Counted from the first letter of the stretch, positions 1-64,000 are shown. The stretch: DNA of 64,000 nt from Lepidodermella squamata (GCA_047495785.1 JBLDXI010000030.1:496001-560000), one strand, 5' to 3'. Program-made: numbers and translations. Notes: generated by a model from the letters alone, not told the origin.

Positions 1-280
1 AAGGATGCTTTGTCGCAAAATGCGAATCGCATGGAGATTGCTGCAGTGGATTGTAAATGATAATCAATCTATAACACTTGCCTTGGTGTTAAATTTTGAT
101 AATTTTACAGCCGATGTGATTCCGGCAATTGTGTTCATTCGAGCGTCGGCTGCTCCACTGACAATTGCGATGGCGACGTATGCTGTACAGGGTAGGAAGG
201 GTTTTGCCATAGAGAACACGCTAATAGTTCACGGTTCTCTTTCTAGTGCTTGTCATTTCGGAGTCTGTGCGGGCAGATAG
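1..280 (+). CDS. Secreted double-knottin (C-C-CC-C-C x2) peptide gene, type A copy 1 (5' end outside window)
   Basis: Exons <1-52, 111-191, 247-280 with GT-AG introns give GCFVAKCESHGDCCSGFRCDSGNCVHSSVGCSTDNCDGDVCCTGACHFGVCAGR*; near-identical to 24335-24674. Confidence 0.85.
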   Translation, partial: RMLCRKMRIAWRLLQWIVNDNQSITLALVLNFDNFTADVIPAIVFIRASAAPLTIAMATYAVQGRKGFAIENTLIVHGSLSSACHFGVCAGR

Positions 281-1168
281 GATCCTTCACGCACTCACTC
301 ACGCATGTTAGCTGAATTACACAGCATTAACTGTATTGCTTGCTTAAAATTAAATATGGCTGCAGTTGGTTTATCTATTTCAAATGACTTGGTTCCTGTT
401 AATGCAAATGCGGAATTATATGCAAATTATATGCAAATATAAAGCCATTAAGAAAGAACGTCGTACTGTATCCGCCTCATCACACTCACTCTGGTACTAC
501 GCCAAAACCGCTGAAAATTGTTCTCGTTGCGCAACAATCCAAAGGTTTATCTGTCAAGTGTTATGGTGCCTTTTATTTTAGTGTCATTTGTTCCGTATCC
601 GATTGCTCCAGGGGGCAAAATATAACAACGGCTGCGTTCTTCCCCGTTTGCGACGCATCAAATTGTTGAGCGGTCAATGCGCTCTTAAACAGGGAAAAGA
701 GGCACGACATTCATCCAAATCTTGTTGAGTTTTATCACCGTGCCGTGAGTGCCATTATTTTTACTGAAATATAATCTAAAAAATAATAATATAAAAGAGA
801 GGTAACAATCTGACAAATTGAAAAGATCAATTCGTCGGTGCATTTGCAATGACTTTTGGCGACAACTCGAGATGCTTAGAATATTATCACCAAATTTCGA
901 GTTCTCGTCGACAAAGATCAAAGCGTTTACTCATCTGAAATTTCGGGTATTTTTAGAAATTATCTCAAATTTGAAGTAAATTCGAGGTGCCTTGACTGGC
1001 TACAGTATTAAGCTTTCAGTTAAGCTTTTACCAGGTTCCAATAATTCGGACAAGTCATAGCAACCTTTGTCAGAATCAGATGAGCAGCGAGCATCGTACT
1101 ATTTTTCTACTTATAACTTATAACTCTTCACAAAAAAACAGTGAAAAACAGGGGATACCGTACGTCCC

Positions 1169-1468
1169 AGCAGTAGGAATCGGCCGAAGCTGGGCCAGCC
1201 ACCTCAAAATAAAATTTTCATCTTTTATCATATTCTCCGCGGCAAATCTTCGGCTTTTCGCATAGCCCATGCGAAATGCAAAAATCATCACCAACGAGTC
1301 AAAATCACCGCCTAGGCATATCCAGCTCAAATTAAATTGAGTTTCACCGAACATCAGAATTTTCCGCTCTAAAAAATTTGAGAATAGCCTGAAAAGGGGT
1401 TGTTTTCAGAACACCACCTAGAAATGAAATTTACTCCGGATAAGACGCCCTGCGCACTGTTTTTTCAT
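1169..1468 (+). repeat. Left terminal inverted repeat of the Polinton
   Basis: Ungapped reverse complement of 22203-22502; outer 95 bp identical, about 20 mismatches further in. Confidence 0.95.
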
Positions 1469-1934
1469 TGCTAAAGGGTTACCCGTCAATCATGCGACGA
1501 CGCCTGTGTAAATTTTGAATTTTCCGCCAAAGTAAAAAAGCATGCGGCAAATAATTATTAAATAAAAAAATAAAACATATCAATTTATTATTCCTAGTTA
1601 ACATACATTCTGAAAATGAAGAAAATAACATAAACTTTTTTTTTATTCAAAGTGACCTTGACCGCAAGGTGCGTGGCGTGCACGGAACAGCCAAAACGAG
1701 TTTTTTCATGCTCTGGAACCTTCTTCCGGCGCTTTTAAACCGCTGCAGCTCCGCAGATCAGTATCATTCATGCGAATTACAACTTAACTCAATCGTTTCA
1801 GATAATGAATTTCGCGATTCTGTATTTTTTATAATTTTATAATTTATAATTTATTAATTTATTTTAAATAATATTTTTGAATAAATTCATTTTTATTTAT
1901 TTTTATTTATCTGTTTATTTTTAGATAAATTAAA

Positions 1935-2639
1935 ATGAATAATCTGGAAGACCTGGCCAATCAACTTGGAGCTAGTCATGCGAAATCTACTCTAAAAATT
2001 CTGGAGGAGATGGGCTTATCGGCAGCAGAACGACAGCCAATTGCTAAGGAGATAGATCGCATCAAGCCAAAGAAAGCAAAACTTATGAATAAAATTCAAT
2101 ACAATCAGCAATTAATTAAATCAATCTTAGATAGGTGGCGACAAGATGAAAAAGTGAGTCTTTTTTTTTTATTTATGTTATGTCAACTGTTTTCTTAATA
2201 TTTTTAGACTCCAAATCTTCACGCGCATAGAATTGGAGAATTATACAATCTTGTCATTTCTGCCGATACCGATATGCTTAGGAAAATGTTGGATTACTTA
2301 AAAACTTGCTTCTTACCCAGTAGTAATAGTGCAATTCTACAGACATATTATGATGACTTAAGCAATCTACTCAATCTTACTAAAGATACTGTTTTCTTTG
2401 TCTTGGAATATCATGTACTCGCTGTTAATTTAGAACAAGTCAAGGGAAAGGCTAAAGATATGGTAGCGAAGAAGTTAGCAAATGTGAACAATGTTATTGA
2501 TAGTGCCATTCCTTCTATTATGAATCCTTTTAGTCTACCTTCTCTTCAATCTAGCAATCATCCTGGATCTGATGTTGCCAACTCTTCGCTTGAAATTGAT
2601 GAGATTTGTGACCAGTTGAAGGGAATAGCATCTGAATGA
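1935..2639 (+). CDS. Polinton left-arm spliced gene 1, ~216 aa, unknown function
   Basis: Exon 1935-2153, phase-0 intron 2154-2207 (GTGAGT...TTTTTAG) and exon 2208-2639 join two ORF-track ORFs in frame. Confidence 0.75.
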
Positions 2640-2733
2640 GTGTTCAATCTATTTCTGAAAATTATGTTATGAACAATTATTTTGAAAAACCAAGTTCAAT
2701 AAATCTGCAATTACAATCTTTCTATATTTTTAG

Positions 2734-3656
2734 ATGAATGTTAGCAAAATATTTACTGATGCTATTGGGCGTGGGCGAAAGAAAACCAGAAATTCTCTGA
2801 AGCTCCGAATCGCGAAGAAATTCCATGCTGGCATCATGGCCCATAATAAGGATCTCAATGAAGTTCTGGCCTTCGTTGAAAAAGTCCGTCAATCGAAGCC
2901 TAATGAGCCAATGAAGCGCGTCATCGACTTGGCTAAGAAACTTCCTGACGTTTCTTTGATTGAACCAGTTGAAACTAAGCGTCCGACGAAACCGAAGAAA
3001 AAACGTGCTGGCGAAGAGGCTGAATATCAAGTCGTCGGCGACAACAGCGATGATGAATCTGGTATAGATGAAACAAGAGATGACGATGACGTAGCTTCTA
3101 ATCATACGGCCTCCACTGAAGCTAGTAACGATGTTATTAAGGTACTGTATTAATTATTAATTGCTCGGAATTAAAACGATTCTGTCTTTAGATTTACGGC
3201 GCCGAATATGATATTAGCAGCAACGACAAAATTTGTGATATGTTTGTTAAATTGTATAATGCTAGTTATGATGGTATTGCGAACTTAACTTCTATCACTG
3301 ATTCCCGTTCTGTAGAATCGATTGTAGAGTTTGTAAAAGAAAAGCAAAAATCGTTCAATAAGATTAAAGGCCTACAATTGTTATGTTCTTACTATACTGC
3401 CGAAGCCGTCGATAAACTTTATGGAATGTTTGAAGATAAGAAAGAATTCTATAAACTTGTTTCTGTACAATTCAACTTCGGTAAAACATGGATATCTTAT
3501 CTCTTAAAACTATTCAAATATTATAGATCATATCCAAAGCTTATGAATTGTGCCATCCCGCTTAAACAAATGCTCTACTTAGCTGAAAATACTTCTATTC
3601 TAACATTCTTAGCTGGTAATAAAGCATTTTATGAGACATTAGGATCCAGAGTGTGA
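2734..3656 (+). CDS. Polinton left-arm spliced gene 2, ~290 aa, basic NLS-like PKKKR and acidic tract
   Basis: Exon 2734-3141, phase-0 intron 3142-3191 (GTACTG...CTTTAG) and exon 3192-3656 join in frame. Confidence 0.75.
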
Positions 3657-3682
3657 TTACTTAAGCGTATCTCGTAAACTTG

Positions 3683-3997
3683 AAATCTTATGAATTATAA
3701 AATCTCATATTATGTGATCATTATTATCATGGTATGTTACAGATTTGCGTTGTTCACCCAGGTGAACGTGAAATTCTGTTACAATCCTTTCATCGTTAAA
3801 TCTTATGAATTATAAAATCTCGTATTATGTGTTCATTATTATCATGGTATGTTACAGATTTGCGTTGTTCACCCAGGTGAACGTGAAATTCTGTTACAAT
3901 CCTATCATCGTTAAATCTTATGAATTATAAAATCTCGTATTATGTGTTCATTATTATCATGGTATGTTACAGATTTGCGTTGTTCACCCAGGTGAAC
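3683..3997. repeat. 115-bp tandem repeat, ~2.7 copies, each with hairpin GTTCACC-CA-GGTGAAC
   Basis: Units start at 3683, 3798 and 3913; nearly identical. Confidence 0.95.
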
Positions 3998-4126
3998 AGT
4001 GTGCTATTAATTGAATCAGTCGAGCTTGATTGAATGATCAAAATTATGATTAATGCCTAATAAAATTAATAAGGAATAAGTAATAAGTACCGGTGTTTTT
4101 ATCTGTAGTAATAGCAGCTTTACACA

Positions 4127-7100
4127 TCACACTGATACATTGCGTATAAATGAGTGTCCATGCGCATATGTGCTCACGCCGTCGCTGCGTACCCATCTTT
4201 TATCATCATATGGACATAGCGCTACTTTAGTACTTTGAATAGTTACCAGCTTATGATTAAACGATCGAATTTGATTGAACGTAGCTTTAGTCACTACATG
4301 CTTCAATACGCAATCTTTATAGTTTTCAAATTGTATCTGCTTTTTCACACAATGTTTGACAACTCCTTTAGCTTTCTTTACTGATGTCTGTTTATAGAGC
4401 CCAGAGTTATCTCCAGCACTCGAAATTACTGTAGATTTAAAGCTATATGATTTGGATCTCAAGCCAACGAATTCAGTAATGGTTGAAAGGGTAATACCTC
4501 CCGCGCATTCATCTTTGAACTTACCAATAACTTTCTTGTTCATGTTTGAATGCAATGCGTGATCTTTAGGGTAATCACTGAAGTCCATCAGTTCTTTGAG
4601 ACTTTCCATGTCCTTATATATATCTGCTGTTTCTACATGATAACACAGTGAATCAGTATCAGTGAATAAGAGCTTCGCTTTATCGCCATAACTATTCTTT
4701 ATCACGTTGTAATGAAAATCATACATTAGAGTTTTCGATAATTCTAAAACGCTGAAACCGACAATAATCGGACGATCAAATTTAATTGATGTTTTTGCCA
4801 TATTTACGCTGCATAAATCTTCGGCAATCACTTTGGCATCTTTGAAATTTGGCTTGTTTATCAATTTTTGTAATTTCGTGGATTGAGTCACAAGTCTAAC
4901 GTCAACTCTTTTTCTTAGATTCTCCATAGTTTTTCCGAATACGGCATTATTCATTAATTTGAAGAAGTCTTTTTCAAAGTCATTTTTAGCTTCACTTCTT
5001 TTCTTAGTATTAAATTCAATATACGGTGCCAGCCATTTGGACTGCTCAAAGATCAACACTTTATGCACTTTTTTCAAAACCAAACCCATTTTCAATGCCT
5101 GCTTCAGGTTTCTGTAATGAATAATATAGCGAGTCTTGTCATATAGATTTTGAGTCAGCTTTTTCATGACTGGCGGTTTCGGCAGCTTCAATTCTTGGAT
5201 AACATTTTGCATGAAAGGGCTAGGGTTGCAACTTGTCTGCTCAGGGCAGAATGGATAGTCATTATGCGCATCGTGCAGCGTTGCAGGATATTCTAAATCT
5301 ACCATAAACATATATCCAGTGTTATCATCATCTCCTAAATTCATTATAAATTCGGTGGTATATTTATCCAAGTTATTTTCCCATTGATATCGTCCCAATG
5401 GTAATACTTGTGACATGGCATAGCCGTAAAGATTATTAGCATCCAGGTATATTATATATGAATCAGGCTTCGCCGGATCGTATTCTAACATGTATTTGTT
5501 GTTTGCTCCTGCATATCTATGAGTAATTACGCTGACACCGCCTCGAATTCCCTCCTCTACAAATGTTAGCATTTCTTCGTTATCTAATAGTTCGATTTGA
5601 ACTCCGGTTTTCTTCAACATGGCATCCCAGGACAAGCTTGGTGCCGTTAAATAATGAGCAGGATCCAAAGTATAATACTTCATACATGTTTCCCTGAAAC
5701 TTTCGAAACAATCAGCTAAAAGTAACACATCAGTTTTCAAATAAAGGTTATGATAGTCTTTCAGTTTTCGACAGCCAAATTCATTATATACACGTTTAGC
5801 GTGTTCATAATCTTCTCGTGATATTGGTACCCGCTCTAATTTCTCATCTATTGAACTTGAGTGAAGGCTGCTAGAAAAATGTTCAATATCTGGTAGCGAA
5901 GGCTCCTCCAATTTTTCAGGGCCATCCATATATTCATAGGGATAAAATCCCTTCTGTTTTATCAGATCTAATTGCAGGTCTGTCAACCTCGAAAATTGAC
6001 TCTTTAAATGAGGAAACGCTCCGTTTGATTTTTTCAAATTTTGTACCAAATCAGCCAAACTTATTGACATGAAATTAAGACTATCCATGAACCTTAATTT
6101 TCCAACGTTGAAGGAAATGAATTTCTCTGAGCTATTCGCAATCGCTCCTATCTGTAGCAGAGGTTTCTTGCTACGATTTTTCTGATCCTTTGGTAATTTA
6201 TCCCTTTCTTTTATTCTTTCCTCATTTATTTCCTCTATCACTTTTCCAGCTGCCTGTAAAATCAAATGTGCATCATAACCTTTCAAATTATGAAATACAA
6301 CTGGTATATTGATATTTCTATAGCTATATTTCAAGTTACATAAACTATGAGCTGCACCTCTGTAATAACCTGTCAGATGATCATGATCTCGCACTTTTTT
6401 CAATTTCTCTGAATCATTGACAATGACGCCTTTGCAAATATGACACTGTGATGCCTTATTGTATTCCATTTCTTGTTGCCTTGTCAATTGCATCGCCTTG
6501 TTGGTATTTCTCAGATATGTACTCAAAAAAGATTCGGTTTTTATCAAATATCTCAGAAATTTCTCAGTGCATTCCTCGCCCTCAAATTTTACATACCGTG
6601 AGGTGATGCTATCCACATCACTTGCAAGGTAAGCACCAAAAGAGTTCGCTACATGTTTCTGAAAAATATTCGAGTTTTCTCCCTTTTTCTCATCTGTTTT
6701 AACCAGGAAACTCTCTGCGTCGCAATAAAATACAAATGGTATTTTTAGTTGTTTGCCATAATTTTTAAACATAACCGATTCGCCCTTGGGCATTTCAACT
6801 TTAACTTTCCCATTTTTCTCATTGCACTTCTGTCTATCAATATGTTGTTGCTTTGACTCAGCGCTATTAAAACCTTGAAAACATTTGAAACACCAGAATC
6901 GCTTATGCTCATGCTTGTTCACTCGTGATAAAAGTGCACTTGGATTTTTAATCCAGCAGTAATGTGCTTGCTTATTTTCAACAATTCTGAGCAGATTAAC
7001 TTCTTCTCGAAATTTTTTATCTGATACGTAAAACGGGAAGAGGACCTCCTTATCAATTTTCCCACATTCAATAATGTTGATTCGTATTTTATTCATATCT

Positions 7101-8368
7101 TCCAATTTCGATATATCTTTAATGGTAACTGGGAATTTTACGCCTTCAATTTTTATCGTACTTTCATATTTAACATACTTCGAAACTCGGTAAGCATGAT
7201 CATCAAATCGATGTCGTGAAGCGAGAATGCTCCATATTATGCATTTATTATCTTTGTTCTGGACATTAATGACAGCTTTTTTATTAGCGATCCATTTGGG
7301 TGTCTCAATATATGAGCCAGCTGCCAGCGGCGTATACGTAAATGTACATACGCTTGTATTTCCAATACCTAACAAAGTCCCACCAGTATCTCGCTGATGG
7401 TATTCTTGAATACTCGACCCCATTTGTGTGAACATATTTTCTACAACACCAGGGATATCTTCGCAACTAATTATTGTTGGGGCTCTCTCATTTGATGAAC
7501 TCCATTTATAAGTTGGTGTCGCGTTATTTTCTTGATAATATAAGGCTGTTATCAACACAGCTTTTACAGGGCCGCGTTCAGTGAATTGTTTCCAATATTC
7601 GTTTATTACTTTAGGTTTAATTTTCCTTGCATATTCGAAAAAATCTATTTCATATGTGTTTGTTGGCTCTAAGTCAGTGCGAGAAAGAATATTTCTGAAA
7701 TGTCCGAAATTATCAACATTTACTATATGAAAGTAATCATCCTTTTCTAAGCTGTTAGTACCTTTAACGTATTTATATCCATCCGCAATGAGCTGATGAA
7801 ACTTATTGCCATCAATTTTGATCTTATTCATTGTTTTTGGGTTGACAACAAACCCAATCTTTTCCTGTCTTTTAAACATTTTATTTGAATTATCTTTAAT
7901 AGCATAGCCCTGTCTTCGCAAGCTTTCATATCTTTCTCCACCTATCAGTATAGGCTCACCATTTATCGGGTCAAATACATATCCTTCTCTTATCTTATTT
8001 TTATATTTGATTAATATGTTATTTTCAGAATCGTAAGCATGTGTATTTCTAACCATTTTTACAAATTCTCTTGATCCGACTTCAATTTTTCCGCCATTTA
8101 AAAATGCTATTTTTTTTAGTTGGTTTCTATATTTTTCATATTTATAATTACGTTCTATCAATTGATTAAATATTTCCCCATTAACAGGGATTAAACTTCC
8201 GTCTTCAGGATTAACAACATGATGAATATACGGCTGACCATTTTTAAGCCATTTTTTACCAATTTCATCATATGTAAAACCCTCTTTAATGTACTTTCTG
8301 AAGGCTTTTCCACCCATTTTCATATCAAAACCCTTTGGACTCTGTATGCACGAATTTTCTTGACTCAT
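4127..8368 (-). CDS. polB: Protein-primed family B DNA polymerase (pPolB), 1413 aa
   Basis: Exo motifs CDAES, FHNLKGYDAH, YLKTDV; Pol motifs YLDANNLYG, KLMNNAVFGK, FTDTDS; EndoVII/HNH-like insert CHIC...RDHDHLTG...HSLCN; candidate OTU-like Cys/His region (DNKC...HY). Confidence 0.97.
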   Translation of the reverse strand: MSQENSCIQSPKGFDMKMGGKAFRKYIKEGFTYDEIGKKWLKNGQPYIHHVVNPEDGSLIPVNGEIFNQLIERNYKYEKYRNQLKKIAFLNGGKIEVGSREFVKMVRNTHAYDSENNILIKYKNKIREGYVFDPINGEPILIGGERYESLRRQGYAIKDNSNKMFKRQEKIGFVVNPKTMNKIKIDGNKFHQLIADGYKYVKGTNSLEKDDYFHIVNVDNFGHFRNILSRTDLEPTNTYEIDFFEYARKIKPKVINEYWKQFTERGPVKAVLITALYYQENNATPTYKWSSSNERAPTIISCEDIPGVVENMFTQMGSSIQEYHQRDTGGTLLGIGNTSVCTFTYTPLAAGSYIETPKWIANKKAVINVQNKDNKCIIWSILASRHRFDDHAYRVSKYVKYESTIKIEGVKFPVTIKDISKLEDMNKIRINIIECGKIDKEVLFPFYVSDKKFREEVNLLRIVENKQAHYCWIKNPSALLSRVNKHEHKRFWCFKCFQGFNSAESKQQHIDRQKCNEKNGKVKVEMPKGESVMFKNYGKQLKIPFVFYCDAESFLVKTDEKKGENSNIFQKHVANSFGAYLASDVDSITSRYVKFEGEECTEKFLRYLIKTESFLSTYLRNTNKAMQLTRQQEMEYNKASQCHICKGVIVNDSEKLKKVRDHDHLTGYYRGAAHSLCNLKYSYRNINIPVVFHNLKGYDAHLILQAAGKVIEEINEERIKERDKLPKDQKNRSKKPLLQIGAIANSSEKFISFNVGKLRFMDSLNFMSISLADLVQNLKKSNGAFPHLKSQFSRLTDLQLDLIKQKGFYPYEYMDGPEKLEEPSLPDIEHFSSSLHSSSIDEKLERVPISREDYEHAKRVYNEFGCRKLKDYHNLYLKTDVLLLADCFESFRETCMKYYTLDPAHYLTAPSLSWDAMLKKTGVQIELLDNEEMLTFVEEGIRGGVSVITHRYAGANNKYMLEYDPAKPDSYIIYLDANNLYGYAMSQVLPLGRYQWENNLDKYTTEFIMNLGDDDNTGYMFMVDLEYPATLHDAHNDYPFCPEQTSCNPSPFMQNVIQELKLPKPPVMKKLTQNLYDKTRYIIHYRNLKQALKMGLVLKKVHKVLIFEQSKWLAPYIEFNTKKRSEAKNDFEKDFFKLMNNAVFGKTMENLRKRVDVRLVTQSTKLQKLINKPNFKDAKVIAEDLCSVNMAKTSIKFDRPIIVGFSVLELSKTLMYDFHYNVIKNSYGDKAKLLFTDTDSLCYHVETADIYKDMESLKELMDFSDYPKDHALHSNMNKKVIGKFKDECAGGITLSTITEFVGLRSKSYSFKSTVISSAGDNSGLYKQTSVKKAKGVVKHCVKKQIQFENYKDCVLKHVVTKATFNQIRSFNHKLVTIQSTKVALCPYDDKRWVRSDGVSTYAHGHSFIRNVSV

Positions 8369-8371
8369 TCT

Positions 8372-8484
8372 TATATATATTATATTAAGAAAATAATTCC
8401 TTATATAGAAATTTCAATTTTTTTCTTTTTCCATATTCTTTTTGGAAATGCTTAAAGAATTATTTTCTTGATATAATATATATA
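8372..8484. promoter_or_regulatory. Inverted-repeat bidirectional promoter between polB and the 8495 gene
   Basis: 8372-8399 and 8457-8484 are 27/28-identical inverted copies (GAATTATTTTCTT(A/G)ATATAATATATATA), each ending just before an ATG. Confidence 0.65.
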
Positions 8485-8494
8485 GAAATTCACT

Positions 8495-8746
8495 ATGACA
8501 ACAATTAATAAGCAACCCAGAGGTAGACCTAAAAAATACCTGACAGAAGAAGAAAAATTATTAGCATATAAAGAGGTTCATAAAAACAGCTGTAAGAAGT
8601 ACTGGCGTGAAACGTTTCACATGGCGCAATTGAACGATACGATTCTTAATACGACAGATAAGCTGTTGGTTATTTCAGAAAAGCAATTGGAGGAACTTGT
8701 CAGTAACATCATCGCGAATAAATTGAAAAATATTTTCTTGACTTGA
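8495..8746 (+). CDS. Small basic protein with AT-hook-like PRGRPKK motif
   Basis: 83-aa ATG ORF divergent from polB, preceded by TATATA motif. Confidence 0.7.
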   Translation: MTTINKQPRGRPKKYLTEEEKLLAYKEVHKNSCKKYWRETFHMAQLNDTILNTTDKLLVISEKQLEELVSNIIANKLKNIFLT

Positions 8747-8866
8747 TATATAGATGTGAAATATAAATATTACTTAACGCATTGAAGCCAGTTTGAACTC
8801 ATTCTTATATATCCACCCTTTTCCCATTTTGACTCAGTAGGGAGTAATTCATAAATGCATCACTCT

Positions 8867-10333
8867 CTAATCAATGATATTTTCTGCTTTTTCCCATGTA
8901 GGATGGTCATATCCTGCCCATTTAATTAAAACCATATCTTTCCCTTTAACTTTCTTCCTTTGTAATATTTGCTCAACTCGGTGAATACTGTTGTCATATA
9001 AATCACTCTCATTTATTTTAGATTTTAGTAACTCCTGCTCATAAAAACTTCCAACTACTTCCTCTCCGTCTAATGCTTTTAATTTATATGTTCTTGGATA
9101 TGTATCATTGACTTTTACTATTCTCAACAATTCTTCAGACCAATTTGGATGAAATCCTTTTTCAAAATGCTCTTTAATCCTACTAATCCTGACAATGTCA
9201 TTCAGCATGAATTTTGGCTTTTTCAATTTTGGCGAGGGATTAGGATAGAGACTTCGTAATACCCTTTCTTTGTTATTCGGATTTACTGCTTCTGACGGGG
9301 TCATCTTAATTGATCTATGATTCTTATTGTTATAAGCATCCAACAAAGTATCTAACATATTTATCCATCTTCGTGTATTTTCGAGAGTAAACCTCTTCCA
9401 CATCATAGTTTTAAGTGTTCTATTAAATCGCTCTATAATTGGGTTATGAAAGTTTTCATACGTCGAATATCTGATGACATCATTTGTTTTTAACCATTTT
9501 GTGAATATTGAGTTATAAAATTCACTACCTTCATCAACCCAAATATTGTTTGGTTTTCTGTTACTTTTATTTATAACAGTCATGAATGCGTCAAATACAG
9601 TTTTAGCATCTTTTGTTTTTAATGGGACAGCCCATGCATATTTTGAAAAGCAATCAATGATAGTTAAAAGATATTTGTAGCCATCATTGTCATCTGCCAA
9701 GTCAACCATGAAACATATATCCATTCCCCATGTTTCATCAACATCATGGAGGATAACCCTGCGTCTTGGAAATCGCTTTCTAACCGGTTTATGTAATTCA
9801 TCAGCTAGAATTGGGAAGTTTACTTTACTCGTTTCTAAAGGTTCGGAAAGATTAGGAACATGCTTGATTTTCTTAATCTTTTTAGTTTCATTTTTACTTA
9901 CTAGTTTTGGCTCTTCATAACTTACTTTCGTCTTTCGTTCACGAAGTGTCATTCCTTTTCCTTGAAACTTATCAGCTAAACCACCCTCTGTAAACGTTTT
10001 GTAAACAAAAGCTGCCATCAGTTTTTCATTACTATTTTTATTCGGATCCTTAGCAATTTTCAAAGCTTTTTCAGCCAAAATTCTATCAGATATTGTTCGT
10101 GGCTCCCTATCTCTATGAAAATAATAAGCTGCATCATGTTCCATTGCTGCTCTATCCAAATCATTTATGCCTTTGTATCCTTCGTTTATCCTTTGAATAA
10201 ATTTAGTGCCGGGGCCAGCATATGAATACTTGTTCGTATTGTTAAAACTACCTTTCCGCACATATTCACCGAAACCTGGAAAACTAGGTAAATGCAATTC
10301 GGTCGGCAAGTTATTAATTATCTGATCAAACAT
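8867..10333 (-). CDS. PLA2-like domain fused to RVE (DDE) integrase with C-terminal chromodomain
   Basis: YAGPG...DRAAMEHDAAY (parvovirus-type PLA2); DDE motifs WGMDI, WVDEG, IERFNRTLK; chromodomain VEQIL...LIKWAGY..PTWE. Confidence 0.93.
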   Translation of the reverse strand: MFDQIINNLPTELHLPSFPGFGEYVRKGSFNNTNKYSYAGPGTKFIQRINEGYKGINDLDRAAMEHDAAYYFHRDREPRTISDRILAEKALKIAKDPNKNSNEKLMAAFVYKTFTEGGLADKFQGKGMTLRERKTKVSYEEPKLVSKNETKKIKKIKHVPNLSEPLETSKVNFPILADELHKPVRKRFPRRRVILHDVDETWGMDICFMVDLADDNDGYKYLLTIIDCFSKYAWAVPLKTKDAKTVFDAFMTVINKSNRKPNNIWVDEGSEFYNSIFTKWLKTNDVIRYSTYENFHNPIIERFNRTLKTMMWKRFTLENTRRWINMLDTLLDAYNNKNHRSIKMTPSEAVNPNNKERVLRSLYPNPSPKLKKPKFMLNDIVRISRIKEHFEKGFHPNWSEELLRIVKVNDTYPRTYKLKALDGEEVVGSFYEQELLKSKINESDLYDNSIHRVEQILQRKKVKGKDMVLIKWAGYDHPTWEKAENIID

Positions 10334-10408
10334 TTCTGAAGTATAGCTAGAAGTTCAATGGTTTTAAAAAATCCTAATATTTTCTAAATTTCTAATATAT
10401 TTATAAGA

Positions 10409-11110
10409 ATGATTAATTTCGATGATATAGTTTCCAAAGGCAGTAATAATTATATAAATCCAAATCCGTTTTTCCCACAGCATCCTGCTAGAATATTAAT
10501 TATCGGGCCTAGTAATTCAGGTAAAACTAATGATTTGCTGAACATCATACATAACTCATTTTTTCATAAAATATACGTTTATTCCAAAACACTTGATGAG
10601 GATAAGTATCAATTTCTAATAAATGTTCAACATCGGAAAGAAGAGGAATTAAAGAAATCGGGTATCTCCGAAAGTCTCATTCATTTTAGCACAGATTTAA
10701 AAGATGTAATACCTATGGAAGATCTGGATAAACGTTATCAACATCTATACATTTTTGATGATGTATGTTTAACCGAAAAGAAAAGTCAAGAAAAATACAT
10801 TGGCGATTTATATATAAGAAGTAGAAAATACAACTGCTCAGTTGTGTATTTATCTCAATCGTATTTCAAAGTTCCAAAAATAATCAGGGACAACGCTTTA
10901 TTCGTTGTGTTAAAGCATTTGAATGATTTTAGAGAGGTTAAAACTATTCATAACATATATGCATCCGAAATAGCAAGAGAAGACTTTATGAAAAAATATG
11001 AAGAAAGCATCAGCACTTACAATCGCCATGGTAGTTTCATTATTGATTGTAATTCCAGGCATAAGTTTCTGAAACTGAGAGCAAACTATGTAGGCATATT
11101 TCATTCGTAA
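10409..11110 (+). CDS. A32/FtsK-like DNA packaging ATPase
   Basis: Walker A GPSNSGKT, Walker B YIFDD, RSRK...YLSQ...IRDN motifs. Confidence 0.93.
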   Translation: MINFDDIVSKGSNNYINPNPFFPQHPARILIIGPSNSGKTNDLLNIIHNSFFHKIYVYSKTLDEDKYQFLINVQHRKEEELKKSGISESLIHFSTDLKDVIPMEDLDKRYQHLYIFDDVCLTEKKSQEKYIGDLYIRSRKYNCSVVYLSQSYFKVPKIIRDNALFVVLKHLNDFREVKTIHNIYASEIAREDFMKKYEESISTYNRHGSFIIDCNSRHKFLKLRANYVGIFHS

Positions 11111-11139
11111 TTATCTAGTCATTGATTAAAAACACTTTC

Positions 11140-12252
11140 ATGACGATCAAAGAACTAACAATACCCGAACAAATTCAAATTTTGAAAAATTTGGAAAAAC
11201 AGGAAAATCTGCACAATCAAAATATCGCCCTTGCCAATGGAGATACATACACTTTGAAGCATAAATATAACGTAGAAACCGAATTGAATCCTCTAGCATC
11301 CATTCAAAATGCGATCAAACAACGACCTGTTGTCAATTCTATAGAAAAATTGAATAATAATTTAACAAGAATGAAACCTGAGGTGATAGCCAAAGAAATA
11401 GCCCAAGAAGTTAAATCTGAACTAAAGCAACCTAAATTGGAACCTTCAAGCCCATTATCAAAAAGTGAGTCATCTGATAGAGATGAAACCACAAATGAAG
11501 AATATCAAAGTGCTCGAGAGCCTGAGATCGATATTAAAAGCATTAATGAGAATGTAATCAAGAAACATAATTTCCCCCTGGTTGATGACATTGAAGCTGA
11601 TAATATTGAAGATGTCATACATGATATATCTGAATATAATAAGAGGGTTTTAGGATCACGTTTAGCTACTTTGACACGTGGCGGTAAAAAAGAATCAGAG
11701 GAATACAATCAAATAAAATTCGAAATTGGAGAACTTAAAAAATACAGGTCAGCATTAGAGAAACTAACTGGGGAACAGAGTGGCAGCGGATTTGCTAAAC
11801 CAATTCCAAAAAATTTAATAAAATTTGGGAAATATTATGCTAAGATTAAAGATCTTGCGAGTAACAAATTATGCATTAGGAAGAAAAATAATGCGATAGT
11901 TTTTAATATGAATATAACCAATGGAGTAAAACATTTGTTATTCAAAAACTACGATCCAAAGAAGTACAACTATACGAATGAAGATATTGACGTGTATAAA
12001 GAAATAATAAGAAAGACCAATTTCGAACCTAAAAAACATTCCAAGGTAAATAGGGTTATAAAAGGAGAATCACTATTTCTGAATGTCAAGGATGCAAAAA
12101 CAAGACTATTACATTGCATTGGTGAAATAAAAGCCGGTAACAACAATAAAGAAATTAAAAATGAATTAGTATCCATAGCTGATTTACTTCTGAAACATAA
12201 AAATATCTCAGATGCAGAATACAAGAATGTTTGCACGTTCGCCGGCGTGTGA
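11140..12252 (+). CDS. Polinton virion-module protein of unknown function
   Basis: Long ORF between ATPase and minor capsid (first ATG 11140); internal QSGSG site; C-terminal GEIKAGNNN...NEL motif. Confidence 0.7.
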   Translation: MTIKELTIPEQIQILKNLEKQENLHNQNIALANGDTYTLKHKYNVETELNPLASIQNAIKQRPVVNSIEKLNNNLTRMKPEVIAKEIAQEVKSELKQPKLEPSSPLSKSESSDRDETTNEEYQSAREPEIDIKSINENVIKKHNFPLVDDIEADNIEDVIHDISEYNKRVLGSRLATLTRGGKKESEEYNQIKFEIGELKKYRSALEKLTGEQSGSGFAKPIPKNLIKFGKYYAKIKDLASNKLCIRKKNNAIVFNMNITNGVKHLLFKNYDPKKYNYTNEDIDVYKEIIRKTNFEPKKHSKVNRVIKGESLFLNVKDAKTRLLHCIGEIKAGNNNKEIKNELVSIADLLLKHKNISDAEYKNVCTFAGV

Positions 12253-12306
12253 ACGTTGGCACGTTTGCAATATTTGTAAATTCGCCAATATCTAACTTAA
12301 TACTAA

Positions 12307-13047
12307 ATGAGTATGATATTTTTGCCATTAGAAAATAATCAGAATAACAAGTCAACACTAAATAATACTATAGATCGCTATCTTAATCAAAAGATCAACT
12401 TTTCAGGACGGAAAATAGCTGTTTCCTATATTCATTTTTATGACACATTTCATAATGTTTCTGGGAAATATAATAACAACAAACTAAAATACATAACAGA
12501 AGGTGAAACATTTGAGGTTACATTTCCTGATGGGACCTATACTTACAAAGATTTTGATAATTACTTACACTTCTCCATGAAAAATAATAATCACTATTCC
12601 CTGGATAAGGAATCAGGGGTTGAAATTTATCCAATAAATCTCGTGGTAAATAGTGTATTTTCTTGTCTCAGCATTAGGATATCAGAGAAATCTAGCCTTT
12701 TAATAGAATCTGACGGGATTTCAAAATTTTTAGGAATCGAAATTGGAAATTACGATAGTGATTTCAATTCTCAGAAAATACCTGACATCACAATGGGGTT
12801 TGATACTTTATTTGTTCATTGCAATGTTGTTGATAATTCTATAATTCCTGAATATAACACAGTCATTTTCACATGTCCCATGAATAGGAGGTTCGGTGAG
12901 CATGTAAATATAACACCGAATGAAAAACGGTATTTAGATTGTAATAACGCAAATACGCAAAATATTAAAATCTGGCTGACAAACCAAGACGGATTGCCTA
13001 TTCACTTTGTTGAAAACAAATGGGGCATTGGATTGGATATTTTATGA
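12307..13047 (+). CDS. Minor capsid protein (penton)
   Basis: 246 aa, beta-rich; HNVS...NN, FPDGTY, LFVHCNVV, IWLTNQDG.PI.F pattern typical of polinton pentons; position in the module. Confidence 0.8.
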   Translation: MSMIFLPLENNQNNKSTLNNTIDRYLNQKINFSGRKIAVSYIHFYDTFHNVSGKYNNNKLKYITEGETFEVTFPDGTYTYKDFDNYLHFSMKNNNHYSLDKESGVEIYPINLVVNSVFSCLSIRISEKSSLLIESDGISKFLGIEIGNYDSDFNSQKIPDITMGFDTLFVHCNVVDNSIIPEYNTVIFTCPMNRRFGEHVNITPNEKRYLDCNNANTQNIKIWLTNQDGLPIHFVENKWGIGLDIL

Positions 13048-13068
13048 AATTTCTAGTTTGATAATAAA

Positions 13069-13380
13069 ATGAAACAGAAATCTATAAAGGTTTATATTCA
13101 GGGTAGAGGATTTGCTGAAGTGAGTAGGCAATTATTAGGGAAATTAATTAGCATAGGTAGAGAACCAGTTCAGTCTTTATTAAAATCTGCTTTGAAATCT
13201 GGAAGTGAAACAGTAGGCGATAAATTGGGGAATTATGTAGCAGACGCAATTACTGAAAAATTAATTCCTGATTCAAAACAAAATATAAAAGCCATCGAAG
13301 AATTGGAAAATAAAATTAAAAAAGAGATTGCTGATTATAGTTCTGGTAAAGTCGTTGGCAAAGGGTTCAAAAAAATCTAG
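13069..13380 (+). CDS. Small basic core-like protein with GxG sites
   Basis: 103 aa, IQGRGF and VVGKGF; TCTAG upstream. Confidence 0.7.
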   Translation: MKQKSIKVYIQGRGFAEVSRQLLGKLISIGREPVQSLLKSALKSGSETVGDKLGNYVADAITEKLIPDSKQNIKAIEELENKIKKEIADYSSGKVVGKGFKKI

Positions 13381-13393
13381 TTATATTGATAAA

Positions 13394-14773
13394 ATGTTAC
13401 AGCAAGAAATCATTAACAATCTGTTTGAAACCAACGAAATTGATGACAGATTATTTGAGAAGAAGGTATGGACTGAAACTCCCGCGCAGAATTTCATTCA
13501 GGATAGTCAGAGCCAACCAAACAAATTAATTTTTTCAACGATAAACTTGAAAGACAATTTTCTATTAGTTCGGGAAGGGTACATTGAATTTCAGCTTCAC
13601 TTTGTCAGAAATAATGCTAAGGATTTTGCTGCTACTGATAAATACGCTATTCGCAATCATGTACTAAGTTTATTCGAATCAATTGAAATTCAAATTTCAG
13701 ACAGTGATCATAAAATTGAAGAATTGAGATTCACCGAACATTGGGCAAATATCAACTTCTTGTTAAAATGGAGTAAAGAATATGCTGAGACGTATGGAGA
13801 AGAATCGTTGTTTTCTAGGGATTGTCCATTGCCAAGAGCAACAAGAACACTTAGCGAAGATGTAACAGCTGATTCATTTGACGGATCCAAAGCTACTGCG
13901 AATAATGGCCTTATTGTAAGGAGTTCATTTGTAAAAAGTAACCAAATGATATGTACTCTGTTCTTGAAAGATCTTCCATTTTTCAATTCATTCAATGGTA
14001 TTTTCACCAAATCAAGATTCAGAATTATATTAACCCCGAATTATAGTAAAAGCCTAATATATGTCATTGCAGATGCAGCCACGGGTGAAACTGCTGGCAT
14101 GACATATAAAATATCGAAAGCAAATCTGATGATTCCAGAAGTTACGCTCATGAATAAAAATAAGTTGGAAGTTTTAGAAAAATTCAATTCAGGATTTTCA
14201 AAAGTTCACAAATGGATGTCGATCGAACCATTCCAATCACAGCAATTTGCAAATAATATTCAGAATATTCAATGGACAGTGTCAACAGAAATTAAGAAAC
14301 CAAATTACATTTATTTAGTATTAATTCCTGATTATACTGATACTGAAATACCTAAAAAATTAAACCAGATATACAACCTATGGAACATTACTTCATATTC
14401 TTTGTTGATTAATAACAAGGAAGCTTTTAATGAGTCAAATGTTAGTTTTAATTCATTGAAGGCCCATAAATTATATCAATATATAAAACAGAATATGTCT
14501 CAATCAGGTGACAGAGAAAGTTTAAATATAGGATCACAAATTTCATATCTTGATTTCTGCAATTTGTATAGAATCTTATGTTTCAATCTAAATGATATCG
14601 ATGCAAGTTCAATATATAATTCACGTGCTGATAATACTTGTTCAATCGTTTTCAAAGCTACTGTTGGAGCAGTTAATAAACCATTAGTAATTTATAGCTT
14701 TATTGAACGTGAAAAAGAAATCGCGTTTAATTATAAGCATGGAACTTTGGATATTTCTCTGCAAAGTCTATGA
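13394..14773 (+). CDS. Major capsid protein (double jelly-roll, hexon-like), 459 aa
   Basis: Size, beta-rich composition and position in the morphogenetic module; likely start ATG 13394, 13 nt after TCTAG. Confidence 0.82.
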   Translation: MLQQEIINNLFETNEIDDRLFEKKVWTETPAQNFIQDSQSQPNKLIFSTINLKDNFLLVREGYIEFQLHFVRNNAKDFAATDKYAIRNHVLSLFESIEIQISDSDHKIEELRFTEHWANINFLLKWSKEYAETYGEESLFSRDCPLPRATRTLSEDVTADSFDGSKATANNGLIVRSSFVKSNQMICTLFLKDLPFFNSFNGIFTKSRFRIILTPNYSKSLIYVIADAATGETAGMTYKISKANLMIPEVTLMNKNKLEVLEKFNSGFSKVHKWMSIEPFQSQQFANNIQNIQWTVSTEIKKPNYIYLVLIPDYTDTEIPKKLNQIYNLWNITSYSLLINNKEAFNESNVSFNSLKAHKLYQYIKQNMSQSGDRESLNIGSQISYLDFCNLYRILCFNLNDIDASSIYNSRADNTCSIVFKATVGAVNKPLVIYSFIEREKEIAFNYKHGTLDISLQSL

Positions 14774-14798
14774 AAAGAAAATCTAGTCTTCCAATAAA

Positions 14799-15416
14799 AT
14801 GAGTAGATATTTTGAATATGAAATTCCTCTGTCTGATGGGCAAATTCAAAAATTACAATCAGGGATAAATAATAGGAAATGCATAACATTGCTAATAAGT
14901 AAGAAAGATATTCATTCAAAAACTAACTTGAAAAAAGTGTTCCTTACGAAATCCCAAATCAATAAAATAGAAAAACATAGAACTATGAACACGGGAGTGG
15001 AAGTACAATTTAGCCTTTCACAGTTAAAAAAGAACCAAACAGGCGGAATGATTCCTTTACTGCCGATATTAGCGAAAGTTGGATCAATTGCTGCCCCATT
15101 GGCCATTTCTGCAGTATCTGGTTTAGTCAATTCAGCTGCTAATGCAATAGGCAATAAACTTGCAGGGAATGGCGTAACTGAAAATGTGAATCTCAATATT
15201 CCTAAAAAGGATTTGGCTGAGATTATCAAATACATTGATGTTTTGGAAAATAAAAATATACTACCTGGCGGATCTAAATCAGCATCTGAGAAAGATATTG
15301 AACAGAGTGGCGGCGCATTTGTTCTACCGCTGATTGCTAGTTTATTGGGTACGTTTTTACCCACATTATTCCAGAAAGGAAATGGCATATATTTGCCATG
15401 GGAGTCAAAAAACTGA
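14799..15416 (+). CDS. Core/membrane-active precursor with adenovirus pX-like GG-hydrophobic helices
   Basis: QTGG|MIPLLPIL, QSGG|AFVLPLIASLLG, AGNG and KGNG motifs. Confidence 0.75.
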   Translation: MSRYFEYEIPLSDGQIQKLQSGINNRKCITLLISKKDIHSKTNLKKVFLTKSQINKIEKHRTMNTGVEVQFSLSQLKKNQTGGMIPLLPILAKVGSIAAPLAISAVSGLVNSAANAIGNKLAGNGVTENVNLNIPKKDLAEIIKYIDVLENKNILPGGSKSASEKDIEQSGGAFVLPLIASLLGTFLPTLFQKGNGIYLPWESKN

Positions 15417-15853
15417 AAAAATTCTTCCCTCTTTCAAATAGGCAAATTGATAATATTTTATCTATGAAATTGGGGAGAGAATACAGCGGATGCTTTCCGC
15501 GAGATGGCCTACCGTATGTTTTGAAAAATGGTTATTATGTCATAAATTTAGATAATCAATCTGGAACGCATTGGGTATGCATGCAAGTGACTGATAGCAA
15601 TATAGTTTATTTTGATAGCTTCGGATTTATATGCCCAAATGAAATAATAGTTAGAAAAGCTGCGAGGGATATATATTACAACACCCATGAGATTCAAAAT
15701 ATGAAATCGGTGGCCTGCGGTTTTTACTGTATCTATTTTTTGTGTGAATTGTACAGAGGCCGAGATAAACTTGAGATACTGCTGGATTTCGAGAACAATA
15801 ACAATCTCTCGAACGACTTGAAATTGATGAAATGGTTTAATGATAACTTCTAG
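15398..15853 (+). CDS. Adenain-like (C5) cysteine maturation protease
   Basis: GTHWV (His), YFDSFG (Asp), IQ...ACGFYC (Gln, Cys). Confidence 0.92.
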   Translation: MGVKKLKKFFPLSNRQIDNILSMKLGREYSGCFPRDGLPYVLKNGYYVINLDNQSGTHWVCMQVTDSNIVYFDSFGFICPNEIIVRKAARDIYYNTHEIQNMKSVACGFYCIYFLCELYRGRDKLEILLDFENNNNLSNDLKLMKWFNDNF

Positions 15854-15866
15854 TTAGAATGTAAGA

Positions 15867-15998
15867 ATGTTTTGTATGAAATGTAAAATCGTTACTGGGA
15901 ATGCTAATGAGCAAATTGCATATACAAAAAATAAGAAAAAAGTCTTAAAATGTATATGCATTTTATGCAAGTCCAAAAAGTGTAAATTTATTACTTGA
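15867..15998 (+). CDS. 43-aa zinc-ribbon protein (DUF5679-like), absent from the ORF track
   Basis: MFCMKCK...TKNKKKVLKCICILCKSKKCKF; TCTAG 13 nt upstream. Confidence 0.75.
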   Translation: MFCMKCKIVTGNANEQIAYTKNKKKVLKCICILCKSKKCKFIT

Positions 15999-16029
15999 AG
16001 CTTTGTTACTGTTATTAGGTAAGTTGCTA

Positions 16030-16524
16030 ATGGAAAGAAAAATGACTGATGAAGAGCTTTTCGATTTGCATTACAAAATCGATAGAAGTGGGTCATATGA
16101 AAACCTTGCACACAAATATATGACTTGCGAAGTTTGCAACATTGATCTATTTCCTGATTATCATGAAAATTTCAATATTTGTACGTCTTGCGGCCGATGC
16201 TATCCTTATTGTAATCCTGAAGGTAGCACCAGGTTTTCGCCGCCTTACAAAAGGGCGTGGCATATCATGTCTGTTATCAGAAAGCATGACTTACACATTA
16301 ATGGTAATGAGCAAGACAAAATCATGAATTTATACAAAGAATTAGATAGACTATATTTCAAGAAATTTCCAAAGAAAAATATGATACATATACTATTTGT
16401 GTTACAATATATGTGTAAAAAATTAGGCTTTGTACATATAGCCCAAAGAATCAAGATTATAAAAAATGAAAAACTTTTGAAAAAATGGGACGATAAATTA
16501 AATCTAGTATTTAACCAAGAATGA
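16030..16524 (+). CDS. VLTF3-like (poxvirus A2/NCLDV late transcription factor-like) protein
   Basis: CxxC...CxxCG zinc ribbon then YKR..H, KN...FVL..., IK..KL...D pattern. Confidence 0.6.
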   Translation: MERKMTDEELFDLHYKIDRSGSYENLAHKYMTCEVCNIDLFPDYHENFNICTSCGRCYPYCNPEGSTRFSPPYKRAWHIMSVIRKHDLHINGNEQDKIMNLYKELDRLYFKKFPKKNMIHILFVLQYMCKKLGFVHIAQRIKIIKNEKLLKKWDDKLNLVFNQE

Positions 16525-17255
16525 AAAGCTCCGTAATTTTTATCCCTAAAGAATGGAATGAACATAGCAAAAATAAAGGAAACGATAAATATATACGAAG
16601 TGATGGATCAGTGCCATTTGATGGAAATGTAAATATGAATAATAAAAGGATAGAGAATGTTGGCGACCCTGTGCATAATAGCGATGCAGTTAATCTGAAA
16701 GCTTTCGTGACAGAACGTGAGAAATTTATAAAGGGCTGTGAAGATAAACTAACATCACATGTTTCGACTTACAATACGTTCAAAGCCAAAGTTGAACAGG
16801 ATATGACGAAAATATCCGGTTTAAATCGGGAAAATATGTCTCTTTTTATGTCTGGGCATAATAGCATTGAAAATAAGAAATTCCTAGCATTTAATATTTT
16901 ACATTCTACTCATATGTCAATCGATAGCAGTGGTGCTTTTTCAGAGGGAGACGACGAAGGAGATGCGATTTTACCTGGTTCAGTGGCAATTAAGGAACCC
17001 CTTTTTGCCCGCATACAGCTGTGGATAGCCGTAAATGGAGAAAGCACCTCAATCGCGATCAGCCTAGTGAAGAATGAGCATCAAGTTTTGGGGAATAAAT
17101 ACTCCACATATAATCAGCTCGGAGAAACACGTTTAGAACACTTGGAAATGATTGAAAACTTTGATAGAGGTGATAAATTTCAGGTTTTATTGACAACCAA
17201 GTCTAAAATAACTTGTAAATTTTATCTAAGAATTTCTAGTTTATTATATAAATGA
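16521..17255 (+). CDS. Fibre/spike-like protein with beta-rich (possibly C1q/TNF-like) head
   Basis: DGS..F.G..NM...RI.NV.DP....DA.N shaft motif, coiled segment, C-terminal F..GD.F.V strand pattern. Confidence 0.6.
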   Translation: MKSSVIFIPKEWNEHSKNKGNDKYIRSDGSVPFDGNVNMNNKRIENVGDPVHNSDAVNLKAFVTEREKFIKGCEDKLTSHVSTYNTFKAKVEQDMTKISGLNRENMSLFMSGHNSIENKKFLAFNILHSTHMSIDSSGAFSEGDDEGDAILPGSVAIKEPLFARIQLWIAVNGESTSIAISLVKNEHQVLGNKYSTYNQLGETRLEHLEMIENFDRGDKFQVLLTTKSKITCKFYLRISSLLYK

Positions 17256-17860
17256 CCGAGCATAATATTTATCCAACAGCCCCTAAATTGGAAACGCGTT
17301 TAGAAACAAACAGTACTCAGGAATTTAGGATTAGTGAAATTAAAAAACTAAAAGAAGTAATGAAAAACGAGATTGATTTTCGCCTTAAATGCTACGATAA
17401 GTATAAGAGATCAGCTAATGCACTTAATGGTGTTAATATCGGCCTGTCATCGATGTCAATTGGACTTGGCGTAGGAGGAATAGGGCTGCTAACAACTATA
17501 ATAAGCACTCCTATAGTTATTGTTTTAGAAGCTATTTCTATCGGATCTGGACTTGTTAGTATTGGGTTTGGTATTGGTGCTAAGCAGCTCATGAAAAAGG
17601 CTGAAAAGCATGAGAGATTGTGCATGCTAGCTATAAGCAAGCTGAACTCGATAAATGATCTAATATCGAAAGCACTGAATGACAATTTCATTAGTGATAG
17701 TGAGTATAAAATCATAACTAAAGAATATGAAAAATACTTAGAGATGAAGTCTCCGATTAAAAAAGATTTAGATAGTAAATCTTCTGTTAGTGATAAAGAA
17801 ATAAAAAAGGAGTTCATAAAAAAGATCCAAGAATTACAATTAGATGTAAAAAGTCGATAA
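17252..17860 (+). CDS. Two-TM membrane-active protein (adintovirus 'gasderminX'-like) with N-terminal PTAP
   Basis: IYPTAP, Gly-rich hydrophobic hairpin, KHE...LA.SKLNSI..LISKAL.D..IS..E motif. Confidence 0.72.
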   Translation: MTEHNIYPTAPKLETRLETNSTQEFRISEIKKLKEVMKNEIDFRLKCYDKYKRSANALNGVNIGLSSMSIGLGVGGIGLLTTIISTPIVIVLEAISIGSGLVSIGFGIGAKQLMKKAEKHERLCMLAISKLNSINDLISKALNDNFISDSEYKIITKEYEKYLEMKSPIKKDLDSKSSVSDKEIKKEFIKKIQELQLDVKSR

Positions 17861-18151
17861 TTCATTTGAATATTCATACGGCCGAACAGGATAGCCGAAA
17901 TTTAACTTTGGGCTTGGCACCTTTCTCGAATTCTGAGAATCTGCCACCTTATTCACCCTAATAATTGTTGGCTTCTTAGCTGAATACTCCTTACGTAATT
18001 TCAGTCCAACGTAGCCACTAATAATCACCAAAAAGATTACACATGTATACATAACTATCGTTTTCATTTCCAAATTGTTGATGTGGGCAGCTTTAACAAT
18101 TTCCTTGGTATGCCTTAACATCTCTTCCATGTAACTACAGGAATCGTGCAT
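17840..18151 (-). CDS. Small single-pass membrane protein
   Basis: 103 aa, TM segment IVMYTCVIFLVIISGYVGL; TATATAG upstream. Confidence 0.6.
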   Translation of the reverse strand: MHDSCSYMEEMLRHTKEIVKAAHINNLEMKTIVMYTCVIFLVIISGYVGLKLRKEYSAKKPTIIRVNKVADSQNSRKVPSPKLNFGYPVRPYEYSNELSTFYI

Positions 18152-18163
18152 TTTTATTTTTTA

Positions 18164-18529
18164 CTATATACTCTCCCTGAGATTTTTCATTTCAGTGAGA
18201 AATTCTTTGATTTCGAGCTTTGCTTTCTCTTTCCTCTCTTTCTGACTTACTTTTCTAATTTCAGCCTGTTTTTCTTGTTGCTGCTTAGTAGTTAAGAAGC
18301 TGTTATAAAGAGACTCAAACTTAATCTTCTCTTTTTCCATGTCTAACAATTTTCGCTCAATGTCTTTCGCCGATCCTTTTTTCATCTTTTCGAGTTCCCT
18401 GTACTGTTTACTTAACGTTTTGAATCCTACGGAAATATCCTTAATTTCTTGTTTTAACTGCTCTTGGATGCTTTCATTATCATCCAACATTTCATCCACT
18501 TCTGTCAGCGCTATGAATGTACCTGGCAT
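18164..18529 (-). CDS. Coiled-coil protein, tandem copy 1
   Basis: 121 aa, E/K-rich heptads; paralog of 18614-18895. Confidence 0.7.
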   Translation of the reverse strand: MPGTFIALTEVDEMLDDNESIQEQLKQEIKDISVGFKTLSKQYRELEKMKKGSAKDIERKLLDMEKEKIKFESLYNSFLTTKQQQEKQAEIRKVSQKERKEKAKLEIKEFLTEMKNLRESI

Positions 18530-18613
18530 GTCTATATTAGTAGTCGAGAAATTTATTTTCGCTTTCTTCTCGCCTGAACTTTATTCATCGGCAAAATTTT
18601 TAGTGGATATTGA

Positions 18614-18895
18614 TTATTTTCTAATTTCAGCCTGTTTTTCTTGTTGCTGATTAGCAGTTAAGAGGCTGCTATAAAGAGACTCGAACTTAATCTTCTCTTT
18701 TTCCATGTCTAACAATTTTCGCTCAATTTCTTTCTCCGATCCTTTTTTCATCTTTTCGAGTTCCCTGTACTGTTTACTTAACGTTTTGTATCCTACGGAA
18801 ATATCCTTAATTTCTTGTTTACACCGCTCTAGGATGCTTTCATAATCTTCCATCATTTCAATCACTTCTGTCAGCGCTACGAATGTATCTGGCAT
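18614..18895 (-). CDS. Coiled-coil protein, tandem copy 2 (C-terminally truncated)
   Basis: 366-bp tandem duplication; ORF stops at the duplication junction. Confidence 0.65.
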   Translation of the reverse strand: MPDTFVALTEVIEMMEDYESILERCKQEIKDISVGYKTLSKQYRELEKMKKGSEKEIERKLLDMEKEKIKFESLYSSLLTANQQQEKQAEIRK

Positions 18896-18918
18896 GTCTA
18901 TATAAGTTGTGGAGAAAT

Positions 18919-19215
18919 TTATTTTCGCTTTCTTCTCGCCTGAACCTCATTCATTGACATAATTTTTACTGGATACTGATTATTCTCTTCCGGGGGTAGT
19001 AAATTCACCTTAATATTGCCTCCATGCTGATGTTTATAGCCGGAGTTTTCTCTAAATTCTTGATTCGAGCCTAGCCATTTCTGTAAATTATAATATATCA
19101 TCCCTTTGCTCACGTTGAATTTCGCCGCAATTTGTAATACAGGAGTTTTGCCTTTAAAATATTCTTCAATAATTTTGGCTTTAGTTTCTGTGCTTATTTG
19201 TTTCGTTCTCAACAT
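18919..19215 (-). CDS. Helix-turn-helix DNA-binding protein
   Basis: STETKAKII...VLQIAAKFNVSKGMIY HTH pattern; basic C-terminus RRRKRK-like. Confidence 0.7.
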   Translation of the reverse strand: MLRTKQISTETKAKIIEEYFKGKTPVLQIAAKFNVSKGMIYYNLQKWLGSNQEFRENSGYKHQHGGNIKVNLLPPEENNQYPVKIMSMNEVQARRKRK

Positions 19216-19244
19216 ACTTACCTTATATACAGAAATTTTTTTAA

Positions 19245-20150
19245 AGTTTGAAAGTCTGAACGTTTAAACGTTTGAACTTCGCAGGCGTTGGCATGTGCCC
19301 TTTTACAAGCATATTTACACGTTTGAACGGTTGAAAGCTTGAACGTTTGAACGTTTGAAAGCTTGAATGTTTGAACGTTCGAATTATCAGTGTAAATTGT
19401 CAGATCAGCATGATATCGGTCGAACAGCCCAACTCGGCGATTACAGTTTCGAATCATCGGCCGACTTTGCGGATTAAAATCGCCTGCGGCTAACCTCGAT
19501 TGCGGCTAAAAATTGTGACCGAATTTATTTTTCAAATTTGCCCGGGTTTTATGAATTATCAGCTGATTTTGTGTATAACAGCTAAACTTGAGAAACAAGT
19601 TACAAATTTATTATTCTGAAAATTCCGAAGATGTCGCATACAAATCGCCTGCGGCTAACCTTGGGTTAATTATGACCGAATTTACTTTTCATCGCATTTT
19701 TTGGCGTTGACAGAGCAGACATTACATCATCTTATAAGCTGCTATTCGCATTCGTAGACATAGATCATATGAATCGGTAGGCTCTGCTGAAACTCCTAGA
19801 CCTTAGGAAAATTTGGTTGTCAAATCTCTCACAACGCTGGACACTGAAAATTGTTGAACCTTCGTTTGAAATCTGAACGTTCAAACGTTCGAACTTCATA
19901 GGCGTTGGCATGTACCCTTTTACCAGCATATTTACACGTTTGAACGGTTGAAAGCTTGAATGTTTGAACGTTCGAATTATCAGTGTAAGTTTGAAGATTA
20001 GATCTTTGTCAGATCAGGGTATTTAGCAAGATATCGGTCGAACAGCCCAACACATTCACGCTTACTGTTTCGAATTCAGTGAATCATCAGCCGTCTTCAC
20101 GAATGAAAATCGCATGCGGCCAACCTTGGGTTTATTGTGACCGAATTTTT
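19245..20150. repeat. Direct duplication (19245-19530 vs 19864-20150) rich in TTGAACGT-type 8-mers
   Basis: Two aligned ~280-bp blocks with repeated TTGAACGT/TTGAAAGC units. Confidence 0.85.
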
Positions 20151-20305
20151 AATTCCTTAATTCTTGGCTTCAGCATAGTCAGTTACATGAAGCGCGAGAG
20201 TAACTCTCTGAATGTAATGAACGATACAGTCGAGCTAGCCAACGTGACTTTCCGTCCACAAGTGCCGGCTAAACCTCTGCGCGACGAGATTGGAGATCGG
20301 ACGTA

Positions 20306-21008
20306 CGCCGAAATCGCGATTTCTGATACCGATTTCGACACGATCAACGCCGAATTTTTACAGTGGCCGTTGATAGTTTGTACAGAATTTCAAGGGCTAT
20401 CTAATGATATAAAATTTACAGAACGGCGATACTGGGTTTCGACTGAAAATTGATTTGTCAGCCAAATTGATTTGTCATCTAGGCCAAAATCGCGATTTCT
20501 GAGGCCGATTTCGACCCGATCGTTGCCGAATTTGTACAGCGGCTGTTGGCAGCTTGTACAGAAGTTCAAGGGCTATCTAATGATATAAAAATTATAGAGT
20601 GACGATACTTGATTCGCCTTGAAATTGCGATCAAAATCAGTTGATTTAGCATGCCAGCAATGCCAAAAAAGATATTTCTAGAGCCGATTTGTACCATATC
20701 GACGCTGAATTTTTACAGCGGCCGTTGTTAGTTTATATAGAATTTCAAGGGCTATCTAAAGGTATAAAATTCATGGAACGGTGATACTGGTTTCCGGCTA
20801 AAATAGCGATCTAAGTCGGTCAAATTGGCGTTCCGCCACAGCCAAAATCGTGATTTCCGAAGCCGATTTCGACATAATCGGCGGCGTTCTTGTTCAGCGG
20901 GCGCTGTTAGTTTGTACAGAATTTCAAGGGCTATCTAGTGATATAAAATTTATAGAACGGTGATACTGGGTTCGCCTGGAAATTGCAAGAAAAGTCGGTC
21001 AAATTGGT
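20306..21008. repeat. ~178-bp tandem repeat, 4 diverged copies, inside the Polinton
   Basis: Anchor CAAGGGCTATCTA at 20391, 20567, 20746 and 20925. Confidence 0.9.
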
Positions 21009-21450
21009 GTGCTAAATCTAAACGCCATTTTTAATTTTTTATTGCCTGATTCCCAGAGATGTTGACTCTGTCTGCTTTGAACTATTGCCTAGCACGCGCT
21101 CAAGACTTCGTCAAATTTTTTAATTGTTTCCGTTCATTCTCAGGACGGTACTGGATACATTTGAAGATTTACCATTGCGCTCAAAAGTGCAACTTGGGCG
21201 TGGACCCGTAGGCTGTAGGTGCTCATAGATAAATTCACTGAAGTTTAGTGCTTTCCGACCGAGTGTAGTATCTTTGGAGATTTACCATGAATACGGTGTC
21301 CAAATGCATTGAGCTCTATGGTAGTGCTCTATGGAGCTCCATGGATTCTACGGAAAAAACTCACAGTGAATGCAAGTGCGGTAATTTTTAAGGAGGCTGA
21401 AAGCATTCGCTATTATAATTTCAGCATTTCACATTTCACATTTCACTAAG

Positions 21451-22015
21451 ATGAATAGCTCTCTCTGCGTGTCATTGCTTTTAATAATGGCCATCGCATC
21501 AACCATTGCGATCAGCTGCTACGATAACCAAAAGGACAGCACATCACCACCCTCGGTTTTTGTTGGATGTCGTGCATGTTATGTAATTTTAGCCATTATT
21601 TCAAATCAAACCAAGTCTATAAATGAATTTTTTATAGCTTCTAGCCTACAGCGCTCAACGTGGGTCAATGACCTACAACCATTCTTGCATCAGAAATGCA
21701 GAAGTACCATGCAATACTCAAACCTCGGCTGCAGCATATTCCGGAACAGTTACCACGTCCTGTGTATGCTGTAGTGATTGGTGCAATTATAAGGCCTCTC
21801 CGTGCTATTTTACCGTAGACTCCCCTGTTATGCTCTACCTTAATACCAGCGGAGCATGGCAGGGGGCATTCGGCTCTAATACCGCAAATTCATATGACGT
21901 ATCAACTTCGGCCACCATAATCTCATCTACGAAGCGTAATTTCTCCCCTTTACCCTCCTCGAGTCATAATATTCTGATCCTAGGACTTGGTTTGGCCTTC
22001 ACGTCTGGCCTATAA
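21451..22015 (+). CDS. Ly6/uPAR (three-finger, LU)-like secreted, probably GPI-anchored protein carried by the Polinton, ~169 aa
   Basis: Exons 21451-21582 and 21638-22015 (phase-0 GT-AG intron); signal peptide, ISCY...C..CY...SC...C...SCVCCSDWCN, Ser/Thr stalk, hydrophobic C-tail; AATAAA near 22085. Confidence 0.78.
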
Positions 22016-22202
22016 AAAAATTCAGGCCAATGAATACCGCCACATGCCTTATTGAAAAAAAATGTACACTTAAATATTACTTTGAATAAACGAAAAAACG
22101 TTTTAAGCCACTGCGGATTTTTTAATGTCGCAATGAATAGACATTCTCTGTAAGAAGGTTCAATGAGTTATTTTTGCCTTTCACAATGCCGAGTGCCAAA
22201 TG

Positions 22203-22502
22203 ATGAAAATCCATTGAGCAGGACGTCCTATCCGGAGTAAATTTCATTTCTAGGTGGTGTTCTGAAAACCACCCCTTTTCAGGCTGTTCTCAAAATTTTA
22301 AGATCGGAAAATTCGGACGACCGCTGAAACTCAATTTAATTTGAGCTGGATATGTCTAGGCGGCGATTTTGACTCTTTGGTGATGATTTTTGCATTTCGC
22401 ATAGCCCATGCGAAAAGCCGAAGATTTGCCGCGGAGAATATGATAAAAGATGAAAATTTTATTTTGAGGTGGCTGGCCCAGCTTCGGCCGATTCCTACTG
22501 CT
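22203..22502 (-). repeat. Right terminal inverted repeat of the Polinton
   Basis: Reverse complement of 1169-1468, followed by TSD CGTCCC. Confidence 0.95.
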
Positions 22503-22709
22503 CGTCCCGGCTCGATGATTCCACTTCGTGCACTTATTTGATAAGATAAAAGTTTCGAGTTTCGACCATATAAAACTAATTGACTGTGGGAAAAAACTTG
22601 ACTTATTCCAGACACGCCTTATCTCAAGAAACGAGATCCAAGTTAATTGAGGTTAGCCCAAAGCCCCAAAAAATTGAACAAATTGGACTACGACAGACCT
22701 TAGCTTAAA

Positions 22710-23047
22710 ATGAAAGCTGTTACACTTGTTCTGATTTTCGCTATTGCTGCTGTTCAGTGTTTGCCCCAAAGGGAATGTTCTGTGGGAAAATGCGACGCAA
22801 ATGGAGATTGCTGCAGAGGATTGTAAATAAGACTTTATATTCAATTCGATTTTGATATTCATACTGTTTCCAGCACATGTGAAACTGGCGGTTGTGTTAA
22901 ATCAGATTCGGGCTGTTCCATTCAGTCGTGCGATATCCACCAATGCTGTCCGGGATAGTAAGGACTTTATAAACTACTCTCATAGGACACGATAATTTTC
23001 CTGTAATTTCTAGTGTTTGCAATAGTGGACACTGTGTTGGCTGGTAG
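22710..23047 (+). CDS. Secreted double-knottin peptide gene, type B copy 1
   Basis: Exons 22710-22822, 22874-22957, 23014-23047: MKAVTLVLIFAIAAVQC-LPQRECSVGKCDANGDCCRGFTCETGGCVKSDSGCSIQSCDIHQCCPGYVCNSGHCVGW*. Confidence 0.88.
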
Positions 23048-23556
23048 GATCCTTCGGCCCTCTCAGGATTAGCTGACTATTATAAAAACAAAACAATCGA
23101 TTGCTTGCTTACAATGAAATATAGCTGCATTTGGTTTATTCATTATATAACCGTATTTCAAGGTACACTATCCGTTTCCGGTTCCTACATTACATCAATG
23201 ATTAACATACGGAATTGGATGCAAATAAAGAGTCTTTAAAAGCGTAAGTGGAGGTCACTACAGTCGCTTTCGTGTGTATTCAGGCATTTTATGAAAAGTT
23301 GAATTTACTAAACGGATTTGTAGAAGACTAATACGAGCTAAAGTGAAACTGAGAGCGCGTGATTTGTTCGACTGTTTCGAGTTGCTGCATTCCGTTTTCA
23401 GGGCGGTCTTAGATAACAAACGGAATTTGACGCAAAAAAAAATCCTAATAATAGCATGGAGGTCATAAATTCAGCTCTCAGATATCACTGGCAGTAGGTA
23501 TAAAATTACCGTTTATTTTGTTTATATTGAGATTTCGACCGTTAATTATTTGGGAG

Positions 23557-23929
23557 ATGAATTTTCAAATCGCAGTTTTTCTTTTGGTCTCCCTAATCGG
23601 GGCATCGTTCGCACTTGGAGCAGCTGAGCAGCTGTGCTCCAATTTCTCGGAGGCATGCGGGTCTCTAAAATGCTGCACGGGATTGTGAGTGATTTTCGAC
23701 AACGGAAATGTTGTATTCTATTCACTTCAAATAGATTGTGCAAAGATGGTCTCTGTGTGAGCGCATTGACATTGAATGCACCGACTAATGACTCGTGTTC
23801 AATCTGGAACTGTATCCCTCCCAATTATTGCTGCCGCCCCGGATAGTGAGTTCTTTCAATGTGGGTTCAATATTATTCATCGTAACTTTTATCAGCCGCT
23901 GCAGTTTTAGTGCCTGCGTTCGCCAATAA
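23557..23929 (+). CDS. Secreted double-knottin peptide gene, type C copy 1
   Basis: Exons 23557-23684, 23735-23845, 23896-23929: signal peptide + CSNFSEACGSLKCCTGLLCKDGLC...CSIWNCIPPNYCCRPGYRCSFSACVRQ*. Confidence 0.88.
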
Positions 23930-23974
23930 AACAACCATCGACTCTCTGTCGAGCCACACTTGATCTTTGATGAT

Positions 23975-24126
23975 TGAAAAACGCTGCTCGGTCACCACGA
24001 GTCGAACGCGGGAAATTCAGGTCAAGAAATAACACGCTAAGATGCTGGAAAATCTAACCAATCGCGTGCTTCAACAAATTTTAGTCCAGCCAATAGCGAT
24101 TTTGTGGATTCGTTGGTTCCATTAAG
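23975..24126. mobile_element. Partial copy (one arm) of the foldback MITE at 42997-43282
   Basis: Matches that element's arm; absent from the paralogous position after gene C2. Confidence 0.7.
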
Positions 24127-24334
24127 TTGTTTGCATTCATTCAAGTTGATCATTCTCCGCCAGCCGCCCTAATCGCGCAAAATGAAGATAATGGATATTA
24201 TGTACTTAACCATTTTTTATTCAGCCAAAGCCAAAATTCGTTAGCTACGCGCCAAAAGGGCGGCTTAGCTTCACTGCCCGTAGTACGGCGCTGAACTGAA
24301 ATATTTGGATAATTTAGACTGACATTAGTTAAAA

Positions 24335-24674
24335 ATGAAGGCGGTTGCACTTATTCTGATTTTCGCTATTGCTGCTGTTCAGTGTATGCCTGAACAAGGA
24401 TGCTTTGTCGCAAAATGCGAATCGCATGGAGATTGCTGCAGTGGATTGTAAATGCAAATCAATCTATAACACTTGCCTTGGTGTTAAATTTTGATAATTT
24501 TACAGCCGATGTGATTCTGGCAGTTGTGTTCATTCAAGCGTTGGCTGCTCCAATGACAATTGCGATGGCGACGTATGCTGTTCAGGGTAGGATGGGTTAT
24601 GCCTTATAGAGAACACGCTAATCATTCTCTCATTTTCTAGTTATTGTCATTTCGGAGTCTGTTTGAGCAGATAG
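24335..24674 (+). CDS. Secreted double-knottin peptide gene, type A copy 2
   Basis: Exons 24335-24447, 24506-24586, 24641-24674: MKAVALILIFAIAAVQC-MPEQGCFVAKCESHGDCCSGFRCDSGSC...CSNDNCDGDVCCSGYCHFGVCLSR*. Confidence 0.88.
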
Positions 24675-25963
24675 GATCCTTGGACCCACGAAGGCTAAGC
24701 TGAATTTCAGAGCATTAACTGCATTGCTTGCGTTCACTGAAACTGTAACTGCAATTCGAGTTATTCATTACTTATAATATATAAGAGCTGGTTCCAGGTA
24801 AAGGGTAATCTATTACGTATTCACACAGACAACTGTTGATGAAAACGGAATCAGATGCAAATAAAAATTCCTAAAAAGTCTCATGCCTAGTCGCTCCGGC
24901 GCTACTCCAAAATAGCCAAAAAATAATAAATAACGGCAACGAAACAGACAATAACGTTCGATGATTCTTGTTGTGCAACAATCTAAACTTTTTCGTGTAT
25001 GGTTCCTTTAGGGTTAGTTGTTGCTCCGGAGTAGTCCGCTGGCCGCTAGCACCAGGGGCCCAAACATGAAAACAGCTATGATCGCACACCTTCTTCCCTG
25101 TTCGTGACGCATTATCTTGAGCTTTCAGCGCGCTCTTACTCCGGGAAAGTTAGAGCATCCCGCCCCAAATTCGCTCACTTTTCGGGTTTTCCCTACTTTG
25201 CCAGCCAGTTGAATTAGACAATATTCGGCAAATGCGGATATTTAGAAGAGTTCTTGGGCTACCGAATGCCGGTTTCCGCAAGTCCGGACGATTTTACTCT
25301 GATTTAAGGCTAATTTTGAAGTCACCTAGACTCCTGGAAACGGCTGCTCTAATTTCAGCTACCTCATCCAGTTACCTCAAGTTTGATACCGTTTAATTCA
25401 TCTCGGCACGCTTAATGTAGATAGCCGTTGTTGCTTTTCCTGAAACTCTGGTGTTTACGGTAACAGATAGCCAATGCAAATTTCTTGAGCTGCGTGCAAG
25501 AAAACACGGCCGGTTGCAGGTATCGTAAGTGCCGTTGTTTTTGCAGCTTAAATAAAAAGCACTTAAATGGAAGAAATGACGCTCATCAATCGGTGTGATT
25601 GCGATGATTTATGGTTTATCATTTATCAGTTACGGCTACAAATAAAGTTTTACCTGGCCACACCACTCGGAACACAAGTCGTAGCAACCTTTGCCAGAAC
25701 ATAAGAGGATCGAACAGCGTATAACAAATACAGCTTAGCAGGTATGGGAGACACAGTACCCCAAGCTCGAGGATCCCACTTCGTGCACTTGTTCGGGTAA
25801 AGTAAATAATTTTCAGCCATTATAAGTTATTGACGTGAGAAAAAACTTGACTTGTTCCATACAGATGCCTTATCTTGAAAAAAAACTCCAAGCTAATTAA
25901 GGTTAGCTCAAAACCTGAAATATTTGGACATAATATTGAACTGACGACTAAACTTGGTTAAAA

Positions 25964-26300
25964 ATGAAAGTTGTCACACTTTTCCTGATTATCGCTATTG
26001 CTGCTGTTCAGTGTTTGCCCCAAAGGGAATGCTCTGTAGGAAAATGTGACGCAAATGGAGATTGCTGCAGAGGATTGTAAATAAGAAGCTGATTGTGAGT
26101 CATTGCATATTTAAACTTACATTTCAGCACCTGTGAATCTGGCGATTGTGTCAAATCAGATTCGGGCTGTTCCATTCAGTCGTGCGATATCCACCAATGC
26201 TGTCCGGGATAGTAAGGACTTGATAAGTTACTTAATAAGATATGCTCATTTTCCCTCATTTTCTAGTGTTTGCAATAGTGGACACTGCGTTGGCTGGTAG
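25964..26300 (+). CDS. Secreted double-knottin peptide gene, type B copy 2
   Basis: Three exons, near-identical to 22710-23047. Confidence 0.88.
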
Positions 26301-26806
26301 GATTCTTCGGCCCTCTCAGGATTAGCTGACTTACAAAAAAAGTTCAATTACTTGCTTACAATGAACTATATCTAGCTGCATTTAGTATATTCATTACATA
26401 GCACTAGTTGAAGGTAAACTATCGGTTTCCAGTTCTTACTTTAATTCAGTGGATAACATATACGGATGCAAATAATGAGTCCTTCAAATATCATGGAGGT
26501 AACTACTCACTACAGTCTCTTTCGTGCGTTTTCGCAGGCATTTTTTGGAAAAGTTGAATTTACCGAACGGATTCGTGTAAGATTACGAGCGAAAGAGAAA
26601 CTTGCTGGGTGTGATTTGTTCGACCGTTTTGAGTTGCTGCGTTCCGTTTTTAGGACGGTCTTAGATAACAAACGGAATTTGACGCAATAAAAAGTCCTAA
26701 TAATAGCATGGAGGTCATAAATTCAGCTTTCAGATATCGCTGACAGTATAAAAATATCCAATTCATTTTGATAATAATTATACTTCAACTATTAATTATT
26801 TAGAAG

Positions 26807-27162
26807 ATGAAAATTCAAATAGCGGTTTTTCTTTTGGTCTCCCTAATCGGGGCATCTTTCGCTCTGCCAACTGATCAGGTGTGCTCCAATTTCTCAGAGG
26901 GATGCGGAACTCGAAAATGCTGCACTGGATTGTGAGCCATTTCCCACACACGAGTAATTTGAGCATCTTTCTTTCCAACAGAATGTGCAAAGATGGTCTC
27001 TGTGTCAGCTCATTTACATCAAATGGCTCGTGTTCAATCTGGAACTGTATCAATCCCAATTATTGCTGCCCCGGATAGTGAGTTCTTCCAGTCAGGACTA
27101 AATGTTACTCATCGTAACTTTCTTTTAGCCGTTGCCGTTCGAGTGCCTGCGTTCGCCAATAG
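26807..27162 (+). CDS. Secreted double-knottin peptide gene, type C copy 2
   Basis: Three exons, paralog of 23557-23929; TATAAAA near 26747. Confidence 0.88.
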
Positions 27163-27491
27163 CACTAACATCGACTCTCTGCCGAGCCGCATTTGATCTT
27201 TGATAATTGAAAATTTGATTTCATTCAAAACATGACATAATGTACATTGACTTTATGCATTCATTCAAGTTGATCCTTCTTCGACAGCCGCCAGAATTGC
27301 GCAATATGAAAATTATGGATACTGTGTACCGATTTTGGCATTCGGCCAAAATGGCAGACAGCAAAAATCGCTGAAGATTCTGCTCTTATGGAGGTTTTAA
27401 AATAAAGGGTTATAATTCCTGACCGAAAATAACTGATTTTTGCGAAATACCTAATGTAAAAAGACCTTGGGATTCTCAATAAAAGGTTTTA

Positions 27492-28820
27492 TTAACTCTC
27501 TAATTGCGTTGATTCTCCCGTGAACTTCAATATGAAAGGAACGAACCATATCATGAGACATGATGCATAGTTACAGTTATAGAGCTGCCGAGTCCCATCT
27601 GATGCTAGTTGGTAGGCCTTGATAACAGTTTCGCGGCCCGATACCACAAACAATCGCCTATTGCTGTAGGCCATCCGATCCCCAGGGATGCCTTTGAACA
27701 CCCACTCGCCAGTTTTCTTACTCATCGCCGAAATCGATCCACAAGCCGCGCAAATGACGTAGTCAGACGTTACAATGATGGGGGTATCAAAATTCACCCG
27801 CTCACCCCTGCAGGTCGTGTAGAACAGCCGAACTCCATCAGTTAGGCGAATGGTATAGACCGCATTTTCTAAACGATTCAGCAGATAAATCGACTCGCCA
27901 TCACTTGCTAAGCTTTGGGCATCGTTGTATTGCGACGTAGTCTTACTTCGCCAGACCTCCCTTCTCCACCGAACGTCGATGCCGTGAAGGTTGATTGTAC
28001 AAGAATTCGGAGCAAGTGATTTCGAATCGCAAGAAAAACTCATAGATATCGCAAAATCAGCGACTAGAACAGGCATCCACCAAAATGAAGCAGCGCCCTG
28101 TTCGTTTTCAGACGCAAATTTCAGAGACCAAACTTCGACCCCAGTCAATGGATATATCTCCGTTAGAGCGAAAGGCTGGGAAATGAAGAGTCTTGTATCC
28201 TGATAGACAGTTGCAGCGTAAATCTCGCTCGTGTTCAGTTTTGCCGTGAAAATAGTACTTAATCCAGGAATTTCAACGCCAATCAGCGTACCGGAACCTT
28301 CGTTGAGATAGACCATTCCTAGGACGTTACTGCTAGCACCAAGGAAGTATCGCCGGCTGTAACTAGCTGAGAACGTCCTATTCGCCCGGACAACATTCAT
28401 TGTAGTGAGGTCGATCGCGAATAATTCTGAGACCGATGTGAAGCTTAGAGAGTCGCTTTTAAGGAAGAGGTAGCTTTTACCAGCAACACCTCTAAGGATA
28501 ATCGGCTGATGGATGTAGCTTGAGACGCTATAGAGCGGTATTTTCACAGTCTTCACTAGTTCTCCGCTACCTTCTTCGTTGAAATAAATGGTACCTGAGT
28601 TGTCATTCGATATCAATCGTCCGTCGTAGATCAAAGGCTGAGGTGATGTAATCGATGATCCATAGGTCTCTGACCAAACCTGAGGCGGAGGGAGGAAGGG
28701 GTCTGTGAATGAATCATTCCTAAAGCTTGAACGGGCCGAATCTCCGCCAAAATTCGTCCAAGACTGCGTTTTGACCCGGCCGAAATTTCCAATGGCTAGT
28801 AAGCAAAAGAATATGACCAT
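27492..28820 (-). CDS. Secreted PQQ/BamB-like beta-propeller protein, intronless
   Basis: ATG 28820, signal peptide, WTNFGGDSARS motif, repeated TG..VW blades, hydrophobic C-terminus. Confidence 0.7.
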   Translation of the reverse strand: MVIFFCLLAIGNFGRVKTQSWTNFGGDSARSSFRNDSFTDPFLPPPQVWSETYGSSITSPQPLIYDGRLISNDNSGTIYFNEEGSGELVKTVKIPLYSVSSYIHQPIILRGVAGKSYLFLKSDSLSFTSVSELFAIDLTTMNVVRANRTFSASYSRRYFLGASSNVLGMVYLNEGSGTLIGVEIPGLSTIFTAKLNTSEIYAATVYQDTRLFISQPFALTEIYPLTGVEVWSLKFASENEQGAASFWWMPVLVADFAISMSFSCDSKSLAPNSCTINLHGIDVRWRREVWRSKTTSQYNDAQSLASDGESIYLLNRLENAVYTIRLTDGVRLFYTTCRGERVNFDTPIIVTSDYVICAACGSISAMSKKTGEWVFKGIPGDRMAYSNRRLFVVSGRETVIKAYQLASDGTRQLYNCNYASCLMIWFVPFILKFTGESTQLES

Positions 28821-29315
28821 TCGCTGGTGGAAAATTGCACTGAAGTTTACTACTGCCACATCGCAGATGTGCCATGTGAAGCGAGATTTGTATACAAACA
28901 CAAGGATCCGGAGTGCAAGGTAAATACTGACTCATTCTATCGATTGGCAGCTCCCACTGAACAAATGTAGGTGTTAGACAATCATGCCAAGTTGGTTTCG
29001 TTTTTCGAAAATGTTTTTGTAACAATCACGTACTATCTTAGATTATTCATAGAGACAGAAATTGATATGAAATTGTCACGGAGTCTAGCTTACTGCTCTC
29101 AAAAGACCTCGTGACTTGGATAATTAGGCCATATTTCTTTGCGAAACGTGCAATCCACCTCAATTTATCGAAAGTTATCCCATGAGGGCGAAATTTATGT
29201 CTTGAATGCTGCACATGCCTTATTATTAGCTTCACTGCAGCGAAGTACACAGCTTGATTATATAAACCCCGAAAATAACAAGAAATTAATTTCAGTTCGG
29301 CTTTTCCCAGCTGAG

Positions 29316-31769
29316 ATGTTATTTCTATCAGGAAGTTTCATGATTGCGCTGATCGCTCTTAGCACTTCGAAAGCCTTCAAACAGCTGACTTTGGAAATTC
29401 TGTCAACCGCGCCTGAGTCGTCATTCCCTGGGATGGATTTTGTTTCCTGCCGGAAGGCTCAACAAATCGTGGTTGATAACGTCAATGCCCGAAGTGACAT
29501 CCTACCGAAATTTCGTATATCTCTCGACAACAAAGACGAGGCTAACTACGGCCACTTCATGGCTGTAAGAGTCTTCGATTTTATAAGAAAGCCTCGGCAA
29601 AATGGGACGCTACCTTCGCCAATCACAATGGGCGCTTTCAATTCAGCTGGTTGTAAGGCATTGGGCTCTTTCGCTCATTTTGAGAACATTGCCGCTATCG
29701 GAATTTCCTGCGGCCAACCGAGTTTGATCGACAAAAGGAACCTCTATCCAAACCTATATCGCATTAAGAGCCCTGGGGAGAACGCGTTGATAGCCCGGCT
29801 TCATTTCATGAAACAAATGGCGCCTCACTGGCGGAAATTGGGCGTGGTTTATCAGAGGACGGCTTTGAATTACGGAGTTAACGAGCTGGCAACGGCTTTC
29901 TTCAATCTGGCTGCTAAAGCTGGGTATGAAATTGTCGCCTTTGAATCAAGCCCTGATTTCAATGACGAGCTAATGGATAGCTTCAAACGGGCTGATATAC
30001 GGATTTTTACGTTCGAGGCAGGGGATTATATTTCTATACTGAATTTTCTATGCCAGACTTACAAAAACGGAATTACGGGACCGAGGTATATGTTCATAAT
30101 AGCTAGTCTGTCTTTTTCATTCCCCGAGACTATGCCACCTGGTATGACGTGGCCGTTATGCAACCGGTCTAATGTTGTCGAACAACTGAAAATGGCTCTG
30201 TTAGTCGGGACACCTTTCGACATCATCCGACCGAATTTTGAGCGGCGAGATTCGCTTGGGTTGACCCTTCAAGATTTCGAGCGAGAATTCGACCGTTTAA
30301 CGAATGCAGCGAGAAAACCTGATTACTTATACAGACATGTTTGCTATGATGTTGCCCTACATACCGTACTACGCCTCCATCAAACTGAGACAATCCTCGC
30401 AATGGAAAACAAATCGATGGCCGATTACGACCTATATCCTCACGATATAGCAATAGCTGCGAATAAATCTCTTGCCGAGGGAGATGATATTTTCGATTTG
30501 AGATTCGGCCGATTCAAATTTTCGAAAAGGCTGGAATACGACTATGAGCCTCAATTCATGTCCACATGGTCTGCAGCAACTGGCAACTTTGAGTTGCGGT
30601 ATTCTGTTACATGCAATTTGAACAACGACTGTTCGAATTACAGATCGTACAACATCGAAACAATCAACCCGTTGTTAATCAAATTCCCGAAAGACTCAGC
30701 TGGGCACGTATTCAAATCTTGGTCAATAGGAATTGAGGTTCCTGTAACATTCGGTGTCATTGCGGGAATTTTCAGCTTAATTGAAGTCGGATTCATGTTT
30801 ATGAAAGATGTCGATTTGGTAACCGAGACGCGGCTTACAATGTTAGGAATTCTTGTTTTGAATACAACCCCTACTTTATTCATGGCAACCCGGGATATGA
30901 CGACTACTGGTCTCTGCATGGCTAGGATTGTTTTATGCTATGTCGGCGTAACTTTAGTTCATTCGTTCCTGTGCATGGCGATATTGAACGGGCTGCGAGT
31001 TTTACGGTCTCAAAGACACAGCTGGAAAGCGAATGTCTGCCGCGCACTTGCTACTGCGAACCCTAGGAATCCTGATGCGCGGCGTAGGTCGAGCGTGGAC
31101 GCCGACATCCGCCAAGCCATGGGACCTGAATTATTCGCTAGCAACTCGATATCCTTCAAACCCCACGCTCGAACTCACACTTTAGACGCCGACTTCAAAA
31201 CCAACCTAATTGCTCGCAAGAAGAATCTCCGTAGGAACATTATTTCGTGCTTTGTATTCCTCACGACAAACCTAGGCATTTTAATTGGATGGATGTCGGG
31301 TGAAAGTCACAGAGCTGATCGCCTTTTGTACTCGAGTGTTTATGACGAATTCTCAGACGCTCGCGTGGTAACTTTGGGTCGAACGTGCCGCCACAGCAAT
31401 TTTGTAAATTGGTTCATCACCGCCGCTGTTTTGAACCTCTTACCTCTTATAATCGGCAATTTATCTGCTATTCGTTCGTGGAACCTTCTAACTCGAGATA
31501 CTCCCATGGCGAGATCTACAAAACAATTTGTTTGGGCCAATGTTTTGGCTTCAACCTTGTTCGTAGCAATTATAGCCATTTCTTTCATGGCAAACTCTGA
31601 TTTGATGCTGAGCATTGTGTTATGTTCCGGTACAGCAATTTACGCTACTAGCATTGTCTGTGCAATTCAATCTGGTAAAATCAGTAGTAGCTACCAGGCG
31701 CTTGTAACATGGTCGCATAGGAATAGCCATCGTTTGTCAGCGAACAACCTGCAAATAACTGTGAAATAA
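29316..31769 (+). CDS. Class C GPCR-like (GABA-B-type Venus flytrap + 7TM), intronless
   Basis: Signal peptide from ATG 29316; VNARSDILP, YPNLYR, W.KLGVVYQ, GITGPRY motifs; multiple C-terminal TM helices. Confidence 0.8.
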   Translation: MLFLSGSFMIALIALSTSKAFKQLTLEILSTAPESSFPGMDFVSCRKAQQIVVDNVNARSDILPKFRISLDNKDEANYGHFMAVRVFDFIRKPRQNGTLPSPITMGAFNSAGCKALGSFAHFENIAAIGISCGQPSLIDKRNLYPNLYRIKSPGENALIARLHFMKQMAPHWRKLGVVYQRTALNYGVNELATAFFNLAAKAGYEIVAFESSPDFNDELMDSFKRADIRIFTFEAGDYISILNFLCQTYKNGITGPRYMFIIASLSFSFPETMPPGMTWPLCNRSNVVEQLKMALLVGTPFDIIRPNFERRDSLGLTLQDFEREFDRLTNAARKPDYLYRHVCYDVALHTVLRLHQTETILAMENKSMADYDLYPHDIAIAANKSLAEGDDIFDLRFGRFKFSKRLEYDYEPQFMSTWSAATGNFELRYSVTCNLNNDCSNYRSYNIETINPLLIKFPKDSAGHVFKSWSIGIEVPVTFGVIAGIFSLIEVGFMFMKDVDLVTETRLTMLGILVLNTTPTLFMATRDMTTTGLCMARIVLCYVGVTLVHSFLCMAILNGLRVLRSQRHSWKANVCRALATANPRNPDARRRSSVDADIRQAMGPELFASNSISFKPHARTHTLDADFKTNLIARKKNLRRNIISCFVFLTTNLGILIGWMSGESHRADRLLYSSVYDEFSDARVVTLGRTCRHSNFVNWFITAAVLNLLPLIIGNLSAIRSWNLLTRDTPMARSTKQFVWANVLASTLFVAIIAISFMANSDLMLSIVLCSGTAIYATSIVCAIQSGKISSSYQALVTWSHRNSHRLSANNLQITVK

Positions 31770-31938
31770 TATTATTGTCGAAAAATAAACTACTATTATA
31801 GCGTCCGAGGATAGATAAGCCTTATCTGTGTACTCATTCCGGTGATAAGAACACGTGTCCGAGGTCACCGACCCAGAACAAGGGCAATTACAAATGATCT
31901 GGACAGAAACAGTTGTCAAAATTAGGCCAAAAAGCAAC

Positions 31939-33227
31939 ATGAATTCAGCTTTCATCCTACTCGCTTCACTCATCGGGCTGATTTCAGCTTACAGCCCGCG
32001 GCCGCAGCATTTTCGAAGGCAGTATGAAGCAGAATTCGCGAGACGACAGGCCGGCGTTAGCCAATTCCAAGACAAGCCTGAGCCGTATTTGAAAAATATT
32101 CGCGCTATAACGACCACCGGCGTCAATGCGGAAGCTTACTACTCTTTCGACGGGTATTGATTGTCCATAGCTCGAAATTTGTTTGAGTTTTCGTCACATT
32201 AGGCAGAGTCTATCTTTCCAAGCTATTCGGGATGAATGGGCTCAAAGTCACCCCTGTGACCAAATTTACACAATGAGCATAAATGGTTCAAATGTAAGCT
32301 CAATTTTTTCCCTATTTTCGTATAGACTAAGGATATTTCTAGATCAAACCCATTTCTAATGGCGAAGGCCGCGATACTTGCAGCTATTTTACCCCTGATG
32401 GCCAATATGTGCTGTACTCATCGACTCGATCTGTCGATGGTTTCAACTGCGCGCCGACTCCGGATATGAACTACGGCTACGTCTGGCCAATCTACAACGG
32501 CATGGAGATCTATCGTTACAGAATTTCGGACGGAAATCTCGAGCAAGTCACATCGAACAATGTTTACGATGCTGAGTTGACGATCAGTGCCGATGGCAGA
32601 CGAGCAGTTTTCACTAGCACTAGAGATGGAGATTTGGAGCTTTATACTATGAATTTGGACGGAACTGGGGTGAGAAGGATGACCTACACCCCGGGTTACG
32701 ATGGGGGTGCTTGGTTCAGCCATGATAACACGAAACTAGTTTGGAGGTGAGTTTTCAAGGATATTGACATTTCATTTCATGTTTCGAAAACTTGTAGAGC
32801 GAGCCGACCGCAGGGTGATAACTTGACCGATTACCTCAATTTGTTGAAGACTGGCCTCGTCAGACCGAGCGATATGCAAATCTACATCATGGACGTGTCC
32901 GACACTGAGACCCAGCAAAAGCTGACGAATATCCCGGGTGCGGCTAATTTCGCTCCAGTTTTCTCGCCTGACGACAAATGGATCATTTTCTCGTCCAATA
33001 TGATCGACCCAACTGGCGGCACGTTCCAGTTGTACATGATCGACACTCAGGGCAATCATTTACAGCAGATCACTTACAACGGGATGTTCAATTCTTTCCC
33101 GATGTTTTCTCCCGATGGTAAATACATGGTTTGGGAGTCGAGTCGAAATGCAGTGAACCCCACGGATATCAACGTCCATATCGCTGAGTGGAATCCTCCG
33201 ACCTTGGTTAATAACGTTAAAAATTAG
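31939..33227 (+). CDS. Secreted TolB-like/PD40-repeat beta-propeller protein, 4 exons
   Basis: Exons 31939-32153, 32203-32293, 32343-32746, 32798-33227; NAEAY.S.DG, CDQI, FTSTRDGDLELY, PGYDGGA.FS, ANFAP.FSPD, FPMFSPDG. Confidence 0.85.
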
Positions 33228-33623
33228 GACTAATAGTATGTTGCTATAACTTCGAAGAAATTGCTTGCTTGTTGATCGATGATTACGGAAGTAAAGTTAG
33301 TCACGAGAATTCTGAAGAATTTCTTTGAATTAAAATAAGTAAAAAACTGAAATATTGGAAACAGAAAAGCCTATAAGTCGGTGAAGCAGGAAGCAGGAAT
33401 GATCCCTGATCCCTGGTATTCTCCAGCTTCTTCGATGACAATGATGGGGAACAATGAACTGATTGGTTTTCTTCCCACCACCTCGAAAACGATTTATTCG
33501 AAATACACGCATTAATGCTTCATAATATTAAAATAATTAAGATAAAATGATGAATAGGTACTTAACACCCGGTAAAATAAATGTATATAGTCGAATATTG
33601 GAATTCCTAAATTTGACACGGCA

Positions 33624-34774
33624 CTATAGGTACGGTAGCTGGTAGCAACGTGCAGCTAAATGTAAGCCCTTAACATTTAGATGAAGTCTTCCAGAATAGA
33701 AGAAAGAGTCTGGTACACATTTCTAATATTGAAAAGGTAAATTCAGGTTGATTTCTTGTCAATGATAAATCACTTACTCTGCGTGGTAGTGATATCCCCA
33801 GCAGCTAAGATGGTATGATTCAATAAAGTTACAGGCATGTTAAGAAATATTGGTAAGACTTACAACCTGGCTTCGTCGTAGATGAAACTGGCTGAATCTT
33901 GATATAAACCAGGCTTCCAGATGATGGCTTGGTGTTAGTAACGTTGCAGCTATTGTAAAGTGAGCACTTGTGATTCAAGTAGCTGAAGGCTTTACAGGGT
34001 TTATTTTTGAAACATCCGATCTGGCAGTCTTTCTCGTCTAGTTGAAGGGACCCAGTGACATTGAACGGCTCTTCCATGCACATGTAATCAACCTTCTGAT
34101 AGCGTTTTTTATCCACGCTAACTGATTTGAGAAATACAAGAGTTCTAGCCGGCGGCTTGGTGGCTGTAGCGGTGCAGGTATTGTAAATCGAGCAATGATG
34201 ATTGAAGTATGCGACGGCTTTACACGGTTTCGTGCTCAAACAAAGATGAGTGCATTCGCTCTCGTCCAATTTAGTGATATTTGCCGGCTCTTCCTTGCAC
34301 ATGTAATTGACCTGGCGGATATCGGTAAAAGCTTCGACGGCATAATTTAGATTAAGAATGGTAATTAGGTTTGATGGCAAACTTTTTGGCATTGATGGGT
34401 TGATAGTAGCTAAAATTTCAGATATAAAACCGGTAAGTGGGCCTTAAAATGTGGATGAAACTTACTAGTTGTCGGCATAGGATGTCTGGTGAATCGATTG
34501 AGTCGACTGAAGATAGGCTTGATGGCTGCAGGAGATATAACGCACAATAGGACGGTTTAGAATGATTCATTCAGTTAGTAGATACGACACTAGCTACTAA
34601 CTTGACTTCGATGGCTTCACGGCTATGATAGTACAATCGGAGAAAAAACTAATCAGGATTCAGTGAATTCAGTTAACACTTACTTGGCAGCAACTTAGGG
34701 GTCGATGATTCGACACAGTACACAACAGCAAGGCTAGAGAGCACTGCTATCAATCTAATCGCTTTAAATTGCAT
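33624..34774 (-). CDS. Secreted protein with two PAN/apple-like Cys repeats and phase-1 micro-exons
   Basis: Signal exon from ATG 34774, short Pro/Thr/Ser exons, large exon with 2x (C...EC...C...CKA..Y..H.C..YN.C); 3' end uncertain. Confidence 0.6.
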
Positions 34775-35557
34775 TTTGCGTGAAATATTCGAGGAGATTA
34801 CTAAAATGAATAGCAATTAAATGAGCTAGTGGCGCTACGAACATCGAAAATGGATGCGCGAATGATATCAGCTGTCGCGATTCCAGGTGGTGTTTTTGAT
34901 CGCGGGAGCATCGCCATGTCCAACCACGTGATTAAGGAATAATCCACCTCGATAGGGCGGCAGCACAACAAACGGCGAAGACAATTTCGACAATTAGGCT
35001 GAAAGGATGGAAGATGATTCAACACTCCAAAACATTGGCTCGAACTTACAAAACCAGTAGTATTCCATATTCAATGGTTCGGGATTTTCCAGCCATCGAA
35101 AATCATGACAGCTACCAAGTTAGATATCTGTTGAAGCTTGAAGCTTTGTAGTAGCTCAATCGATAAAACGGGCCAAGGGATGTTACCATTTTAATACAAG
35201 AAGCAAGTTTCAGCAGAAATTTTCTAGAAATCACTTCGAAAATAAATTAAAAAAGGTCAAATAAGAGTCATGCGTCCGGTTATTCTTTCCCTGCTCTGAC
35301 GCATCGAGGGACAGCTATTTGCAGACTCCCACTCTAAATCGTCAAAATAAGAGCTATGTAGGTCAGGTTCCAGTTATATAAACCACGTCTAGAGTCTGTG
35401 GTGGTCTTGGGTCTGTCTGGTACAGATAAAGTGCTGTAAGAATTACTGGCTGAATATCAAACGCTGATAAGGAATTGCGTATATAAGGCCTCACAAATTC
35501 AACAGAATCAAGTAATCCATTTAAGCCGAAACAATCCGAGAAAACATCATCGCAATA

Positions 35558-35984
35558 ATGCACTCAGCCGCCTTCATCGTTCTGCTTGTTGTTGCCGTAG
35601 CCGCCAATGGTAGTCCAGTCAAGCCCAGCGAGCCAAAGCCACATGAATCGAAAAGCTGCTCGACAGACACTTGCCTCTACGGAAAGCCATGCTGCGAGGG
35701 ATAGTGAGTTGACAAGCTAGCTATTCATGTCAACATTATATTTTTCTCTCTATCCAGCTATTGCAGCACTTGGGAATACACAACCGGCCTTTGCTTTCAA
35801 AAGCCCAAGCGAAACAACACGGTTTATGCCAAGGATGACACCTGCTCCACCGAGGACTGCGTCCATGGGAAACCCTGCTGTGAACCACTGTAAGTTGAAT
35901 TTCTGAAATTCTGGTCGACTTAATCTTTTCCTATTTGACAGACATTGTCAGCAAGGTGGCTTTGCGGCTGGATTATGCTTCTAA
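35558..35984 (+). CDS. Secreted double-knottin peptide gene D
   Basis: Exons 35558-35703, 35758-35889, 35942-35984: CSTDTCLYGKPCCEGYYCSTWEYTTGLC...CSTEDCVHGKPCCEPLHCQQGGFAAGLCF*. Confidence 0.88.
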
Positions 35985-37263
35985 CGAACCAGTGTCGCCA
36001 GATCTGATGAAAAGCAACAACTTTCACATATCAACCTTTAATATTTACCAATAACTTCTATGGATTTCTAAAGAAAGAAAGTTTTAAGGTTTTGAAGATG
36101 GAAAGTAAGAATAAACATTAAAACATCCTGAATGGCTTATTTCATTCCTTGCTTTCTTCCTTGAACAATTTGTTAACTCCAGTAACCACTATAATTAGAG
36201 CGATTTAAAAAACTGCAAGGCACTGCAAACATTGTTTTTTCAAGCTTGTTAACCTGTAACCTATCGTACTGAGTGTAAAAACCAAGATCCTAGTAACGTC
36301 CGGGAAAGCCCGTTATATCGTCATTTTTAGGAGGCTCACAGTGTTACAATTCTTTGTTTAGTAGCATTCCAGCCCCAAAACTATCAGAATTCGTGCGAGG
36401 GAAAAGTCTTAATTAAAATGAAACAAATTAGGAGCGAATCGTTGAAAAAAGCATTACCAGAAAGGAGTAACAAATTTGGATGGGAGCGAACATTTTTGGA
36501 GGATATCCCCCTTTCGGCGAAAAGCCTACTTCCTTCACTGAATTACCACTGTCGGCCTGCGGCCTTTGACATTTGACGGGGAACTCCGTGACTTTGTCAA
36601 GCCCGTGGGCACGTGTGACCTAGAACATGCATAACCTAAGACCTACGTATAACGGTTTCGTGCACATCCTTGACTTGCTGCCCAGGTTTGCGCATGACCA
36701 TGTAGCGTGTCACCCATGTCTGACGACGGCGTAATTCCCGGATGGAATTGATCCTTAATTTGAGAGTCATACGCTAACCGCCACCTACACCACTTGGCAT
36801 TAGGGTCCACATCACGCAGCTTATCAATGCACATAGTAGCCCGGGCTGTTATTCGAGATGGGCTAGCAAGTCAATGTATTGTTGCTCTATGGTTGCTCTG
36901 GTGGGTTTCCATTCAAGCGACAAATCACGAATATGCTGGTATTTGAACATTCAGGTGTTAGCCATATTTGCTTTATTATTTGGTAAAAACAGTGCGCATG
37001 CGTAGCGTAATGGTACGAAAACGTAAATATACGAATTCCTCCCGCAGTCATCCCGCACATCCCGCAGTTCATCATGTGGATGTCCACGTGTATTGCAGCG
37101 TGATAAAAATTTCTCTGCATTCTCCCATACAAAAAACAGTGTGCATATGTTAATGATTTTGCGAGAAGATGAATGCTTACTCATTGATACTGGCAAAAAA
37201 TCATGTTTATAGGGTGGGGCGGGTGGGATATAGCTTATCCCGCACCCTTATCCCGCAGTCCAG

Positions 37264-37411
37264 GAGGGTGCGAAGCCAGCTCCGGGACCCTAGACAGAAA
37301 GAGGCTGAAAAAACCACAGGAAAAACCCTGAAAAAACCCTTTGGTTCCTTTTGGTTACTTTGGTTGGGTGCTAGAAAAAACCTCAGCTCCAGGATTCTAC
37401 TTCGCACACTG
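37264..37411. mobile_element. Degenerate hAT-type MITE (family 1)
   Basis: (G)AGGGTGCGAAG ... CTACTTCGCACACTG ends; no clear TSD. Confidence 0.6.
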
Positions 37412-38042
37412 GAATGTGCTATTACCGTTATTCGAGCTTTTTCGTAGTGGGACTGAAAACAGGGGAAAGACGACTAATGACGCCATTTCACGAGAGTCAG
37501 CATATCATCCGATGTCGTGCGCACAACTGCACGCGGCATCGACTGGCGACACGGCACAGAGAGCATTTTTTACCGGCACACCCTAAATGGGATTCATTTT
37601 CAACACCCCCACTGATGCTTTTTGCCGACGGACCGACATAACTGTACTCTCTTTTGACTTTTTTACGCGCACACTTAACGAAGACGACCCACGACAACGG
37701 GGAGTTCCCCGTCACAGCGACCAGAGTTCCGAAAATGATAACAGTTCGTCACTATATCTGTTGAATATGGAAGGAAGCTAGGTAAAAGATAAGGATAAGA
37801 GACAATTTTATTTGTCTTTCTGATATTTACAGCACATCAATGAACATTCATATTTCATGTGACTCATATTCAAGCTACGTGCTTTTGGTTCAAGTCGCGT
37901 TTGAACTCGCATTCGTGCATCTTTTGTCTACAGAACGCCAGAACCAACTGTATTCTTCCGATCAGCAAGCCTTAGCAATATCTCTGTACTGTAGTCGGTA
38001 GTCCTGCTGTAGCTTGTACACGGTAACTTCCAGTCGTGTTAA

Positions 38043-38320
38043 CATTATGTGACCACTTTTTAGGCGGGAAACAACGCCGTCTCCTATTGGTTCTTCCAAA
38101 TACTACGCGAGCGATTCAAATAGTTGTTTTTTTGTGGAAAATGATCGTTTTTACAACAATTGGCACGCGTTTTCGATAAATTAGCTATATAGCGCTAAAT
38201 GGTTGCCAAGCCTATTTTTTAATGAAAACATTATCATTTGAATCGCCCGCGTAGTGACCCGCTAACCAATAACCAATTGGAGTAGGCGCTGTTACCCGCC
38301 TAGAAAGTGGTCACATAATG
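38043..38320. mobile_element. Foldback/MITE-like palindromic element
   Basis: CATTATGTGACCACTTTTTAGGCGGG ... CCCGCCTAGAAAGTGGTCACATAATG with internal symmetry. Confidence 0.7.
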
Positions 38321-38760
38321 AAATTATATGCGGCTGACCCGCTGTTTAAGGCGTAAACCGTATGGGTCATGTAACCAAAATGTATGGCTATGTAACTAAA
38401 AATTCGTTCAATTGATCACGGACGTGGTCATGTCAAATCAACACCGTTTACATGTAGGATTTTCAAGTAGTTTCAACTGAATTTCACTCAGATATCATTT
38501 GAACTTGCCAGCGCCTTTCATTCGATATGTTGACAACACGGTATTCTTGGCCTCCACCCTTTACACGGCACGCGTGCAGCACGTGCAGTGACGCTTTCAG
38601 ACCGTACGAAAAAGGGTCGAACAAAGTGAACATCTTTCAGGCCGGACTAAAAACTCACCCCTGGAATTGATCTAAAATCTAAAATAGGTCGTTTTGTTAG
38701 TGTACATGATGTATTCGTGAATCAGCATGCTTGTTTGTCAGAGCGAGGGTCCTAGTTTTA

Positions 38761-38845
38761 CAGGGTGCGAAGTACCAGGGTCCGGGTAAGGCTGAAAAAC
38801 CCACACCCTTTTGCCTTGAAAGCACCTCAGTTCCCGGGTCCTACA
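38761..38845. mobile_element. Truncated hAT-type MITE (family 1)
   Basis: Starts CAGGGTGCGAAGTAC; right TIR missing. Confidence 0.55.
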
Positions 38846-38980
38846 TATGTAGTGTAGCACGCTGTAGTTTTTTCGTTTCATCACACACCAACACGATCGT
38901 TGTTACCCATTATTACCCATTAGGTTGACAAACAATGCCGCAACTTCGTTCAAGACTTCTAGTAGGCAACTTCATTGTTG

Positions 38981-39307
38981 AACCACTTAAAAGTCCAATC
39001 CTAACGCGCACGCCTATTGGTCAATCGATCGTTGCTATGACTCCCGGATGAAACGTTCAGTCGAGCGATCCATAAAAGTTTTTGCGACAAGTGTTTTTGC
39101 CGCAGTAATTGGCCACGATTAATATGAAGTTTACGCTCGGGGTCAATGGAAACCGTGCAGAGGGTGTGGCAAGGTCATTTCTTTCACAAATAAAAAATAA
39201 TTTATTAGTGGATCGCACGACGAAAATGTTTCATCACGGAGTCATAGCAACGATCAACTGACCACTGACCATCAGCGTGCGCGCGAAAGTTCAACTTTTA
39301 AGTGGTT
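38981..39307. mobile_element. Foldback/MITE-like palindromic element
   Basis: AACCACTTAAAAGT...GATCGTTGCTATGACTCC / GGAGTCATAGCAACGATC...ACTTTTAAGTGGTT. Confidence 0.7.
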
Positions 39308-39365
39308 TTCAGCTTTTTCCATAGGCTCTCACAGCCAAGTTCTTTGAAATTTGCAATCTAGCATG

Positions 39366-39534
39366 TCGTTAGCGACGCGCCAAAACAACCACTTGATTAT
39401 TTATAGATTTTATGAGGAAAGTACCTTCGATAGATGAAAAAATTGGTGCTCAAAAGGCCTAACGTACTTCATCAGCGAATAAAAGTACGATCGAATTATT
39501 CATTCAAGTGGTTGTTTTGCCGCGTCGTTAACGA
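39366..39534. mobile_element. Small foldback/MITE-like element
   Basis: TCGTTAGCGACGCGCCAAAACAACCACTTGA ... TCAAGTGGTTGTTTTGCCGCGTCGTTAACGA. Confidence 0.65.
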
Positions 39535-39712
39535 TGTCCAGTTTTTCCTTCAAACGGGCATTCAACTTTTCCGATTCGAGACCATGAAGATCACGAATCA
39601 CGCAGACGCTAGTGCAACCTTTGGCTTCGCATTTATCGCGAATAACCATACCGTAGTGATTCCTGAGACCAACGACACTCCCAATTTCCGCCTTTTCGGT
39701 ATCCGGTATGTT

Positions 39713-39873
39713 CAGGGCTCGAAGTACGGGGGGAATGGAGGGTATCGTACCCCCCCCCCTCTGTTCGCAAGGCTAAGGTGAAAAATTCCGGAAAAAACCA
39801 CAGGGGGGCCCCATGGTAATGAAATTTGGTCTCGAGAATACCCCCTAGTTCGAGGATCCTACTTCACACACTG
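39713..39873. mobile_element. hAT-type MITE (family 1), 161 bp
   Basis: CAG-initiated TIRs and 8-bp TSD GGTATGTT. Confidence 0.9.
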
Positions 39874-40102
39874 GGTATGTTAGACCAGAAGTTATCTAAG
39901 CAGGTCGAGTAACGATGTAGTGGGCTTCGTCATATTTCGTCGACGGAAACTCTCGGTGTTGTTAAATACTAGCTGTTTACGAACTACTAGAAAATTTTAT
40001 TTATTAACTTATTAAGGTAAATGTCACGTTGACATAATATATTTACCCATTTTTTTAACCAGGGTTTTGCTTAACGTTTGTTTAGAAATAGTATTCATTT
40101 AA

Positions 40103-40750
40103 ATGAGTGATCCTGAATGGAGTTTTGGAATGGACATGGGTTTTAACTCTGTCAAATTGCTTTCGCAACGGCTTGATACCCTCAGCGCGACACGGGTCAG
40201 GGAATTCAACAACACGGTGATGAATGCGGTTAATATTCTCTCCAATGCAACTCAAGCGTTGACTGCAGATTTCGACAACGCCACAAATAAGAGGCTGGAA
40301 GACTTTAATACCCTCAGCGCGGCGCGGGTCAGGGAAATCAGCAGCACGTTGATGATAGCCACTAATATTCTCGACAATGCAACTCAAGCGCTGACGATTG
40401 AATTCGACAACACCACTAATAGAAGGATGGAAGAGTTTGATACCCTCAGCGCGGCACGGGTCAGGGAAATCAGTAGCAAGTTGATGGATGCAGCTAGTAT
40501 TCTCGACGATGCAACCAAAGCAATGTCGAGAGAGTTTGACAACACCACCAACGAGAGGGTGAAAGATTTGGGCGACATCTTAAAAGAGAGAATGAAAGAG
40601 TTCGACAACATCACCAAACAGAGGGTGGAAGAGTGTTCCGAAGCGCTGTTGAAAACTGCTGGTTTCGTCGTTGCTATGATAATTTCGGCTTGGTTTGGGT
40701 TTGGATATTTTGCGATTACAATGATTCTTTATTATTTGTGCCCGCTTTAA
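40103..40750 (+). CDS. Amphipathic 44-aa repeat protein with C-terminal TM anchor
   Basis: 132-bp repeats at 40176, 40308 and 40440; hydrophobic C-terminus. Confidence 0.75.
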   Translation: MSDPEWSFGMDMGFNSVKLLSQRLDTLSATRVREFNNTVMNAVNILSNATQALTADFDNATNKRLEDFNTLSAARVREISSTLMIATNILDNATQALTIEFDNTTNRRMEEFDTLSAARVREISSKLMDAASILDDATKAMSREFDNTTNERVKDLGDILKERMKEFDNITKQRVEECSEALLKTAGFVVAMIISAWFGFGYFAITMILYYLCPL

Positions 40751-40919
40751 GCGCATTCGACTGTTTATCCAAGGATAAATGCTTCCATGAATTACAGGGA
40801 TGTATAACATACCGTAAATTTCGAAAAATGAGGAAGAGCGAGGTTTATCAACGTAAACATTCTTATTTATTACGACTGCTTGTGATAATTATTTGAAAAG
40901 TAAATGAAAAGTGCTGCCC

Positions 40920-41330
40920 TCAATTGCCGATACTCGGATTGGGGATGCAGGCAAATTCGTAGTTGCAGTAACTGTAATAAAAAAGCAATTTTGTAAATGC
41001 CAAATTTCGCAATTCCTTCGACTTACTAGTTATCGCAACAGTATTCAAACAGGCAGTTTGTAGTTGTGCACGCATTCTCCGTGCTTGGATTTGCCACACA
41101 AGCGTAACTCCAAGCGCAGTAGCTAAAATCGACGAAATTTCGCAAAACTATGAATATGCCACAAGCTTTGTATAGCAAACAGCTTACTATCCATCGCAGC
41201 AATCCGATGACATGCAGTTCCAAGTTGAGCACGTGTTAGGCGGCTGCTTCACGTCCACGTCGGTCTTGTGAGGTGCTGCGCTGACAAGAGCAACAGCGAG
41301 CAGAGTTTCGAAAAGAATCGCAGTTTTCAT
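40920..41330 (-). CDS. Secreted double-knottin peptide gene E
   Basis: 3 exons: MKTAILF...CSTWNCMSSDCCDGYYCAWSYAC...CTTTNCLFEYCCDNYYCNYEFACIPNPSIGN*. Confidence 0.85.
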
Positions 41331-41751
41331 GTTTTAGCTGTATTGGCTATTTTCGCAAATATATACCCTGCTTGTGGTTCTTATCTCTGGATTAAGTACA
41401 TTACCCACTTTTTATTATAGTCCGCGGAGTCCGGAGTCGTGCTTGAAGCCAAGGGAAGAAAAAAGATTGTAAACTGCAGATAAAAATTGGGTTCAAAACA
41501 AAAAGCATCAAGGTCTTTAAGGTCCTGAGATATTCACTCATTTTAAAAAATTTCAATAATTTTAATTCAATTTCAAGAGCGGTGTATCAAGATTTGTGTA
41601 CATTTAATCAATACGAATTTTCGATAACATCTACGAGCAAACTTTGTTCAGGAAATTACGCCCCACTTGATCGATGCGCAGTACGTAACTTCATTCCACA
41701 ACTAGTCGGGGATTTTGAAGATATACATGCCAAACATAATATTAAAGCTTC

Positions 41752-42927
41752 ATGAAATTGCTTTTCGTGTTACTGTTTGTGGCTAGGGTCGCGTCGATGG
41801 AAGCTGATCTTTCGATTGCTGGGAGGCTGGAGTCGAAATTCACAGAATATTGCCCGGCCGTCAAGTCGAGATGCCTACCCACAGATCAAGTAGTTTATTC
41901 CAACGACAGCATTCCGGTTGTCGTAAATATCAGCATGGCTCTCCACCGTTTTGTGGGGATCGACGATGTGGAGCAAAAGCTGTCATTATTAGCTTATCTA
42001 TCTATGGAGTGGGGGCTGCCATGCAAGACCCCGAAATGCACAGATTTACTATCCGAAGAAGAGTGCAAGATAAGCAATTATAGAAAGCTGTTCTACCTCG
42101 TGCCAGCGTTAAATATCTGGACGCCGGGGATCTCTCATTTGACAGGCTTCGATTCGCCTGTTGTTAGTCGAAAAATCAGTGACCATGTGTGGATTTATCC
42201 ATTTGATTCCGATCAAGTAAACATGGCATACGTCGCGTACGACCGATACGATGTTTCGTGCACTGAATTCAGCTACAGACAATTTCCCTTCGATAAACAA
42301 GCTTGCACCCTCGTTTTTGAATCCTATGATTTTAAAAGTGACGTGGAGCTCCGTCTCAAATCTTTCGATATCGACCCGTCAGCTCGTGCTGCTTTTATCG
42401 TGGACACTGATATATGGGCGGTTGTCGAGCCGCTCGAGAACAGCAGCTATGAAATCAAGCAGAGCGTAGAGGCGTATACTGTTAACCGAATTAACATGAC
42501 AATTCGATTTCACCGCAAGAGTGGCTATTACGTCTGCAACATTTTCGTACCAACCATTACTCTTTTCTTCCTTCAAGTTATCTCTTTGATCGTTGAGCCT
42601 GTGAACAGGGACCAATCAGCGTTTTGCGTGACTGTCGTACTGTCCTACGTTGTATTTCTCACCTTAATTTTTGGCATGATGCCAACAACTTCAGATCACG
42701 TCTATCTTGTCTACATGGTAGCAGCTAAATTTATCGTTGCAGTACTTATAACAGCCTACACCTGCTTGAGCCCAGGTATCCCTGAGCAACTGAAATCTCG
42801 CGTTGTCAAGATGCACAAATGCCTCACCTTACCCGTGGATCGTTTTCTGGACCTGACAGTGGCTCTAGTGGCAGGCCTGGTTGTAATGATCATTGACGCA
42901 ATTCTTTTTTCTCTAATGTTGTCGTGA
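41752..42927 (+). CDS. Cys-loop (pentameric) ligand-gated ion channel subunit, intronless
   Basis: Signal peptide, IWTP, C-x14-C loop with FPFD.Q, four TM helices, MPTTSD. Confidence 0.9.
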   Translation: MKLLFVLLFVARVASMEADLSIAGRLESKFTEYCPAVKSRCLPTDQVVYSNDSIPVVVNISMALHRFVGIDDVEQKLSLLAYLSMEWGLPCKTPKCTDLLSEEECKISNYRKLFYLVPALNIWTPGISHLTGFDSPVVSRKISDHVWIYPFDSDQVNMAYVAYDRYDVSCTEFSYRQFPFDKQACTLVFESYDFKSDVELRLKSFDIDPSARAAFIVDTDIWAVVEPLENSSYEIKQSVEAYTVNRINMTIRFHRKSGYYVCNIFVPTITLFFLQVISLIVEPVNRDQSAFCVTVVLSYVVFLTLIFGMMPTTSDHVYLVYMVAAKFIVAVLITAYTCLSPGIPEQLKSRVVKMHKCLTLPVDRFLDLTVALVAGLVVMIIDAILFSLMLS

Positions 42928-42996
42928 ACTGTGGTAACTCTGGCCGAGTTTGATATGGAAGGGTCATTTTTTCGGTTTATCGCTTTATTTCTTCTT

Positions 42997-43282
42997 CTTA
43001 GTGGAACCATCGAATCCACAAAATCGCTATTGGTTGGACTAAAAATGGTTGAAGGACGCGATTGGTTAGATTTTCCGGCATCTTAGCGTGTTATTTCTTG
43101 AACAGAAAGAAAATCCTGATTTCCCGGGTTCGATTCGCGGTGGCCACGCATCATTTTTTCTGAGAGTTTTTCACTTTTCAAGAAATAACATGCCAAGATG
43201 CTGGAAAATCTAACAAATCGCGTCCTTCAACCATTTTTAGCCCAGCCAATAGCGATTTTGTGGATTCGATGGTTCCACCAAG
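42997..43282. mobile_element. Foldback MITE with ~105-bp inverted arms
   Basis: GTGGAACCATCGAATCCACAAAATCGCTATTGG... mirrored at the right end. Confidence 0.85.
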
Positions 43283-44201
43283 TTTATTCCTTTGCTACAA
43301 GAAGTTGCTACTTCTAGCGTTTCGATAATCTTGTGTTGTCTCGTTAACTTTACAGATTGACGCATAGTTCGGAATGGACCTTTGATATTGCAAATTCTTT
43401 AAATAAAAAGCGGAGATGAGCCCTGGAGACGGTGTTGAATAGCTGTTTTCTGAAATAACTGCTTGTTCAGCTTTCATCATTGCATAGAAGAATTAATTTC
43501 ACTCGAATCCAAAATAGATGCAGAATTAATATCTTATGTTTGTTTAATGCCAAATACAGATCATTTTTCAAATAAATGAACCTGTGCTGGCAAATTTCCT
43601 CCCAATCATTGGCTCCGATAAGGTGCGAAGTACGGATGGTATCGTAGCCTCGACCCATCCAACCCAACCTCGACCCCTTTATCAGCAATTTATATTACAG
43701 GCTTGAAAATTCGGAAAATAACGACCTAAGGGGCAAAACGCAAAACTAGTATTTTTCATTTTCAGTCTGGCCGCGCTTGATGCTTACGTACTGTGCGGAG
43801 CTCGCGTGGGCTAAATTAGCTAAATTACCCCCCGGTAAAAGTTAAAAATTTGACACTGCAAAATGCACGTTCCACTTAAAGCGCGGTATGATTACGTATG
43901 ATTGATTGTGCATTCTTAGAATGATGATCACTCTAAGAATGCGCAATCAATTATACACTCAGTGATCCACGCATCTCGCGCTTTCACGCTTTTCAAGAGA
44001 CAAAATTGCGTTTCGATGTCTGCAGGTCTAACTAACTAAGCAGATGACGAATTTTGTCGCAAGAAATCAATTTCTTTCTGTGTTGTTCCGTCACTTAATT
44101 ATGGTTGCTCTGCTTTTGACCGTGCATAATTTGCTATGCAGCTAATTAGCACGGTAACTACCTCGCTGCGACAATGTTTTCATGGCATATGTCAAAATTT
44201 G

Positions 44202-45583
44202 ATGAACTTTACGGGTCAAATTATTGGAGACGCTTGGATATCGGTCGATTTGCCCGACCGTGGTTTCGGAGGGCCGAGACCATATTTTGTGGGCCTACTG
44301 CATAACTTGGAAACCAACACGTTGTCAGACCGTCTCAAGTTCGCAGTCCCCTTTTCCATCCTCATCCTCATTTCAATTGCGTCAAATATCGCAAATATTG
44401 TGGTTTATCGAAAACGAGAGATCAAGATCGACTTTCGCATTCTAGTCGTAGCATTGAATGTAAACAGCATAGCTGTTGCTACAATTCACCTCATAGGCGC
44501 CCTTGTAGTTGTTCCTACCGGCTTCTGGGAATTAGGCGACGCCTCTTGCATAGCATTCTATTGGCTGCTATATGGTTTCGGTGGCATCAGTTTCTATATT
44601 TTAACTCTGATAAGCTTCGAACGCCGACTTTGTGTTGTATCGAATATTCCCGACCAGAAATCTAACAAGAAAAAGGTAAGCTTCATAGAATAAGAGGTTT
44701 GAACGGCTAAGATCCTTTCTTTTTAAGATAATTTCCCTGGTGATTTCATTCTATGTGTCATGCATGCTTGCTGTATGCTGTTTCGGTGTATATCCATTGC
44801 GAAATTTCGGAGTGAGAATGATTCGCTTACCCGAGTTGAGCAACAATACAGTTTACCCGATGTGTTCCAGCTGGGAAAGTCATGTGGTATGGGGCCTCGA
44901 TACCGCTGCGATCTTATCAATCACCACCGGCCTAACAACAATTATTTGCTCACTAGTCATGCTTCACAAATTTTGGTTAGTTAAGCATAATTCCTCATTC
45001 TTTTAAATATTGAAGCGATGGATAAATTAGCGAGGAGGAGGGTTTAGGTTTGAGAAAACCCTAGATTCACATGTTTACTGTCCACTTTTGGGTAAACGTT
45101 TGTCTACAAAACTTACGTTATAATTTTCTTTTCAGGAAAATTCACCAGAAAATCAAGTCGGTAGGCGTCGGATGGGGTCAAATCGCTAAGAATAGACAGG
45201 AGCATTGGAAAAAGCGCGAATGGTTTTTCGTGAAGCAATCATTCGCCACTTTCATCACATTTCTGATATGTTTCATGCTTTTATTGATTCACTTCATCTT
45301 CGTGGCACTCTACCGTGATATCGGCCCTCGATATGTAACGTATTGGCTCGATAAATGCAGGCTAATAATCTACATTTCTGAATTGATGCTCGCTCCTATT
45401 ATGCAAATACTGAGGCCTGGTTTTACCGACATATTCAAGCGTTGGAAAAAGCAGCGAATAGCTGCTGTTCAATCTTCTGCTTCTCCATCTGCAACCAAGA
45501 AAGAATTCGTGTTACCGGAAAAGTCAGGAACCCAATGGCAATCCGTCGGAGAAAGAATCAAATTTGTCAATCGATACAAATGA
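44202..45583 (+). CDS. Divergent class A GPCR, copy 1 (3 exons)
   Basis: Exons 44202-44675, 44728-44975, 45136-45583; WELG...C, ISFERR at the end of TM3, seven hydrophobic segments. Confidence 0.8.
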
Positions 45584-45989
45584 CAGGATCGTTCATCTTT
45601 CATCGAAGGATTATTAGTGATAACACCAAGCTAACACCATGTTACCAAAAATTGACGACTTTTCGCTGCTTATAGTTTTTTTATTTTTGTTTAGCTTGCG
45701 CTTAGACCCGAAAAAAAGTAGCTGAGTACACAGTAACTGCAGTATCGATCTTCAGGCAGTCAACAAATGTATAACATGTACCGAGAATAAAATGACATCT
45801 CGCGCGCGCCCAGCTAAACCAGGCTCCAGTTATATAAACATTTCTATATAAATATCAATGAAAAATAATAATTGCTTTTTTCATTCCATTTTTTTATCCT
45901 GAGGAGGGTTGCTTTCGTTACAACATTCCGGCGCAATCTGCTATTTTCTGGTTTCTGGCTAAAAAACAGCCGCAAGCCGCGGCTGCTAT

Positions 45990-46154
45990 CAGTGTGCGAA
46001 GTAGGATCCGGGAGCTGAGGTGTTTTCTGCTTCTTTTCTAGGACCCCGCCGAATGAACCAAAGGGCCCCCCTGTGGTTTTTTCAGGTTTCCTCTGGTTGG
46101 AGTCCCGGAACTGGGGTGTCGCGACACCCCAGCACCCCTGTACTTCGCACCCTG
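45990..46154. mobile_element. hAT-type MITE (family 1), 165 bp
   Basis: CAGTGTGCGAAGTA...TACTTCGCACCCTG and 8-bp TSD GCTGCTAT. Confidence 0.9.
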
Positions 46155-46471
46155 GCTGCTATTTGTCACGGATGGAAAAGCGACAAGCTATCCCGAAATT
46201 AGTCTGTTCACTGCAAGACTGACGCGTCTTAACGTCTAAACGTCTTCCGAAGATTGCGACGGTTTTTATGTCAAAATGAATGCGATATTATGGGGCTTTA
46301 TTGGCTGAATGGTTTAACGCTTAGCGATATGTGTCGACAATTTTAAATTACGACAAAGGAACCTGCTTTTGCGTAACTTTTTAATGCAAGAAAGCAAGGG
46401 ACATTTTCTGAAGTCAACATTCTCATTTATTTCGACTATTCGTCATATTCTTTGAAAATTAAATTTAGTTC

Positions 46472-46876
46472 TTAATTGCCCGTACTCGGATTGATGACGC
46501 ACGCATAGCTCCAGTTGCAATAACTACGATATAATATAGCGGTTTAACGCGATGTTGTTCTACAAACAATTTATCCAACTTACTAGCCATCGCAACAATC
46601 GCTGAACATGCAGTTTGAAGTTGCGCACTGGTTCTCTGTGCTTGGATTTGCAACACAAGCGTAACTCCAGCTACAGTAGCTAAAATTCACAGAAGCTCTC
46701 ATGGATATGAATTGCTCTCAACTCGCTATATCTTACTATCCATCGCAGCAGTCGGAAGACATGCAGTTCCAAGTTGAACACGTGTCGGGCTGCTTCACGT
46801 CAACGTCGGTATTGCGGGGGGCTGCACTAACAAGAGCGACAGCGATCAGAGTTCCGAAAAAAATCGCAATTTTCAT
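46472..46876 (-). CDS. Secreted double-knottin peptide gene F (paralog of E)
   Basis: 3 exons: ...CSTWNCMSSDCCDGYYCSWSYAC...CATSNCMFSDCCDGYYCNWSYACVINPSTGN*. Confidence 0.85.
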
Positions 46877-47974
46877 TTTTAAGCTGGTTTCGTGGCATTG
46901 TATTGGCGGATTTCGCAATTATATACCATGGCTGTAGTCCTTATCTCTCTGAATTACGTACATTCCTCACTTTTTACTTTTGTCCGGAGTCGTGCTTGAA
47001 CTCAAACACTTATGCGACAGTCCAGACAAACAGGAAGAAAGATCATCGTAAATTCATATGAAATTGGGCTCAAAACATGGAGCTTCAAGGTCTTCATGGG
47101 GGCGGCAGAATCCTGCAATTTTCACTTCATTATTCCTCCACGCACACGACACCTCTAGGCTCCCTAAAAGGGTGCAATGGGTACATAGGGGTGATTTCTG
47201 GATAATCATTTCGAGAAAATAAAACATCCAAATTGAAATTTCATGAAAACAATTCTTCGATTTTCTTTCTTGTTTGCAACTTGATTTTTGGTCACCCATC
47301 ATTCGTCATCAAAATCTTCATGCTTTCCGGCTGGCCGAAGCATCAGGGGTCAAGACTCACGGAGCAAGCCCCAAGATCATCAGTTGCATTGGTTCGATCG
47401 AGTCTGGAAACGAGCGTTGCCTCCATGAGGCCACTCAAATCGGTCGCCTGACAGCTGGGTTCGCACAGAAATCAATGCATCTACATCGCGGCGTTTGGTA
47501 GACTGACAATAATAGAAGCCATCCGCTCGCTGCAAAATGGAATCCAGGTCGCGGCGGAAATTAACCATGGATTTGGGTCAATTTTGCCGATCGAACACTC
47601 GCCGACTCGCCGTAGTCGCCGAGAAACCAGTCATTGTCGCCTCTAACGCTGCTATGACGAGTCGCTGAATTTCAGTTGCTGTTCAAAACCGCGAGTTCGG
47701 ATGGAAAACCGGATCGGCATCGCGACGGCTACCAGCAAGACGACCTCGATTTTCGCCTCATTTTTCCAATTTTTGTATAACCAGGTGTATTTTTATCATG
47801 TAATCAATACTCATTAATCAAAGATCCTGCAGCTGCCAGGGATAGGAAAATAAGCAACCAACGTTGCTAGCGAAGCGAGAAAATTTGTGCTCTCAAAAAT
47901 GACAACACAGCGGGCGAAACGCACTTTTCATTCTTGTCTGGTGGATCCAGAAGAAGATCACTGTACGTTGCACG

Positions 47975-49119
47975 CAGGGTGCGAAGTACAGGGGTGCTGG
48001 GGTGTCGGAACACCCCAGCTCGGTCTGGCGGGAGAAAATTTTAAAATTTAATTGGAGTTGTGAAATCCATTATAGAACCAAAGTAATTAGAGAACACCCA
48101 TTGTGAGGACGATGGGTGCCGAGTTTTTAAGCAATTTCCGGGTTTTCCTGACACTAAAATCGCCAAAAATATCGTCGGTTAAAGCTCGCTGCGCTCGCCT
48201 TCGGGTTTAAGGTTGTATAAGGGATTATGCAACGGTGGCTAATTCAAGGTTCGACTATCGACTCTACTAGTAGTTGCATAGAAACCATTTGTTTGAACAA
48301 GCCCCGCGTCATCTCATTGATAAAATTGCCTTGCCATTTTATGAGATTTCATACCCTCCTTCAGGGTGAATTTAAATAAATTTCCCGCTTCGCTCGTATG
48401 TATGGCCTAATTTACTGGTAATGTTCAGATATGCAGCACTTCTTTCTCAAGTTCTTTCTCAGTTCCAGCGTTGCTTATTGGCGTCTTGAATTGATTGTTA
48501 CCGATGGAATTTGTCGAAGACAAGATCGTACATCTTTCTCAATTTTTGGATTTCGAGCTTGTAAGATAGCAGATAATGTTCAGGGCCGATGGCCGATAAA
48601 AGCAAATGATAAAATGACAAATGGCGTGACCGGATCAAGGTCAGATTTTATCTTCGGCCGTAGCCGTTGCTTGCCAGCCGCCAAAATGGCCGGCAGTAAA
48701 AAAGTTCGTTTTGGAAATCCAGCATTGCTAATGGATCTTGCGCAATCCATGACTAAGAACATTGCAGCGTTTCCGAGAACGGACAATTTGACTATTTTCT
48801 CAGTTTCAAGAATTCGAGACGTTGCGTAAGTAAAGATCCCTTATTTGAGCAAAATGTGACAATGGGAAGAAAACGGAGCGAACTAAAATAAAAGTAACCA
48901 CTCTAAATAGTGAATTTTAGGAGGGTTTGGAACCATTTTTTACCGAAAAAATCGAAAAATTTCTCGCTTCGCTCGTTTCATGGGTTAAAATAATAGCTAA
49001 TTGTCCCCCATTCCGAGTAAATGTTATTGATTTCGCGAGCGAGCGTAGCGAGCGAGCGCAATTTTTGTGTTGCCCAATATTAGGAACACACCAACTCGAA
49101 AATCCTACTTCGCACACTG
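47975..49119. mobile_element. Non-autonomous hAT element (family 1 ends), 1145 bp
   Basis: CAGGGTGCGAAGTA...TACTTCGCACACTG and 8-bp TSD GTTGCACG; empty paralogous site near 43800. Confidence 0.9.
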
Positions 49120-49450
49120 GTTGCACGCGTGGGCTAAATTAGCTGAATTACCCCGCGGTAAAAGACAAACTTCGAAGCGCTGTAATACGTAATAGGGTGA
49201 TGATTGATTCTGCATTCCTCGATAATCCACACAACCCGCGCATTCTCTCATTCGCAAAGACATGCACGTGTTCCGATTTCTGCAGCCCTAACTAACGCGA
49301 AGTTTGCTACAAGCAATACCTTTCAATTCGTGCCCTTACGAGTGATCTTACGATTGCGTTGCTTATGACCGTGCAGAGTTCGTTATCCAGCTAATCAGCG
49401 GCATATATAACTCGCAGTGAACTTCTTTCAATGGCATAAATCTGAATGTG

Positions 49451-50988
49451 ATGAATTTTACAGGTCAAATTATTGGAGACGCTTGGATAACGGTTGATCT
49501 ACCCGACCGTGGTTTCGGAGGGCCGAGACCATATTTTGTAGGCCAGTTACATAACTTGGGAACCAACAACACGTTGTCAGACCGTCTCAAGTTCGCTGTC
49601 CCCTTTTCCATCCTGATCCCAAACTCAATTGCGTCTAATATCGCAAATATTGTGGTTTATCGAAAACGAGAGATCAAGGCCGACTTTCGCATTCTAGTCG
49701 CAGTGTTGAATGTTAACAGCATAGCTGCTGGTACGATTTACCTCATAGGTACCCTTGTAGTTGTGCCTACCGGCTTCTGGGAATTAGGCAATGCTTCTTG
49801 CATAACTTTCAATTGGCTGCTTTGTGGTTTCGGCGGCAACAGCTTCTACGTGATAACTCTGATAAGCTTCGAACGCCGACTTTGCGTTTTATCGAATATC
49901 CCCGATCAGAAATCTAACAAGAATAAGGTGAGCTTTATATTTCAGAGAGTTGAATAGGCTAAGATCTTTTCATTTTTAGATCATTTTCCTTGTGACTTTA
50001 TTGTATGTGTCATGCATGCTTGTCATGGGCTTCTTCGGCGTATATCCATTACGAAATTTCGGAGTGAGAATGATTCGCTTACCCGAGTTGAGCAACAATA
50101 CACTTTACCCGATCTGTTCCAGCTGGGAAAGTCATGTAGTATGGGGTCTCGATACCGCTGCGATTCTTTCGATCGCGACAGCTCTAACAACAATAATCTG
50201 CTCGATGGTCATGCTGCACAACTTTTGGTAAGGGTTAACCGTCGAATAATTCCTTATTCATCGTGATTGAGGTTTCCAATATGGCAAGTGGAATTGCCCC
50301 TTTGCGCAACCATCTGGCCAGATAAATTCAGGGCTGAAAGCTGACCCCCATCCCCAAACTCTGATGATCCTATTTCATTGACTGCCTTGCGAATGTTATA
50401 GAAGGAACCTTAAGTGTTACTTGCCACTTTGCACCTTAAAACTCGTGTGTAAAACGTTTTCTGAGAAACTTACGTTATCTTTTCAGGAAAATTCACCAGA
50501 AAATCAAATCGGTAGGCGTTGGTTGGGGTCAAAGCGCTAAGAATCGGCAGGAAAATTGGAAAAAGCGCGAATTGTTTTTCGTGAAGCAATCATTTGCCAC
50601 TTTCCTTACATTTGTGATATGTTTGAACCCTGTGTTGATTCGTTTCATTTTCGTGGCATTCTACCGTGAAATCGGCCCTCGATATTTAACGCATTGGTTC
50701 GAAAAATGCGTCGTCATAATCTTCATTTCAGAATTGACGCTCGCTCCTATCATTCAAATACTGCGGCCTGGTTTTACCGGTATATTCAAGCGCTGGAAAA
50801 AGCAGCGAATAGAGGCAGTTCCATCTCCTTCTCCAGCTGCAATCAAAAAAGAATTTGTGTTACCGGAAAAGTCAGGAATTCAATGGGAATCCGTCGGAGA
50901 AAGAATCAAATTTGTCAATCGATACCAAGGAATGGATAGGTCTGTCATATCTAGCGACTATCAGTGCGACCAAGCTAGCCCCATGTGA
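49451..50988 (+). CDS. Divergent class A GPCR, copy 2 (3 exons)
   Basis: Exons 49451-49927, 49980-50227, 50487-50988; close paralog of 44202-45583. Confidence 0.8.
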
Positions 50989-51359
50989 CCAACAAAATTG
51001 ACGATTTGTGGCTGCTGAGTAGAAATTCAACAAAATGTATAACCTATAATAGTTTTCCAAATAATTTACCCCCTGCTGGCGAATTTCCCGTCAAACATTG
51101 GGTCTAAATCATTATGTACCCGGTAAAATGCATGCCATCGATCTTCAGGCAGTCGGAAACTTTATTACAGCTTGTTTAACCCGGCAATGGCAGGAAATAA
51201 ATAATCGTTACCGAGAATTAAAGATAACTCATACGACCCCCGCTAAACCAAGAATGAGGTTGCGTTGGATCATAAAATAGAACACTGTTTAGAGAGCTGA
51301 ATTCTATCTAAAAATCGTATTGTATAGAAATAGGGTCAGAAAAGCTCATAAGCCAAATT

Positions 51360-52538
51360 TTAAGAAAGCATCAGGGAGAAAAGAAATGCGTCAATTATCA
51401 TTACAGCCACGCTTGCTGCTCCAGCAATTGCCAGGTCCAAAAATCGATGCATAGGTAAGAGCAGAGACTTGTGTATTTTGAAAACACGAGATTTCAAAGA
51501 ATCTGGAATACAAGATCCCAAACAAGTATAAGCCGTAATAACAACTGCAGCGATGAATTTAGCCGTGACCATGTACACAAGGTAGACATGATCGGACGTT
51601 TTTGGCATCATGCCAAAAATTAACGTGAGAAATACAATGTAAGACAGAACGACAGTCACACAAAACGCTGCTCGGTCTCTATTTACAGGTTCAGCAATCA
51701 AAGCAACGATTTGAAGAATGAAAAGGGTGATAGTTGGTACGAAAACGTTGCAGACGTAGTAGTTACTTTTTCGGCGAAATCGAATGGTATTGTTAATGTA
51801 GCTGACACTGAAAGTGCCATTCTGCTGGGATAAGGTATATTTGTCATACTCGAGCGGCTCGACAACCGACCATATATCAGTATCAACGATGAAGGTATCA
51901 CGGGCTGACGAGTCGATTTCGAAGGAGTTGATACGGTATGCCACATTTTTGGGATGCTCAGCAGATTCGAAAACAATCGAACATACTTGCGTGTCGAACG
52001 GGAATTTGCGGTAGCTGAATGATGTGCAAGACATGTCGAATCTTTCGATGAGTGGGTAATTAACAAAATTTGATTTCAGTGGGTATACCCAGGCACGATC
52101 GCCCATTCGCTTTGAGAGAATAGGCGATTGGTATGCTGTCAATTGGTAGATCTCTGGCGTCCAGATACGATCAACAGGGACGTGGAAGTGGAGCCATTCT
52201 ATTCCTTCTATTTCGCAGTCTGCTTTCGATAGTAGATCGGTACATTTCGGGATTTCACATGGCAGCCGCCAAGTCAAGTCGAGCATGGAGAGCAGCGACA
52301 GTTGTTGCTCGACGTCGTTAATGCCAACAAATCGAACGAGGGACATTGTGAAATTGACAAGAATGGGCTGCCTGTTTCTCGAGTAAATCACTTGATCGGC
52401 TGGCAGACTCATTGACCGTAAGGCTGGACAGAATTCGGCATATTTCGCCTCGAATTTCTCGGCAAAAGAAAGAGCTGATCTAACTAAATCAATTCGAGTC
52501 ATCATCAGAAGTGTAATGATCGAAGTCATTTTGCTCAT
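51360..52538 (-). CDS. Cys-loop ligand-gated ion channel subunit, paralog 2, intronless
   Basis: IWTPE, C-x14-C loop with FPFDTQ, four TM helices. Confidence 0.9.
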   Translation of the reverse strand: MSKMTSIITLLMMTRIDLVRSALSFAEKFEAKYAEFCPALRSMSLPADQVIYSRNRQPILVNFTMSLVRFVGINDVEQQLSLLSMLDLTWRLPCEIPKCTDLLSKADCEIEGIEWLHFHVPVDRIWTPEIYQLTAYQSPILSKRMGDRAWVYPLKSNFVNYPLIERFDMSCTSFSYRKFPFDTQVCSIVFESAEHPKNVAYRINSFEIDSSARDTFIVDTDIWSVVEPLEYDKYTLSQQNGTFSVSYINNTIRFRRKSNYYVCNVFVPTITLFILQIVALIAEPVNRDRAAFCVTVVLSYIVFLTLIFGMMPKTSDHVYLVYMVTAKFIAAVVITAYTCLGSCIPDSLKSRVFKIHKSLLLPMHRFLDLAIAGAASVAVMIIDAFLFSLMLS

Positions 52539-53194
52539 AATCAGCTACTCGGATTAACCTCCGAAGCGTTTTTGATAAATCAATGTGAATGCACAAACCT
52601 TATTCAAACATTTAGAGTGGTTTTTTATAGAACGCTTTAAAGCATTTTTTCCGGAGTCCAAAACCAGAATAAACTTTGCGGTTGCCTCGCGATTTTCCAT
52701 AATTCAACGAGCTGTTTACTTTTCCTAATTGCTATTAAAATTGCTCCCGACTAATTTGCTGAAAGATTAATCCAGAAAGCAAAACCCAATTGAACAACCT
52801 TTTCACAGGATTTCTCCCGATTTTATCGCGAATCTACATTAACGGCGAATTTGGACGATGCCATGAAAGTTCATACCTCACAAAAGAAAAAAAGCAAAGT
52901 AGGATCATTGAGCTAAGGACTTTTCGCCTGGACCCCAGCTAATTACTTCAAATAACGGTCTCGAGATGTTGCCGCTAACTTTTCTGGGCTTACCCTTACT
53001 GTCATAACTGTAAAAGTTCGAAGTCTGTGGTCTTAGGTCTGACTTACGTGGAATTTTTGAAGGTCAAATTATTGTCAGGCGTCGCACTCATTGCTAGTAT
53101 GGAGATAGAATGCTGATAAGGAATGGCTTATAAAAGTCGTCAAACTTGCAGCAAATCCAATTCAACAATCGAAAATATCCAGAACAACTTAAAA

Positions 53195-53632
53195 ATGCAC
53201 TCTGCCACCATTATCGTTCTGCTCTTTGTTGCCATGGGAGCCAGCAATGCATCCCCGGTCCAACCTCTGGATCCAGAACCAGACAACACCTGCTCGACAG
53301 ACTCTTGTCTCCTCGGAAAGAAATGCTGCGAGGGATAGTGAGTTGACAAGCTTGTTATCCTTCCAAGTATCCAAATGCTATATTTCTTCTATGTAGCTTC
53401 TGCGGCCTGAAAGGATTCGCCCTAGGCACGTGTTTTCTCAGGCCGCCGCAACGCCCTGTCACTGTTGTCAAGAATGACACCTGCTCCACGGATAATTGCG
53501 TTTCTGGCAAACCTTGCTGCTCGCCTCTGTAAGTCACCTCGCTAATATCTGCGTGGAAACCAATGAAAAACCTGAACTTTTTGTCACAGCTACTGCATGC
53601 AAGGCGGCTACGCGGCTGGGTTTTGCTTCTAA
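53195..53632 (+). CDS. Secreted double-knottin peptide gene G (paralog of D)
   Basis: Exons 53195-53337, 53397-53528, 53590-53632. Confidence 0.88.
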
Positions 53633-54174
53633 GCCAACAAGGCCGGCAGATCTCAGGAGAGACATTAGCCATTAGCTCTGGCATGGGTACTTCATTATCA
53701 AAAACATTTTGTGATGCAATTTGAAGGCTGTGAAGATGAGAAATTGAATCACGCAATAAAAATTGTTGAACAGTATCATTCCACTCTACTCAGGCCAAGG
53801 GCTTTTGAATGGAATATAGAATTCGATTTTTGAATATGGAATATAGAATCCGATAATGGTGTAAATTGGATTTGAAAATGGAGAACTTTTGTTGAAGATT
53901 CACAGAACTTCGAATTATTTCCCAATTACTTTTCAGCCGAAAGTTGTCCTTCTGCTGACTGCTGATCATTCATTGATCATTCAATTAACTCTATCCCGGA
54001 GAATCAATCTGAGCATCACCGTTCATTTGAGTTATTTGATTTGTCGGCGTTTATAGGTTTCGAGTATTTGCTGCGTGATCTACTCTGATTATGATTGAAA
54101 TAACCAGGCTTCCAAGCCATTGAAGGCAATTATAATTGCAGTATAAAAGGTACAGTCACGCCTAATGACATTAC

Positions 54175-54681
54175 CAGGCTTTGGATTTGATTTGATTTGA
54201 TTGACGGCTTAAATCACGGACCTCCTTCAATCAGTCGAAATCAATCGATGTTCCCCTTTCACGGAGCTAAATCAATCAAATCAAATCATTGACAGCGGTA
54301 AATAAAAAAAAAAGTAAATTATATCGGAAAAGGCTGAAAAATCTTAGTTTAGCGGCATCCGAGATTTCAAGTTTTTCGATTGCTTCCCTCACGGTAAATC
54401 GAAATCAATCAAATCAAAAGTTCTTCCCACGTAAATCAATCATAATAAATCTAAATCACCAAAATAGGGTCTACGGGGTGGCCAAAAAATTCCGCAGAGC
54501 GGGAATTCGCTGCGCATCATTTTAATGAGGAATTTCAAGAAATTGACGAGGAATTACATTGGCAAAAGAATGCTTGACATTCTTCAACTTCTTATAACTC
54601 CTCATTAAATTGATGCGCAGCGAATTCCCGCTCTGCGGAATTTTTTGGCCAACCTGTAATCAAATCAAATCCAAACCACTG
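54175..54681. mobile_element. hAT-type MITE (family 2) with GATTT subterminal repeats
   Basis: CAGGCTTTGGATTTGATTTG...CAAATCAAATCCAAACCACTG and 8-bp TSD GACATTAC. Confidence 0.85.
54474..54656. mobile_element. Tc1/mariner-type MITE nested in the hAT MITE
   Basis: ~45-bp TIRs flanked by TA on both sides. Confidence 0.8.
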
Positions 54682-55093
54682 GACATTACTGACATTATAT
54701 TGAGCGAGCGTTATTATGCTCAACTGAACAATAACCAAATTGCGTGGGACAAATTGGGTCAAGTGCTCGATTCTTGATAATCGTGTTTAATGTCGAAGGA
54801 AGGTGAACTCCATATTGTTAACGGCTATCGACCAAACTATATAGGTCAGGAAAATCCACGATATTGATCTCCTGCACGTGCTTTTCATTGAAATCGCTCT
54901 TCGTCGACTCCGTTTCGTCCGGAGTCTGTGGTCCACCGATTTGGCTGCGTGGTCACTTTTACGCTTATCAAGATATTGCCGAGTCTGAAAGTCCGGTGCA
55001 TGAGTAATATACTGATAAAAATGTGTTTATAAGGCTTCAGAGATGCAATAGCAAATTCATCAATTCCCAATATTTCAAAACAATTACTGAACA

Positions 55094-55527
55094 ATGAAGT
55101 ACGCCACAGTCATTCTTCTGCTGTGCATTGCCGTCGCGGCTAACGCTGTGCCGGTCAAACAGAGCATTCCAGAGCATCAAACACCAAAAACCTGTTCGAC
55201 AGATACTTGTCTCTACGGGTTACCCTGCTGTGAGGGATAGTGAGTTATTTTAAACAAATTCATGGCATCATCTTGTGATGATTTCTAATTTGCCCAGCTA
55301 TTGCAGCAACCGCGGATTCACCTACGGCACTTGTTTCAAGAATGGATCCACAACTCCTACTGCCCCAAAGGATGACAGCTGCTCAACAAGCGATTGCCTT
55401 AACGGTAAACCTTGCTGCGCGCCACTGTAAGTCAAACTTTAATTTCAGCTTTTACCCTATTCTCAATTCTCTCGACCTTTTCAGTAAATGTCTGACAAAA
55501 GGATTCGGGGCTGGCTACTGCTATTGA
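55094..55527 (+). CDS. Secreted double-knottin peptide gene H
   Basis: Exons 55094-55239, 55298-55426, 55485-55527. Confidence 0.88.
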
Positions 55528-56016
55528 GCTAACCTTACTGCACACATACATAACTCATGTTACTTTAAAGAATTTGAATTCGAAATAGTTGCAGAATAAA
55601 ATGGCATTGAATTGCTCGCAAATTCTTGTTCAACTTTCAACGGATAAAACGAATAGCTACTCACTCTATGGACAATGCTGCCTTCTCGGGAATGTGCTCG
55701 GTACCAGATGTGCCAGTTTCAGACCCTGGCGCTACCATCAGCGTTCCTTGAATCGCTGTCAACTCTTGAATAGGAATGCTGGCTCTAGCTTGTTTCTTCA
55801 CGAGCTAGCAATTTTACTGCTCTATCGTGCGATCTTCTCCCCTTCGGCGTAAAAAATGGCTGAGCTATGAATCATTCAATAACTTTTATTGTTTTCCTCT
55901 AAAGAAACTATAATAGGAATGAGGGAAAACAAACACCAGCTTCATCCAAGTTAAAGCGATCTCGGTTAGATGCTGACCGCTTCCGTGCTGATCGAGTCTC
56001 GCTTTCCGTCTTACTT

Positions 56017-56580
56017 TTATCGAAGCAGAGACTTCTCGACACAACGGGCGATACCGAGGGCTTTACCGACGCAGAAGCTGAAATAAATGAAAATAAATGA
56101 GTTCTGAATCTGATAGGAAGAGATAAGGCTCACTAGTCACCGCAGCAAGGTCCCTTATCGCATGATTCAGTCGAGCAACTTGCTGCTGCTCTTTGAGTAG
56201 GTAAGCAGAATCCACTGTTGAAGCCATGTTTAGCACATTGGCTGTAATAAACAAGATATTTCTCTTCATATCTTCTATTTTTTCGAATTTTAACTTACTA
56301 TCCTTCACAACATTGCTGGCCCATGTTACACTCATATGTCGAGCATGCTTGCCTTTGCGAGGGTAGGCAAAATCCGCTGTTGAAGCCGTGTTTAGCACAT
56401 TGGCTGTAATAAACAGCATACTTTATTTCACCTTCTATATTTTCTAATTTCAACTTACTATCCTTCACAGCATTGCTGGCCCATGTTACATTCATACGTC
56501 GAGCAGGTTGGCTGAGTCGTTGAAGCAGCAACCACAGCAACTAAGAGGGTTATGACAACGATTCCAAAAGCAGCTCTCAT
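56017..56580 (-). CDS. Secreted triple-knottin peptide gene I (4 exons)
   Basis: Signal peptide + 2x CSTYECNMGQQCCEGYQCAKHGFNSGFC + CSTESCDKGPCCGDYFCVGKALGIARC. Confidence 0.85.
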
Positions 56581-57393
56581 TTTTGATGAATTTGCTAGTT
56601 TGATTGATGAGTGAGGTTTTGAAATTTCCATGCGCCATAGCGGCTTTAAATAGGCTTTCCTGGGCCCATCTGGTTCTACAAAAAGTGTCGCGCTGACGCA
56701 TTGGGTTTTGTTGTGGGGCAATTAACGAGCTTATCTCGCCTATGAAGGTTAAAATTCTACATCAGCTCGAATTATCGGCATAGCGCAGTCACGTTTTCTT
56801 AGCAGAATGATCACCCAGTTTACCACCATTAATGGTCTTTTAGTTAAGTGCGAGTTCTTCCGCGACGTGAACGAAAACTACTACACATTGTTTTGGACTA
56901 AGGACAAAACATGTCTCTTGTATTACTCCTGTATCTCCGATAAACGAATTGCAGTCTGCTTTAGTTTTGTAGCAAACTTCCCCCTCCATGGGGCGAGTTG
57001 CGGGGCAGATCCAGCCAAACTCGAATGGCTCTTCCCACATTTCGGTTTGTAGCAGAGGCCGCCATTTAATTCTTCATGAGCACTGCATTATCGATTTTCA
57101 CATCATTTTATTCATTTTCATAAAATTCAACACAGAATAGCGCGAACAGTGCGTGAACGATAATACAAGCTTAGCGCGCACAGAGCGCACCAATGAGAAC
57201 GCGCGGTCAGTTTAGGTACGGATATTGACTATCCGAACCTCGGATAGCCGAGAAGCTCATCTAGGCTCATCTAGCTCATCCACGTGCGGATGGCTACGAT
57301 GGTACGGATGATCCTAATTCATCCGAACCGATTATTATAATTATGTCTATGATTATCGGCAATAAAGCACCTTCTTCGGACGATAAAAACATA

Positions 57394-57841
57394 CCGTATT
57401 TTACGAATTATTAGGCAGGACCCAATTATAGGGCAGAACCGGAATAAAGGGCAGAGGGTAATGGTCATTTGAAATAATAAAGGGCAGAACCTTAATAATA
57501 GGCAGGGCCTTGTATGAAGTGGCTTACATGGGCGCATGCTGGGTATAAGTGGTTAAAGTTAAATAGGTTGCGATTTCTCGTCAGTAAGTGCACTAATCGT
57601 CCTTTATCCACCCAAATCCATTTGAGCACACACTTGTAGTGTAGTCACAGGTGGAAGGCAGCAGCTATAGTGGTTATTCGGCGGTTTTAACTGCTGATCT
57701 AGGTACTGTTCAGGTGACTGATTAGGTTCGAAAAAATCATAGGGCAGAGCCGAATTAAAGGGCAGACCCTAAATACAGGGCAGGACTTGAACCTCGTTTG
57801 AAAAAAATACAGGGCAGGGTCTTATAATTCGTAAAATACGG
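57394..57841. mobile_element. Tc1/mariner-pogo-type MITE, 448 bp
   Basis: TIR CCGTATTTTACGAATTAT, TA flanks, internal AGGGCAG repeats. Confidence 0.85.
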
Positions 57842-57915
57842 TATTTCAAAATTATGGGAGACGTTGTCAGAATTCAGAAAATCCTTTGCCTCTGTAAACA
57901 GTGGCCATTATGCCA

Positions 57916-58550
57916 AACTGGGTGACCATGTAAACACGACGCTGACTTGAACACACAATGGCGTCACGTTATTGAGCAGAAGAAAAAACCTCTTTGGCAA
58001 ACCTGGATGACCATGTTCGGCAATGCCGTAGTAGAATCGTGTTTTTATATCTTATTAATTGCTGAAAATCCTTTGTTTCTCCTGGATTTGGACATCAAAC
58101 CTGGTAAAGATTTTAAAATCAAATGATTGCTATTTACCTATACACACAATAGCGTTACGTATGGAAAATCGACATGAGGGTCCCTCCTTTGGTCTTCGTC
58201 TTCAAGTGTTCAAGTTCACCTTGCGGATCGATGGAACTGGAAGCGATGATCTCTACCATCCCTAATAGCCGTTTCGGGCAAGCCTGTTATCCAGCGCAAC
58301 TACAATTTGTTCGACGTTCGACGTCGGAAATGCTCGCTGCGGTTTCGCGCACTGGCTATATTGCATAACTGGGTGACCATAAAAAGACGAAGCTTGAACT
58401 CAAATTAGTATTGATTCAGTAGAAAAACATAATCCCTCAACGAGGAAAAAACCTTGTGGCTCACCTGGTTGGCCACGTATGGCAATGCCGTAGTAGAATC
58501 GTGCTTTTATTGTTTAATGATCGCTGAAAAAAACATTCATGTCTCGTTGA
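57916..58550. repeat. Diverged direct repeat pair upstream of the ankyrin gene
   Basis: AACTGGGTGACCAT...GGCAATGCCGTAGTAGAATCGTG at ~57916-58085 and ~58367-58550. Confidence 0.7.
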
Positions 58551-58599
58551 TTTCAGCATTATTTAAATTTGCTCATTAGAATCTCAATTTTTAGGTAAA

Positions 58600-61579
58600 A
58601 TGATATCCATCTACGCAATTTTGTTCGAAATATGTATCACGGGTGGGATAATTCACGCAAGGGCGATCGATTACGACAGCGTAAGACCTTGAACATTTTC
58701 AGCTTCTTCGAGTTCTAAGTGTTTGATTTAGGCTCTAAACCAAGCTGTTATGTCGGGCCAAATCTCTTCAGTTCAGCAAATGTTGAATTCGGGCCTAGCT
58801 AACGCAAATTCAACGGCAATTTACCTACCAGGAAACCGAGCCCCGGCTTTAGTGAATGCAATTCGAACAAATCAGAGCTTCGAAATGGTCGAATTACTAC
58901 TGCGAAACGGCGCAAATGTCGAGGCGAGGAATTATGGCTTCAAGAAACAGCGAAACGGTCAAAATTTCGTGGAGGTTATCGATGCTAGGGCTGATTCAAA
59001 AACTCCATTTCTCTGGGCAGCAAGAGTAGGCAGGCTGGATCTAGCGAGACTTCTCGTTGAAAATTACGCAGCTGGAACGGATGTTCGAGACCAGAGGAAC
59101 CAGACGGCGTTGATGGTAGCCTTTGACGGCCCAATCACTCAAGACTATCTTCCGTTAGCTTACTACTTGTTACCATTCGAATCACCAGATTCCAGAAACT
59201 CCGCCGGACAAACTGCCCTTCATATACTTTGCCGGGTTGACACTATTGATCCTGTGCCTTTTGCTAAATTACTGCTGGAACAGTTCAAAATGGATGTCAA
59301 TGCGAGGGACAAGGAAGGCAACACGCCTTTGCTGTTCGCGGCAAGAACTGGCTATTCCCTTGGTTTGCTTCAATATTTGATCGACCAAGGCGCGGATGCG
59401 CAGGCTCAAAATAACGAAGGTGATAATATGCTGCTGCAAGCTTGTCAAATCAATCGTCCTGGGTCGGGCCATTTAACTTTTATCAAGTTTGCAATCGAAA
59501 TCGGACAGAATGACGTCAATTCAATGTCGGAATTTGCACCCTGCGACTATCACCTTCAATGGCGAAATGGTTGGCAGCTCAACGACTTGGATCTTGCTGA
59601 AATTATTCAGTACTTAGCTAGTAAGGGCTATGATTTCAACCTTAGGGCTGATTCAGGCTATAACGCACTCATGTCCGCAGCAGCGTCGAATGATCGGCAG
59701 CGTACTCTTGTGGCCTTGCTCGATCTTGGCGTTGATGTAAACGCAACAAATGTCAGGGGCGAAACTGCCTTGAACATCGCGTCCAGTAAAATCAGCATCG
59801 GCAATTTGAGAAGACGAGGTGCTGCCTCGGGCAGTGAGTTAGCCATGGGATCATCGACCAGTTCCGTAACTTCGACAAAAAAGAGTTCATCGACAATTTC
59901 GACGACACCAGCAGAAATAACTTCAGCTAAAATGTGGCCATTGACGCCTAGCGACGAGGCAATTAATGATGGTCTGCAGCCGATTGTTGGAGCAATTTTC
60001 AAGGCAAGATCAACTGCTGCAATGAAGACCAGATTTACTACCCGATCAGACGTGAAAGCTGTGCGGAATGAATCGCTTATCTCGGTTGGTTAAAATTAGT
60101 TATTATAAAATAAGCTATAATACTCGACTAATCGATGGAGGGACCCTTTAGTCGGGGCAAAAAGTAGAACAGAACACCCCCTAGCTCGAGGATCCTCGTC
60201 AGCGTAGGTCATAAAAAAGTATTATATTGTGCTTTCACTAGGAATTTGCTGGAAAAGTCAAAGCTGGGAACGTTACTGCTGTTCGCGAAATGATTCGACT
60301 CAATCAAGCCCGCGGGGACGCTCTTATAATTGAACAGCACGATGACTACGTGTCTTGCGAGACCTTGACTTACTTCCAACCGATCCCGGTGGTGGCTGCT
60401 GCTTTGAGTGTTGCCAATGCTTCGTTGGAGATGCTTCAGATTCTACTCGAAAATGATGGCGACGCAAATGCGATTCACCCAAAGTTCAAGAAATCTGCTC
60501 TTGTGCTTGCAGCTGAACAAGGTCGCCTTGATCTGGTTAAATTGCTCGTGCAATTCGGTGCAGATGTCGATTTGGAAGCGAACGGGAGAACGGCGATTCT
60601 CGACGCGACGGCAGTGAACCTTGAAATCTGTAAATTTCTGGTTTCACAGGGAGCTTCGAAACACGTGGATCAAATCAGTTTCGAGGCCTGTCGAATCTCC
60701 AAGACGCCTGCTCTCCCTGTGTTCAAATTCGCTATTGAGGAGGCTGGAAATTCTGTTTCTGACAAGGATACCGAAGGCAGGACTCCACTTGCAGTCGCAG
60801 CCATGTACTTGAAATCACCAGATCGCGTTCAAGTCTATGAATATCTGATATCGAAAGGGGCCGATGTTACAGTCAGGATTAATTATTCAGCCACAGACCG
60901 ATACACAAATTATACATTGTTACATCTAGCAGCACATGGAGATGACGTTGATCTGGCAAGACTTTTAATCGCAACTCCTGGCATTGGCCTAGAAGAACGA
61001 GAACCAACTGGTAAAACTCCGTTAATGATTGCAGCGAAAGATTACGCGGAAAGTGTGGTCGATCTTCTCATCGATTCGGGTGCGAATTTGTCGGCTGTTG
61101 ACATTGATGGGAATAACGCCTTTTTGTTAACTTGTTTGAATGCCGACTTCCATCTTCTCCGAGTCAGGCGATTTGCAAATTTCACTGGAGTGGACGTAAA
61201 TTCTCAGAACAAAAACAACGACACGTGTCTGACCCTGATTTGGAAAAACTATGACTTTAACGGTTTTGCCAAGCTTCTAGTTCAAAAGGGTTACGATATC
61301 AACCGAAAACTCCGCAGGGGAGATACTCTTCTTCACATCGTCTCAGCTCGAGAAATGACAAGTAATGTGGACGAGTTGATTGAAGCTGGAGCTAATTTCA
61401 ATTTGCTGAATGACGAAGGCTATTCTCCGCTTGATTTAGCGCTGATATACGGCAATACTCAGGCTATAGCCGCACTAACAGCCGCTGGAGCTATTACGGC
61501 TAAACCGATGCCGTTCTATTTGACGACTACTGCTACAACAACGACTAGTGTCGGAACTACTAGTAGTAGTAGTACGTAG
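58600..61579 (+). CDS. Ankyrin-repeat protein with putative signal peptide and Ser/Thr-rich linkers, ~923 aa (3 exons)
   Basis: Exons 58600-58680, 58732-60084, 60242-61579 join in phase 0; many G.TPL/TAL..A repeats. Confidence 0.75.
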
Positions 61580-61941
61580 TACTATTAGTGTTGGAACTAC
61601 GCTAGGGATATCGCTAGGGTCGAGTCCCAGTCTCGGAGGCTGGCCAGGATGGAAATATATATAAGTGGCATTAAACTGAATTATTTTCTGAGGCTGACAG
61701 CTATCCTTGGTTATGAATATTTTTAAATTCAAATTTGTACATATTGTACCAATTTCACATTATTAAATCAGAAATAGCAATTCGTCATCTTTGACCAAGA
61801 AGGAACCAAATCACCTGTGAGCACCTGTGAATGAGAACCTCATCAGTTCCGAGTAAATCAACGCTTATCAGTTTACGTGTGGGGTTAATTTTACGATTCT
61901 GTTCACGTTAAAACCAGCTTATATAGCAGCGGTCCAAGGAC

Positions 61942-62310
61942 TATACATAGTTTGATTCAACCGCAGCGCGCATCATGTTTGAAAGGTGATAATTCGTCAG
62001 TTTGCTCCAATTCTTGCTCTTTAACATGAGCACGAGGTTGAATCCGGCCTCGCATACCCAGGTGGTAGCTAACGGCAGCTGGATTCAAGTCCTTGATAGC
62101 AGCATCTCTGAGAATTCCGTATTTGTTAGAATCGAGAACCCGCCAATATCCTTCAAGATCTGACTTGGTGAAGCGCTGTTTTTCTTCTTGGTCAGCCTGA
62201 AGTTCAACAAGCTCCTCAACCAGGTCGTTAGAAACTTACGAAGCATCGACTTGAAATGGATTCCGAACTACAGAAAATTCCTTCGCAGGATCATCGCGGA
62301 ACATGGGATC
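61942..62310 (-). pseudogene. hAT (Buster/Charlie-like) transposase C-terminal relic
   Basis: VVRNPF...*...EELVELQAD...F....L..YW...Y..L...AIK / frameshift / ATTWVCEAGF...K.K....L...MRAA, matching the hAT dimerisation-domain pattern. Confidence 0.7.
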
Positions 62311-62713
62311 ATTTTGCCATCACTTAATATTTCTTTCAAAATAAACCAAAGGGGAATCATCCAGGGAATTATTGATATTCGCATTGATCACCATATTTCA
62401 TCAGCTATAACCATGTGGGGTGGTACGAACGTAGTCATAAGCCACTTCTGGAAACTAAATAAAGCAAATTTAAAGTATGGCTAAGTTTCAGGAAGCCGGG
62501 GTAAATGAGATGAATCATTGTCTGCTTGCTTTGAAATCTGGTCTGTATGAGTATATGCTGAATCATTTTCAGTGACATTTATGTATTGCCGTCATTTATT
62601 AAACCCTTTTATACATATTACTTATAAGGAGAAAGTAGACTTAACATTAACCAAATGTATCGCAGTCTTCATAATTATTAATTATGCCGAAATTCCGCTG
62701 GCTATTCCAATGT

Positions 62714-64000
62714 TCAGATAAGCATCGATTTCTTCACGCACTGTGAACTGCCGAAGCTCTTACCGACACATAAGCTGGAATTGAAACAAATATTATTTGC
62801 GTTGCAATGAAGCTCAAGTGAAGTCTTACTAGTCATCGCAGCAAGGTCCGTTATCGCATGATTCAGTGGAGCAGCCCTGTTGCTGCGGTTTTTGGGCGAA
62901 GCAATACCCAGTCGTATAGCCTCGGGTAGAACAGAAGCTGTTTGAAGGAATGTTACAATTTGATTTAACATGCGGTCTCGAACTTACTATCCCTCGCAAC
63001 ATGGCAAGCCGTCCAAGCAGGTTTCTGTCGAACATTTCGGCTGTTCGGTGGGTTTCACTTCGCTCTGTTGGAAGCAAATTCCGGTGGTAAAGCCATGGTT
63101 AGAACAGTAGCTGTGTAAAAGGCAATGTTTCAATCTTCATATTCAGCAATCGTCTATAGCTTACTATCCCTCGCAACATGGCAAACCATCCATGCAGCTG
63201 TCTTTCGAGCATTTTGGCTGCTCGATGGGTTTCACTTCGCTTTGTTGGAAGCAAATTCCTGCGGTGTAGCTATGGTTAGAACAGTAGCTGTGAAAGAAAA
63301 CTTGTTATCGCTGCTTCAAGTACTGGACTGCAACTTACTATCCTTCGCAACATGGCAAGCCGTACAGGCAGGTGTCTGTCGAGCACTTTGGCTGCTCGAT
63401 CGGTTTCACTTCGGTTTTTTGGAAGCAGAATCCAGTGTTGAAGCCATGGGTCTCGCAGTAGCTATGAAAAACATCGTCACGCTTTGAAGCTTCAGTTGTT
63501 AAATACTATAACTTACTATCCCTCACAACACGGCAGGCGGTCCATGCAGGAGTACGTCGAACAGCTATCGTTTTTCGGCTCGACTGCCTGTTGGAAGCAG
63601 ATTCCTGTGGTGAAGCCATGTTTAGAACAGTAGCTGTGTACGAGAGAATGTTAATATCTTCATATTCAATACTGGACGGCAACTTACTATCCCTCGCAAC
63701 ATGGTAAGCCATCCATGCAGCTGTCTTTCGAGCACTTTGGCTGCTCGACGGCTTTCTTTTCGGTATTTGGAAAGCAGAATCCAGTGTTGAAGCCATGTTT
63801 TTCACAGTAGCTTTTTAGGATATCATTTTACTCAACAGCTTCAGGAAATGATCATGACTTACTATCCCTCGCAACACGGCAAGCGGTCCATGCAGGAGTA
63901 TGTCGAGCAGCTATCATTTCTCTGCTGGATTTGTTTCACCTCGGGTTCCTCTACAACTTGTGGTGCACTTTTCGGTAGGCACATACCAATCGAAAAGCCA
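62714..64000 (-). CDS. Multi-knottin concatemer gene J, >=8 domains (5' end outside window)
   Basis: Exon-intron units of roughly 160-180 bp, each exon Y.C..HG...G.CF-linker-CS...C...LPCCEG with phase-2 GT-AG introns; ends ...QCVKKSMLI*. Confidence 0.88.

Follow-up and report, generated by a model that had tools for sequence, protein, structure and literature searches.

An AT-flanked TCTA box marks virion-module and integrase genes of an animal Polinton and looks like a giant-virus late promoter

Results

Element and gene content

The window, a 64,000-nt stretch of Lepidodermella squamata DNA (GCA_047495785.1 JBLDXI010000030.1:496001-560000), contains one complete Polinton/Maverick whose hallmark ORFs are all open (Table 1). 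Its low-GC coding core spans ~1900-19500 (17.6 kb), GC being 0.31-0.36 in the element vs 0.41-0.45 in the host part, and the flanking DNA carries Cys-loop receptor ORFs and G-protein-coupled receptor (GPCR) ORFs. These flanks, the terminal inverted repeats (TIRs), the 6-bp duplication, an rve integrase, a polB of protein-primed-type family, an A32-type ATPase and a major capsid protein (MCP) of double-jelly-roll family bore out the sequence-only reading, which had called a Polinton in animal DNA. No NCLDV sequence or gene was found in the 64-kb window. The gene set of the element lacks an RNA polymerase, a capping enzyme and late factors other than the VLTF3-like one described below.

Table 1. 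Coordinates of the element, its genes and its upstream boxes (offsets give the 5' T of the box relative to the ATG)
Feature	Position	Strand	Remarks
Whole integrated Polinton/Maverick	1169-22502		21,334 bp; TIRs and duplication
Left target-site duplication copy, 6 bp	1163-1168		identical 6 bases directly adjoin both element ends
Right target-site duplication copy, 6 bp	22503-22508		identical to left copy
Left TIR, 300 nt	1169-1468		93% complementary to 22203-22502; 22 mismatches
Right TIR	22203-22502		pairs with 1169-1468
Four small left-arm ORFs (1935-2198, 2274-2639, 2734-3153, 3240-3656)	1935-3656	+	neither box
polB, 1413 aa	4127-8368	-	Endonuclease VII domain mid-protein; ATATA(A)G class
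Putative divergent promoter region, polB/AT-hook ORF	8367-8489		37-nt inverted repeat 8367-8403 / 8453-8489; one ATATA(A)G box per arm, 8376-8370 (-) and 8480-8485 (+)
AT-hook-like ORF, 83 aa	8495-8746	+	AT-hook judged by eye in translation; ATATA(A)G class
Integrase, 488 aa	8867-10333	-	PLA2-like domain, rve core (Pfam rve 1.5e-13), chromodomain; TCTA class
TCTAG box of integrase	10347-10351	-	-18
TCTAA box of ATPase	10391-10395	+	-18; second TCTAA at 10383 (-26)
Packaging ATPase (Pox_A32 type)	10409-11110	+	Pfam Pox_A32 E 6.5e-9, above cut-off
TCTAG box of ORF 11140	11114-11118	+	-26, outlier
ORF, 370 aa	11140-12252	+	TCTA box at -26
TCTAA box of ORF 12307	12291-12295	+	-16
ORF, 246 aa	12307-13047	+	virion module by position; TCTA class
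TCTAG box of ORF 13069	13052-13056	+	-17
ORF, 103 aa	13069-13380	+	TCTA class
TCTAG box of MCP	13376-13380	+	-18; TAG is stop codon of ORF 13069
MCP, 459 aa	13394-14773	+	15 relatives, 40-89% identity
TCTAG box of ORF 14799	14782-14786	+	-17
ORF, 205 aa	14799-15416	+	hydrophobic Gly-rich segments; core or membrane-active by eye; no family match
Protease-like ORF, 151 aa	15398-15853	+	no box; start overlaps preceding ORF
TCTAG box of ORF 15867	15849-15853	+	-18; TAG is stop codon of protease-like ORF
CxxC...CxxC zinc-ribbon ORF, 43 aa	15867-15998	+	weak DUF5679 match; TCTA class
VLTF3/TFIIB-like zinc-ribbon factor, 164 aa	16030-16524	+	neither box
TCTAG box of ORF 16521	16503-16507	+	-18; within end of VLTF3-like ORF
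Fibre-like ORF, 244 aa	16521-17255	+	PHROG tail-fibre families, E 3e-6
TCTAG box of ORF 17252	17235-17239	+	-17; within end of fibre-like ORF; extra TCTAA at 17225
2-TM ORF, 202 aa, weakly SLATT-like	17252-17860	+	Pfam SLATT_5 E 3e-5, below cut-off
Four small genes	17840-19215	-	ATATA(A)G class; boxes 18169-18164, 18537-18532, 18903-18898, 19228-19222
Small gene	17840-18151	-	ATATA(A)G class
Tandem paralogues	18164-18529, 18614-18895	-	coiled-coil judged by eye
HTH gene	18919-19215	-	ATATA(A)G class
Non-coding right subterminal region	19458-22202		tandem repeats of 8 nt, 24 nt and 179 nt

Several assignments were made through protein families. The polymerase part of polB had no Pfam match in the window protein itself; among its more than 6000 relatives, several carry PF03175 and PF02945, and relatives at 41-47% identity carry PF03175, so that the protein-primed family B assignment is by family and not direct. 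Since the relatives that are named come from cnidarian and mollusc genomes, the element probably belongs to the animal Polinton lineage. The integrase matched the PFV integrase core (6e-9) and chromodomain chains in the PDB. The MCP was linked to the double jelly roll by two relatives (55-57% identity) that pass Pfam DJR-like_dom, and its family profile, compared with solved capsid proteins, had no sequence match, giving no sign of a virophage-type capsid. For the protease-like ORF we obtained a weak Peptidase_C5 match (E 0.0065; 16.6 bits, below the 21.3 cut-off) and no PDB match. ORF 11140-12252 had been called a penton protein, a label that found no support: family searches gave no match, and its single-sequence model was mostly helical at low confidence. 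ORF 12307-13047 likewise had no matches in family searches, and no single-jelly-roll penton (minor capsid) protein was recognised among the ORFs of the element.

The proposal that the element encodes its own VLTF3-like factor gained support. The window protein itself scored 18.4 bits against Pfam Pox_VLTF3, below the 25-bit cut-off, and 5 of 10 members of its family match Pox_VLTF3 (best 8e-9), with 2 of 10 matching A2L_zn_ribbon. Its structural model (pLDDT 78) had NCLDV VLTF3-like and TFIIB-like proteins as top BFVD matches (E 9e-5 to 1e-3); the best PDB matches were chains of Pol II and Pol III pre-initiation complexes, and were weak (E 6e-3 and worse, TM 0.3-0.4). By family profile and modelled fold, ORF 16030-16524 is a true member of the VLTF3-like family, with a predicted zinc ribbon and TFIIB-like helical domain. 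The gene lies directly after the box-bearing 43-aa ORF and itself carries neither of the two boxes described next.

Two mutually exclusive upstream boxes

In 9 of the 23 element genes, the 5' T of a TCTAG or TCTAA falls between -18 and -16 relative to the ATG, leaving 12-14 nt between tetramer and ATG; these are the integrase (10333, minus strand), the ATPase (10409), the MCP (13394) and the genes starting at 12307, 13069, 14799, 15867, 16521 and 17252. ORF 11140 is an outlying tenth, its box starting at -26, ~22 nt from the ATG. The sequence-only reading had placed TCTA 11-13 nt before nine named genes, which holds for eight of them at 12-14 nt and fails for the supposed penton gene 11140 (21-22 nt). 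The orientation of the box is always that of its gene, and the divergent integrase and ATPase genes, only 75 nt apart from ATG to ATG, have one box per direction. Across the ten sites T, C, T and A are each invariant, followed by G (8/10) and then T (8/10), with A at positions -4 and -3 of the site in 9/10 each; the flanks are 80% AT compared with 67% in the core.

This pattern is real and far beyond chance. The same TCTA placement occurred before 2 of 715 other ATGs in the core (binomial tail 8e-18) and before 1 of 18 host-part ORFs. The enrichment also emerged from a scan with no prior motif, in which TCTAG ranked first for enrichment among 5-mers within 40 nt upstream of genes (8/23 vs 0.39 expected), a level reached by none of 2000 random sets, and TCTAG gave the top pair of 5-mer and position (7/23 genes), the null maximum over all pairs averaging 3.3 and never exceeding 5 in 500 sets. 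The hexamer TCTAGT has seven copies in the 17.6-kb core, all on the plus strand and each directly before a plus-strand ATG, and none elsewhere on either strand of the core; dinucleotide shuffles of the core held 7.0 copies, randomly placed. That the box contains TAG or TAA in an AT-rich element could suggest chance, base composition or ORF calling around an embedded stop codon, an explanation that these counts leave with a negligible probability. Nor is the box a stop-codon effect, in agreement with the sequence-only reading: only 2 of 10 boxes supply the stop of the ORF before them, and 3 of 9 TAGs share the frame of the ORF that follows, which is the chance rate. The distance from the box to the preceding ORF end ranges from -21 to +39 nt, while that to the next ATG varies by only 2 nt; its position thus follows the ATG after it and not the stop before it.

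A second box, ATATA(A)G, lies within 30 nt of the ATG in 6 of 23 genes vs 7 of 716 other ATGs (7.6e-8), a tandem-duplicate pair accounting for two of the six. It precedes polB, the AT-hook and HTH genes, the coiled-coil paralogues and gene 17840-18151, and its 37-nt module between polB and the AT-hook ORF is used in both orientations. The contrast drawn earlier, that polB, AT-hook, HTH and coiled-coil genes have this box in place of TCTA, was thus upheld, and no gene has both.

Signals in RNA as alternatives

The box might act in RNA. First, the AG of TCTAG could be a 3' splice or trans-splice acceptor joining a common leader, as in late units of adenovirus type. The plus-strand genes follow one another head to tail, -19 to 54 nt apart, most have no poly(A) hexamer behind them, and 8 of 10 boxes end in AG. 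Against this, two boxes are TCTAA and lack the AG, the preceding 12 nt, at 46% A and 45% pyrimidine, are rich in A and contain no pyrimidine tract, and no leader or donor was found. The box also stands at the first gene of the block and at the opposite-strand integrase, across a 75-nt spacer too small for more than a compact promoter, without room for a leader exon or intron. We consider an acceptor role unlikely. Second, the constant distance to the ATG and the tight or overlapping ORFs would suit a translation signal that lets ribosomes restart on a polycistronic transcript, but the integrase and ATPase carry the box with no upstream cistron, and its avoidance elsewhere on both strands, including the non-transcribed sense, fits a signal in DNA better; this role is very improbable. 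Third, the box lies in or near short gaps after ORFs and might end or polyadenylate the preceding transcript, an even fainter prospect given its loose spacing from preceding ORF ends and its presence at integrase and ATPase, where it follows no gene.

Discussion

An AT-flanked TCTA is the late promoter of Cafeteria roenbergensis virus (CroV) and also precedes mavirus genes, as the sequence-only reading had stated and published work confirms (PMC8547959, PMC5294985, PMC6723459, PMC10945749). In the Polinton, all ten sites have the tetramer, in 80% AT flanks upstream of ORFs, and the box resembles that of CroV in this tetramer and AT-rich setting. To our knowledge, the protein that reads the CroV late box is not established. 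Mavirus and EMALE04 share with the Polinton a TCTA in AT-rich flanks directly upstream of ORFs (known for mavirus from the papers' wording) and a related element type, with rve integrase, protein-primed polB, A32-type ATPase, jelly-roll capsid and TIRs. They differ in that the Polinton sits in an animal host, has G then T after the tetramer (8/10 each) and A at -4 and -3 (9/10), and encodes its own VLTF3-like factor; mavirus has a known helper, CroV, whereas none is known here, and its box precedes all its genes compared with 10 of 23.

Closer relatives are the animal Maverick-Polintons/adintoviruses (Polintoviricetes), which have a similar gene set, a 6-bp duplication, TIRs and invertebrate hosts. 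Published gene lists for them or their kin already include VLTF3, SLATT and PLA2-like genes, although the PLA2-like domain is there fused to a core-protein-like gene and here to the integrase. We found no description of animal Polinton promoters or transcript starts in the searchable literature. NCLDV late transcription (VLTF3, the poxvirus A2L family) offers a likeness both in the predicted zinc ribbon and helical domain of the factor and in a short AT-rich box abutting ORFs of structural genes. The factor of the element is much shorter, however, at 164 aa vs roughly 200-700 aa among the viral matches listed, and neither a viral RNA polymerase nor a capping enzyme nor any further late factor accompanies it. 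A comparable layout occurs in PgVV-14T and its fellow polinton-like virophages, where ORFs on one strand form single-gene expression units and a short box stands before each; there the box is the early motif of a known helper, while the box here is different and has no known helper.

We infer from these patterns a promoter role for the box, a reader for it and a late or early nature for the two classes. The TCTA class holds the virion genes, at most an indirect pointer to late expression. There is precedent in virophages and polinton-like viruses, whose gene classes, read by a helper or by the virus itself, are marked by promoter boxes immediately ahead of the ORFs, and the TCTA genes look like a private promoter class in an animal Polinton, similar to that common to giant viruses and virophages. 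Our main reading, to which we give a probability of about 0.5, is that TCTA(G/A) is the core promoter of the virion/packaging and integrase class, its reader being the element's own factor together with host RNA polymerase II (Pol II). The AT-flanked box would lie close to the start sites of one co-regulated class, the packaging/virion module plus integrase, and each gene or gene pair would have its own copy in its own direction, giving mRNA leaders shorter than ~20 nt. Since the element encodes no RNA polymerase, the likeliest reader would be its VLTF3/TFIIB-like factor, which would bring host Pol II to the box. The genes for polB, AT-hook, HTH and coiled-coil proteins would form the second class, served by ATATA(A)G. 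Two indirect hints at the protein level are compatible with conservation of the TCTA box in related elements. Against a circuit run by its own factor stands the VLTF3-like gene, which has neither box that could set such a circuit going. Animal Pol II genes do not usually start transcription so near the ATG, and processing of longer transcripts is possible because most plus-strand genes lack a poly(A) hexamer.

Instead of its own factor, NCLDV late machinery could read the TCTA box. The element would then be a provirophage, with virion and integrase genes that remain off until a giant virus infecting the invertebrate supplies or triggers the box-reading factor. The published CroV tetramer precedes EMALE04 as well as mavirus genes, and a response to CroV is reported only for elements that have the motif; for animal Mavericks, reliance on a helper has already been proposed as speculation, and an insect poxvirus reportedly has polinton-like hyperparasites. 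Yet the 64-kb window holds no NCLDV gene, the likeness amounts to four bases and AT-richness, the box is confined to part of the genes and the MCP family lacks a match among solved capsids, while a VLTF3-like factor of its own and a chromodomain integrase fit nuclear, self-sufficient expression. Dependence on a helper virus is possible but unsupported, and we regard it as doubtful. In a milder form, a lineage that once depended on a helper may have become independent of its giant virus by capturing the VLTF3-like factor. If true, the provirophage reading would mean that the virophage-type link of integrated elements to giant viruses reaches beyond protists into animals.

A TCTA box at a fixed place before element genes

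Nine of the 23 genes of the Polinton/Maverick element are preceded by an AT-flanked TCTA box (TCTAG or TCTAA) whose 5' T lies at -18 to -16 relative to the ATG; a tenth, ORF 11140, has it at -26. A box at the same place was found before only 2 of 715 other ATGs in the low-GC coding core (binomial tail 8e-18), which bears out both the fixed position claimed in the sequence-only reading and its expected enrichment over background. The tetramer was taken from the window, with its attribution to Cafeteria roenbergensis virus (CroV) coming from published papers, and was recovered in the window by enrichment scans that used no prior. Within 40 nt of gene starts on the upstream side, no 5-mer was more enriched than TCTAG (8/23 compared to 0.39 expected), which also supplied the top pair of 5-mer and position (7/23, compared to a null maximum over all pairs that averaged 3.3 and never exceeded 5 in 500 sets). 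The seven TCTAGT copies of the 17.6-kb core are all on the + strand, each directly before a + strand ATG, and neither strand has a copy elsewhere; a shuffled core also holds about seven copies, placed at random. Overall, TCTAG is depleted in the core (16 vs 27.5). Across the ten sites, the box columns show A at -4 and at -3 in 9/10 each and TCTA in 10/10, followed by G (8/10) and T (8/10), and the flanks are 80% AT compared to 67% for the core.

Several trivial origins of the pattern were considered. First, an artefact of stop codons or ORF calling is out, the box TAG being the upstream ORF's stop in 2/10; relative to the downstream ORF, the TAG is in frame in 3/9, the chance rate. Second, the distance from box to next ATG varies by 2 nt, compared to -21 to +39 for the distance to the preceding ORF's end. 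Third, among 18 long host-part ORFs the pattern showed up in 1, and base composition was rejected as the cause of the box. Lastly, a palindromic operator was rejected: T follows the box in 8/10 sites, and box orientation matches gene orientation in 10/10, including the opposite-strand integrase.

Three genes have an extra or sole box at -26/-27 (10383, 11114 and 17225, all +), which suggests that a secondary position, ~8-10 nt upstream of the main one, is also preferred. The factor gene, encoding a VLTF3/TFIIB-like zinc-ribbon protein, and the protease-like gene have neither this box nor the second motif described below, and each comes after a box-bearing ORF.

Two indirect hints on conservation were drawn from the protein sequences of relatives. 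Among VLTF3-like proteins reaching the C-terminus, 5/8 retain N/D-L-V/A in the tail, with 1-7 residues after it; the corresponding three codons of the window contain the next gene's box, and the Leu codon used there accounts for 12% of Leu codons. In addition, one relative of the major capsid protein (MCP; 74% identity) is over-called by 17 residues and reads K-K-S-N at codons -8 to -5, where the non-coding DNA of the window across the MCP box reads K-K-S-S; K-K-S-N would fit a TCTAA variant in this position. As read from these proteins, both hints are compatible with conservation of the box, though neither amounts to proof.

A second box class

Another motif, ATATA(A)G, stands 2-13 nt ahead of the start codon in polB, the AT-hook ORF, 17840-18151, both tandem paralogues and the helix-turn-helix (HTH) gene. 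This class comprises 6 of 23 genes, two of which are mutual duplicates, compared to 7 of 716 other ATGs (7.6e-8), and none of the 23 genes bears both box types. Between ATATA(A)G and the ATG there is too little space for the TATA-to-start distance usual in animal Pol II promoters. polB and the AT-hook ORF run divergently from the two arms of a 37-nt inverted repeat (89%), and each arm holds an ATATA(A)G box beside the ATG that it adjoins; the box-bearing repeat between divergent genes therefore points to one module used both ways, and the repeat would be the divergent promoter region of the two genes.

The element, its genes and its surroundings

The element is a complete integrated Polinton/Maverick with terminal inverted repeats of 300 nt (93% complementary, 22 mismatches), both ends flanked by an identical 6-base direct duplication. 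GC content is 0.31-0.36 in the coding core (~1900-19500) and 0.41-0.45 in the remaining window, and the hallmark genes contain no internal stops or frameshifts. The 22 differences between the 300-nt arms comprise 9 transitions and 13 transversions. If the arms were identical at insertion and have decayed neutrally since, this divergence alongside all-open hallmark ORFs in a 21-kb element is odd.

Features of the element and its surroundings (window positions)
Feature	Position	Strand	Remarks
Host flank likeness, left	5-58 / 335-374		
Polinton/Maverick element	1169-22502		
Terminal repeat arms	1169-1468 / 22203-22502		
Element repeats	3683-3997 and 19319-21007		
polB	4127-8368	-	1413 aa
Inverted repeat, 37 nt	8367-8403 / 8453-8489		
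Integrase	8867-10333	-	PLA2-like domain, rve core, chromodomain
ATPase	10409-11110	+	Pox_A32 type
ORF	11140-12252	+	no function assigned
ORF	12307-13047	+	no function assigned
ORF	13069-13380	+	no function assigned
MCP	13394-14773	+	15 relatives; two pass Pfam DJR-like_dom
ORF	14799-15416	+	
Adenain-like ORF	15398-15853	+	weak match
43-aa zinc-ribbon ORF	15867-15998	+	CxxC...CxxC; weak DUF5679 match
GGTAAGT before VLTF3-like ORF	16018-16024	+	
VLTF3-like ORF	16030-16524	+	
Fibre-like ORF	16521-17255	+	
2-TM ORF	17252-17860	+	weakly SLATT-like
Small genes	17840-19215	-	include HTH gene and two tandem paralogues
Tandem duplication	18242-18988		366 bp (91%)
GGTAAGT before HTH gene	19222-19228	-	
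Host flank likeness, right	22775-22828 / 23100-23139		
Cys-loop ligand-binding ORF	41752-42927	+	long, intron-free
Cys-loop ligand-binding ORF	51360-52538	-	long, intron-free
Ankyrin-repeat ORFs, adjacent pair	58750-61579		

The polymerase part of polB gave no match in Pfam, PHROGs or PDB sequence searches, even in pieces. We assigned it as a polymerase because a family search returned more than 6000 relatives, several of which, at 41-47% identity, carry PF03175; named relatives come from cnidarians (Dendronephthya, Actinostola) and molluscs (Mytilus, Pecten, Gigantopelta). No N-terminal over-calls exist among these relatives. An Endonuclease VII domain sits mid-protein (~residues 623-679), and the same insert occurs in many relatives; some have C2H2 zinc fingers in its place or beside it. 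In the integrase, a parvovirus-VP1-type PLA2-like domain (residues 35-93, above the Pfam cut-off) lies N-terminal to the rve core, with the chromodomain C-terminal. In adintoviruses, the PLA2-like domain has been described on a core-protein-like gene, whereas here it is on the integrase.

A single-sequence model of ORF 11140-12252 had a pLDDT of 55, too low to support fold matching. The MCP-family profile found no match among PDB sequences, and MCP and ATPase found none in a phage collection in which virophage records were sought. The 43-aa ORF has its own TCTA box, lies 31 nt ahead of the box-less VLTF3-like gene, and may encode a small zinc-ribbon protein or else act as an upstream ORF. A tandem duplication gave rise to two paralogous small genes, with the upstream region and box kept in both; the product of one is 28 residues shorter than that of the other. 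GGTAAGT, which we take to resemble a splice donor, has three copies in the core, two of them directly before the ATGs of the VLTF3-like and HTH genes.

Flanking ORFs encode ANF-receptor, Cys-loop ligand-binding (two), rhodopsin-type 7TM, PAN and ankyrin domains, which identifies the host as an animal. The two Cys-loop ORFs, in opposite orientation, and the two ankyrin ORFs are local copies of host gene families. The host flanks on the two sides are alike in direct orientation, and the element therefore seems to have inserted within a host repeat. The left-arm ORFs are followed by a tandem repeat of 115 nt x 2.7 (98%), and the 2.7 kb of the right subterminal region are non-coding repeat with 8-nt, 24-nt and 179-nt arrays. 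Scans of the window for tRNAs and Rfam families found none.

A VLTF3/TFIIB-like factor

A word-indexed protein search with the VLTF3-like ORF found no relatives; an exhaustive search found nine. Pfam Pox_VLTF3 matched 5/10 family members (best 8e-9) and A2L_zn_ribbon 2/10, with the window's own factor below the cut-off (18.4 bits vs 25). Its AlphaFold model (pLDDT 78) best matched VLTF3-like and TFIIB-like proteins of NCLDVs, and also a Tetraselmis virus protein. In the PDB, its best matches, with weak scores and judged by entry title, were chains of Pol II and Pol III pre-initiation complexes, presumably TFIIB and Brf1. VLTF3 genes have already been reported in a Polinton subgroup, coral ones included.

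Discussion

In our reading, the TCTA box would serve the packaging, virion and integration genes as a compact core promoter. No RNA polymerase to read it is encoded by the element, so the reader would be either the host's Pol II with the element's factor or the machinery of a helper giant virus. We favor host Pol II, which would be guided by the element's own VLTF3/TFIIB-like factor; a helper's machinery is possible. AT-flanked TCTA precedes 124 late CroV genes (PMC5294985), all mavirus genes and genes of type-4 EMALEs (PMC8547959, PMC6723459), and the EMALEs that respond to CroV are only those bearing the motif (PMC10945749). A polinton-like virophage of an alga has its helper's early motif and single-gene transcripts, and it has been suggested, as speculation, that animal Mavericks depend on a helper (PMC8097293). 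TCTA with AT-rich flanks is what this element shares with CroV and mavirus, the mavirus motif being compared by the papers' description. The sequence-only reading of the box, a CroV/mavirus-like late promoter in a two-class programme that might depend on a helper or use its own VLTF3-like factor, is partly supported when taken whole: the positioned box stands, an early/late order of the two classes would follow by analogy, and a helper is the possible rather than the preferred reader.

Two further explanations are weakened. The AG of the box could be a splice acceptor; however, two boxes lack AG, and the 12 nt upstream are A-rich with no pyrimidine tract. The strongest within-sequence argument for the promoter reading comes from the 75-nt spacer between the ATGs of integrase and ATPase, which holds one box per direction and is too short for a leader exon and intron. 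Nor does either of these boxed genes have an upstream cistron, which weakens a translation-restart signal as well. A textbook hexamer pattern revealed no consistent poly(A) hexamer after the genes, a weak negative. The integrase belongs to the virion box class and bears an entry-type PLA2-like domain; travel of the integrase in the particle would fit both.

In the literature searched, whose coverage was incomplete, we found no description of promoters of animal Polintons; within that coverage, the element type and the regulatory logic are both known, and the logic is not yet described for animal Polintons. A private, position-fixed box before the virion and integrase genes, alongside a VLTF3/TFIIB-like factor encoded by the element itself, offers a concrete handle on animal Polinton gene expression that can be checked from sequence alone. 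The box can be counted over thousands of elements and related to the presence or absence of the factor gene, and it can be compared with transcript 5' ends and with promoters of giant viruses in the same animals. Such descriptive data would put two questions to the test: the self-sufficiency or helper dependence of animal Mavericks as viruses, and the inherited or convergent origin of the regulatory likeness between virophages and giant viruses, the subject of the 'virophage-first' versus 'nuclear-escape' debate.
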